The notes: generated by a model from the sequence alone, not told the origin. Positions 1 to 64,000 are shown, numbered from the stretch's first letter. The stretch: DNA of 64,000 nt from Gnetum montanum (GCA_015680685.1 MNCI01000918.1:85042-149041), one strand, 5' to 3'. Numbers and translations: made by a program.

Positions 1-1836
1 ACACCTATTACATGGAGGCATTTCCTCCATGTTATCACCCGATGAATCACTGTATGTGATGCATGGAACTTTCCTCTTCTCGATCTTTCCACAAATGTTT
101 ATCTTAGAGATTTCCAAGTAAAGATCGTGGATCCTAAGGCATGCATCTACTGTACTTAGCCATGCCCTTCCCATTATAATTGGAAAGTCCCCTTCATTTT
201 TTTCACTTCAATCACCAGAAAATCAGCTGGGTAAGACCAACCACACATAGTGGTAATGATGTCCTCAACCAATCCCAAGGAAATAGTGATGGATTGGTGT
301 GCCAGCTCTAGTTGAATGTTACTCTTCTTAAGTTGGGGTAGGTTCCAAGCGTGATACATCTCTCGTGAAATTAAGTTGACTCCGAAACCTGAGTCAAGAA
401 GAGCCCTATGTGGTTCATTTTCGACGATCTGCAAATAGATTAAGGGACTCCCAGGGTCAGTTAGTTTCCTGGGAAGGTGGCCTACCTTAATCTAGTAGGT
501 TACAGTATGCGTTAACATAACTGTATGCGTTAAGCTCTGATTTTGGATCGAAGGGTGCTCCAAAGTGTTAGATGATGGAGGAGTGTACATGGGCCCAACC
601 GATTGTTGTTGTGAGAGTTTGTCTAGGCTTTTGGTTCTGAAGAAGGGTCTTCTTTTTTTACAGTTGTCAGAACCAGCAGCAGGTTTGATATTTACAACTC
701 TCGCAGCGTGACGTTGCTGCGGTTGAGGAGGAAGTTCCCCTTGCATTGTTGGAGCAAGAGGTGTTATGGGAACTACTTGTGGTGAAAGAGGTGCGAATGG
801 ATTTGGAGGATGATGTGGGTATGGAGTGTCTCCCGGAGGAGAAGGAGTCCTTCTAAAGTACTCCCGAACTTGGTAGTGATCGTTGGGGGTTGTGTGACTC
901 ATAGAGTCACTTGGAGAGATCAGCTGCTGTACATGATATCCATAAGGATCAGGCTGCCGGTAAGGGTACTGATGTTTCAACAATGGCATCCCCCATGACT
1001 GTGGGTATTGCCACTGCTGATGTTGTCTGATGGGTTGTCTCGGAGTTCCACTTGGATAATACATTAGTGGTTGGTGGAACTGCCTTGGGTTACCTTGTGG
1101 ATAAGGTAACCTACGGGGTGTTTGCCATTGGTTAAGTCTTGGATTTAGCACATACACCCCAGACTCTTGTAGATGTGAGATAATGGGGCAACATCCCTTA
1201 GGATGGTCATAGTGGCAGATCTCACATCCACCGTCNNNNNNNNNNNNNNNNNNNNNNNNNNNNNNNNNNNNNNNNNNNNNNNNNNNNNNNNNNNNNNNNN
1301 NNNNNNNNNNNNNNNNNNNNNNNNNNNNNNNNNNNNNNNNNNNNNNNNNNNNNNNNNNNNNNNNNNNNNNNNNNNNNNNNNNNNNNNNNNNNNNNNNNNN
1401 NNNNNNNNNNNNNNNNNNNNNNNNNNNNNNNNNNNNNNNNNNNNNNNNNNNNNNNNNNNNNNNNNNNNNNNNNNNNNNNNNNNNNNNNNNNNNNNNNNNN
1501 NNNNNNNNNNNNNNNNNNNNNNNNNNNNNNNNNNNNNNNNNNNNNNNNNNNNNNNNNNNNNNNNNNNNNNNNNNNNNNNNNNNNNNNNNNNNNNNNNNNN
1601 NNNNNNNNNNNNNNNNNNNNNNNNNNNNAGGCAACAATGTAAAAATGTGTAGTAGCAGGCCATGGCAGCATCCAAGGGTTCATATGTACCTTGTTTCTAG
1701 CCTTGGATCTGCTTACGCAAATTGGACACTTTGGAGTATGTCTGATACTTTTCATTGAATAGTTCTAGCATTGTACTCCACCTCCTGATGGTTTTTGGTT
1801 CTAAGGACCGGTACCAGCTCTCTGCTTCTTTAGTGA
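1..1836 (-). mobile_element. Degenerate Ty3/Gypsy (Athila-like) gag-aspartic protease fragment
   Basis: Retrotrans_gag-like TKEAESWYRSLEPKTIRRWSTMLELFNEKY (1697-1836); CEICHYDHPKGCC knuckle; Pro/Gln-rich linker; protease ALLDSG...YPADFLVIEV (174-434); interrupted by a gap. Confidence 0.8.
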
Positions 1837-3839
1837 GTGTCCCTAGGAACAACTGATTTCCTAGTGGTCCAAGTAAACAATGACAAAGGGGACTTCCCAA
1901 TAATAATGGGAAGGGCATGGCTAAGTACCATAAATACATGCCTAGGAATCTGTGATCTTTCCCTGGAAATATCTAAGGAAAATACTTTTGGAAAGATTGA
2001 GAAGAAGAAAGTTCCATGCATCACATACAGTGATACAGAGGGTGATGGCATACAAGAATGTTCAGCATTGCCTGCATGCAACAGGTGTGCCCAGGAAATT
2101 AACATACAAAAGTGCCTATATGTAGCAACCACACAATAAGAAAACACCCTGTGGTTGATAGCTAATCAAAGGAGCAACTCATCAACATGCATGGAACTAA
2201 CTGAAGGAACAACTTGCACTCACATCGAAAGCATAGATACACTGGAACAAGAGCATTGCCAACTTCCAAACCTTAACTTGAAAACATTAATTGGGGGAAG
2301 TTGGAAACTCCTAAAAAATTCAAACAAATACTCTGATAACATAATGCTAGTTAGTGTACAAGAGACCAAACCTTACTATGAATCTCAAACGGTCAATGCA
2401 CATAGCACATCGGAGCCCTCACTCATTATTTCGGATCTCCTCCTTTCAACTCAGTCATTGGGGAAATGGCCACCTTTGTTGATCAATCAAGGCCCTCAGT
2501 TCCTTTTTAAGTTTTTGTTTTACACATTTTTGTTTCACACATTTTTGTTTTACAAATTTCTTTAACTTTTCTTGTTTNTTTCAAACTAAGGACTCAAGGA
2601 TTGAAAAGGGTGTGACTTCAAGGGGATTTGATGCATTTGTGTTCGCCATTCTCTTGGGTGTTTGGATGTTTTCTTCTTAAGTTTTCCTTACATTCCGACG
2701 CTGCTTCATTATCGGGAAGCTGAGCTAATAAAAATAATAAGTCTTTGCATGGTGTGGTTCTCACGAAAAAAAAAGAGAAAAGAGAAAGTGAGAATTCAAA
2801 GCACACCCCTTAGATGAAATAATCATCTAGGCTACAAGCACTAGTTATGGAACTAAATAAACATGTTTCCTCTAACTAAGGCCCTTTTTCGCTTCCTACT
2901 TTCTCCTTTTTCGTTTCGTTGGAATGGTGGTAACTTTTTGGCGGAAGCATTCTTGTTACTTCAAGTGGATGGATTGATCAAATGTATTAATGTGAAATCA
3001 CTGAATGTGGATTTTTTGAGGTCGTATTTGGAATGAGATCTACTAAGTCACATTAACCATTAATACACAAGGGGCTATACACCACCTTGTTCTTGAGACT
3101 TCATTCCATTCTCTTCTTTTCATCGTTCTTTCTCCATTGTTCACCGCATTACCGGTTGTATTAGTAGTCTATATTTTGGTTGATGCATTGTTTTCTTTCT
3201 GGTAAACTCTTGTGGTTAAGACTTTAACTCTTGCTTCCAAATGACATTTCCAGAGCCTATGGACTCTTTGAATGTGGGAATGTCAAGGCATTAAGGGCAT
3301 GAGCCTACTTTGGGGAGGACCCACTGGCATTCCTATTTGGTGCATCGGTTAATTTCTTTCCCTTAAACATTTTTGCAATCAACATTTATTTTGTTCATCT
3401 CCATCTCTGACATCCATTTCACTAGCGTTGCCGTTGTTTCTTTTTCTCTGTTTTCTTATTCCTTATCTTTTTCCATTCTATTGCTACCAGAGGTTCGCTC
3501 TTAGTCATGGGGGTCCTGGTCCAATTTTTTTGATTTTCTCTTAACCCCTACACCTTGGGTAGTCACCAGTGTTATATCTCCAGAATCTGCATTAGCCATA
3601 TCACAACTCAACCAATGGCCCTTACACTAAGGCAAGGTATCAACTGCATTATGATTCATTTACCCTTGCTAATATAAGATTGTGTTGTGTGTGCAGATGG
3701 CAATCATACACCAATGGACTGGATCTGGAGGGAACACTTGGAATGGACCGGTGCTGAAGTAGTTATGCAAGGAACAAGATCAATGGTGTGCTTATGGATG
3801 GACAATGAAAAGCGCAATCCTGGCATCGGCAGCAATAGA

Positions 3840-3888
3840 CTTCTTCTTTTCTCTCTCTTCTCTCTTCTCTCTTCTCTCTTCTCTCTTA
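3840..3888. repeat. (CT/CTCTT)n pyrimidine microsatellite
   Basis: ttcttcttttctctctcttctctcttctctcttctctcttctctctt. Confidence 0.8.
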
Positions 3889-4088
3889 GCTGCCAAATAA
3901 GGCTGGATGTCAAATGTGTATAGTGTTCACTCTTGTTGTCATGAACTCTAATTTTGTCATGTATTATAATGATGATTCGTTCACATGTCACCCCATTCAC
4001 CATTAGTATCATTCAAGTCAATAATCCCATACCTTCCCAATATTTTGTAAGGAACTTGAGGACAAGTTTTCATTCAGTCATGGGGGTA

Positions 4089-4886
4089 TGATGAGCTGCA
4101 ATATCGCGTCCGCCCCCGCAATATTGCGTATGCGATATCGCGGTCTACTAAAACATCTATAAATAAGAGGCAGCTTTCCCTTGTTCAATCATCTAGAATT
4201 AACCCCTTAGCCAAACTATAGCAGTTTTACCATTCCAGAGTTAGAATAATTTCCATGTGCCTATAGTAGGAGTCCTAAAGTGAACGGATCTTTATTCGCG
4301 CAAATTGTACCTGAGCACACATTTGTGTACGACAATAAAGATGAACTTTCTAATAAACCTTGCAGCATGTGGACTAAGCTAAATAGGATTTAATTATCAT
4401 TAAATGTTTAAATGCTTTCTTAGATAATTAATCTCTCTTAACCCTCAACTCTCCTAGTTAAGTGCATTCAGTACGACCACTTCGAGCAGATGTGCAACGC
4501 TTGGTAACCCAATAACAAGTAGCGTTTGGTAATCCCAACAATGTTGCACTGGTTCAGGGTGTGTATGACAAGTGGGAACGGATACTAGTGCTAGGATGAT
4601 TAGAACTTAGTTAGTGAATAGTTAATGAAAGTTAGTCAATTAGTTCTCTTCACCCTTCCCCATTAGCATAGGACATTAAAAAGACAAAAGACATAAAAAT
4701 CATGTACCTCAAGCTTACTTAACCATACAATCGTGACAATACAAGTAAGTTTGGGAAGACAACGATTGATTAACCTTAAGTGTTCCATTATGGCGCGTAA
4801 GCACTTAGTCCTTGGAGTTCGACCGGATCGTGCGTGAGACGCTCGTATTTGTATGGTTGAGTGTAGGGGTACCTCGCCACTCATCA
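4089..4886 (+). repeat. LTR (798 bp), TGATGAG...CTCATCA
   Basis: 7-bp terminal inverted repeats TGATGAG/CTCATCA, preceded by a PPT-like tract, TATA-like ctataaata near 4158, no PBS after it. Confidence 0.75.
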
Positions 4887-6269
4887 AGGACTTAATGATA
4901 AAATTTCAACTTTTGACCAAAACCTCATCAAACTAAGAAAGGTATATGAATGAAACAAAGATTTTATCTAAGAGACTAATCCTAGATTATCTTTATGATC
5001 ATAGATGATACCTAAGTGAGGACCATAAGCAAGAGGGCCATCATAGCCCAAGGAGAAATGACCATGTAGTGGAAGGGGATAACAACAACAACCCTAAGAG
5101 CAAGTAGCTGAGACCACCCATGCTACCAGGCCCTTACATGAGGAGCCCAAAGTGAAATTGATCTATCAGATTCCTATAGTAGAAATGGGATAATCCAAAT
5201 AGGATGAGGTTCTAAGATCGTGACCTAATCTAGAGGTTATGCTCATAGCAGCCTACTTGGAGAAGGTCTGCGGCAAAAAAATTCAAAGTTCCATCCTTTA
5301 GGAACTGAGTTTAGACATTTTTTTAAGCTTGTAGTAGAAGAAGTTAGAACGCAATTGCAACAGTCTCCACTATGATTCATTCTTTCCATTGGTGGAGAAT
5401 GGTACATGGGGAAGTCCTATCTCTTCTAGAACAACAAACAAGGAGATGTAACTATTAAGGTCAAGAACATCACCATCTCCTATTCAATTGAAGCAATATC
5501 AAAGGTTCTTGGATTATCCAACACCAGGTTGAAGTATGGATATTGAAATTCCAAGACACAAGCAATGCGTCAAAGCTACATTAGCTTGCTTTCTAATAAA
5601 TAATCAAGTAGATTATAACAAAAATCATGACACTTGATGCTCTAGATTAAGATACGTGTATAGTCTTGTGGTCTTCGTGTTTTAAAAGCTTATTAAAAGA
5701 ATATGCTCATTATTATAATACACAAGGAACAATTTTATCAGCAGTTCTATAGTGTTTTCAGTGACAACCATGTTGCATTGGAAGCTATATTGAATGGAAA
5801 AGAATAGTTTGCATTCATGGTAAGGAGATGAAATTTCCTTACATGCTATCCCTTCCATTCATTGAAATGATTAGTTCTTAAGAAAACCTTCTCGTTTATA
5901 AAATAATTCTAATGTGATTATGTAGGCAATCACTCAGACATGTCATTGGCTTAAACCTAGGACCTGATCTACATTGCATTGAAAATAAGAATGAAAAGCT
6001 TAGATGAAGGTCTAACGCATTAAAAGGTGGACTGTGTAAGACAACTGGCAATCACTCCAAGATGAACTCCTGCTTGCTTCAAAAGTGTCTCTACAGCATC
6101 AGCGTCAAGATAGTTTCTCATGCTTTATATTGGTATTATAATTGCTAGCTATTGGGATGATAGTTAGTACTTTTAGATAAGGAGTTTTGTTTGACTGTAC
6201 TTGAAATTCCTTTTAATTTTTTTCCCATTAACATTTGGTCAAACAAAAATAGGTGAGATCTCATGTATC

Positions 6270-6850
6270 CAAGGAGATGAACTTAGTGAACCCTAAGTTA
6301 AAATTCAATTTGAGTTTACAATGTGCTATCCAAAGTTTATATAAAGAAATAACTTTTAAACTAAAATGTGAAACTATTAGATTTTACGATGAGTGGAGTA
6401 AAGCAAGGTCATTCCTTTCACCAATATTGTTCAACATTGTTATTGATAAATTAAAAAAGTAAATTAAATATGTATTTACAAATTATGTCATTAAAGTGAA
6501 TCAATTATGGATACAAATTTTAATCTTTGTAGATAATGTAGCACTAATTGCAAATTTAGAAACAATCTTAAAAGTAGTGTTGCATCAACTAGGAAAGTTT
6601 TCTATGAATGTACATAAATAAAGGTGAATGTTGACAAAACACAAATGTTAATTTGTGAAACTAATAAGAAAGATTATAACTTTTTAGATAAATGATAAAA
6701 AATTTGAGATTGTAAAGAAATATAAATATTTGGGATTAGAATGCTCTCAAAATTATTAAGTCGAAACATTGTATATTGCAGTATATCATAGTGAGTTGCA
6801 AATGATTGGAAAGTTTTATATGCAATGAAAATAGATGTTGCAATCATAGA
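6270..6850 (+). mobile_element. Highly decayed non-LTR RT fragment (RTE-X/L2/CR1-like)
   Basis: LSPILFNIVIDK, FVDNVALIA (FADD-equivalent), KVNVDKTQM and EIVKKYKYLG occur in the correct order across frames. Confidence 0.6.
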
Positions 6851-8917
6851 AGATAATTTAAAAACTAATTCTTTTTAGATAAATTCAAAGTGAAAAGTTT
6901 GACTCTCAACCAACTAGATTATATATAATTTATATATAAGGTGGCTGGGAGCATATAGCTTAAGGAAATTTTACAAGACCACTACAAATCACCATCTTCT
7001 CTCCCCATCCTCTATTTCAATAATTCCTAACATTCTACTTGAATAATAAAAATAAAAATAACAATTAAATCTTGGGAAGAATCAACTTTTGGTGTGTATA
7101 TATGTTTCAATTATTTCAGGTTCCAACACCCCTTAATAAAGGTAATGTCATAAATATCCCAATTTAGCCATCATGGCATTCTACAATTTTGTAAATAAGT
7201 TACTAATTATAGTTAATCTTTAATTATTTGAATCTACTTTATCTCACCTTTTAAAAAATCATATTACCCACTTTATAGTTAAGCCATGTCGAAGTCCATT
7301 AAATATTTTCCAAATCTCTATCCAAACTAACTCTTCCCCATATTTTAATCATCTAAAAGTTATTTTTAAAATTCCCTTTACTACATCATATGTAAATTGT
7401 AAAATATAACTAATTATGTAATTTGCGTGATCATAAAACAAACTTTTATGAAACACTTTATTTTGTGCAAATGAAATATTAATGTTTGGAGTAACTTTAT
7501 TTCTAAAAATTTCATGAACCTTGCTTTATCATTTGCAACAAGATTCTATTTTTTTTTTTTCCTTTTCAACAAATTTTGTAACTCTTATAGAAAAAGTTGT
7601 ATACATTCAATTCTACCATGTAGCATTGAGTTAAAAAAAAATTTAAAAAATTCCTCAAAACAGAATTTTGAAGCTAATCTGATAGATCTAAGGGGGTTTT
7701 CAATACCTACATTAGCTTAACACCCTCATAATTAAGCATGTGAATTACACAACAACCACAAGCTATAAGCATACCTCACTTTCTCCCCTAATTTTTTTAA
7801 TACCATCTATAATGTCATTATGTATGCTCTCTATTTTACTTTCTTCATGTGCCCAAATTAGAATCATTCAAAGTGCAATGGCATCATCATCATAGCCTTG
7901 TATCAACAATCCTTCAACAAGTGTCATCTCTTACTAATAATAATTGTTTTACTTTTTCTTCATGTTGCAATTTTTACTTTGAACTCTATCTTAACCAAGA
8001 TAGTGCTATTCTTAGTAGATATCTAGAGCATAGAAGTGTTTTTAAGTACACATCACTTTATTCTATGCAATATCGAAAGATTTATTCCTGCACTTCTAGC
8101 ATAATTTAATGTTACTCTTTCAATCTAACATGATTTAAAGCTACTCTTTCAATTTAATAATTTAGGTGGCAAAAGTTAATTGTAAGAACCGTCCACAATG
8201 AAACATGTGACATGCATGGTTGCATATCATTTAAATAATGAATTAAGAAAAGCAGGTATGTGAAACGGAATTGTTCATCTTGAACAGAAATTAATATACA
8301 AGATTTTGTATCATCCTACAGTTCATCATGCAATTACAAATTAAAACTACAATAACCACATTCAAATACGAGGGTGAAAATTTGGAAATTTGGTGCTTTT
8401 CAGTGTTCCCCCAAAACCTCTTGAATTGCAAATTTCAAATATGTTTGTTGAGACGACGTATCTCGAGCAATTTTGTTAAATGTGGATAATAGATTCTTTT
8501 ATAAATGTAGATTGCAACGCTTTTTATGGTCAAAGCTACAGGATTTTCACAAATCATATCATTATATAATTTTAGGCGACTTACCACCTTTTGCGGTGAT
8601 CAGTCTGGAAATATATTTCCTCTTGGCCAATGGTTTCAAGTTGACGAGAATCACAATTATACGTAAGCTCAACCCAATGAAAGGAACAAATATACATTTT
8701 TACAAAAACCACGCTTTCAGGATCAAAACTGACATGACTCTCTCTCTCTCTTTACTCACATTACTCTTCTTCCAGTTATATATGCTGTAAAGCATACAAA
8801 AAATTGACACTATTATACAGTTTTAAAAATATATGAATCAATACTCCTATCATTGATTCATATGAAACTCTCTCAATGGAAGTGAAATCAAATGCAATAT
8901 CTCACAATACTTGATGA

Positions 8918-8983
8918 CTACATGTACAGTTGCAGCCACTGTTTGCACATATCCATAACAGGAACCGCCCCTGTTTTTGAAGC
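8918..8983 (-). CDS. ZFYVE26: SPG15-like terminal coding exon (ASKTGAVPVMDMCKQWLQLYM*)
   Basis: tttcag| acceptor, TAG stop at 8918-8920. Confidence 0.88.
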   Translation of the reverse strand, partial: ASKTGAVPVMDMCKQWLQLYM

Positions 8984-11900
8984 CTGAAATTCAGCCAATA
9001 CTATCAGGATATTGTAATACAAACAGGAACAAATCAGATGATAATTCAAGGCTATTGATTTTAAATATTAAGAAATCACTAGCAATATAATAATAGTAAC
9101 AATGATGCATAGTAACAATGAGGCATCAGCTTAATAGTAAGAGTGTTGGCTTAGTTACTCCATGTCCCTGGTTTAATTCTAGTGGGCAACACTGAATTAT
9201 AAATTTAAAAAAAATTCATAAAAAGAATTCTGAAGCTGGTTCATATTGGATTTAAAAGCCAGAAGTCTTTCCATATTAACATAGAAAAATTATATCCAAA
9301 AATAATTTTTTTTTGAACAATTATCAGTTAAAACAGAATATTACACCCATGTCTGTGCTGTAATTAATAAAATGGTCTTTTCATGATAACATACGAGAAC
9401 AGTGTTCTCAACTTTAATCCAATGCAAATAATGATGACCGTAGTAAAACATGCCCAAATGAGTATCCAGGCTTCAATCAGCTGTTTCAATCTAGAGGATA
9501 TGGGAATGTCTCAGCGTTCAAATATAACTTTTCATCAATTTTGTCATAATAAAAATTGAAAAAAAATGAAATAGATCCCTTTGATTTTTAGATATGATAA
9601 AAGCTTGTGGCTGTTCTTGAAAGTACAGCTATTTTCATTTAATTTTTCCATTCATTGATGACTATGTATGTTGCTCATTAAACCCTTAAGGTGAACCCAG
9701 AAACCCTTAATTGTGGTTGGATACAAGGTTGACATGCAATTCTAATGAAACTTAGTAGAAAGAACTGTGACTTGCTTGAGCATGATATGTATTTAATCTA
9801 CATCTACTGCTTTTCTTTGAGTTCCTGTTTCTACTTGAGACATTCCCAGAAAAACGATAGTACTATTTGTTAGCAGATATTGTTTCAAGACCACTAGCTG
9901 TAAACTTCAAGTGAATCTACCTGATGGCCAACGTACTGGACATCTGCAACATTCCCACTCCGTGAAGCAATTTGGAAAGCAGTTTTCAACCGTCCACACA
10001 CTACACATGCCAGCACCTTCCTGGAAGTTTTCAAACATGCTTTAAGACATTAACAAACTTTTCCTGAATGTGAATCTTTAAGTGTTTCACATGATAAACA
10101 GAAAAATGCCAAATACCTGTGACTGCTTGAAAGCATATCTATCAGCCTGTCCGGACGTTCTCTATGTTTTGTTGCAAATACATTAATTGCAGCTCCAAGC
10201 ACCTAAATGAAAATACATCATCAATATAATAGCATGAGGAGGAACATATCATTCATTTATACCAAATTTACACTGTTTGATAAGCTTTTCAATATTATAT
10301 TAAATTATAAAATTTCCTATATATAGAAGAAACGGAATACTGAAAATAAGAGGCAATACCTGGTCCCACTCCTCATCCTCAATAGTGCCCTTAATATTTT
10401 TCAGAAAATCTGTCAACTGATTGCCCTTCTTTCTCTCTGCAAGAGAAGCAGCAACACCAGCGTATATGTGGACAGCTGCATTGATAATACTGAGGTTAAA
10501 ATGTCGAAGTAACAATAAACATTCACTCTAGAAATTTGGATGAGTACTAATTTATAACTCATGGCATGTAATTTCAACATTTAAAGTATAACAGGTATGT
10601 TATCTCATACCAGGAAGCTGAAATTCATAAATTATCTGGAACGCTAAGTCAAAATTTCTCTCGACAAGTGTCTCAGCCACTTCACACCTCCTCCTGCAAA
10701 ACCAGAATGACATCACTAATCAAAACTATCGTCAAATGCAACAAAAACATAAAATTCATGAAAAACTCACTATAAAGACTTATCCTTGTTAAAAACAAAG
10801 CAAATTTTGCGAAACATTTCGTCAAAGAGAAAAAATATAAATAAATAATTTAAAGGAATTTACTCATGAAAACAAATCCCATTTCACAAACAGGCACATG
10901 TTTGACCTTTAATATACGTTTCCTTATGGAGATTGAACAAATAAAATATCACAAACCTGAAAGTCTCATCAATGGGATTTCCAAAAAGTGAATGCTTCCA
11001 TGGTGGTCCATCAGCATCACTAAAAGAGCGAACAACTTCCATCTGCATAATAAGGAACAAACTACTTATTTATTGCCATATTTCATTCTCTAAGTGAAAA
11101 TAAGGATAGATTTAGTTTATCACATAATTTGGATGTTAACTGAAGACAAAATTACACATTTCTTAATTTCAATATGCTTCTTTGGAAATTATTATATTTT
11201 TGCATCGGTTGATATTCAGTGTTATTTTCTGAGTCTTTTGTTATGATGATCCAACGGAATGTTGCCAGGTGTTTGAAATCCCTTCAGAGTAGCATTTGAG
11301 GAGAAATAAAATAGTTAAAACCCAATTTCAAAACAATTGGAATAGATATACTATAGTGTTACTGTGGACTCTGCTAACAAAGAGAGATTAAGGGTTGTTT
11401 GTCCAACTCATATTGGATACACGATGCACCATATGCTAGGATCAGAACATCAACGTCCCAATGTTAATGGTTTAGAAAGGCCATCACCTGGAGGCTCAAA
11501 GATCATCGTACCAATAGAGTCCTGGGAAGGTTTATGGATGAGTATGAACCTAACAGAATGATGGTAGAGTGCTTGTTTCTCAAGTCATAAGACCTTGTTT
11601 CTATCTTATATTAGATTGTATATGATTACTTGAAGAAATGTGAGGTCCAGGTAGGCAGCATTGGATAAAACTGAATGGAATACTGGCAGCTATGCAGTTG
11701 TTCAGGTCCAGGTGGTCGCATTTGAGGCTGACTAGAATCTAAAAGTTCCAAGTTCTAGGACACATTTAAAAGGTTGGAAGTAGATGTTAATTTTAAGAAC
11801 ATAACAAAAGGTAGATCTTAGTGGCACAGTCGTCATATGAATAAGATCAGTAGAGATGCTAACATTATAAAAACTTTCTATGAGCAATTGCAGGGCAATG

Positions 11901-14900
11901 TATTGACTACCATCCCTGAATGCATTTTTTAAAAATAATTTTTATTAACCATTCTTCATCCCTGTTTCATGAAGTAATCTATAGCTTTTTCTCCCTATTT
12001 TAACACATCTCAAATCAAAAAACACATCAACTTCAATACTGATCCTGATACTGATATTTCATTACATCTATGTAGACCCAATGGATCTGTCAAACAAATG
12101 AACTTGTGTAAAATACATCAATAGTAATGAATCCTAAGTACAATAGATGTGTCCAATATTCATGTAACTTGAACATGGCTTCTATATAATTTCATATTCA
12201 TGTAACTTGAACACATCTTCTATATAATTGCCTAGAATGAACACTGGTAGCTTGAATAGCTTATACAAAGACTGACTAGAGATTTTTCATTTTCTTGTAA
12301 AGTATATGTTCTGCAACATTCTAATGATACATGTTGCTCATCTTCTACCACTTGTAGTAAATACAATCGACATATTTTATCTTCACGTTGCTTATTGTTT
12401 TATCTCCCAGTTTCAACTCAGAGATGGTGGGATCCCATTCTTACTCTACTAATTCATACTCATGGATATTGGAACTGTTGCATGTAGATATTTTGTTTCA
12501 TCATGTCTGCCTCTAATATTTTGACAATAAAATTGAAGCTTTTTTTTTTTTTGTATTTGTGCCTCATTTTGCCACTTCAATAATGAGACCCATCCGTCAC
12601 AAAAGTATGCTCTTTATCTGTTTGACATGTATATACCGTATTATATGCCTCTACAACCAGGTATGATTGTTTATTTCCACTAACCAAACGTCACAATCAT
12701 GAAACATTATACCCAATCCGCCATGCACAAATGCAGTTTCTCAAATCCCATTCATATTGCTAATGCATTGAAACCATACAGTCCCAAAAATATTTATGTT
12801 TGGTTTAAACACTTCGCCTTAACATCTTCACTCAAAACGCATCCTCATTCACAAACATTTCCAGGGTAACAAATACGATCCCAACCAAAAGATGAATTTT
12901 TCCCCCCGTCAGAAGCTTGTCATAGGAAATCGCCTTCCAAATTTTCTAATATCTTAACAACCTGAAGTAAAATCTCTTAATCTTTAACTGCTGTCGTGGA
13001 ATCTACCTCAGATCTCCCCATTACGTAAATAAGGAAGATGAGGTGACATTTCATTGTTTTTGCATCAAATAACAGCAAACAGAAAATCTAAATTTTATGC
13101 AACATTGCATCCAAAAATCTCCATGAAACGTGATGATCAGTTTTGCTACAGTCTAGTTCCAACCAAAGAAAACCTTCATTTTGTTTTGATGCAAGATCAA
13201 AATTTTCATGTAGTAGCATAAATTCATACAAACTTTGTCTTCATCCTCCTTAGCAATGACTAATGATTGAGAGTATGACATTCTAGTGTTTCAGCTGAAA
13301 CCTTAATAAGGTGACACAAACAGATAACTATGGAATCAGAAATAGATATTTCAATTGCTTTTTAGAAACCAAAGCAATCAATGGAGAATTAAAACAATTT
13401 TAAACAAATGCCCATATGACCAAATTTGCATACCATATCATATATAACCTTTCTGAAAAATCCTAATACCTCAGCACAAAATCATCATGTCATGTTACTC
13501 TCTGAATTCTCATGGTAAAAAGTGTATTTTTGACTTCGTGAACAGTCGCAGAAATATTTCATAATTTAGTATCAGCACCTGTATATTTTGCATGAAGCTG
13601 AAAATAGAACTGTAAAAGTAATCAAATGACATTCTACAACTTTCTTCTTTATCCTCAATTATCTTTACCACCTCATTCACCAACATTAAAGTCTTACTTT
13701 GAGCATAGTGCTTAAATGCTACTACATGAAAAACTTAAGTTACTATCTCATTCCTTAACTCTGTCATGGCCAGTCCCATGCCCAAGTGAGAAAAGAAGGA
13801 TAGCATCAGGTTGGCTGTTGGTTGTAAAACACCTGCCATTTTTATGATTCTTTTCAACATATTACTTATACAGAGGCATGCAACACAGCAGTGGAAGGAC
13901 CCAATTGCTGTGAGAAATAAGCAATAGCCCAGTGAGAATTAAGCAAGGGCCCAGTTTCCGCAACACAATGACAATGTTTGATCATCATTGATGAGTGTGG
14001 GTACAGAAACTAGCCCAACATAAAAACTAGGAAAAGTATCCTTCCTGATTTAAGATGGCTATATAGCTTGCTTGCAGGAAATTAAGGGGAAAAAAGAGAA
14101 AGCAAAAGGACATTGGTGAACGATTTAAACTCTTTTATTTTGGAGGGAGAGATAACTTCAGAAATGGAGTAGGAATAGTGGTTTATTAATTAACAGATGA
14201 AAGATATAGTAGAAATTCCTCGAAGAGGTCACAGGATCATGAGCATTAAGTTTATCTTAGGAAAAGAAGTTATTAATATCTTATGTGTCTATGGACCTCA
14301 AGTTGGTTTGGATGATCATGTTAAAAGAAGACCTTCCAGGATTCCTTATTCTTATCGGAGGAGATTTCAAAGGACATGTGGGAGCAACAAGACCAGCTTT
14401 TGTAAAGGTTCATATAGGGTAAGGCATTGAAGACAGTAATGAGATGGGAGACTCTATACTCAAATTTGCTTAGGTTTATGATCTTACAATAAGTAATACC
14501 TATTCAAAGAAAGCATTGAACATTTGGTGACTTTCAAGAGCAGAAGGAACTCAACTCAAATAGGTTACATCATGGGGTAAAAAAAATTTAAGAACCTGTA
14601 AGAATTGCAGAGTTATTCAAGGAGAAAGCCTTAGAACCCAACATAGACTTAGGATGATGGTTTTTCAAAATAAACTTAGGAAAGGAGTGTATTATATAAA
14701 ATGGTATAATCTAAAAGAAGAACAAACATCAAAATTTAAGAATAGACTATGTGCATAAGGACCTTGGGATTTGAACTTAAATACAAATGAAAGTTGTATC
14801 AAGAAGATAGGGAAGGACATCCTTGGATTTTCAAAAGAGAATAGGTATATTCAAAAGGAAACCTAGTGGTCGACCAAGAAAGACCAATGAACAATTCAAC

Positions 14901-17900
14901 CTACAAAGAAGTGACTCAACAAGTGGCAACAAAGTAAGCAATAGGATGACTAAAAAATACAAGATAGCAAAGAACACAGTGAAGAAGATAGTAAGCAAGG
15001 TTAAACTTAGTACTTTCAATACATTTATGTAAAGCTAGGAACCAAGAGGAAGAGAAATCGATTTACAAGATGACCAGAACCTGAAACAAGAGGAACAAAG
15101 ACATATCAAATGCATCATGTCAGATGATGAAAGGATTTTGTTTATAGACAAAAATGTTGGAGCAATGAAGTGTCTATTTTCAAGAGTTTCTTAACAATGA
15201 ATTTCCTAGAGATGAAGTTGATGGCAGCAAATCAAACATAGGAATGACCGACTATACATATGCCTTTGAAGTAAAGAAAGCCCTTATGATGATGATGAAT
15301 GGTAAATCAATAGGACCAGATAATATCACATAAAGATATGGATATGGAAGATATAGGGATCACTTGGTTGACAAATTTATTTAATAAGAGTCATGAGATG
15401 GGGAAAATGCCAAATGATTGGAGTTGAAGGACCATAGTACCCTTCTACAAGAACAGGGGAGATGTTCAAAACTATGGAAACTATAGAGACATCAAACTCA
15501 TGAGTCACATCAAGAAGCTATGGGAAAGAGCTATGAAACAATGTTTAAGCCAAGAATCAACTATTTCTGAGAATCAATTTGTTTTTAGGCTTCAAAGATC
15601 AACTATGAAATATTCCTGCTATGAAAGTGATGTAAAAAATTAGGTATAAGAAGAGGAACCTCCATATGATTCATTGATTCGGAAAAAGCTTATAGAGTTC
15701 CCTTGAAAATTATTTGGTGCACACAGGCTATTCAAGACATGTCTGATGTAGCCACAACTCAAGTCTGCACCATCTGTGGCAAGACCATGGACTTCTCCAT
15801 GACGGTAGGGCTACATCAAACCCTTATTTGTTTCCCATTATCATGGATGAGTTAACTAAAGAAATTCACAATGATATTCTTTGGTATATTCTCTTTGCAG
15901 GTAAAATTGTATTGGCAGATAAATCTATGAAAGCCCACGCTACAAATAGGGAGACTTGATGAAGTGCCCTAGGAAGATTAGTAGAAGTAAAACAGAATAC
16001 ATGAAGTACAGCTTTAGTAGAATAGCAAATAATGAAGATATAAAAGTTAAAATTCAAAACCAAAGAATTACTCAATTTAAGAAATTCACATACTTGGGGT
16101 TACTTCATCGAATGGAAGGTAAGATAAACAATGATGTGAAATACAAAAGTAAAGCAGGATGGATGAAATAGGGAGAAGCTAATAACGTGCTTTGTGATTG
16201 AAGACTCTCTACTAAGTTTAAGGAAAAGTTCTACAAAACTACTATCAAACCACTGATTCTTTATGATGTGGAATGTTTGCTAATCAAAAAGCATCAAGCT
16301 CAGCGTGTAAATTTCACAAAGATGTGAATGCATAGGTGGATGTTGAGTATCAATAGGAAACACCGCATCAAAAACTCCCTTATTAAGATAAGTTTAGATG
16401 TAACACCAATAGATGGGAAGATTAAAGAATGTCATCGATAGATGGTTTGGTCATGTCTATTAGAAAGTTACTTTTGGTCATGTCTATTAGAAAGTTACTT
16501 TATTAAAGTTGAGAGGAAACAACAAATAGGTAGTCCAAAACATACTTAGGTGTTAATACTTATTTGGCTCTTGAAAGAAGTCGGCAGTGAAAAAGTATTC
16601 ATATAACTGACCCTATGAAGTTGAGATTAGGCTAGGATGATGATTCCTTAATTCATTAGATTCTACCATACTCAGATCTCTTTTACTAAAGAGGTAAAAA
16701 TAAAATTTTATTAATGAAAAAATAAGATTGAAGTACAACCACAATTGTCTTGGGATCTTAGAGATCAACCAAGGAACATGATCAATATTCAGTTGTGTAA
16801 GCAATTGAAAACAATGATCGTGATAATGCAAAAACTAAAATAATCATCCCACTGAACCAATTCATTCTTAACCTTAAAAATAAAAATTTTAATATCATAA
16901 AATTCAAATTATTATGTAGTCACCTCCTACTTATATCACATTATTTTTTCAGGTTTTTACTATTAACCAACATACTTTATATAAATTGTTTTGAAACTAA
17001 ATTTGCAACTATCTTTGATCATTGTAACATCCATAGCTTGAATATATATATCATGTGTACACCATCACCATCCTTGGGGACAGGGGTTAGGAGGTTGGGG
17101 GCATGATGTTTCAAATTATACTAAAGATTCATCATCCGTTGCAATTGGTTTCCCAAGTATTGGAGAGTTAACGAAAAGCTAAGATGTAGTGGCTAACAAT
17201 TAGTTTTAAGCAATAAAAAATTTTAAGTTAAGATGTAGTGCTTAATGGCTAGTTTTAAACAATAAAAAATTTCATGTTCAAGTTAAAAGAAGAAGGAAGG
17301 AACAAGAAAGCCATGAGCGGGAATGGGAGAGGGAGAAGGAGTGGGAGCAGGAGCGGGCATGTGAGTGATGGTAAGGATGGCAAGGACCACAACTCTGATA
17401 GATGAGATGCGATCAAGGAGGGGCCTTTGGGCAATGGTGGATCGAATGGCGGTGCTCGCCAAGACAAGGGGTTGGGTGGTTCTAAGGGGTCTCATTAGGC
17501 GGTGGAGAGGGCTGTTCTGAGAGAGGCTGGACAAGTGCTATCCATTTGGGGGCCTGAAGCTAGCAAGATTGAGGGGTGCATGCAGGAGAAGGGGTCCATG
17601 CGACTGCAGATTGCAGTGGTTCCAAATGAAGGGTTGTAGATTTTGGAGCACAACCTCATCGAGAAGTTTATGTCAGCCGATGCAAGGCCGAAGTTGGAGG
17701 CGGTTCACCAATGGGTGGTGATGCAGTGGGCTTTCTACCAAGTTGGGGTGAAGAGTCTACTTGGGAATCTTATTTTGTTTATCTTTCCGACGAAGTCAGA
17801 CCATGATTGGGTCCTTTTGGGGGGGCCCTAGTTATTTGGGGCCAGAGGGCTGGCGTTGACCCAATGGCGACCAAGGGCGCATTAGGACCCTAACTTGTTC

Positions 17901-20900
17901 TCGAGGTGCCAATGTGGATTCGAGTTTCGGGGATCCCTTGGGAGTTGTGGACTTCAAGGTTTCTAAGGATGCTCGCAATTTCGTTTGGGGAATGCATTTC
18001 CTTTGACCAGCCCACGGCAGCCATGGACAGGCTGGGCTATGCTTAGTTCTATGTGTGGATGTCTCTCGCAGTGAAAGACCTTATTACAAAAGTTATGCTA
18101 GAGCTCCCTTCAGGTGAGGAGCACATTTAGGTTGAGTACAAAAATGTTATCGTGGAGGGGTTTTCGACCATGACGGTATGGGAGCTGTGGCAAAGGGGGA
18201 CATGTTACTGTAGATTGCAAAGTGGTGCCTAACCCCAAAGGGTCGAAGATGACAAATGAGGGATGGACTCAGGTGACCCAGAGGTGGGGCTAGGCCCATA
18301 GTCAAGGCCAAGGGGGGTACACAAAAGGTGCATGCTACTAGGAGAGGAATTGGGGGGGGCCTCTCAACAGCCTCAACCTAGGGCTAACTGGGTGCAAAGA
18401 GGACCTGATGAGTGCACTAGCCCAAGAGAAGGCCTTGGGGACGAATGGCCAGCAGAAGGGTGGGGTAGTTGTGGAAGGGGAGGGGCCAACGTCGTCAGCT
18501 GGGGTTCCTCTCGTTGATCGTATGAAGGGTGGTGAAGGGTGCCGAGGAGATGGTGCCCCAGGTCACCTATTTCGTTTGGGGGCTCATCGCCTCGAGGGTC
18601 CTTAGGGAATTCAGGTTGTGGGAGACTATCGCTGGGAAATTGGGTGAACATGCCCAATGGTAGCCCAATGTCATCCATGTTAGTTGTTGTGAGGGGTAGA
18701 CTGAAACCAAATGAAGGTCTTGTCGTCTCCCCTGAGCCTACCAAAGCAGGGACAATCGGGCTCGGTTGTTTGAACGAAGAAGTCATAGAAGGAGGTCAAC
18801 CTAGGGGTCCAGCGGACCATCTAGGAGGTTTACAAAAAGTGCAACTTTGGTAAACCATGAAACTCCTCTCATGGAACTGCAAGGGGTTGGGTACCCCCTC
18901 TAAATGTAATACCCTCCAAGATTTGGTGCACATGGAGCATTGTAATGTTGTTTGTTTGCAAGAAACCAATATGCTGCCAAGCAAACGGCAATGCCTCAGC
19001 TAGCAAGGATGGACAACTTTCTTGGTGGGATGCTAGGGACGAGCAGGGGCAGTGGTGGTGCTCTCTTGATGGCCGTTCAACACCGTGGATTCTTTGGATT
19101 GGAGTATTTCCTTCTGGACCCCCACAAGGTTGATTGTCATCAATTTCTATGGGGCTTAATAGTCTGAGGAGAGGCTCCAAAAGTCGCAGAGGATTGTTGT
19201 GCTAATGCCAAACCAACAACGGTGATTGTTGGTGGAGGACTTCAACCAATGGTTCTTTGCCTAGGAGAAGTCGGACAGTGGTTTGCACAGGCCGTCTGGA
19301 GCCCAACCGTTTCTCCAGTTCCTAGACGTGTATAGGCTAGTGGATTTGGAAATTGGGGGATGTCAGTTCACATGGTGCAATGGACGTAAGGGTGTGTCCT
19401 AGGTGTTGAGCAGGATTGATTGGTTGTGGGCGGCCTTGGCGTTGATGTTGCAAAGGGGTGTGGTGGTCCAGGGTCTAGCACGGGTGGCCTTGGACCACAG
19501 GCCGTTAGTGTGTACGATGGAGCCCCAAAAGCAAGGGGGATCATCGGTGTTTCGGTTTGAACGATATTGGGTTCACAAAACTTGGTTGTGGCCAATGGTA
19601 GAGGATATCTGGCAAGGCTACAATGGGACATCGAAGCCCAGGGAATTTCTAAAGCAAGGATTAACTATGGTCAAGTATAGTATTGGATTGATGTGGGTAG
19701 ATCATAAGTATTCATTTCGGGTGTGTCACGGGGAGTTGCTCAAGCCTCTAACGATGGTCTAGGCGAGGCAAGAACAAGGGAACCACTAGGGAGATAACAA
19801 GGTAGAGGTCCTTGCAGAGTTGCGGCACTCGAGGTTGAGGAGGAGAGCTACTGGAGGCATTGGAGAAAGAGGACCTAGTTGAAGGAGCGAGATTGTAATT
19901 CCCGCTTCTTTTTTGCTGCAGCGTGGTCAATGAGACATTCCAAAAGCCTTAACTGCCTCATGGTGAACGGCTCCTCGGTGGAGGGGCAAGAACAAGTAGT
20001 GGGGGTGCTGCTGGATTTTTGGTTAGATATCTAACGACATCAGTAGGTCTCACCTCTCATTATTCCAATCAGAAAAGTTTTAAATGAAGCGAACAACAAG
20101 TTGTTGTTGGCTCCGTTCACGCAGGCAAAACTGAGGGTGGTGCTCGCTTCGATGAAGAGGGGCCAGGCCCTAGGGCCAAATGGGTGGCCGATTGAGGTTT
20201 TGCCAGGCTTTTATGGATGCTTTTAATGCTATGTTGTGGTGGGGGGTTGTTAGACGGGAGGTCAACTATGCTCGGGTAGTGCTTATCCCTAAGAAGGACA
20301 ATCCATCCCGCCCCGCAGATTTTCAGCCTATTGGCATCTGCAACATGTTGCTTAGGCTTTTTACGAAATTATTGGTGAATCATCTAAGGCCACTAATGTT
20401 GCGCCTTGTGGGACTGCAACAAGTGAGTTTCGTTAAGGGCCGACACATACAAGACCATATCATTCTGGTACAAGAAGTGGTTCACTTGCTCCAAGCAAGT
20501 AAGTTTCTTGGGATGTGTTTGAAGTTGGACATCACTAAGCCTACGATATTGTTGCTTGGGAGGCTCTGCGAGAGGTTATGCTTCACAAAGGATTCCACTT
20601 GCACTCCATTGATCTTTGCATCAACATTTAGAGGTCAAGGCTTTTTCCTTCGATGTAGAGGGAAAGTTATAGGGTTTTAAAACTATTGGGAGAGGACTTC
20701 AACAAGGGGATCCTTTGTCTCCATTCCTCTTCATTCTAGTCATGGATACGATGCAGACCTACTATGAAGCTGAGGGGGTTGAAAGGTTTGGATGTCAATG
20801 GGGTGCAATGCATGGTGGAACATTATGTAAATGACACTATTCTCTTCTCACAAGCTGCTGTGCTGCAAGCACATGCCATCAATAGAGCCATCTACCACAT

Positions 20901-23900
20901 GGGGAAGGAAATCGAGCTCTAGATCAATCAGGGTAAGTCTATCGTTCATCTCTTAAATACTGAAACAGGGATAAGGGGAAGAATCATTCAAGTGTTGGGG
21001 GTGTTGCCCGATTTGGCTTAGGACAAGTATCTAGGGCAACCGTTGTTTGATTAGCATCAATGTAGAGCGTGGGGGTGGGGGGATGAGGGTTTGCTCCGAC
21101 AGATACAAGAACGGGTTTCTCATTGGACAAATCTATTTTTGTCGTGGGCTGGAAGGGTGTTATGGGCTTGGGCAGTGTTGTCAACCATAGCACGTTTTGC
21201 TGCCAGTAAGGCTCAACCCCTAGCGGGGATGAATGACCAAGTGGACCAGCTTATTCGTGAATTTGTTTGGTCAAGGGGCAAGGGGGGGATGCATCTCCAC
21301 TTGGTGGCTTGGGACAAGGTGGCGAGACCTAAAGATGTGAGGGGTTTGGGCATACTGCAATTCTGGGATGTTCTAGAGATGGGACATCAAGACCTTTTGG
21401 GGAAGTTACTGTCGCAGGATTCAAATCCTACATAGTGGGTTGTCATCCTACGGTGCAAGTACATGCCTTGGGAAACAGGTGAGAATGTTTCAAAAATTTG
21501 GCAAGCGATTTGCAGGCACATACGGGGGCATGTGCAGGCGTAGATGATAGCAGGGTTGTTAAATGCCCCACCAAAACAACTAATTTGGGATTCATTTCGG
21601 GATTGATTTCCTCCAATTGGGGAATGGTGCCACATGTGGAAGGGGCATCTGCCTGAGAAGATAAAAGTGTTTATTTGGTTATCGTGCCATGATGCTATTC
21701 CCGTACATTGGAAACTATGAAGGCACAACATGCACATCAAGGACACATGTCACCTCTACATGGCGGGGGTCAAAACCACCATGCACTTAGCCTAAGAATG
21801 TATTTTGACGCAACAAGTGTGGTGCGCATCCAACTCACCAATCAAAACGAAGCTTAATGGGGAGTCTCTAGACATTGCCATTTTGTGGAGGCTGTGGTAT
21901 GTGCACAACTTCTAGGTGTTTAGGGGTGAGCCACTACCAAGGCCAACGCAAATTGCTGCGAAAGGTGTGCGCTTGTGGCGGGAGGCTTTGTGTGTGATGG
22001 TGGCAACATCAACTATGGAGCCCCCATGTGACGAATTCCAAAGGAATGAGGTGATGTGGCATCTTGTGACATAGGCAGGGTGGGCCAAGGTGCTTCCCTA
22101 GTTTCAGGGGAACCCTAGACTAGAGGACAGGCCGTTTTTCACCAACTGGGTGGGGGATTGAACGATTTTTTGCAGCACCTGCATTGAACTCACGAAGGTT
22201 ACCATTGCGTGGTTGGGGGTTGAAGGACACCAAATATTTTTTCCCCAAGGCTATCCCCAAGAAGGGAAGTGGACAAGTGCCAAAGATGGCCTTAGAGCCA
22301 CTATGGTAGGAGACAACAGTCCTGGTGGATCATTTTTTTGTCCAATCCAGAAATGCTTGGAAATTGGTGGGGGGTCGACTTTTCTCTAATGAGCTACTTG
22401 CACCAAGGGTGTTAGGCGAATCTACCTTGGTTCTTTCGGGCTTTGTTGAGGAGGCAGCAGCAGGGTTGCCACTTTGGCCTTATTCTAGCCCTTTGGAGGG
22501 TTGCGGGGGCTATACTGCTCATGAGGGGGATGGGGCTGTCGATCCATGTAGTTTATGGTTGACAGTTGCGCTGCTTGCCGTCGATGGTTGTGGAGCTCTT
22601 TCGAGTCAGAGAGGCCTCATTCTTTTTTTTCTTTTTTTCTTTTTTGGGAGGGGGGGGTGGATTTGCAAGGGGAGAACCTGAGGGGTGTGTCCAAGGGTGA
22701 GATGGTTGGGGCCCCCTCTCTAGGAGGGGGCTAATTCAATGCTACTCAGGAGACAGAGGCCCAAGCTGGAGCTTGTCTACAAATGGGTTGTAACCACTTG
22801 GGGCCTTGAAAACATCGTTGTGTTGAGTCTCACGAAGGAACTAATCCTCTTTGTTTTCCGCAATATCTAGGATCAGGATAGAGTGCTGCTGGGGGGGTCC
22901 ATGGTTTTTTAGAGCTTGAGAGTTGGCCCTTACGCCATGGCACCTGGGTGCCCACCAAGACCAAGACCTTTTCTCTTGTCCTCTTGTATGGATCCGAGTC
23001 TTAGGGATCCCTTGGGAGATCTAGACATTGGCTTGTGTCAAGTCACTAGCGATGTTCTTGAGGGATTTCATTACGCTCACAAGTTCACAACAACGATGGA
23101 GCACATGGGCTTTGCCAGATTTTGCGTTTGATAGACCTTGTCCCCTACGGATCTTCTTAGGGAAGTAGTTTTGGCCCTCCCATTCAGGGAGGAGGACATA
23201 TTGGTTGAGTACGAAAACCTGATGGTGGAGAGCACAATGGTAGACACCAGGGTCGATCAATGTAAGTTTTGTGGTAAGCAGAGACATAAATCTAAAGCCT
23301 GTAGGGCCAAGGCAAGAGACCAGGCCACCAAGCAAACCAATGTGGATGGCTAGATGAAAGTGAAAAGGCGGGGGCGCCAACCACCCCACATGCGGCCGCT
23401 TGTGAGGCCAGAAGGATCCAAACAACCTACCAAGTTGCCTAAGAAGACCACGGCTCCAAAGTCGGCTAAGGTGGTGCAAGAACCATGTGTGGAGACGGCA
23501 TTGACCAATGGGCCAATGCAACAATTGAGTCCAAGACCTCTTCTTGAGGAGGGTTTTGCCACATCGCCAGATACAGCAATGCCTGACAAAGAATTGCCTC
23601 CCCTTGGGGATTGGATGTCTGTGGTTTAGGGTTCAACCAAGCCCAGCATGGGGGAGATGCCGCAATATATTATTGAAGCTGGCGAGGGGTTCAAGGTCTC
23701 AACGGAGGCTAGGAAGGTCGACATGCCGTCCACACCACTGGTACGCAATAGACAAACCCAATTGGAAATTGATTTAGGGATTCAAACAACCCTGAAAGAG
23801 GTCTACTAAAAGAGATCGATTGGTAGACAATGAGAACCATGACTTGGAATTGAAGGGGCAGGGCACCCCCTATATACGTCATGTCCTAAAGGAGATTGTG

Positions 23901-26900
23901 CATCAGGAAAACTGTTATGTTGTATGCTTGCAAAAGACTAAGCTACAACAACGGGAATTTGGATTTCTTCAATGGGAAGGCTGGCAAGTGCACCAAGTGG
24001 CTTGCTAGAGGAGAGCTGGTGGATTGGTTGTGCTGTCTCGACTGAATTTCCAGTTGGTGGAGTCCTTGAACTAGAGCATTACCATTCGTTTGCCTTACCT
24101 AAGTATCTAGCTTACGAATTTTATGGGAAGCAAGAGTGGGAGAAGCGACTTAACGAGCTCGGGCAGGTTGATGCATTGCTCCCTAATAGGTGACAGTGGA
24201 TTGTCATGGGGGACTTTAATCAATGCTTACACCCCTGGGAGAAGACGAGTGAAGACAACACCGCACTTGCAGGTGTGGAGCAATTCTTACCATTCATGCA
24301 ACAGCATGAGCTAGTGGATCTGGAAATTGCAAACTGCCGCTATACTTGGAGCAACCGTAGGAAGGGTAGTGCCATAGTGATGTCCCGAATTGACCGGGTT
24401 TGGATTGGGTCCCCCCTCCTGCTGGTGATGGACATGCGGGTCACAGGGACAAAAAGGCAAACCATGGATCGTTGACTGCTCATCTCTCAGATTGGGTGGG
24501 AGTCACATCCTTTGGTGTCAAGATTCCATTTCGAAAGAACCTACCTCATGAAGCATGGCTCCAACCTTTAGTGACTACCATCTGGGACAAATATTCTTCA
24601 TATAGGGATTCATGTGATTTCCTTGCTAATGAATCACCCTCCTAAAGAAGGAAATTCGCTCGCACAAATAGGAGGAGAAGTATACCTTTTGATCGCATTG
24701 GGGAATTCTCCAACAGCAGCTTATGGTGGTCCAAGCAAGGCATGAGGCAGGGGAATCTTTGGTTTAGGAGGAATGGACTCTCCTCATTGAGTTGCAGCAA
24801 CTAGATAAGGAAGAATCGGAGTATTGGAGGCAATGCGCAAGAAATAGGTGGCTAAAGGATGGGGATCGGCTGACGCGTTTTTTCTTTGTTGCGGTGTAGG
24901 CTAACAACATGGCCAAGAAGGTGCCATAATTGATTAGGCAAGGACAAGTTCTGGAATAGACTAAGGATATAGCGTACGAATTCCAAACCTACTAGGCGAG
25001 CATTTGGAGGGCATGGGAGAGGCTTCCGCTATCTATACCTGTGATGAGGGTCCTTACTAAGGAGGATAACCGCAAACTGCTTGAGCCATTTTCATGGTGG
25101 GAGCTTGAGGATGCCATGGGGCATCTTAAGTTGGGTAGGGCTCCTAGACCAGATGGGTGGACCATAGAGTTCTTCAGAGAATTCACAGACATCCTAGGGG
25201 AGAATATGTTGGATGTGTTCAATAGTATGCTCAGATGACGACAAGTTCGCCGCAAAATTAACTGCTCACAAATAGTGCTTATCCCCAAAATGGCCTGCCC
25301 ATACAAGCCCTCACACTTTTGGCCACTTGGGATCTACAACACCCTCCTTCGAATATTTACTAAGTTGATTGTTAAAAGATTGGCTCCTTTAATGCTGAGT
25401 CTGGTCAATAATAACCAAGCAAGGTTTGTGAAGGATTGTTTCCTACAAGACCAAGTTATCTTGTTGCAAGAAATTCTACACTCCCTTTGGACCACACAGT
25501 TTCCAAGTATGTGTTTTAAACTAGATACTACTAAACCTTATGATCCTATAAGTTGGGACGCTATGAGGGATATCATGGCCCACAAAGGTTTCAGCCATGA
25601 TTTTATTAACCTATGCCTTCACATACAATCGTCAGCTGCTTATTCCATTGACCTTGAAGGGGGCCTTCAGGGTTTCTCCTCCCCCGGGCGGGATCTTTGA
25701 CAAGAAGACCTTCTATAGCCATGCCTTTTTATCATTGCGATGGACACTTTAAAAGATTACTATAGAGTTGAAGGGGTGTTGGGGCTCCACATTGCTAGGG
25801 TCGAGTGCATGGCAAAACATTATGCCAACGATAGTATTCTCTCTACCAGAGCTATAGTGCCATAGTCTAGGGCAATGGATCAAGCTCTGGCTAGAATGGC
25901 CCAGGAGGTCAAGTTGGAGGTGAATCAGACCAAGTCCATCCTTTATCTGATCCACATGGATGCCCAAGTGAAGGCAAGAATTATCTAGATCTTGGGGGTC
26001 TTGCCAAGAACTGATCAAAATGTGTGCCTCAGATTCCCCATGTTTGCATGGACTAGACAATGGGCCTAGCTCAAATTGCTACAATAGGTACAGCAATGAA
26101 TTGGGCATTGGATGACACAGTTTCTAACAAGAAAAGGTAGGATTCTCTTGGCCACAATTGTGCTTTCCCCAATTGCTAGGTTCATGGCATCTATTGCCTC
26201 CCCCCGCCTCTTCTCTCTCTCCTCCCAACCATGATATTGGAAACAAAGTGAACAAGTTGATACGCAATTTTATCTAGTCTGGGGGAAAGGGGGGTAGTGC
26301 TTTCATTTAGTGGGATGGGACACAATGGCGTGACCTAGGGAACCAAGTGGGATTCGAATTTTAAAATTTTCTGACCTAGTGACTATGGGCCATTAACAGT
26401 TGGTTCACAGGCTGACCAATTTAGATGCAAATCAGGCACCATGGATCCACATCATGTGAAATAAATACTAGCAATCGACTGTGGCACCTAATGATTTGAT
26501 ACTTTGGCGATCCCTCTACTGCCATGTGCAACACATGAATCAATTGGGATTTATGGCTATGCAACCCACCTAATCATAAAGCATCAATATCCAACAGTCT
26601 CTAGCTGGCTGCCAATTTGGCGAGGGTGACTGCCAGAAAAGATAAAGGTGTTTTTGTGGTTGGTTAATCATGCGGCCATCCCCGTGCATGTGGAGTTGCA
26701 AAGATGAGGATTAAGGCTGGACGATACATGTCCCTCATGCTACTAGACATCGAAAACGTGGTGTCACTTTGCGTTCGAACGTCGTTTCAGTAGGACGACA
26801 TGGCAGGCCACTAGCATGCCCCCACCTATAAATTTAAACAGTGATTTGAAGGCCACCACCATTATATGGTGTTTGTGGAGGGCACGGAACCATGTGATTT

Positions 26901-29900
26901 TTTGACAGGTGCCTTTACCAGCACCAACACATGTTGCAAAGGAGGATGTGAGATTGTGGTGCAAGGCAATTCTCAACATGGGCATGACTCCCACTTTTGA
27001 ACCTTCATGCATGTGGTTTCAAGGATGGGCAAAGCTATGGGACCTAGTCAGGTAGGTTGGATAGGCAGAATTTCTGCCACTGCTAAGGGGTGACCTAGCC
27101 CTGTTTATAGGAAATTCTTCACCAATTGGTAGAATGAATGGGGTCAAGATTGACTTCACAAAAGCAACACTAACTAGGGTTTTGGATGTGCTTACTATTG
27201 GCGACCGTTTGGGACGCGACTGCCAACGAGTGTCCTCGAACAGGATTTAGGTGCCTATTGGTCTCTGGCAACACCAAGGCTCAGATACCTCCAAATAGAC
27301 TCAGTAGTTAATGTGAGTATGTGTGTGTGTTGTTGCGGCGTGCGGTTGTGAAATATGAAACGATTGCGTTGTGTGTAAACTACAAATGACTTATCTTAAA
27401 GAGATTCAACCAACTTTGCCAGTACTATGAGTTTTTGAGAGTTCCTATTTTGTTCAATTGCCTAGTCTATGCGGTCCTTATAATACCTACTTGTAACAAA
27501 AAAAGTTTTGCAAAAACATTTGANNNNNNNNNNNNNNNNNNNNNNNNNNNNNNNNNNNNNNNNNNNNNNNNNNNNNNNNNNNNNNNNNNNNNNNNNNNNN
27601 NNNNNNNNNNNNNNNNNNNNNNNNNNNNNNNNNNNNNNNNNNNNNNNNNNNNNNNNNNNNNNNNNNNNNNNNNNNNNNNNNNNNNNNNNNNNNNNNNNNN
27701 NNNNNNNNNNNNNNNNNNNNNNNNNNNNNNNNNNNNNNNNNNNNNNNNNNNNNNNNNNNNNNNNNNNNNNNNNNNNNNNNNNNNNNNNNNNNNNNNNNNN
27801 NNNNNNNNNNNNNNNNNNNNNNNNNNNNNNNNNNNNNNNNNNNNNNNNNNNNNNNNNNNNNNNNNNNNNNNNNNNNNNNNNNNNNNNNNNNNNNNNNNNN
27901 NNNNNNNNNNNNNNNNNNNNNNNNNNNNNNNNNNNNNNNNNNNNNNNNNNNNNNNNNNNNNNNNNNNNNNNNNNNNNNNNNNNNNNNNNNNNNNNNNNNN
28001 NNNNNNNNNNNNNNNNNNNNNNNNNNNNNNNNNNNNNNNNNNNNNNNNNNNNNNNNNNNNNNNNNNNNNNNNNNNNNNNNNNNNNNNNNNNNNNNNNNNN
28101 NNNNNNNNNNNNNNNNNNNNNNNNNNNNNNNNNNNNNNNNNNNNNNNNNNNNNNNNNNNNNNNNNNNNNNNNNNNNNNNNNNNNNNNNNNNNNNNNNNNN
28201 NNNNNNNNNNNNNNNNNNNNNNNNNNNNNNNNNNNNNNNNNNNNNNNNNNNNNNNNNNNNNNNNNNNNNNNNNNNNNNNNNNNNNNNNNNNNNNNNNNNA
28301 ATAATGAAAAATAATTCCAATAGCTCTATATAATTGTTTAAAATTATAGCTCCAATAGCTTTTCATTTTTACTGGTTTAAGATTTTTAAGAATACTATTG
28401 AAGCCCTTAGTAATTTTATGAACAAGGTGATGGTATAATATCTACCTTGGTATAGATGTTGATGGTAGCTAATCTATGTCAATTTATATAACTAATTTAT
28501 GTGCACTTGCACCCATATGAAAATGGCTGGAAACAAAAATTAAAATCCAAAACATCAGGTCCGAATGCAAAGGTGCCAGGCTTGGAATTGCCAGCGAATA
28601 TTTCCAAAATATCCCGCCCCTGCCAAAAATCGTTATCAACCGCCACCGCGGAAGAAGGCTCTGCCACTGCATCCAGCATCGTTGCCGTGTGGTGTTCGGT
28701 TGCTGAAGAGCAAAGGAGAAAGATCTTAAAGAAAAAAAACGATGTGCTGAACATATGGCCCTAAATATAGGGTTTCAGTTGCCTGGAATTTGTTTTGTTT
28801 TGCCCCAAATTCGCGTAGGGCTTCCTGCGTTTTTTTTGTTTCTGCGGATCATCCTCCAAATTTCTGCCGTTGATTGCAAAGTCAAGGGCGACCGTGCCAT
28901 GGATCAGAGTATCAGTGAATGACAGCATCTGGTATGGTAAGTTAAGAATGGCCCTATAACAGCCAGAAAAATCTCCACACAGTGCACGCATTGCAGAACA
29001 CAGAGAACGTCCAGGAAGGCGTCGAAGGCAGGTGGATCAACTGCATATTGGTAGAAAAATTTTGAAACTGAAATTGTTTCTGTTTTGAAAGCGGCAACGG
29101 CCATGAGAGCTCTTCCTTCCGCCGTCTTTGAACCCACGTCCCTGCAAGGTTCTGGCACAACACGCCCGGCAGGGGCGCCGCTGATTTGGGGCCAAAGAAA
29201 ACAATCGGTTTATGCGTAAAAATAGAAGCCATTACAAATCAACAAACCTTAGCACTTCTCTGCGTTAGTACCAACGCGTCTCCTTTCCAAAGCATGAGCA
29301 ATACCATAGTTTAGAGCAATACCATAGTTTAGATCATCGTATTTACTATTAATAATATCTTTTCCATTTGCAAACATCTACTGATAATTTCCAAATTTTT
29401 TATTTCCAATGCTCTTCTCTTATTTTTTTTACCAGTATCCAAATGATCAATTCTTGAACTTATTTCTAACAATGAAGAATTCCTTACTTGTCAATTCATT
29501 CACCATTGGCACATTGTCTCTTGCTATCTTCTACTTACTGCCTTTCATATGTGCATCATTATTTCCACCAATAATATTATGGTCTCTCTTAGATCCCATA
29601 CCAATGGTATGAAATAACACATTTACACTCTCCCATTCTTACAATAATGTTTAAAATGAATCTTACTGTTCCATGAAATGGCCAAATGTGCCAACACTTA
29701 CGTTCAATGATATTGTGGTTCCAATGCTATAGGGATTATAGGATGCCCAATTTTTCTTCGCCAGACCAATTCCATGAACTGCTAGTGATTAGGTCCCTAA
29801 ATCAACATCGCCAACATTGTGGCAAATAGCAGCAAAATTAGTTGAGCATATTTTTTGTACAAATAGGGAATGTGTGGAAGTTGCAGGGCACACACTTCAC

Positions 29901-32900
29901 CAAGTGCTTACAATTGGGGAGGTAGGTCAACATGCCGAGCTTTTTTCTGGCATTGTTGCCACGATGTTGGCCAAGGCGACACTTGAGTCTGATTCTAGCC
30001 TTGTGGAGGGTGGCTAGGCTGATGCCCATGACACGAGGTGTAACTATAACTTGCCACTCCATCTATAGCAAATGAAGGTAGTCAAAGTCGATTGTGGCAA
30101 ATGGGTTTCAGCCAAGTAGTGCTAGACTCACGTTGGATGATCAGGAGACAATGCCTGCACCAAAGGCAACTATGCAGGACAAAGGTTCATTAGCCATGCA
30201 ACCACGAATCGATGCGGCTAGGGAGGAGGTCGTGCTCAGGGCATGAGATGAGGGGCGTAGCATATGGAAAGCAAAGTGGGTTGCTAAGGAGGAAGCATTT
30301 TAACGGCATCTAGTTGGGTGGCAGCTCCAACACCAGGAAACAATGGATGAGCTTTGACGATAGTGGGCTACTAAGAATGTTGCAACTAGGGCGATGTTGG
30401 AAGACCAACTCTGCATAGAGATAAAGGGGGGGGGTGTTTCTCCCTTCTCCCCTGCCTCTTGTCATGATTGTACATATTTTGTTGATAATATATTCCCAAA
30501 ATTTACTCAAAAAAAAAGAACAAGGAAAAAATAATCATACTAGAAATTCATTATTTGTTGCAATTGATTTCTCAAGAATTGAAAAAAGAATAAATAGCAT
30601 TAGACTTAACAGATAGTTGAGTTGTAATAGCTGAAATTTAGTTTTAAGCAATACAAATTTTTATTTTAAAGAAATTGACAAAAAGAATTGAGTTTCAAAG
30701 GTACAACAGCTAGCTTTAGAAAAGGTATAATCATATTTTAAAAAAGGACCAAACAAGACAAAAGATAAATCAAATAAGAAACTAGTTGAAATAAGAAGAG
30801 GCAAAAAAAGGTTAATGAAAACATAAAAGAAAGCCTAATGATCTTTCAAGCATAATTAAACTTGCAACTTCTTAGATATAGGACATCAAGCCTGTAAATA
30901 GAGTCATATTATCATTAGTAATAAACATTGAAAATACTAAGTAACATTTAAAAATTATTACTAAGTACTAATAAATAAAAAGAGAGATGATGGAGCTGTT
31001 TATCCAGGGTTGATCTCCTTTGACCCGTTTGTTGCCATGTCATTTTTGGCTGCCCATTTATAACTGCCATTACTCATGTAGAAAAAACTATAGTCTTCAA
31101 AAATTTTGAAATCTGCGTACAAAGAAAAATCGGTAGAAAATATTTTTAAACAATTGAGGAAGAAATCTTGTGAAAAGAATTTGGCAGCAATAATGTTAAA
31201 AGAAAGTGTAAAAGCCTCTGGTTAAGAAAAATCTAGTCCTTAAAAAAAATTTGAGATCTATAGGAGTGAGCCATAAGGCCCTTGAAAAGAAATAAGAAAA
31301 ATGCAGGTCTTAAAAAATTCTGAGATTTGTAACAATAAGGCTTGAAGAATAATCCAGTACTGAAGAAATTCTGAGATCTGTAAGAGTAAGGCTTAAGGCT
31401 TTTGAAACGAAATCAGAAAAATTCAGTCCTTAAAAAATTCTGAGATTTGTAACAACAAGGCTTGAGGAAAATTATGGCAATGAAAAAAAAGAATTGAACC
31501 CATAACGTGAACTTGGAATTATCTGACTTTACCACCTAGCCCGCATATCAACATTTACAAAATAGATTCTAAAAAATATAAATTTAAATGATTATTATCG
31601 TCTCACCATTGCCTAAGCAATACTGCTCCAGCAATGGTGGGATCATAAATGTTTCCAAAACAGTGAAGGCAGTCAGAAGAGATCTGACACCATTTAATCT
31701 TCCCCATGAAATGATTAAAGTAAACAAGATTTTGAAAAAGATTTCTAGATTGCCTAATTTTTGTTAAAATACACCACAAAGCCAAGTGGGTAAAATAGCA
31801 TTAATCTCAATTAACATCATTAGTGTGAATTCTGGTTTCAAGAGGTTGTCTAATTTTTCTATCTTCAAAGTTTGGATGTGTTTAATCACGTTCAAACCAT
31901 ATGGATCTATTGGAACAGTTTGATTTCAAAAATTCTTGCATAATACTTGTATATCTCAGCATTCAAGAACCAAGAGAGTCTCACCTGAAAGCTTTGATAC
32001 ATGTATTAACATGTCCCCTCAAAACAGTTAATTCAAAATCTTTTAAATAACTTTGTTTTTCAATGCTAAGGCCATTATTTCTCCTCTCTTATTAAACATT
32101 ACGGAAGTTCGTTTTTAATTCCTTCCTTCCTTGGGAATCTAGTATATGATCATGACATTAGATAAGCTTCATAAGTTTCAGTACGCAAAATCAAATATTG
32201 GTACCATGGACATCATTACTCTACCAATCATAGAGATACCATGGGCATCATTCCTCCACCAATCAACCATATGATCTTAGGTCACTTTCAAACCAAAACA
32301 TTGAATACTACATCTAAATAATAGTGTTTTTCTTAAATAATTTGAACATCATAATCACATTTTACACATTCATCAAATTTCCACCTTGAATTTCACCAAA
32401 ACATTCCATTAGCATTCAACATTTCCTATAAAAATATAAATTTTAATATATATCAAAAAAAAAGATAGCATAACTTTACCCTATATGTGAGAATAATGTT
32501 TATCAAATTATAATAATCCAATAAAAAGCTGAAATAATTCCAAACTCATAGCATATCAATATCCCCTACTTTTCATTTTTAAAAATTGTATTAAACTTTC
32601 CAACAATTAGGATTGGATTTTTAAAACGATTTTTCTTTTTCTTTTTTGAGAAAATATCAAGATAAATTAAATCAAAGAAAGAATTATGTACAGCGGGATG
32701 AAGCCCAAGCCAAAACCTGCTCAGCTTCAATCAAAACTGAAAAACAAAAAAAAAAACAAACATCCCTAGACCTCCTGCCACAACCCCAAAAATCCTCTAC
32801 CAAGGCCGCAGTGAAACACCTAGACCCCTTCCTAGAACCATGCATTAATTACAAGAAACCAACCACAAAAAACCACCACCAGGGCCAAACAAGACCCACA

Positions 32901-35900
32901 TGCAACCCAAACACCCACCCGACCCACATCCCAAACATTACTCCTTTGGCGCTCTTGCTGGATCTGGCCCTAAGAATCATCCACCTCCCTATCCACCTGC
33001 AATGTTTGCAGTGGCACCCCCTGATCCTCCTGTGTCGCGAAACTCTCCTACCTTTTCCTGTGTGCCTTCATCATCTACGTTAATTTCACGTTGTGCCTCT
33101 CCAACAGGTCCTCCACCTGCTGCATGTCCCAAACCCATTGAAGATCCTCCTCCCTTGTATCTCCGCATGCATCATCTTCCATTGAGATTCCCACATCGTC
33201 CTCTCCTCGATCCATACCTGCTCCACCGCAAGCCAGCAAGCCTTGTCAATTCGCTCCTGAAGCCTTGCAAAATGCATATATCGTTGCCACTCAACCTCTT
33301 GTGAGGGCCTTAACCTCTCATCTTGCCCAAAACCACTGGTCGCTACTCCCCCATCTACCATCTCCCATTTCTCCGTTGTGAGCAGTTGAGGCCCAAACGC
33401 AATCCACCTGTGCCGCCTCTAATACACCCACTGAGGTTCCGACCTCAGTTGCCTAGGAACTTCTGTAAACCCCGCACTCCAGAGCGCCACGATCACCCCT
33501 AAATGACGCCTAGGCCACTTTTGTTTCAAGGAATCCAGAAAAAACCAAGGCATGTTAATCCTGATTCCATGCTTCAAGCACCTCAAGAAAGCAAAATGAA
33601 CACCCACAAGCTTGCAAGGGCAGCCAAACTGCACAAAATACCGGTCAATTAACACTATCATGTTCTACCACACCACAACCATCACCGCCTTACAAATGTG
33701 CCTGCTAGCCGTCTGCAGAACTGTGCCTCGAAAAAATTTAGCAGCATACATTTGAGTGTGGAGCACCAGGACAATAAGCTTTCCCTCTGCTAGCACACCC
33801 AACACCTCCTCCAGCGTCATCTCTATCACCCTAATCCGGCTGCCTCTAAAACTGGTTTCCTCCCCAACCCAGTAATTGAAGAAGCTCTCCATAGGCAGCC
33901 CAGGCTCACCTTCAATGCGTTGAAGCATGTCAACCCAACCCACCCTCTCAATCATCTCCAAAAGCTCAATGTTCCCCACAAATTCCGTAACGGCCAACTC
34001 CAAAATCAACCCCTACCCCATACTGTGTACCACTTCAGGCCACAGATGAAGCCCAACTCTGGCAACAGAAATTGGTGCAAGCAGCCTTTGCTCACGGAAA
34101 AGCAAATGATTCCTACTCTTCCATCCCATCCACAACACAACCAGCGCTTTAAAGTCTCCGCTAATTTTTATTGGAGGCAAAAGTCCTACCGCCCTCCAAA
34201 CTTCCTTCATAAACTTGCAACAATACATAAAATGTTCGAGTGGCTTGGTTTCAGCAAAACAAAGGGGGCAAATGGTATTCATATTTATCCCTGAACTCTT
34301 AAGAGTTCCCGCACCAACAATGCTTTATGCATGATAAGCCATCCGAAAGCCTTAAGCTTCTCAGGTAGCCTCCGCTGCCAAACATCATTCCACCCCATCG
34401 CCAATGGGTGCATGTTCTTAATCACCTCTGAAGGATGTTTACCCAGCAACGCCTTTGCCTCCATCTCCATAACATGTTTGCAAATATTTTTCCGCAACTG
34501 TGATCTCCTAGCGTTAGCCTCCTACCTGCGGTACTTCTGCTGCAACAACCTCACCCATGAGGCCTGCCCATCCCTCTAATCCATAAACCTGTTAACCAAA
34601 TATTGCATCCCCAACTTAACCTCATCTTGGAAGGACAACAGCCCAATTCCCCCAACCGTTCTCGATTGTGCCATTAGCTCCCAACACACCAAGTGGAGCT
34701 TCTTCCCCCCTTTGCTGCCAGACCATACAAATTGTTGAAAGATCTGGTCAATCTTTTGAATGACCCCAACCAACAAGACAATCATGGAAGCCGCAAACCT
34801 AGCTATAGCCAAAAGCACAATCAAAGCTAGCAGCATCTTCCTTTTTTGAGATAGAAACCTATTGGTCCAATGAGTCATCTTTGCATGCAATCTCTCCACC
34901 AACCCCGACCATGCTCTCTTAAGTTGCTAGTCAAAAATCGGCATCCCCAAATATGAGTCTTGCAACTAACCTGGCAAGATTCCCAGTAGCTGCACAATCC
35001 TTTCCCCCACCAAGATCGTGGTATTGATCAAACGTACAGTAGACTTTCCCCTGCTGATTTCAAGACCCAACGCCAATTCCATCTTTTCCAAGGCTTTCTT
35101 AAGTGCCTCAACCTAAGGAACAATCGCCCAAGAAAAAAGAATCATATCATCAGCATAATGGACAGCAAGGCAATGGACCCCAGTGACGTTCAGCCCCTGC
35201 ATTCCCTCAGTAATACAGTAACTCTACAGCAAATCCATAACTAAGATAAAAAGTAAAGGTGATAGCGGATCTCCCTATCATAGCCCTCTCTCCGACGCCT
35301 AGAAACCCCACAACCTCCTGTCAATGTCAAACGAATATCGATTGGAGCTTTGCATCTAAATGCAAAGATTGACAAACTCAAGATCAAAACCTTTAAGGAA
35401 CATGATCTCTCTCAACGCAACCCAGCTCATCGTGTCATAGGCCTTGGTGATGTCTAATACACATTCGATTCAACCCCCACATGGGACTATCCGCAAATCC
35501 CAATCCTCCCACTATAGCAACTTCAATTCAACCACCTATAGCTTCGTCTCCTACAAACACACCACATTGCAACCCTCGTTCCGAACCATCATTTTCAAGG
35601 TATTTCGCTTGTACGGGGTATCATGTCCCCTACAATTCTAAGAAAGAATCTTCATGGGGAAACAAACATTCATTTGTGGTACACCTCCTTCAAGGACATG
35701 TGCACTCCCAAGTTGATATCTAACTGTGTCAATTTCTTCCTCACCGCCAATGCATCCGGCCGACCAACATTACTCCCCATTGGGGGATTCATGGCCACCC
35801 CCGGCACCGATTCGGCACCCCCAAGTTTGGATGCAACAATATCCCTAAGCCTCAAACAAAAGGATCCTTGACCCAAAGTAATCCAATCTTACCTAACAAA

Positions 35901-38900
35901 GTGCAAGGGGACTATGTGGCAGGAGCATCCCCCACCACCCCAGCAACCTCCACAGGCATGTCCCCTCCAACCTTTAGCAACTCTGATGCTCCTACACCCA
36001 GATCCCGAAATAGTGACAACTCCCTAGCCTTCGTAACTGGTCCTAGCTCTCCTCCTCCACAAGTTGGCACCACGGGAACGGCCTTATTACCCCCAAGCGA
36101 CGACGCCTTTATCATGTAGCCCTTCCTTCTAACAAGGTTCCACCACCCTATGATTGGTGCAGCAGTCCCTTCAGCCTGACTATTTTAATTGAAAAATCAT
36201 CCCAAGATTTTTTATAATAATGATGAGGAAACATAAATTCTAATTAAAAAACATATTCCATATTGAAATTTTCACAAAAATGCTACTAACATTCCTCCAA
36301 ACAAGAAACAATATTCTTATTCTTCTCTAACTAATAACCAAAAGCCTCCCTCCCTAACATCTTTCAACCTCCACTATTATTGAAACTTGTCTAATTTGCA
36401 GATCTGATCAGTAGTGGCAAAGGGTTTCTCATCAGTTCTTCTGCGGAAAGTTTTCAAATTGTGATTTGAATATAAAATGAACTAATGAAACGAAGGCCTG
36501 CTCAAATGGAATGTTCATAAACAATGAGTTTAGTGAAACCTTGCAATTTCAAGGTTCTTTACAAACTGATTTTTTTTTTCGGCGTAATAAGATTTATTAC
36601 TGCAGCAAATGGATACAGTACAGAGACCAGATTTATCACAAAGAGCACAATTATGAAAATAATCATGATATTCCAGAGAGAAAAGTTATCTGTTGTGATG
36701 ATGCTCTTTATCATTAAATGAGAAAGCTATATGAAAACCTAAGAGAAGCAGATATCTGTTGTGATATTCCAGAGAAAGAAAAGTTATCTGTTGTGATGAT
36801 GCTCTTTATCATTAAATGAGAAAGCTATATGAAAACCTAAGAGAAGCAGATATGGTTGGATACTCTTATTATATAAACTTTTGAAAATGACAAAGCCTTT
36901 GAATTCTATTCCCCAACATAACTGAGAAGAGCTTCAAAGCTCTAAATGATGCATAGGAAGAATTTAGAATAAAGTAAATTTTTATAACAAAAATTTATAA
37001 ATATCTACTGAAATTTCAACCAATGGAAGCTTATCAAGGATTTGCATTAGCATCAAATATGGAAAATCAAAAATTGGGTTAACAATGTTTCAAAAAATTT
37101 ATAATCTAAAAAAAAACACCTGAATGCCAATGCGGGAAGAAAATTTCACAAGCTCTTCCTCGGTGAGTTTTTCTGAAGCACTCTTTGTGCGTGCTGTCTT
37201 TGAAACACTTCTAACTATATCTCCTGCTCTGTGACGCGCTGATAATCCTTCCTCAAAATGCATCTGACCAAACATTCGATCGATAAATTTTAACAAAATC
37301 CTCAAACCTCAGGAAATATTGTATTTACAAATAATTCTATCACAAGGCATTAAGATATCCAACATAGCAATCAAAAATTGGAAATGCATATACAAAGATC
37401 ATGTGGGAAACTTTTTCTAGGGAAATTCTGCAACATCAAATAACCGAGAACTCCTTTACTGCATTCTACTCTTCCAAAAAATCACTCCTATAACAAGGCA
37501 CTCACACTATCATTATTGAACTTAATATGATATCTTCAACCTTTTCCCTTGTTTAGTAAAAATCAATTCATTACAGATGGTAATTCATTTCTAAAAATGT
37601 TGTTCACATGCTTTCTCCTTACGAAAAGAGATAATACTTCACGATTCAATATGTTGGAAGTAATAAACAGAGAGATTGTATTGCAAAATTCAGCACACCA
37701 TTGGTGCTGATTCTATTCCCTGAATTCAAACACAAAGAACATTCCATGTATCCGATTTACATATAAAACGATAAATCACATAGCTTCATCCCATGACTAC
37801 TAACGCGTACAACAAAATGTTAGTGTAACTAATTATGCTTCTACATCACCAAAAACAAAGACTAAAAATTAGGAAAACAAATTTTGTAAGCTACTTGAAA
37901 AAGTTGGAAAACTGAAAAAATGGGCAGAAGTAAAGAAAAATCGTTAGAAAACATTAACACTATCCAAAACAAAAACATTGAAAACTTTTTAAAAGATTCG
38001 ACAGTAAATTATAGGAAGTACAAAATAAAAACCAAACCCAAAATTAAGTAGACAGGATGGGTATGAATTCCTTCATCTCTCCACTACCAACATTCCAACA
38101 CATGTTCAGCATGTCATTGATACAATTTTATGATGTTTCGTAATATGAAAACCTGTAGTATCTATAATCCTATGATGGCTACGACTCAAAGCAATAGAAG
38201 CAAGCACATAGACTATATCAAATGTAGCAAGTCAGATGACCAATGAATTTGCTTTAAAACAGGGAAATTTTTGACAAATGAAGGTTCTATGTCCAGGGTC
38301 TACTTAACAAGCATTTCCAAAAGATAAAGTTGAATGCGTAGAATCAAACCTGAGAATGACAAACTGTATCTAACTTTGAAGTAACTAAAGCTCTTATGAA
38401 GATGAAGAATGTTAAAACAACAGGAATGATAAAGAAATCACTTGGTTGACAAATTTATTCAACAAGATTCAAGAGGAGGGAAAAATGTTGCATGATTAAA
38501 GGAGAAGCACTATAATACCTATCTACAAGAACAAGGAAGACATGCAAAGCTATGGAAATTATAGAGGAATTATGTTTTTTTTTTTTTTTTGAGGAAATAG
38601 TCGAGAATGTATTACTGAAAAATATAGTACAAGAGATTACAAGTATCGGGNGGTGCGCCAACAGCGACCCCTGCAGGTTAAAAGCAATGACCCTGCTAGG
38701 GGTTCGTCAGCAGCCGACGACAGGCACAATGTGGGCGTTCCAGCTCATGCAAAATATTCAGTGTGTTTCAATGGAGCTCCGTGTCGACAAAACTAGCAGC
38801 CTGCTGGATCCTTGCATGGCCGACTCCCGTCTGTTCCGATCCGCCACTAACGTCCCCACATCCGGATGGAAGCACGCCGAGGTCCGACGGATATGTCGTC

Positions 38901-41900
38901 TGAGCTCTCCCCAAGAGTTGTTGCAGTTGATGCCCAAGATGAGGTATGGGCACCGTCCACTTCTAAGCCATTGTCGAGCACTGTGTTCGTGAGCCCGGTC
39001 CAACTGGCTCTGCCGCTGGGCCTCCTCCTCCTAGTCTCCTTCCAACTGCTCCTGTTCCGCCTCCTCCCACTCCCTTTGGGCATTTTCCTCCTGCATCAAT
39101 TCTTTCCACACTTGGACCAAGATCTCATCCTCCAGCTAGACCCGGGCTGCATCGGCCAGGAGGGTTTGTTGCCTCACCCACTCCTGCTCCCTCTCCCTAA
39201 ACTAGGCCTCCAACTCAGCCTATGCCTACGCAAGGGATTCCTGCCATTTTGTCTCCCATTCCTGCCGCTCAGCCTCACACGCCGCACTTGCGGCCTGCTA
39301 TGCGGCTTGCTACAACTCCTCGTCCCGAGTTGCGCTGCGTTCAGAGGTCTCAGGCAAAAATGAGTCCGATGTCGTGGGACTGGTTGGGGGGCACCATCCA
39401 TGCTAGCTCCGTCATTTCCGTGTGTAGGTCATTGTCAGCGGGGTCCATAGGGGTTCCCGGTTGGCCGAGGATGAGGGGCCAAGCGAGGGGGCACCCCGTG
39501 GGGGGGGTTTGCCCCCCCTCTGCCCCCCGCCAAAGGGCCAGGATGAGCCCCGAATGATGGCCCTGTCTCTGAAGTTGTAGGGCCGCTACAAAAAATCACG
39601 GTAGGTTAACCTGGCGCCCCAACTTCAAGCAACGGAGGAAGGTAAAGTGGATGCCCTGTAGCTTGGAGCCGTTGCCAGACTGGACAAAAAATCGGTCCAC
39701 CAGATCTGCTGCTCAGGCCCAGATTCGGGGCAAGGAGGATCTAGGCACTTGCCTGCTTTGCATGCGTGGCACTGGCCCATCGAAGAACAATTCCGCATCC
39801 TACAACCCTCCAATGGAAGGAAAAATGACCTCGCCAACGGCCTGGGCCCCCAGACACCTAGCAATCAAGGACTCCGTGATGGTAACCTCTCTTCCCTGAA
39901 AGTAGGTCTGATCATCGCGCCAATTCGAGAAAAACGCGTCATCTACAAGATCTGGGTCGCCTGTCAACCGCTGCAAGGGGCCATCCCAACGGCACTATTC
40001 CACCAATTCCTAGAGTTCTTCCTCCTCCTAGAACGTAGCGCAGTCAGGCTCAAAGGTCGACATGACTCCCATTGTTGCCTCGATCTTGTTTCACACACGA
40101 AGAGCTTGGGAAGCCACCAGCAGGGGCGGGGGCAGCCTGATTTACTGGAAAACAGCACGGTTTCTTGTCTTCCACGCTACCCATAAAAGTAGCGTGGCCC
40201 GAGAGTCGCCGGTGAGGCGCATCGAGGGGGTCGCCTCAATTGTCTGCCACGTGGTGCACATGTAAATGGTGTTGAACTGTTTCTGGCGCAGCGCCACACA
40301 GGGGGCAAGTGTCGTCCACAGGAAGGCTGCATCTACGCAGAAGCATGTGAATTGGCAACACATCATTTCGTAGTAACCACAGGAACATTTTGATCTTCTT
40401 GGGGAGCCGCCCCATCCAAATCTATTGCCAGCTTGACAATTGCGGGTATTTGGCCGCCATTAGTCGACGCGGCTCGAAGCCCAACCACCCCTGTGCCTAC
40501 ATCACACGTGCGTGGCGGCAGAGCATCTGCCAGGGCCTCAAATCCTGCACCCCCGCCTCCCAACGACGATATTTCGCATTCATAACACGAATCCACTGGA
40601 CCAGTTCCCCATTCGGGCACGTGAAATGGAGCAGCAAGCGTTGTTGTCCCAACATCAGCTCATCCGTGAACGACGAGATGCCCAGCCCCCCCCCCCCGGC
40701 CCCCTGCGTTATGAGGGCACGTGACCCATTCCCAGGAAACGAGGTGTAGTTTGCCCCCCCCCCCCCATTGCCCCCCGTCCAAAGGAAACGCCTGATCTAC
40801 ATGTTGATCTTGTTAATGATGTTGTTCGGAGGGGTGGCAACTGCTGCCACAAACCGAGTAATCGCCATGAGAATCCCAGATGCCACAACCAATCGCCCTT
40901 CCGAGTCAGAAAACGGTTTGGCCGGTGACCCATCCTTCGTTCAACTTTCTCCAACAATGTCCCCCAAGACATGCTCCACCCCCACTGGAAGAGTGGGATA
41001 CCCAGGTAAGAGTCTGTGATCCTTCCAAGCAGGATGTTCAGGACTTGCACGACCCAATTTTTTATTTGTGGATCCACATTAATAAAATGAGCTAAGGATT
41101 TGGCCCTGTTAATCTCTAGTCCCAACTCATCCACCAATCGGGAAAGGGCAATGTTGATGCACCGTGCTTGTGGGACCCCCACCCAACTAAGCAACATTGT
41201 GTCATCCGTATAGTGCTCCGCCTGACATTCCACCCCCGCGATGTCTAATCCGTCAACCCCCAACGTTCTACAATAAAGTTGCATCAAGTCCATAGCGATA
41301 ATGAACAACAGGGGCGAAAGTGGGTCCCCCTGCCGTAACCCCCTCCCAGGTGAGGAGAGCCCCCCCACGTCAAAGGAGAAGCCAACGGATGACTGGATGT
41401 GGATGCAAAGCTGGATAAACCCCTGGTCAAAACCTTTTCGCTGCATTATAGTAGCCAAGGCTTCCCAGCTAAGTGTGTCGTACGCCTTGGTAATATCGAG
41501 CTTGAGACAAAGCCCAAGAAAACCCGTAGTCAGAAGCAAGTGGAACACGACCCTTATGAGGATAACCTGGTCCTGCAGGGCTCGACCTTGCACAAACCCT
41601 GCTTGATTAACTCCTACCAGCTTGGGCATGAGAGGCACCAACCTATGCACAATCAATTTGGACAAGACCCGAATCAAAACGTTGCAGACCCCGATAGGAC
41701 GGAAGTGTTCTAGGCGGTGTGCCTCTGTTTGTTTTGGGATGCACACAATTCGAGAGCAGTTGATCTCCCTTCGAACCTGCCTCTTAGCCAGCATAAGGTT
41801 GAAGGCGTCCAGGATATTGGGTCCCACAATATCCAGGAAGGTCCAGAAGAACTTGAGACTCCAACCGTCCAAGCCAGGCACCTTCCCTCCTAGCATGCCG

Positions 41901-44900
41901 TTGATGGTGACGACGAGTTCCTGCCAGGAGAACGGGGTCAGCAGCCGCGTGCTGTCTTCCCCGTTCAACACCTGCTCAATTGGGACAGAAATGGGGTTGG
42001 TGGGTCGCTTGGCCCAGATCCTCTCCCAATATTGAGTCAACTCCCTAGCGACGCTCTGTGGTTCATCAATAATCCTCCCATCTTGGGTGTGTAAACAACT
42101 TGGTTGGCCCCACCCTTGTGTCTTAGCGACAGCAAAGAAAAATTTTGTTTTCTTGTCCCCTTCTTGGAGCCAGGTGACCCGTGACCTTTGTTTCCAGTAT
42201 GTTTCCTCTTCAAGGTCAAGGCCTTGGAGTTGCCGCAGGATATTTTGCTCTTCTTCATGTAGGTCCTCCCCAACCTCCTATCTAATCTGGACCTAAATAA
42301 GTTTGTCTCGAGTGCCTTGCGACCCGTCCTAAAAGAGAATTCGTCCTCCACTAGTGGGCCCTGATGGCCCATTTCAAGTGGAGTAAGCCCTCCTTAAGGA
42401 AGCTCCTGGGGTCTCCCTGGCCAGGTCGGTAATCCACCCAAACGTCCTCCACTAATGGCCTCAACCAAGGCTTAGACAGCCAAGTTGCCTCAAAGCGGAA
42501 CGGTTGGGGGGTCCAGGGCCTTTCCGGCCCAAGTGAACAGATCAAGGATCGATGATCCAAAGCGACCCTTTTCTGCCCTGTAACCTGCGCAGCCAATCGG
42601 AGGAGGAGGTCAAAACTGAGGTAGACCCGATCGATTCAGGAAAGGACGCGGTCCGAGCCTTTCCTCTTGTTGCTCCAAGTGAACTAACAGTTCCCAATGG
42701 GCAGATCCACTAATGAGTGGACTATCAAGAAATCCTAGAACCCCTGTGCGCCCGAGGGGGGGCAACGCCCCCAGATATTTCCCACAAATGCAAGCACTAG
42801 TTGAAGTCCCCAACAATTAGCCAAGCCCGGCAATCGGGCACCAGCATTGCCATGCGTTCCATCTCCTGTAGCCTCTGTTCCCAATTCTGTGCCCCATAGA
42901 AGTTGGTTAGCCAAATCCCCTAGGAGGGGACGTGGATGGTCATGGTCCATTGTGAGGCATCCACCAACGTCATGTCATAGTCAGCCAGTATAGCAAGACC
43001 TTCGGCCCGACCCATGCGGGCGTGCACGTGGGTTTTCCAGCCATCCCAAGAGAGAAGGTGAGATTCCCTCGCCTGTAACTTGGTTTCTTGGAGGCAAACA
43101 ATGTCACATTCTTCATCCCGAATGATTCTACGCAGGGTATTTCTTTTATAGGGCGTACCCTGTCCCCTACAATTCCAGCTGAGAATCTTCGTGTATGCCT
43201 GGAAGAGCAACACTGGTAGACCTCCAGAAGGGTCTGTTGTAGCCCCAAATCTATACTCCATTGGGCCTGTCTGGCCCTGGACCAGCTCTTACTCGGGCAG
43301 CCGGGGCGACCCTCCCCCTCTTGCACCACTGGGCAACAGCCCAAGTCCTCAGGTGTGGGTTCCTACTCTAGTGGCCGACAGGACTTGGTGCTCCCCCGAA
43401 CCACGTTCACCCATTCGCCCAGGGGGGAGCTCTATCCCTGGTGTNNNNNNNNNNNNNNNNNNNNNNNNNNNNNNNNNNNNNNNNNNNNNNNNNNNNNNNN
43501 NNNNNNNNNNNNNNNNNNNNNNNNNNNNNNNNNNNNNNNNNNNNNNNNNNNNNNNNNNCTGCAGACGGCCTTTACGGCCCATCATGACCTAGCCCCAATC
43601 CTCAAACATTTGTTTGGCTTGGTCCCGCGGCCGCACTGGCCGTGTCCTCTAGAACCAACAATCCTCCTAGTGCCCAGGTTTCCCACAGCTAGTACATCCG
43701 ACTCCCTTGCACTCGCAAGCCTTTGCTCTGTGTTCAAGGCCTAGTTCAACCTCCATGTTCTCAAATTCGACCCAAAGGTGTTCCTCCCCACCTAGGAGCT
43801 CCAGAACAATTTCCTAGATGAGGTCCTCATCCGCCAACCTGTGCCACCCGCAAAACCAGGCAAAGCCCATCGACGCCATGGATTGGGTGACGCTATCGAA
43901 GGTAATGAATTCGCCAAAGAAACCCGCCACCTTCTCCAGGAATTCCAAGTTCCACAGTTCCCATGGGATCCTAGAAATCTGCATCCACACCGGGGCTCGG
44001 GTGAATAAGTCTGTCTCCCGGTGCGCCCCTGGGCACCATGGAGTTAGAGCAAGCCCCCGAGCCTCGTAAAACCATGGTCCCCCCAACATCACCGAGACCC
44101 TAGCCTGTAGGGACAGGAAGATGAACAGAAGCAAGGTCTCCGACAGACTCCAGACCTCCACTTGGCCAGCTTTCCAATGCTCTTGCACCCACTTGCAGAT
44201 TAACTCCATCCGCAAGCGAACACCCCTGGAAACGAAGCGGCCAATGAGGCTCCGTTGCATGGTGCGGATCCCTTCTGTTGGGGCCTTGCTGACCTAGAGG
44301 CGCAGGGTGTGGTCGGCCCGGGAATGTGCCTCAATACCCCCATCAGGTGCTCGCACCCATTCCCCCCCGTGAGCCTGTGTGGCCCAGACCGATTGCTCCC
44401 CATCGCCTTTGCCCTCCCGTGCGTTCGTCGAGCTCTCCTCTCCTGTGCCCGTCGGCTGCTACTATGCTCCAGCGCTTGCCCGGTGTGTCTGTTGCTGCTA
44501 CGCTCCAACACCCGTCTGTCGTTCCTCCTGCTGTTGTTGCTGCGGCTGTTGCTGCTACGGTTCCATCTACCGCTGCTACTACTACGATTCTAGCCTAGAT
44601 GATTTTACCAAGCAAGACTTTTGGAATTCAATGGATTTGGTGTTTCAAGAAATTTCTTAGCAAAAAAGCATATTCATCAAAGATGGTTTTAATGGTCATA
44701 AAGGAATTATGTTGACAAGTCGCACCATGAACTTATAGGAAAGGGTTCTAGATCAATGTTTTAAGGCAAGGATCAACAATTTTTAAGAACTACAATGGTT
44801 TTATGCCAGGGAAATCAACTATGGAGGCCATTTTTTTGCTAAAGGTAACTAATGGACAAATTCAGATGTAAAGAGAAAAATTTACACATGACTCATTGAT

Positions 44901-47900
44901 TTGGAGAAAGCTTACAATAGAGTCCCTTGAGAGATTATTTGGTTCACATTAGAGAGAACATATTTTTATTGGACACATCATATGATAGAGCCACCACTAG
45001 ACTCTACACTGTCTATAGAGAAATTGCTAACTTCCCTGTGAATATAGGGTTATAGCAAGGATCTGTTCTAAGTAACTACTTGATTGCTATTATCATGGAT
45101 GAGCAAACTATAAAAATACAATCTAATATCCCTTGGTGCATGCTCTTTGTGGATGATATTGCATAAAAAAAGAATCATCACCCAAAGCCACAATGCTCAT
45201 CTAACCAAGTGGGATCACAGGAGGGTTGGTAGATAAGCGAAAGCCTAGCCTCTTCAAATAGCTGTGCCCAGGCTCAAACCCTGATCTTTGACTTGAGAAA
45301 GGAGTACCTTACATCACTCCAAGTGGTGGTCCCTATGATATTGCATAGGATAAATCTAAGTCCTTACTACAAAAATGAACACTTGGAGAAGAACCCTAGA
45401 ATCCAAAGTGTTCAAGATTATTAAAAGTAAAATGAAATACACAAAGTGCATTTTTAGTGGAAAAGAAAGTAGCGAAGATGTGAAGAGTAAAATTCAAAGT
45501 CGAAATAAAACAAATTAAGCAATTCAAATACTTGGAATCTCTATGAGACCAACAATGACATAACAAACAAAATTGAAGCAAGATAGAAAAAATAGCAAGA
45601 GGTTAGTGATATGCATTGTGATTAAAAGAATTCTGACTAGATTAAAGGGAAACATATTCAAGATATAGGAATCAAGGTCAATTCAATTCTTAATAGAGAT
45701 AAACAATGAAAAAGAATTCATACAACCAACCCCATGTAGTTGAAATAAGACTAGGTGATGATGATTAGCCATGTATATGCAAGCACTTTTAACTTTATTA
45801 ATCTGAAATACCAATAATATAAAAATGAAATGTGAAAAAAAAAAGATAATAAATTTATGCCTTAATTATTTTATTAGTTTGTTTAGCATTTTTGCTCTTT
45901 AGAAGTTTAAAATCAAATTTATCTTAGGACCTTGTGAGAATTATTCAAAACATTCAGCCAAAAAAAATCATGACTTTTTGAAAAAGGTCAATTAGCTACC
46001 TTTTGGAGAATAATTAGGGACAAATACCATAGTTTCTAAGCTTCATGGTTCATATGATCTGTGTTTGTTCAAACTTCATCTTCCTGTAATTTGTTATAGT
46101 ATACCTAGTTATATTTGATAATTTTACAATCTAAAGCCTGAAAAAAATAGCAGCATCCATTGTTTTGTTTTCCAATGAGCTCTTTCAACAACCTTTTCTT
46201 ACAATTTTCTAGAATTGTAAGACTGATTGCTTTGGAATACCTCAACTCCCTACCCTCCTTTTGCTGTTATATACAGGTTAGCATTGGTTCTGTTATATCA
46301 GTATTAGCCAAGCCACCTGCATCATGTTCCATGATTTTTCACAAATTTTATTTATTTACAGGACATCTTTCCACGTCTTAAGATTCTCCAGAATTTCCTT
46401 CATCTATCTCGATGGCATGCCTTGGTCATGGAAACACCACTAGGATTCAAAACTACAATGATATTCCTAAAATAGTTTACAATATTCTTTTCTCTTGGTT
46501 GCATTCTGCAATTATTAATCTTTGTAATCAAACTCTATCTCACCGTTTCATCGATTTCTCTATCCATTTGGTATTGCTGGTTCCAAATTTCATATGCATT
46601 CTTCATTTCATATATCAACCTTGCTATATCAATCATCATGGCATTCCAGTTTATTGCTGTAGTTACATCATTAATTTAAGAGAAACGGACTGGCACGTAA
46701 CTTCAGTAAGACCTGCATCATCAGAATCAGAACAACTTGATCGCAACAAAATTCTATTTCTCTTCACTGAGGTGCCATCAGGAAGTCCCAAACACTCGCT
46801 GCAAAAGGGTTGACTCAAGACAACAGGTTCTAAATTGTGATCATTTCCTTTTCAAAACCTGCTGCAGCTGCACAAGCTCAAACTCTGCAGTTATCATCGG
46901 ACTGAAGCTGTTCTGGATCTGCAGAATTTGAGTCGCATTGCCCCAATACCATGTTGTACTACGGAAATAGTACTCTTAAGAACTTAGTGTGGCGGGAGCA
47001 ATCAAGAGAGAGAACTTTTATTGCAATCAGCTTTATATTTTGCAATGTATACTTTAATGTTAACATAGTGACCTGGCCACTATAGAATGTAGGATTCGTC
47101 TGGCCGGCGCAGATATGACCTGAACAGAAAAATAACCGTTGGCGCTCTTTTCTTCCGTTGGGCGCCGCTGCGCTGCTGAGCCCTCCTGCACTCCACCTCC
47201 TGCAGTGCTGTCGTCGCCATCGCTCACCCAGTGTTTGGTGGGGAGCAGGGCAGCTTTGACGTTACCAGCTACCCCTGTCGCGATTTCTGTTTTTCTTGGC
47301 CGTTTTTTTCTTTCTGCCATGCTGTCCCGGACCTTGCCCACGGTGGGTGGACACGTACACTGGTGGTGAGGGTTTTCCTCCAGTCAAGGTTGTAGTGTCA
47401 GGAAAGCGCGTGGCCCAGGCGTGGGCAAGTCACAATGATGGATTCATCAACTTCTGCATTTCCTCAGGGAAGTTCATCTACCTTACCTCAAATTGATTTT
47501 CTTTTACCGGATGATATTTTTGAAGTAGTTTCTAAAGATTTCACATCTCGTTTTCTGTTTTTTCAAATTGTGGGGTTTTTACCAAGGTCCCCAAGTTTCA
47601 ACAAAATTCACCTCACTATTGAACATCTCACTAATAAACTAGCTCAAGATCCCTTCAATACTCTAGTTCACGAGGAGCTTGCTAGAGCACGCGTTGCCTT
47701 CCAACATTGGGAAGTGTACCGAGCACAAAGTGCCTTAACTAAAAGTCGGCTCACTTGGTAAAATATTCAAGACGAACACTGTAAGGAATTTTTTAAATAT
47801 CTTAATGCTGCTTCCCCTTCGCATGCTATTGACAAAATCTCATGTGATGGTACCACCATTACTGACCACAATAGTATCCTCTCTTTTCTTAAGAACCACT

Positions 47901-50900
47901 ACGAAACCCTTTTTGCAGCTACCCCAATGGACATCTCTTCGTTCAAGGCTACCACCCTGATTATCCTCACCTTATTAATCCCACTATGCTACAAAGCCTT
48001 GACGCTGATATCACTCTGGCGGAGCTACAAGAGGCTTGTTCCAAGTTAAGTCGAGGAAAGGCTCCTGGTTATGATGGGTTTCCTGTAGAATTTTCTCAAA
48101 ATCATTGGGATTTGGTGGGCAAGGATCTTTTGCAGGTCATTAACGAGGCTCTCTTAACTAGTTCCATTCGGCCCAATCTAAATCAAGGGGTAATTCGTCT
48201 CCTCCCCAAGTCTGGGGCTCTAACTGATATCTCCAATTGGCATCCCATAACTCTTCTCAATGTAGTGTATAAAATTTGGGCAAAGTGCCTTGCCTTACGG
48301 CTGAAAAAAATTCTTGGTCAGATCATATCCCCTCAGCAAACAGGATTTGTTCCTGGTAGATATATTTTAGACAATGTGGTCGTGGCGTGGGAAGGTCTCA
48401 AGTGGGCTGAGGATGATGGACAAGATATTCTCCTAATGAAACTTGATTATGCCAAGGCTTATGACAACATTAAGTGGGATTTTATCTTGCAGACTATGAC
48501 CAAACTTGGTTTTAGACCTAAGTTCTTGCATATGGTGAAATGTTTATTCTCATATGCTACTGCAAGAATTGCCACTACCTTCGGCATTACCTCTCCCTTT
48601 CCAATACATAGGTCTATGCGTCAAGGTTGTCCTCTCGCCCCCTATCTCTTTATCATTGCATCAGACACTTTCTTTGTCATCCAATTAACCTGGACATTCA
48701 AACTAAAGTTCTCACTGGGGTTAGCCTTTCCTCCTCTCAACCACAGCTTCTCAATATGCACTTCGCCGATGACTCCTTTTTTCTAGTTCAAAACACAGCC
48801 ACCAATTTGCACCGCCTCTTATCAAGGGTGGAGCAATATTGCACACTCTCAGGTTCCAAAATTAATTGGAATAAATCCTCTGTTTATAGCTTTACGGGCA
48901 ATTACAAACATGTGACCAACTATAATTGGAAGCGGCTTCAGGATCAAGACATCGTTAAGATTCTGGGAATCCCTTTCCATTTTAAAGGTTCAACATCTAT
49001 CCTTTGGGAGCAAGTTATTTATCGAATTCAAAAGAAACTCGACAAATGGAAAACTAAACCCCTCACACTTGCAGGTAAATACCTTGTTTGTAAGTCCATA
49101 TGCGCGTCCACCCATGTGTATTACTCTTCGTGTTGGGCCCCCTCCCAAGCTGCCTNNNNNNNNNNNNNNNNNNNNNNNNNNNNNNNNNNNNNNNNNNNNN
49201 NNNNNNNNNNNNNNNNNNNNNNNNNNNNNNNNNNNNNNNNNNNNNNNNNNNNNNNNNNNNNNNNNNNNNNNNNNNNNNNNNNNNNNNNNNNNNNNNNNNN
49301 NNNNNNNNNNNNNNNNNNNNNNNNNNNNNNNNNNNNNNNNNNNNNNNNNNNNNNNNNNNNNNNNNNNNNNNNNNNNNNNNNNNNNNNNNNNNNNNNNNNN
49401 NNNNNNNNNNNNNNNNNNNNNNNNNNNNNNNNNNNNNNNNNNNNNNNNNNNNNNNNNNNNNNNNNNNNNNNNNNNNNNNNNNNNNNNNNNNNNNNNNNNN
49501 NNNNNNNNNNNNNNNNNNNNNNNNNNNNNNNNNNNNNNNNNNNNNNNNNNNNNNNNNNNNNNNNNNNNNNNNNNNNNNNNNNNNNNNNNNNNNNNNNNNN
49601 NNNNNNNNNNNNNNNNNNNNNNNNNNNNNNNNNNNNNNNNNNNNNNNNNNNNNNNNNNNNNNNNNNNNNNNNNNNNNNNNNNNNNNNNNNNNNNNNNNNN
49701 NNNNNNNNNNNNNNNNNNNNNNNNNNNNNNNNNNNNNNNNNNNNNNNNNNNNNNNNNNNNNNNNNNNNNNNNNNNNNNNNNNNNNNNNNNNNNNNNNNNN
49801 NNNNNNNNNNNNNNNNNNNNNNNNNNNNNNNNNNNNNNNNNNNNNNNNNNNNNNNNNNNNNNNNNNNNNNNNNNNNNNNNNNNNNNNNNNNNNNNNNNNN
49901 NNNNNNNNNNNNNNNNNNNNNNNNNNNNNNNNNNNNNNNNNNNNNNNNNNNNNNNNNATTCTTGAACATTACTTCTACTAATCTTAAATTTCTGTGGAAA
50001 GTTATTAGGCCTACTATTTTATATTATATTTGGAAGCGAAGATGCAATGTTCTATTTCAAAAGACAGAGTATTCTAACAAATGTTTGCTCATCAGGTTGG
50101 AGAAGTTGCAGATCTTTCGCCTCACCTATTTTCAACTCACATCTCAAGCATCCAAGTTCAATCTGGACAGTCATCAATTGGTTCATCTCCTGCAGCTATG
50201 GGAAAGACCTATGTGTTCCAGTTACACTTAGCATCAGTAATCTCTGCAAGGAAGTTTTCCTTTTTATTATGTGGATTCACCATTGGAATTCTCTCTATCC
50301 TTAATTGAGAGCTCTTTGCCTCATCTAATTCTATGTCATTCTATTTTGTAACAAGCCAGTCTGTGCGGACATTTGGCTGTGCCCCAACTTGGGGTTCCTC
50401 CTCTAATACTCGTTTATTTCTAAGGTGTTTCCCGTGTGTCATTCACGATGCTCTCAGTTTTCCCTTTCCTTTAACCCTATGACTTATTCAAGTTGTTGTA
50501 ATTGATGCACCTTTAATTTCAATAAAACTTCTTTTCAGGGTCCGACACCCCCCACTATAGAATGTAGGATTTTCATATTCATCAACCGAGTGGGGAAAAA
50601 CAAAAACAAAAACAAACCTTTGCATGTTCTAGATGCTTAAGTGCTTGTTCCTGGTGCGATGAATTAAGGAAGAGCTGAATAGAGCAAAGACCTGCTGCTA
50701 CATGATCATTTTTCAAAACCTGCACATAGAGAGAAATAAAAGTGATGACAGAAACCAAACAAAAATTCTGGTAGAAAGCAGAGAAAAGAATAGTAAAAAA
50801 AAATTTGAAAAAGAAAAACACCATAGTATCTTGACGTGAAGAATTTTTTTGAAACTGAAACTGAAACTTAGTTCAATTAGAGGTCTATATAGACACATCA

Positions 50901-53900
50901 AAAGATCTCCTGGTATAAACAGCACCAAGAATGATAGATTTTCGTCATGTGTCTTATGTTTGAAGTTAATGATCAAATCATTATAACAAATACTCATTAG
51001 TTTGCTATAGAAAAGAAAAGGTATGCTTTAAAGTTTATCTCATGCCTTCTAGAAAAAAAAAATCGAAGTGGATGTTCATTGGAAATTTGTTGCACACATT
51101 TTTTGAACTGTTTTTAATTACATCCTAGACCCTAGGGATCTATTGGACCAGTTTAGTTTCAACCCCTTTTCCCTTATGCCTGTGTATCTCAACAGTAACC
51201 CATTGGGATTGAAGCTGTTACTTATAAAAGCAAGTCACTTGTGTTACCCAATAAGTCACATCCTTCTGTAATCAGGTGGGGTTCGTTAATGGCAGATAAC
51301 TGCAAGACCAAGTGTTACTCTTGCAAGAGATCCTGCACTCAGTGAAGAGGGCTAGATTTCCAGCCATGTGCATCAAACTGGACATAAACAAGGCTTATGA
51401 CACTATGAGCTGGAGGGCACTCAGGTGATGATTGAAAAGGGGTTTCATGCAAAGTTTGTCAATCTTTGCATTCAAATACAACAGAGTGGCAGCTATTCCC
51501 TTGACATAGATGGGAGGCTCTGTGGGTTCACTGGAACAGGGAGAAGGAACAGGGAGAAGGCTGAGGTAGGGGGATCCACTGTCACCGCTCCTGTTTATCA
51601 TGGTCATGGACTTGTTTAAAGACTATTGCCTTGCCGAGGGTGTTCAGGGGTTGAAGGTTGCTAGGGTGCACAATGTGGTAGCCCATTATGCGGATGATAC
51701 GATGGTATTTTCCAGGGCTACAGTGCCGCAAGCTACAACCCTGTTACAAGCAATGGAGAGGATGCAGAGGGAGATCAGCCTTGCAGTCAATAAAGGAAAA
51801 TCAGCCATCTATTGCACCCACACGAAGGGAAGGGTGCAAGCCAATATTGTACAGACATTGGGTATTTTACCAGGCCAGGTGCATGACACATATTTGGGAA
51901 TGCCTATCTTTGACTGGAATAGGCAAAGGACTTGGCAAGGACTGATAGAGAGGGTGCAGCAGTGGACCACACTTTGAACTAGCCGATTTCTGTCCAGGAA
52001 AGGGAAGATGGTGCTGGCTACAACGGTTCTGATGGCAATAGCTCGGTTTACAGCATCCATGGCAACACCTCCAGCCATGGTGGTGCAGAAGATTGATGGC
52101 ATTGTGAGGGAGTTCATGTGGTCAGGAGGTAAAGGGGATAGGAAAATGCACCTGGTGTCATGGATGGTCACAGCGCAGCCACAACTAGCAAGGGCCATTG
52201 GTATTTTGGGATTTGGGGATGAGATGGCATTGGGCATGCACCGGTTGTTGAACAAGTACATAGGGCAGAGTGAGGGGGTAGCACCATAGGTGGAGATGTT
52301 ATGACAGAAATATCAATGATGGGAGGTGCATCCAAAGTGCTCACAGCTCTGGAAGAATTTTTGCCGCCATGCTGCTGTGGTGGAGCAGCTCGGTTTGTTG
52401 GGGCAGCCCCCAAAGGAACTGGTCAAAAGTTTTGGTACCCACAGGAAGAGGGATGGGCAACAATCTAGAAGGGCCATCTCCCCAAAAACATAAAGGCGTT
52501 TGGATGGTTGCTGAAACATAGGGCGCTGCCAATGAGGGCCATGTTGAGAGAGAGAGGGATCAGCATGGATGCCAGCAGTCCACGCTGCCAGGAGGCGTCT
52601 GAAACGTTGCACCATCTCATCTATGATTGCAAGATTTTGCAGGAGGCATGGTTGGCTGCCAATATATCCCCCACCACAGGTTTTCATGAAGACTCCTTGC
52701 CCCTTGCTCTGCTATGGGTCATGTGGAAATCCAGGAATTATCTGATTTTCCATGGGCAGTCGATTCCTTCAACCGTGGCCATGGCCCAAGAGGCGCGTGG
52801 GTTGTGGAAGGAGGCCACGGACGCCATGGAGCAATGCATACTATTTGAACCATCATGGACAAAATTCTCTAGATTGCCCAAATTATGGGCACTGGTGGAC
52901 CACTAGCAGGCAAATTCAGAAGTTCGGGTTGTAAGGGGTCTGGAGAGATGTGGTGCTCCTGGTGGAGAGGTATTTTGTGCAATCAGGGTACCCCCACAAA
53001 TTGGTAGGGGTACATTTCACTTTCCTCAAGCACCTTCGGCAAGGCTCACCAGTGAACCTACCCTGCTTTTTCTAGGACTCTCTGTGTAGGAGGAGGTTGG
53101 GGAGACATCTTGGAGTTATTCTAGCACTTTGGTGCAGGGGTGTACTGATCGTACACCAAGCACCAACGATCATGTACCAAAGAAGGCAACGTCAAGGGAC
53201 GTCTGCCAGGGAGCAAGTGCTGCAACACCAGGGTGCTGAGATGGAGGGCGCGGGAGCAGAAACATCCACAGCCATGGAGGAACAGTTGCTGGAAGAGCAC
53301 CACTTAGCGGCTAAGTCAGCGAGGCTAGAGGAATGGGCACGATGGTAGCTCAGATGGGAGGACATGTGACAAGAGGCTCGCAGAGAAGCGAACAAATCAC
53401 GCCTGCAAGACCTTAGGTGGATGGAGGCAATGTTTTCAAAGCATTGGATGGGACTTGAGTAGCTTAGAGCAAAGAATCAGCAAATAATGATGCTTGGGCT
53501 AGGGTTGACTAGGCAGCAAAGTGCGATTGGCACTGATGCCTCAAAGGCCTCAGCTGCAACTAAGAGTAGGGGATCTAGATCACGGTTTGCCGAGACCACA
53601 AGGTGTAGTAGTTCGAGGACAGACGCGGGTAGGTAGTGCTATGATCCTGGGTAGTCCGGGGTGCATGTGTTTGTACCCTGCTCTAGGGAACAAGGATTGC
53701 ATATCTAGGATGAGGGTTATCAAGCAAGGTGAGAGGACAGCGTTGTGTTAGCGCGTGGGTGATTTTGTGATATGGTGTGGGTGACCACAGGTCACATGGA
53801 TGGGATGTGCCGAGTCCGGTCGATAATATTGTGTACATTATTTTTTGGAATAAAATCACTCAATCATTTTCCAAAAAAAAAACGTTCATGTTCATGTTTA

Positions 53901-56900
53901 AAGGGCTTGAGAAAAGAGTAAATTAGGCTTGTTCCAAAAGGCACTTCAATATCCCTTTTGTTTGGAATTTATATCATGTGGCATGACGTTAAAAATCCCA
54001 AAAACACTTACACGTTAGCCTACTGCTAGTCAGTAATGCTTGGCCAGCAACAACCTTATAGTCCCTCTCAGACAAAAATCAATTCACATTTCATCAGTTT
54101 AGGTAGGCCACTACTGGCCAATGGTCGCATCACATTTTAGTGTTCAAAAAATATAAAAGGTTCAACTTCCTCATTCAAATTCCAACGATTTAACATGAAC
54201 CTACAATCCCAGAACAACTACAAAGTAATTAAATCCTAGTCTGTCAATGATTGTTTTCAATTATATGGATTTGCTGGCAAATATTTAAAAGTTATCAAAA
54301 ATCAAGTCTCAAGGCTTTTACTTTTGACAAACGAGTAATAGCCCATGGCCATTAGAGATTCAAACATCTCCAAAGAAGAGTAAAATCAACTCACAAACCA
54401 CAAATAAAGACGACTACTAGTCATTGACACAAGAGAGAGAGAGGGGGGGGCGGGCAGGGAGGGTGTGTGGTGGTGGGGGTGGTTTGGGTTGTGCCAAAAT
54501 TGCCTAAATTGTCTACCTTTAAAAGGTACATTAAATCCTAGACCGAATGTACCTAGTGTGTTGGGAAAAGGTGGCACAGCCCAAACATTCCAAAGGCCTG
54601 GGAATGATGGGGTTCAAGGATGATGTCCCTCATCAATCACTTCTTGCATGATGAGATGGGGAGACACTGGGTTACAATCATCAAAAGAAAGTATACTCCA
54701 TGGCAGGCAAATCTTCAGGATTCCTGGCTTTGGTGTAATATCTGCACAATTGCCCAACAGCTAGATCAGATGGGATTGCTAGGCGCTCAACCGCACGAAA
54801 TTATGAGAAGTAAATACCGTGCAACTCTAAGGTGGAAGAAGGTTTGGACAGGTCGCCTACCTGAGAAAATTAAATGCTTTTTATGGCTCATCAGCCAAGA
54901 TGTGATGCTGGTATAGGCACTACTCTAGGAACACAGCCTCCCTATAAATAACATGTGCCCCCTCTGCCACAATGATATCAAAACCGTCCACCATTTCATG
55001 TTTTTATGCCCATTCTCTAGAGTGGTTTGGGCAACCTTGCGGATCACGCAACCACTACATGCGGATTCTCTAGCTAGAGTGGTGCTCTAGACACTCTGGC
55101 AAGCTAGGAACGAACATGTTTTTCAGGCTGCACCCTTACCGTCGCCTGCTACTATTACTCTTTGCACCTCCAAACTCTAGTAAGAGGCCATGGCTGCCAT
55201 GGGGGTTACGCCTACCTTTAAGCCAGATGATCAAAGCTTCAAGGCCAACCAACCGCTTTGGGGGTTAGTGGTGTGGATGGGATGGGAAGATCTTCTTCCC
55301 CATCTCACTAGAGACCCAAATCTCGCTAACGCCCTCTTCTTCTCGCATTGGAGGGGGGATTCTACCACCTTCCAGGGTGTCTACATCTGGCTCACCGAGG
55401 CTGACATTGCAAATTATATTGGTATCCTAGCTATGGGGAAGACAACGCTGCCCTTGGGGCACAAGCTCCAAAATGCGAAAAGTTTCTTCCCCAAACCAAT
55501 CCCTAAGACTGGAAGTCGCTAGGTTCCCAAGTCGGCCCTGCCCCCCCTCTCTGGTAGGACTCTACAGAGCTTGTGGAACAATTTTTCGTCCAATCGGGGA
55601 ACATGTGAAAGCTCCAAGGGGTGCACTTCACTTTTCTCCACTACATGCAAATGTGCCAGCCACCTAACCTCTCAAAATTTTTCTTGGCATTGCTCCAACA
55701 AGGAAGAAGGGGACGCCACTCTAGTCTGATTTTCACCCTTTGGTAAGTAACATGGCCTATGGAACTACTGCCAACAAAGCCCATCTCTATCAAGATGATG
55801 TATATAAGATGTAGACCTTCACAGGAGGGGGAGTCCTCTTCCTCTACAAGGGCCTTTTTGGAGCAAAGAGAGGAGCCGACGGGGCTAGGAGAGGACTCCA
55901 ATTAGCAGGGCTCCACCACGAGTTGACCGCTATCTTTGGAGGAGCAAATCCAGACCATTGAAGATCATATTCGAAGGGAGCTGCTAAGTAAGTTTGAGGC
56001 TAACCTCCATAGGGCCATCATTGAGGTTAGGGTTGAGGAACAAGCACACTAGGAAGCTAAGATCAAGCAACGTGAAGAGGGGACCAAGGCCAAGCAACAA
56101 GAGGAAGAGCGGCAACTCAGAGAAGTGGCGGCAAAGGAGTAGTGCCAAAAGGAGTTGCAAGGCATTGCACTTAGAAGCACCATGGAGGACAAGTTGCGGG
56201 AGCAAATTAGGGAGGATCTGCACTAGGAAGAGCATGAGCGGCTTCAGACAGAGGAGGAAGAAGAAGAATAGCGTGTTAGGGCCCTTCTAGAGGAGGAACA
56301 AATTAAAAGAAATCAGGCAGCTACACATGAGACCAATGCCCATATGTGGTTATGGGCATAAACCACAAGGGCTAGGCTAAGGAGATGCATCAGGATGACT
56401 TCCACTAAGTTCCATCCAAATAAGGCCACCACAGAAACTACAAAAAAGCAACGTGAGGAGAAATACAAGGGAATTTCAAGAGGCTGATGTGCTTGTCACA
56501 ACGAAACACTATCAAACGGTGTTGGACGCAATACACACCCAGGAAAAGGTGGTTTGCCCTTGCACCAAGCTGCAAAGATCAGTTTTGTTTTTGGGGCCAA
56601 GCGCCCCCCTTTTTTGGCTGTTTCAGTCCCATGGGGTAGACTCTGTTTTGTTTGCTATGTTCTGCATTTTGTATACTGCAGGGGTTTTGCTCCCCCACCT
56701 CGGGGGGTTTTTAACCCCTGTAGTTGTTCCTTAGGCGTGCAGCCCCACCCACGCACGCACACATACTCCCCCCACTCTCTCTCCACCCCCGCCCCCCCTC
56801 CCGGCGCCCCCCACGGGGATGGTGTATTTCTGTAATTACTTTCTTTAATTGAATCCCTGACCCTTTCACGACAAACTACAACTTCCATTCACGTCCTTGA

Positions 56901-59900
56901 AAAATTAGATTATAAAAAATTTGTGCTACATTTAGTTACTGTCACCAGAAATATTGTTCCCTTAGATTCTGCTTTTAATAACAATGTTACATCAGAAATG
57001 CATAACTATCACACAAAAACATTAATCCCAAGAGTAAAAAGGTTATCAGCATTATCTTTAATGCTCATATGGATAAGTGTTCAGTAGCAGCATCATAACT
57101 TCCAAAGTAATAACGCATATGATCATTTCAAACATTGCCCAGTAATTTTTGATCCATTAATAGCATTACCTGAAACCTATAAAGGTGGTTGAAATGACGA
57201 TGCCCCTCACAGTAATTGCAGATGCGGGTTAGTGCAGCAGCTGTATGCTCTCTTACAGCTGAGTCCATGGAACTGCTAACATTTCGTGCTGCAATAACAC
57301 CTTCCAGAACAGGCATTGCTCCATAACCAACACATAGCTCGCACAGGTCTTCGATTGTACCATACTCAGTGGCTAAAGAATCAGTTCTTTGTGGAGCAGG
57401 CAATGTAGCTTGGATTTGATTAACAGAGACCTGAGGAGGAGAAGGGGTTGAATCTGGAGGAAAGAAAAGCAAACATGCATCTTTGTAGCGTCCATGCCTA
57501 AACATGAAACCAAGCAACTCCTGTCGAGCATACTGAAACACATAGTCTATATTAGTGAAACGTACATTAAACAAGCCTAAATATTGTATTCACTGATCGC
57601 AAATTAAACGTAGTAAAGAATCTCATCAAGGCAGGATCAATGATTCAAAACTTTTCCCTACAACCATCAAGCATCAGACTCAAGGCACACAATAATAGAG
57701 CTGTAATTTATTGTTCTCAGAAAGGATCTAACACCAAAACAACACAAGGTGTGAGATTAAGGTTTCGATAGAGCTTTGTTTTAACACAAACTTGGTTCAA
57801 TGCCCCAATGCTAGGAATAAGAGATGGAGATAAAGCATGCATTAGTTAAAACATGCATCATAAAGAGTTCAAAGGTCCCCAGATTATTCTTCACTTTGCC
57901 ATCCATCTCAGGTAGCAGAAAGAACCGGCAATCTTTAGACATAATAAAAGACATTGTTGCAAGTGAGTTCCTATCAGAGCTCAATCCTCCTCTAAGGAAT
58001 CTAAATCATGACCTTTCATTTGAAAGTCAGTTTAACATTTTCAACATTCACACAGCAATTAATTCTCTACTGCAGAACCAAAGATTCACATCTGGTTGAA
58101 TGGCAGAAAAAGTTGAGGTGAAACAATTCAAAGACTGAAAAGAAAAAATGAAAAAAAACAGAGAGAAACCCAGGCAACATGTATGCATATGCAACATGGT
58201 GAAAAAAGATAATTTCCTACACGTTTAGTACACCTCAATGTTCTGCTGCAGAGTAGTTCTTTCACTTAAATTGCTCCATTGGTAAACAAAGTAGGTCTTC
58301 TAACAACTCTTACCATGCAATAACATGATGGCCTTGTTTGCAAACATCATCATCATCCAAGCCTTGTCCTAACAAAATGGGGATGGCTATATGAATTCTC
58401 TTTCACCATAACTTGAAAGAGAACTCATCCATGAGATTTGGCATGGTTTCACATCCAGTTGCAACCATGTTTGCAAACAATCATCTTCTCAAATAAAAAG
58501 AGTCAAAAGACTAAAAACAAGAAGAGGCCCTGCTGCGAGATGGAAGCCTGGCTCCAATGAAAAAAGAAAATTAAAGAGAGATCTATCCCACCGAAATGAA
58601 AAGAATATACAAGTCTGCAAGAATGAAGCAAAGCCTATTATCACTCAAATTTGAGCTTCAATTTTTTTCTTTTCAAATTTTATATTTATCCTTGAACTCT
58701 ATTCTTTGCAAATGCTTATGTCCAAGTTATACGTTCTATTCCATTGGGTTATGCTGTTCTGCAAACTATCAACCAAATATTCAATGTCCAGTGCCCACGT
58801 ACAAGCCTCCCCACCCCACGGAGTAACCAAAAACATGAAAAAAAAAAAACACACACACACACACTAGAATTTGAACCATCTAACGCTTATGTTCATTCCT
58901 AAAACTAATTATCACAATATTTTCTACACTACCATAACTGCAACTGTAAGATCAATTACTTTTATTACATTCCGATATCAATGTCATGTTCAGATTATAA
59001 AACGCCAAGGAAATAAACATCCCAACCTTGTCCCAACAAAATAAGGTTGGTTACATTAGTTCTTTTTCACCATTCGCCTTCATGAAGAGCTAGATCTTTG
59101 TTTATTTGCAATTTCTTTATATCAAAGTGTATAGTAAAACACAATTTTAAAACATGATTTCAGATGAAAAATCTCCAGAGTCAGCAAACTCGACTTTAAT
59201 TTCAACTGACATTGGCTTACATCGTTAAATCCTAATGCAGTTCAAAAGAGGAATACAGTACAGGCATAAGTTAACAACATGTTATATAAGAATCAACTAG
59301 AATTACCTCCTGTAGGTAACTGACACATTCTTTATAACGTATGTTATCCAAGTTACTTCGAGGGCCATCCTCATCGTATTCCAAAGATGTCTTCTTATTA
59401 ACATCCAAATAATCATCATCTGGATTCCTTAACCTTTCAGATCTTGGAAACGATGCAGGCATATAAAGAACATTCAAATATGAATCTGCAGAAAGAGAAT
59501 CATCCATAATAGTTGGAGCAGTCTTTGCTAGATGATTGTACCTGAAAAAAACAAGATTTAGTTATTTTTAAAGATTACTGGTGTACCTGTACTTGCCCAG
59601 AAAACTGACTATCAAGAAAAATTAAATATAATAACAATAAATTATACACATCTTACAAAATCCGCAATTCATGGTATAAAAAAACTTACAAAGAGCGTAC
59701 ACCAGGGAGATCCACTGGTGGGCCTGACTCCATTATATTTATGATATCAAGAATTACAGGCACGGGGTTCTCCTTGTATAATTGAAGAGCTTGTCTGAAT
59801 ATCACAGGATAAAAATGTTAATACGAAATCATCTAAAAGTAACTTTCATTTAAGCTCCTAATAAGAATTTTGTCCTTATCAGACACACATACTTGAACTT

Positions 59901-62900
59901 CACACGTGCTTGAGAATAATTCTCTAAGCGAAGCAATGCTTGACCCCATGCATTCCATACTGGAAAAGCATCGATCTGATAAATGTGCAGCACATAATGT
60001 GAGAATATTCCAAGTTTGTTTTTTAACCTAGACTAAATTAGATCAACTTAACAAATTATTTGATACCTTGCACTTTTTGCATGTATACACTGCCATGCTA
60101 TATCGTTCTCCTGTTATCAACCTGTCACGTAATGAAGCTGCTGATTCCCTGTCTCGTACATCATCCAAGGATGCAATTATACCTGAACCTAATAAGCTCT
60201 GAAGCAACTTTGCATGACTCAGCCACCAATCTGCCTCAGAAAGGAGGTGAACTACATCATCACTGTGAATATTGTCAATGCTTGAAAGTGTTGCATCAGT
60301 AGGCATCTCATTAACATCGTATACTTTAGAAACTTTAACTTGTGTTTCCGGTTCTCCAAGAATCTTTTTAAATTGTGTTTTCGCATAAGACAAAGCCTGA
60401 AATAAGAGTTCAATGTGAATATCAAATTATCTATTGCCATACAAAATTCAAGTCAACAGGAATTTAGTTAGCCACCTGTACAAACGTATCCGTAGCATGG
60501 TATGCTCGGCCAACAACTTCAGTCGATGCACTCAGTGGAAGCTTTTCTGAACTAAGAACATTCTTCATTTCACTAATGCATAATTCCAAAGCTCCTTTTG
60601 CAGCTGCCTTATCATCTAAACAAAGTGATAACAATGCCTGGTCGAAACAAACATATTGTTCAAAAAATTATGCGTTTTGAAATTACAATACAATAAATTT
60701 CCCCGTATCTGCATTCTTTGCAAGGATAATCCAAATTCATTCACATAAAATAAAGCAAACCTTGAAAAGAATAATGTCTGGTGTGCTTTCATAACGATGA
60801 GACTGTCGTGCAACTTCATCTTTTGTTGGATCTCCTGTCAACACACACCCTTCTGCCATTCCAATTGATGTAGGACGTTCTTGCCCATCGGTTGAGATGA
60901 CAGATGCTCTGTCCTCTTGAAATCCAGCCATTGTTTCCCAAGCAACCCTGTATGATAAAGGCAATCCTGAGTTTTTACGTTTTCTAGCAACCTCTTTGGA
61001 AGCAAGCTTACTCCCGCTGTCACGAGAAGTCCAAGCAAATGCCTTCCGAGCTTCTTTATGCAGATTGCTTAAGCTGCTGGTAAAAGTTAACTTGGTTGGG
61101 GCAGTTGATCGATTGCTTGGTTGGTTTACAACTGGAGCTGCCATAGATTTCCGTTCCGTGTAGGGGTAAGTCCCAATAGTGATTGCTTTGGCAGCATATT
61201 TAAAAATCAAATTTTCATCCCTTAACGAAGGAAATTCATAAATCAGCTGCATGAAATGAGATGGTAAACATCAATCAAAAAATTCCATTATACATCTGTT
61301 TGCAAGTCAATTCGTAACAACTTCAGCAGAATAATTTCAAAGCATAAGAAAACTAAGTTGACAAGTTCTTGTAAAAGCGATAAATATATGAGATTGCCTT
61401 TTGGGCAGACTGAAGTTGCTTCCACATTAAGAGTGTTTCCAATATAAGATTGGGGTGTTCATGCAAGGCAGAACATCGCTGCTGCCAAGGTAGAGGAAGG
61501 GCAGCCAGCACCCGCAAACCCAAAGCCCATCTATTTAGCTGCTCAGTATCGCCATCTGACAGAACGCCCGCACGATGTTTTAATAAAAAGTGAATCTGTT
61601 AAAAAAACAATTCCATCAAAAACAGGATCTCAATATCATTTTCAAACGATTAAACTAACATAATATCAATCATCCCATACAAGTAGTTGCTTTGAGCGAA
61701 GATTTGGCAGCTGTTGCATTGCACCCATCGCAACGGGTAGTGCATCTGTAGGCTCCTGCAAAGAAGAAAGAAATCTAGAAGCTTCTGCAGGACCACCACC
61801 ACTTACAGGATCTGTTGTTAATAATTTCACAAGTTGCCGACCCTGCAATTCTCTTCGCAATGTTATCGGAAGTGAGCCACTGTCAGCTACTTCTAAAGCT
61901 GCTAACACCGCACCTTTGCCAGCTAGCCTAAGAGCTAACCCTTCTGGATCATTTTTGAACTCAGCCTCCACCTGCTCAGGTAAATAGATGAACTATGGTT
62001 TCAACATCTCTAAAGTGATGTTTAAAAAAATATTAAAATATCATGTTTGAGAAACATTATAGAACCTGTTGCCAACTACCAAATTCACTGTCGGCATTCA
62101 GAATATGTCTGTACTTATGCAATGCCTGTTTCATGCTCAATACCTAGGAAGAAAATAATATCACTTAGACAATAATCTTAAACAATGGTTGCTTAAGTGA
62201 AAAGGTGATGCTACATACCTCTGGCCTAAGAGGGTCGTTCTCAGATAAATGGCAACTGCACATCGTAAGCACATCAATTGCGGCTTCTAACTCCCAACAA
62301 TGAAGATTCCTGAAAAGATATTAAGACATGGAAACAGAAAAACCAAGAATTTCAAAAAGAAGACATCAACATTTCCTTCTACATTATGCGTATTTTCTGT
62401 TGCACAAAAATGAATACAAATACTAATGTACTAGCTAGCACCATCCTGCTAGCATAAATACTAAACTGTAAAGAAACGGTAACAAGAGATTTGGATGAAC
62501 TTTAAAAAAAAATATCTCTCCCTACATGTGAAAGGCAAGAGACAACTCATATAGCTAGCCAAAGCCATTGTTCATCGAACAAGTCAAGGATGATGATGAT
62601 GTATATAAACTGTGAAGATCACTAGGGCAGTAAAAAGTCCACTGGAGATTCCCATCATATATGTCCTATTATTTTGATCAAAAAAAAAAACATCAAAATC
62701 ACCGAGGTGAGGTGTGAAGTATGCTATCTTACTTGAGAGCTAAAATTGCTGCAAGTCGCTTGTCTCTAAGCCTAATGCAGTATTGCCAACTGTTACTGAA
62801 AACCTTCCGGTTCAGACGATAGCTGCGTAACTGATTAGGTCTAGAATAACTTTCTTCTCCTCGTTCAATAAGCAATTGTAATAATCTATCAGAAGCTCCA

Positions 62901-63994
62901 TTTCGTAGACAACGATCTGAAAGAGCCAAAGCATCTAACAATTTGCTTTCTGATATAAGCCTGCAATGAAAAATCATTAAAATATGATAAAAATCCATGA
63001 ATTTCCCAGGTAAACATTGATTCCTATAGATTTCTAATTAGAAACCTCAACAAAAACCTTTCAACAGTTTCTTCATATGGTGCCTCATTTTCCCAGGTAA
63101 AAAATAAGCATTCATGGTGTTCTGCAGCAACAGTCTTCAACTCTTGACAATCGTCCAACACAATGGATTTGGACTTTCCATCCTTTGATCCTATCTTATA
63201 ACCACTTGTGGAAATAGAAGCACCAAGTTCTTCTTGGTTGTTTTCATCTTCTTCAGATTCATCATCTTTATCCAATTTCCTCTGGCGTTTCCTACAAACT
63301 CTATGTTTATTTGTTTGAAGGCTCATCTCTGAATCAGGCTTTGATGTCATTGGAGAATCTAAACGACGATGAAGATTGGCTTGCATTTGTATCCATCGAT
63401 TTAACGTTGGAAATCTGGCATAATTTTCAGAGAGGATAAGCATTAAATACTTATACTTGAAAAATGTAAATTTGATTAACAAATATCAAAAACCGAAATT
63501 GACAAGTGTTTGGAAAACAGTTTTTACCGCTCTGACTGCTCAAGCGCAAACTCATAAAATACCCTTTCATTATCTATCAAAAAAGAAGATTTTCCTCCAC
63601 GTCCCACTGAATCTGTAGATTCTGTACGGCTGAAGCTTTTGGAAAACATGCTTCCAAAGACACATGCCAGAACAGCTCGAACAGATGACAAAGTAGCAAG
63701 ATGTTTAATCACAGTTAACTGCAGGGGATATAGTTGATGCCTTACACGCTTTGAACTTGAAATGCTAGATGAATCAATTCTCGGTCCTGAGCATGAACTA
63801 TGAGAACCGCTGTTAGAATCAGGATCAGAATAAGAGACAGGTGCAATACAAGCCCAGCCATTACTGCTTTTTGGAGGATAGACCGGAGACACACATCCAG
63901 ACGTTATTTCATGAGCCAAATCAACACCCATAATATCTGCAACTTTACCCGCTGCATCAGCATTTCCTCTCTCAAAGACAAGACGTGTCAACAC
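8918..63994 (-). CDS. ZFYVE26: Plant ZFYVE26/SPG15 (spastizin)-like gene, 3' part: 22 coding exons, 1418 aa in window, 5' part lies beyond the window
   Basis: Exons splice phase-consistently into one ORF ending ...RPDRLIDMLSSSHRKVLACVVCGRLKTAFQIASRSGNVADVQYVGHQASKTGAVPVMDMCKQWLQLYM*. This matches, from memory, the C-terminus of plant SPG15 homologues (Arabidopsis AT2G25730-like). Exons: 63528-63994, 63058-63414, 62733-62960, 62219-62309, 62066-62143, 61681-61971, 61398-61595, 60761-61246, 60476-60637, 60067-60396, 59893-59975, 59690-59794, 59307-59541, 57170-57532, 50618-50719, 37120-37263, 10957-11042, 10611-10693, 10360-10475, 10117-10202, 9921-10020, 8918-8983; total 4257 nt. Confidence 0.9.
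9921..10020 (-). CDS. ZFYVE26: SPG15-like exon (KVLACVVCGRLKTAFQIA...YVGHQ)
   Basis: ttccag|G acceptor, CAG|gtaga donor. Confidence 0.9.
10117..10202 (-). CDS. ZFYVE26: SPG15-like exon (VLGAAINVFATKHRERPDRLIDML...)
   Basis: atttag| acceptor, AG|gtatt donor. Confidence 0.9.
10360..10475 (-). CDS. ZFYVE26: SPG15-like exon (VHIYAGVAASLAERKKG...EWDQ)
   Basis: atgcag|CT acceptor, CAG|gtatt donor. Confidence 0.9.
10611..10693 (-). CDS. ZFYVE26: SPG15-like exon (RRCEVAETLVERNFDLAFQIIYEFQLP)
   Basis: ttgcag|G acceptor, G|gtatg donor. Confidence 0.88.
10957..11042 (-). CDS. ZFYVE26: SPG15-like exon (MEVVRSFSDADGPPWKHSLFGNP...)
   Basis: atgcag| acceptor, AG|gtttg donor. Confidence 0.88.
12290..12990 (-). 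mobile_element. Decayed non-LTR element 3' fragment with Cys/His knuckle
   Basis: Minus strand reads RVRMGSHHL*VETGR*...REDKICRL...VVEDEQHVSLEC, the C-terminal motif of RTE-X/L2-like ORF2s; outer boundary approximate. Confidence 0.55.
13762..16642 (+). mobile_element. Near full-length degenerate RTE-clade LINE (APE endonuclease + RT)
   Basis: Plant RTE-like 5' end (catggccagtcccatgccc); EN motifs RNGVGIVV, INILCVYGPQVGLDD, IGGDF; RT motifs YKNRGDVQNYGNYRDIKLMSH, AGWMK; 3' tail ...aggctaggatgatg; 12-bp TSD attccttaa(c/t)tc at 13750-13761 and 16643-16654. Confidence 0.85.
17178..17272. repeat. ~50-bp tandem duplication
   Basis: Two imperfect copies of aagatgtagtg...tagtttta..caataaaaaattt. 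Confidence 0.6.
17297..22690 (+). mobile_element. L1-clade LINE, extended-ORF2 family, copy A (degenerate, 3' part deleted)
   Basis: ORF1 DUF4283-like (17643-18250). ORF2 starts MKLLSWNCKG at 18857, then CLQET, PADFQPIGICN, LKLDITK, QGDPLSPFLF, HLVAWDKVARPK, zf-RVT, and the extension (FFTNWVGD, DHFFVQS, HFGLILALW). Confidence 0.85.
22700..30517 (+). mobile_element. L1-clade LINE, extended-ORF2 family, copy B, split by a ~2.5-kb insertion
   Basis: ORF1 DUF4283 and CKFCGKQRHKSKAC knuckle; EN (GDFN, YTWSN, SRIDR); RT (25275-25700); zf-RVT. The extension breaks at ...RVLDVLTIG (~27205), resumes at DIVVPML*GL*DAQFF (~29708) and ends ...tgtacatat...ctc-poly(A) at 30510-30517. Confidence 0.8.
27206..29707. 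other. Unidentified insertion within LINE copy B (includes a gap at 27524-28299)
   Basis: LINE coding sequence is colinear on both sides; no clear TIR, LTR or TSD. Confidence 0.55.
31210..31470. repeat. Degenerate tandem repeat, ~120-bp period with sub-units sharing aaattctgagat
   Basis: aaaaaattctgagatttgtaacaa(t/c)aaggcttga occurs near 31312 and 31432; four aatt(c/t)tgagat cores. Confidence 0.7.
32630..36180 (-). mobile_element. L1-clade LINE, extended-ORF2 family, copy C (5'-truncated, large internal EN-RT deletion)
   Basis: Poly(T) at ~32630-32647; extension ORFs 33086-34009; zf-RVT 34013-34282; KLHLVCWELMAQ; RT LDITKAYDTMSW at ~35430-35460 joined directly to the EN N-terminus (ETKL) and ORF1 tail. 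Confidence 0.8.
36666..36853. repeat. Near-perfect ~96-bp tandem duplication
   Basis: aaaagttatctgttgtgatgatgctctttatcattaaatgagaaagctatatgaaaacctaagagaagcagatat is present twice. Confidence 0.9.
37120..37263 (-). CDS. ZFYVE26: SPG15-like exon (MHFEEGLSAR...SASEKLTEEELVKFSSRIGIQ)
   Basis: ggtcag| acceptor, CAG|gtgtt donor; isolated between 13.4 and 26.1 kb introns. Confidence 0.88.
38575..44594 (-). mobile_element. L1-clade LINE, extended-ORF2 family, copy D (most complete; ends in a J-domain)
   Basis: Poly(T)16 at 38575-38590; ORF1 DUF4283 (43814-44260); EN KILSWNCRG/CLQETK (42920-43200); 443-aa RT ORF 40709-42040 (LRQGDPLSPLLF, YTDD); zf-RVT; extension; TSD ata(g/a)aggaattatg at 38561-38574 and 44698-44711. 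Confidence 0.9.
38730..38952 (-). pseudogene. DnaJ/Hsp40-type J-domain at the C-terminus of LINE copy D ORF2
   Basis: CPYLILGINCNNSWGELRRHIRRTSACFHPDV; HPD at 38860-38868; Y-to-H spacing of 26 residues as in canonical J-domains; helix III-like IQQAASFV follows after a frameshift. Confidence 0.7.
45166..45334 (-). mobile_element. tRNA-derived Au-like SINE (169 bp)
   Basis: Perfect 13-bp TSD atgatattgcata (45153-45165 and 45335-45347); minus strand has A-box-like ttggagtgatgtaagg, B-box-like gggtttgagcc and a poly(T) 3' end. Confidence 0.75.
47097..50551 (+). mobile_element. Second L1/Tx1-like LINE family member (internally deleted; RT largely intact)
   Basis: Perfect 20-bp TSD ccactatagaatgtaggatt (47077-47096 and 50552-50571); RT KAPGYDGFPVEF, WHPITLLN, KLDYAKAYD, RQGCPLAPYLF, FADD; YYIWKRRC tail. 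Confidence 0.88.
50618..50719 (-). CDS. ZFYVE26: SPG15-like exon (VLKNDHVAAGLCSIQLFLN...HLEHAK)
   Basis: gtgcag| acceptor, AAG|gtttg donor; isolated between 6.5 and 13.4 kb introns. Confidence 0.88.
51262..53882 (+). mobile_element. L1-clade LINE, extended-ORF2 family, copy E (5'-truncated)
   Basis: RT from NQVGFV/LQDQV, YADD (51688); zf-RVT open into the extension (ORF 52508-52906); HLGVILALW; coiled coil; ...tgtacatt...poly(A) 53873-53882. Confidence 0.85.
54555..56870 (+). mobile_element. L1-clade LINE, extended-ORF2 family, copy F (5'-truncated; carries a J-domain)
   Basis: CWEKVAQPK, LPEKIKCFLW, zf-RVT, extension ORF 55190-55522, E/R/Q coiled coil ~55930-56310, J-domain CPYVVMGIN...LRRCIRMTSTKFHPNK (56337-56424). 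Confidence 0.8.
56337..56540 (+). pseudogene. Degenerate J-domain in LINE copy F
   Basis: CPYVVMGINHK / ARLRRCIRMTSTKFHPNK / EFQEADVLVT; HPN at 56413-56421 is one G>A change from HPD. Confidence 0.62.
57170..57532 (-). CDS. ZFYVE26: SPG15-like exon (YARQELLGFMFRHG...HFNHLYRFQ)
   Basis: tttcag| acceptor, CAG|gtaat donor. Confidence 0.9.
58345..58410 (-). mobile_element. Short 5'-truncated RTE 3' tail
   Basis: catcatcatcatccaagccttgtcctaac...ggctatatgaat resembles the reverse complement of the RTE tails at 16600-16642 and 45715-45765; related tails at ~59020-59070 (-) and ~62545-62600 (+). Confidence 0.5.
59307..59541 (-). CDS. ZFYVE26: SPG15-like exon (YNHLAKTAPTIMDDSLSADSYLNVLYMP...YLQE)
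   Basis: tttcag|G acceptor, GAG|gtaat donor. Confidence 0.9.
59690..59794 (-). CDS. ZFYVE26: SPG15-like exon (QALQLYKE...GPPVDLPGVRS)
   Basis: attcag|A acceptor, TT|gtaag donor. Confidence 0.88.
59893..59975 (-). CDS. ZFYVE26: SPG15-like exon (IDAFPVWNAWGQALLR...ARVKF)
   Basis: atcag| acceptor, AA|gtatg donor. Confidence 0.88.
60067..60396 (-). CDS. ZFYVE26: SPG15-like exon (ALSYAK...ERYSMAVYTCKKCK)
   Basis: tttcag| acceptor, AAG|gtatc donor. Confidence 0.9.
60476..60637 (-). CDS. ZFYVE26: SPG15-like exon (ALLSLCLDD...GRAYHATDTFVQ)
   Basis: gaccag| acceptor, CAG|gtggc donor. Confidence 0.88.
60761..61246 (-). CDS. ZFYVE26: SPG15-like exon (LIYEFPSLRD...TPDIILFK)
   Basis: atgcag| acceptor, AAG|gtttg donor. 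Confidence 0.9.
61247..61397 (-). other. GC-AG intron (151 nt)
   Basis: AAG|GCAATC...ATGCAG|CTG; no in-phase GT donor nearby, and read-through meets a TAG stop. Confidence 0.75.
61398..61595 (-). CDS. ZFYVE26: SPG15-like exon (IHFLLKHR...LPLPWQQRCSALHEHP...QSAQK) with GC donor
   Basis: aacag| acceptor; open frame; donor AAG|gcaatc is required to join LIYEFPSLRD in phase 0. Confidence 0.82.
61681..61971 (-). CDS. ZFYVE26: SPG15-like exon (VEAEFKNDPEGLALRLAGKG...SKQLL)
   Basis: gagcag| acceptor, CTT|gtatgg donor. Confidence 0.9.
62066..62143 (-). CDS. ZFYVE26: SPG15-like exon (VLSMKQALHKYRHIL...SWQQ)
   Basis: cctag| acceptor, CAG|gttct donor, 78 nt, phase 0. Confidence 0.85.
62219..62309 (-). 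CDS. ZFYVE26: SPG15-like exon (NLHCWELEAAIDVLTMCSCHL...)
   Basis: ttttcag|G acceptor, GAG|gtatg donor; not in ORF track. Confidence 0.88.
62733..62960 (-). CDS. ZFYVE26: SPG15-like exon (LISESKLLDALALSDRCLRNGASD...)
   Basis: ttgcag|G acceptor, AA|gtaag donor. Confidence 0.9.
63058..63414 (-). CDS. ZFYVE26: SPG15-like exon (FPTLNRWIQMQ...YEETVE)
   Basis: gccag|A acceptor, AG|gttttt donor, phase 2 at both ends. Confidence 0.88.
63528..63994 (-). CDS. ZFYVE26: SPG15-like exon (VLTRLVFERG...ALEQSE)
   Basis: ttttag|GTG acceptor, CG|gtaaaa donor; matches ORF 63524..63994. Confidence 0.9.
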
Positions 63995-64000
63995 CTAAAA

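Follow-up and report, generated by a model that had tools for sequence, protein, structure and literature searches.

A dead L1 copy of Gnetum montanum with a probable J-domain at the end of its ORF2

Can the polymerase protein of a LINE end in a J-domain, the domain that defines the Hsp40 co-chaperones? The question is raised by copy D, one of six L1 copies (A to F) in a window of 64,000 nucleotides from Gnetum montanum, which is the whole stretch of DNA that was analysed. According to the original prediction, ORF2 of this copy stays open beyond the zf-RVT region, apart from stops and frameshifts, and runs through a helical block (here block A) and a coiled coil into a J motif, all of it inside the TSD-bounded element and upstream of the poly(A) tail.

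Results

Copy D is a decayed L1-clade element

Copy D lies on the minus strand and spans positions 38575-44701, with a poly(A) tail and 10-bp TSDs on either side. The flanking sequences rejoin as a single older RT reading frame across the insertion point (...YRGIM/LTSRTMNL..., the slash marking this point). Its features are as follows:

38565-38574, no strand: TSD AGGAATTATG on the 3' side, an exact 10-bp repeat of 44702-44711
38575-38590, minus: poly(A) tail, T16 on the plus strand, read directly
38591-38706, minus: 3' UTR, without conserved frame; family read depth 0-21 near its end
38707-38958, minus: J-like domain, CPYLILG..., HPD at 38860-38868; Pfam, PDB and ESM searches
38959-39354, minus: E/Q/R-rich probable coiled coil (by composition), some 132 codons, 7 of them stops in D, sharing the frame of the J piece
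39355-39526, minus: poorly conserved G/P-rich linker with D's frameshift; family depth 168-252, the lowest of the stretch
39527-40072, minus: block A, a domain that is conserved and has about 180 aa; no Pfam match, found by tblastn in five other copies
40073-40144, minus: junction at which block A is joined in frame to zf-RVT; 97% of family depth shows Trp where D has its stop at 40091
40145-40421, minus: zf-RVT, which in plant L1s forms the zinc-binding C-terminal region of ORF2 (PF13966, E 8.4e-11, match 40239-40421)
40709-42040, minus: reverse transcriptase (PF00078 RVT_1, E 7e-24)
42920-43261, minus: apurinic-type endonuclease, N-terminal part (PF03372 Exo_endo_phos, E 1.9e-10)
43814-44260, minus: ORF1 with DUF4283 (PF14111, E 1.1e-20)
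44702-44711, no strand: TSD AGGAATTATG on the 5' side, matching 38565-38574

The combination of TSDs with a 3' poly(A) tail is that of the L1 clade, and so is the order revealed by Pfam, i.e. ORF1 followed by an ORF2 with APE endonuclease, RT and zf-RVT; the RT piece, with 443 aa, is the longest open piece of ORF2. In copy D the frame is interrupted by 15 stops and by at least one frameshift: along its path we counted 8 stops in 264 codons, and then 7 in-path stops plus the terminal one in 215 codons. This makes it a dead copy of an L1-clade LINE, polyadenylated and with TSDs at its flanks. Raw RNA-seq reads matched only related copies, on both strands and none with an identity of at least 99%.

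The ORF2 frame extends beyond zf-RVT

Downstream of zf-RVT, the ORF2 frame of copy D continues for about 460 codons that comprise block A, the E/Q/R-rich coil and the J-like segment. The motifs FFSNWRDDQTYFQGREVTITES..., LVDRFFVQSG... and HSGLILALW follow zf-RVT in its own frame (frame 0; 40144-39353, minus strand), and a single frameshift near 39350-39400 separates this part from the E/Q/R stretch and CPYLILGIN...CFHPD (38860-38952, minus strand). Family reads show homopolymer indels at 39485-39500 in the linker. The coil consists to 68% of E, Q, R, K, A and L, and to 2% of P and G. An antisense ORF of 165 aa (38866-39363, plus strand) was dismissed as a Leu-rich mirror image of this E/Q-rich coil.

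We compared the stops of copy D with its family, the depth of which is given as the number of reads with at least 80% likeness to copy D. At five of the in-path stops, among them 40091, 40011, 39802 and 39222, most family reads have a sense codon: within block A, the stop at 40011 is replaced by Trp in 63% of family depth, and within the coil that at 39222 by Gln in 68%. The same applies to the terminal stop past the J piece: positions 38758-38760 encode Trp in 91% of family depth, so that the ancestral frame was about 17 codons longer. Wherever a copy retains the junction, block A lies downstream of zf-RVT and in its frame, and thus belongs to ORF2. In copy E the frame is open across the junction, and in copy C it is open until a single stop just past the MG of the opening motif of block A. 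We also considered that ORF2 might be separated from block A by a conserved stop or a readthrough signal, and rejected this, since the family majority and the other copies have Trp where D and F share a stop.

The predicted architecture is borne out by these observations: the motifs stand in the frame of zf-RVT, several stops are sense codons in the family, and the frames together with the recurrence in copy F identify the three parts as part of ORF2, within the TSDs and upstream of the T16 stretch. A consensus stop between coil and J motif, which would have spoken against the prediction, was looked for; the stops of copy D in the coil and the J segment are mostly private to it.

Block A is a conserved domain with few recognizable relatives

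Block A opens with MG.TPTFEP and holds FFSNW...TITE in addition to the two motifs mentioned above. It is found downstream of zf-RVT in the five other, divergent copies of the window, and family depth reaches its peak here (12,811 at 39648-39711). Searches of Pfam and PDB gave no match, and an AlphaFold2 model (pLDDT 43) was too weak for a fold search. Among 1.84 billion protein representatives, a profile search returned a single true match, P0003, a Welwitschia transcript ORF of 91 aa, and no full-length relative; the other four of the five matches were repeat artefacts (UCH, ankyrin/DUF7104). Protein databases contain next to nothing of block A and the coil, since gene prediction is run after TE copies have been masked.

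The W-R-x-D/E...F...E-x-T-I-T motif of block A is reminiscent of the N-terminus of the plant mobile domain (PMD), presumably no more than a lead. HMMER searches with pieces of copies C, D and F and with P0003 found no match to Transposase_32 (PF20167), PMD (PF10536) or ATHILA ORF1 (PF03078) at E values up to 10, and among ESM features a Transposase_32 cluster appeared only at rank 30 (0.90, 149/256 features), behind unnamed clusters at the top (0.93). PF20167 has been described as kin to Athila ORF1 (PMC11728184). These three, which occur as accessory domains in LTR retrotransposons and MULEs of plants, resemble block A in size, but block A has no HMM match to them and no PDB relative, and membership is not established.

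A second, very divergent copy carries the same tail

Copy F is 5'-truncated and was delimited by tblastn and alignment:

54842-56552, plus: copy F, very divergent, with the same tail as D
54842-55006, plus: zf-RVT
55199-55743, plus: block A
55927-56358, plus: coil
56337-56552, plus: J-like segment with HPN and two frameshifts

Block A, the coil and J helix II of copy F stand in a single frame. Coil and J segment of D and F align with a score of 107, as compared to 23 +/- 4 for shuffles; for the third J fragment of F a local alignment with X at the breaks was used, the MAFFT alignment being incorrect. Judged by these alignments, the likeness of the tails is beyond chance, with block A recurring in five other copies and coil plus J in F. 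The residues common to D and F are those of the J signature, namely Y..(L/M)G, the basic helix II and F-H-P. At the position of HPD in copy D, copy F has HPN, and its C-terminal end reads KR..W.QY, similar to the KR..YD.Y with which J-domains usually end.

Copies B, C and E, i.e. three of the six, end after a shorter coil without a J-domain, and copy A becomes unreadable shortly past block A. A local HMM of the D/F J segment, run on all six frames of the window, detected no J remnant in A, B, C or E. The J-domain is therefore not a trait of all L1s in the window; only D and F, two of the six copies, carry it.

The terminal segment resembles the N-terminal half of a J-domain

The original prediction had named the YxxLG and HPD motifs at the spacing of J-domains, and both are in place: 26 residues separate the Tyr of Y..LG from the His of HPD in copy D, the latter following a basic helix II. 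E. coli DnaJ has the same spacing. Two family-majority differences in helices I-II (38918 and 38922) bring copy D even nearer to the usual J pattern D-x-S. The best Pfam match of the J piece is DnaJ (PF00226; E 0.055, 14.0 bits, model positions 2-33 of 63), which stays below the gathering score of 27.8 bits in this decayed pseudogene fragment; the J pieces of copy F, likewise a decayed pseudogene fragment, gave no DnaJ match in Pfam. With phmmer against PDB, all eight matches of copy D alone were J-domains (E 0.26-1.9), and a profile of D and F matched exclusively J-domain chains (36 of 36, best E 0.0028), among them DNAJA1, dnj-12, Sis1, Sec63, DnaJ and CbpA. ESM features point to the same family: the nearest three named clusters of the J piece carry PF00226 (DnaJ clusters, 0.87-0.89), and its ten best family-bearing matches all fall within one family or clan.

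Helices III-IV present a different picture. The halves that follow HPD show homology between D and F (score 36 versus 18 +/- 3.5), and a profile search with them placed TCERG1 FF domains on top (E 0.04) and returned no J-domain. A search for homologous proteins with the J piece found none within length limits that exclude a full-length ORF2. The J identity resides in about 40 N-terminal residues, the C-terminal half being unrecognised as J. Taken together, the terminal segment of copy D is a probable J-domain: the claim is upheld by DnaJ as the top Pfam match, by the J-only matches of the D+F profile and by ESM, but neither the Pfam threshold nor helices III-IV lend it support, and the single-sequence AlphaFold2 model (pLDDT 50.7, helices only at residues 14-23 and 32-45) is too poor to display a J fold.

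The J segment is conserved and has diverged together with ORF2

Between D and F, the J segment has a pN of 0.40 and a pS of 0.77, both uncorrected as synonymous sites are saturated and the NG86 dS is beyond correction; the ratio of 0.52 (bootstrap 0.37-0.71) stems from some 58 codons, the alignment of which was guided by protein similarity and makes the estimate err on the low side. The ratios elsewhere are similar (block A 0.30-0.59, zf-RVT 0.38). With pS saturated, this comparison indicates that the segment is not under neutral evolution, which would have spoken against the original prediction. At 43%, the D-F identity of the J segment is in the range of the other ORF2 domains (41-59%), and the segment has thus co-diverged with the element. 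Family depth in J helices I-II is 2,614-3,062, four to ten times that of the adjacent coil.

Discussion

Our work supports the idea that copy D is the remnant of an L1 whose active ancestors possessed an ORF2 with zf-RVT, block A, coil and a terminal HPD J-domain in one frame, and we regard this as the likely explanation. In these ancestors, the frame would have run uninterrupted from zf-RVT via block A (about 180 aa) and the coil (about 130 aa) to the J-domain. Block A and the coil would be common to all L1 lineages in the window, and the J-domain may have been gained or retained by one old sub-lineage that includes D and F.

The terminal segment might instead be a conserved basic helical tail of ORF2p, e.g. 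a nucleic-acid- or protein-binding helix, in which HPD arose by chance and which does not engage Hsp70. The sub-threshold Pfam match to half of the model, the unrecognised C-terminal half, the poor fold model and the HPN of copy F would all agree with such a tail. Yet a profile that finds nothing but J-domain chains, and finds them better once F is added, is hard to reconcile with it, as are the independent indication of DnaJ by ESM features, the J signature among the residues common to D and F and the KR..W.QY end of copy F; we therefore consider a mere helical tail unlikely. It is also conceivable that the J segment derives from the mRNA of a host J-protein, a piece of which was acquired by template switching or 3' transduction and carried along as passive, untranslated and unselected sequence. 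L1s are known for transducing or capturing host sequence, and the segment is present in only two of the six copies. This scenario is very improbable, as the segment shares the frame of the coil in D as well as in F, its pN is well under the saturated pS, it is better kept across the family than the neighbouring coil, and it is as diverged as the rest of ORF2, implying that it was retained over a long time.

Somewhat less remote, though still improbable, is a separate ORF3 product of block A, coil and J, whose translation would begin at the Met of MG.TPTFEP, either through reinitiation or on an internal or subgenomic transcript. Met-Gly is kept in D, F, B and the Welwitschia P0003, the start of which falls exactly there, and both D and F have a stop seven codons upstream of this Met. 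At the place of this stop, however, 97% of family depth has Trp, as do copies A, B, C and E, the stops that follow zf-RVT lack conserved positions, block A shares the ORF2 frame in every copy, and the frame crosses the junction in E and, up to the one stop just past MG, in C.

If the terminal segment is indeed the J-domain of an ORF2p, it is tempting to speculate about its role. The architecture, the continuity of ORF2, its conservation and the likeness to J-domains are established here; from there we infer a docking to Hsp70. The J-domain would dock ATP-bound Hsp70 via HPD and trigger ATP hydrolysis, and Hsp70 could then clamp ORF2p or its RNP in cis. This might help the very long ORF2p to fold into an RNA-binding, priming-competent state or, alternatively, remodel a coil-mediated RNP. 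We give about even chances to the idea that an old, abundant gymnosperm L1 lineage encodes its own Hsp70 co-chaperone, i.e. a functional J-domain that is tethered to the C-terminus of the RT by way of the coiled coil and a TE-specific domain and recruits Hsp70 in cis; the purpose would be RNP assembly, remodelling or the evasion of silencing. Hepadnaviral RT and telomerase depend on host Hsp70, Hsp40 and Hsp90 for attaining the state in which they bind RNA and are competent for priming, and chaperones are co-purified with the L1 RNPs of humans. In plants, J-domain proteins are also members of complexes for TE silencing and of chromatin complexes, as exemplified by SILENZIO in the MBD5/6 complex (PMC10651127) and by the J-proteins associated with PICKLE (bioRxiv 10.64898/2026.09.14.751395). 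Since plant J-domain proteins act in such complexes, a TE-borne J-domain could be a counter-silencing device.

If true, this would be the first case of a J-domain built into the polymerase of a retrotransposon, and it would parallel the polyomavirus T antigens independently. A J-domain hard-wired into ORF2p would indicate a chaperone dependence strong enough for the element to encode it, and would provide a natural setting in which to ask at which step target-primed reverse transcription requires Hsp70. With block A and the coil, the set of modules known from the ORF2 of plant L1s grows by two. In line with the original prediction, which knew of no such LINE, full-text searches of the literature found no description of a LINE with a J-domain.

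Copy D shares TSDs, poly(A) and the order of DUF4283 ORF1, Exo_endo_phos, RVT_1 and zf-RVT with the plant L1-clade LINEs. The ORF1 of plant L1s carries DUF4283 or a zinc knuckle, and some of these elements have an archaeal-type RNase H after zf-RVT. It is at this place that copy D has its accessory part: instead of RNase H, it has about 460 extra codons with block A, coiled coil and J-like domain. With the J-domain proteins (PF00226, Hsp40 co-chaperones) it has Y..LG, a basic helix II and HPD at canonical spacing in common, and its appended domain can be compared to class C J-proteins, in which the J-domain is joined to a client-specific module. It differs from them by the position of the domain at the extreme C-terminus of a retrotransposon polymerase, by the sub-gathering score and by the unrecognisable helices III-IV. 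The large and small T antigens of polyomaviruses carry a J-domain that recruits host Hsc70, and thus provide a case of a parasitic element harnessing this chaperone with a J-domain of its own. This analogy is one of mechanism only and implies no sequence kinship: the T antigen J-domain is N-terminal, in a regulatory protein of a DNA virus without RT. The proposed interplay of ORF2p and Hsp70 would be akin both to this viral J-domain and to the chaperone dependence of hepadnaviral RT and telomerase.

Copy D is an L1 insertion with an extended ORF2

The L1 element on the minus strand at 38575-44701, termed copy D, had been taken for an L1 copy from its sequence, and this is borne out: L1 domains, a target site duplication (TSD), a poly(A) and flanks that merge into one continuous older reverse transcriptase frame when the element is taken out identify it as a bona fide near full-length insertion. 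Its body has a GC content of 55% vs 32-33% in the flanks. The frame at the end of zf-RVT (...NRAVFQ) goes on unchanged into the extension, for which the original prediction had given the coordinates, the motifs and a length of about 450 codons, all of them correct on reading the frame of copy D. The path contains 15 in-frame stops ahead of the terminal stop; copy D is thus dead.

Features of copy D and its ORF2 extension
44702-44711 and 38565-38574: 10-bp repeat AGGAATTATG, bounding copy D on both sides
43814-44260, minus: ORF1 with DUF4283, upstream of the reverse transcriptase
42920-43261, minus: endonuclease (PF03372), upstream of the reverse transcriptase
40709-42040, minus: reverse transcriptase (PF00078), 443-aa open piece, Pfam E 7e-24
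40239-40421, minus: zf-RVT (PF13966), same frame as the reverse transcriptase, Pfam E 8e-11
Between zf-RVT and block A, minus: junction, a short stretch
40072-39527, minus: block A, with MG.TPTFEP at its start and FFSNW...TITE, LVDRFFVQSG and HSGLILALW within
Between block A and coil: G/P-rich linker, one frameshift in copy D
39354-38959, minus: E/Q/R-rich coil, ~132 codons, 68% E+Q+R+K+A+L and 2% P+G
38958-38761, minus: J-like segment, 64 residues from CPYLILGIN, HPD 26 residues past the Tyr
38575-38590: T16 run, the poly(A) on the minus strand, end of copy D

The insertion target was an older, AT-rich, decayed element bearing a reverse transcriptase (38380-38574 and 44712-44960, plus strand, ...IPIYKNKEDMQSYGNYRGIM / LTSRTMNL...), a relative of which, 70-75% identical, lies at 15503-16058. 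About 105 bp of AT-rich sequence (44597-44701) separate the GC-rich body from the 5' TSD; they could represent what is left of a 5' UTR, sequence added without a template or by transduction, or a piece of the target. N runs (assembly gaps) are present at about 43440-43550, inside copy D between ORF1 and endonuclease, and at 49001-50000. A 165-aa Leu/Phe/Pro-rich open frame antisense to the coil (38866-39363, plus) was rejected as a gene; it mirrors the GAG/CAG-rich coding sequence. The region 17000-57000 is unusually LINE-dense: six L1 copies of deeply divergent subfamilies (30-60% amino acid identity), some nested or interrupted, form GC-rich islands (45-58%) in a background of 27-38% GC within the 64 kb.

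The extension belongs to the ORF2 frame

A tblastn search placed block A directly behind zf-RVT, and in its frame, in five further L1 copies of the window; the L1 copies share nearly nothing by blastn and 30-60% identity at the protein level.

Further copies of block A
21.6-22.5 kb (approximate)
26.6-30.0 kb, split by an AT-rich insertion
34.3-33.4 kb, minus
52.4-53.3 kb
54.8-55.7 kb

The junction between zf-RVT and block A is open in copy E; in copy C the frame stays open as far as one stop, placed directly behind the MG with which block A begins. Moreover, public reads and contigs mapped on 38560-40460 at at least 80% likeness provided thousands of family fragments, and we compared the places where these differ from copy D. 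Among the 40 best-supported differences, four in-path stops of copy D are sense codons in the family majority, with Trp at 40091 (97% of family depth) and 40011 (63%) and Gln at 39802 (76%) and 39222 (68%), and so is its terminal stop at 38758 (Trp, 91%). The stop that closes the J piece is therefore private to copy D, the frame having continued for ~17 more codons. Overall, the differences between copy D and the family are mostly transitions (C>T at 171 places, G>A at 141, A>G at 117, T>C at 77), and most stops of copy D, TAG or TGA, stand at CAG or TGG codons of the family, a pattern in keeping with a methylated copy that decayed by deamination.

As an alternative to a fusion with ORF2, a separate product might be made from the conserved Met of block A, and P0003, a Welwitschia transcript ORF resembling block A, begins exactly at this residue. 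The stop common to copies D and F, seven codons ahead of the MG motif, is the family Trp at 40091, which copies A, B, C and E also have; no terminator is thus conserved on the way from ORF2 into block A. In copy F (54842-56552, plus), a single frame holds block A, the coil and J helix II. Taken together, one long ORF2 including block A, coil and J is the best reading. The conserved opening MG[VAM]TPTFEP (40046-40072, minus; 55199-55225, plus; about 26990, plus; P0003) matches the N-myristoylation pattern G-x-x-x-[ST]; it might mark the point where translation of block A, coil and J as a protein of their own starts internally.

Block A has no relative in Pfam or the PDB, and an ESM search reached a Transposase_32 cluster only at rank 30. 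This family has been tied to Athila ORF1 (PMC11728184), and a PMD/Transposase_32 relationship is a lead. A block A profile retrieved one true relative among 1.84 billion representative proteins: P0003, a 91-aa ORF from the Welwitschia mirabilis transcriptome with 37% identity to copy F. Going by this relative, the host is probably a gymnosperm and may be a gnetophyte.

The last segment is probably a J-domain relative

The original prediction saw a DnaJ/Hsp40 J-domain at the end of ORF2. In Pfam, DnaJ is indeed the best match of the copy D piece (E 0.055, model positions 2-33 of 63), but its 14 bits do not reach the gathering threshold (27.8 bits). With phmmer against the PDB, all 8 matches were J-domains (E 0.26-1.9). 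The homologous segment of copy F (56337-56552) has two frameshifts and reads HPN; it aligns to that of copy D with a score of 107 vs 23 +/- 4 for shuffles. A profile built from copy D and the first two fragments of copy F found J-domain chains in 36 of 36 PDB matches (best E 0.0028), including DNAJA1, dnj-12, Sis1, Sec63, DnaJ and CbpA. The nearest named ESM-feature neighbours of the piece are DnaJ clusters (0.87-0.89), and two family-majority differences in helices I-II shift copy D toward the usual D-x-S pattern. The J pieces of copy F alone gave no DnaJ match in Pfam. The halves behind HPD are homologous between the two copies (p about 0.002), and as a profile they retrieved FF domains and no J-domains. 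The single-sequence AlphaFold model of the piece is weak (pLDDT 50.7). Judging by helices I-II and the HPD motif, we consider homology of the last segment to J-domains quite probable. As had been supposed, a LINE of this architecture seems new: our full-text literature search found no LINE with a J-domain.

At 38808, in the post-HPD part, a 1-nt insertion relative to copy D makes up 28% (X1) and 11% (X2) of the DNA depth. Of 33 RNA reads, 16 show it, and copy F has one extra residue at the same place; sub-families may differ in frame here.

Constraint and distribution of the J-like segment

Non-neutral evolution had been expected of the segment, and its pN/pS between copies D and F of 0.52 (bootstrap 0.37-0.71) agrees with this, as an uncorrected value from only ~58 codons at saturated synonymous sites (pS 0.72-0.86, where the NG86 correction fails), in a protein-similarity-guided alignment of two copies that have decayed neutrally since insertion. 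On the same uncorrected basis, pN/pS was 0.59 (0.45-0.78) for block A parts 1-2, 0.30 (0.20-0.44) for parts 3-4 and 0.38 (0.24-0.55) for zf-RVT; nonsynonymous change is thus far below the saturated synonymous change. In J the two copies are 43% identical, as much as in the other domains; the J-domain has thus long been carried along with this lineage. Family depth (at least 80% likeness) reaches 12,811 in the core of block A and 2,614-3,062 over J helices I-II, against 237-758 in the adjoining coil bins; the higher depth over J than over the coil indicates a conserved coding part.

A local HMM of the segment found no J remnant in the four remaining L1 copies of the window (A, B, C, E). Copy A is unreadable shortly past block A, and in copies C (33090-34009, minus), E (52950-53870, plus) and B (29742-30520, plus) block A is followed by a shorter E/Q/R/W-rich coil and then the poly(A). 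The J-domain thus marks a sub-lineage within this L1 group.

A possible role in Hsp70 recruitment

It is tempting to speculate that the C-terminal J-domain, held by the coil, would dock ATP-bound Hsp70 via HPD and set off ATP hydrolysis beside ORF2p, so that Hsp70 would be loaded in cis onto ORF2p or its RNP. This might help to fold a polymerase of >1,600 aa, activate RNA binding and priming, or remodel coil-mediated oligomers. It could also disturb silencing complexes that themselves contain a J-protein, such as SILENZIO/MBD5/6 (PMC10651127).
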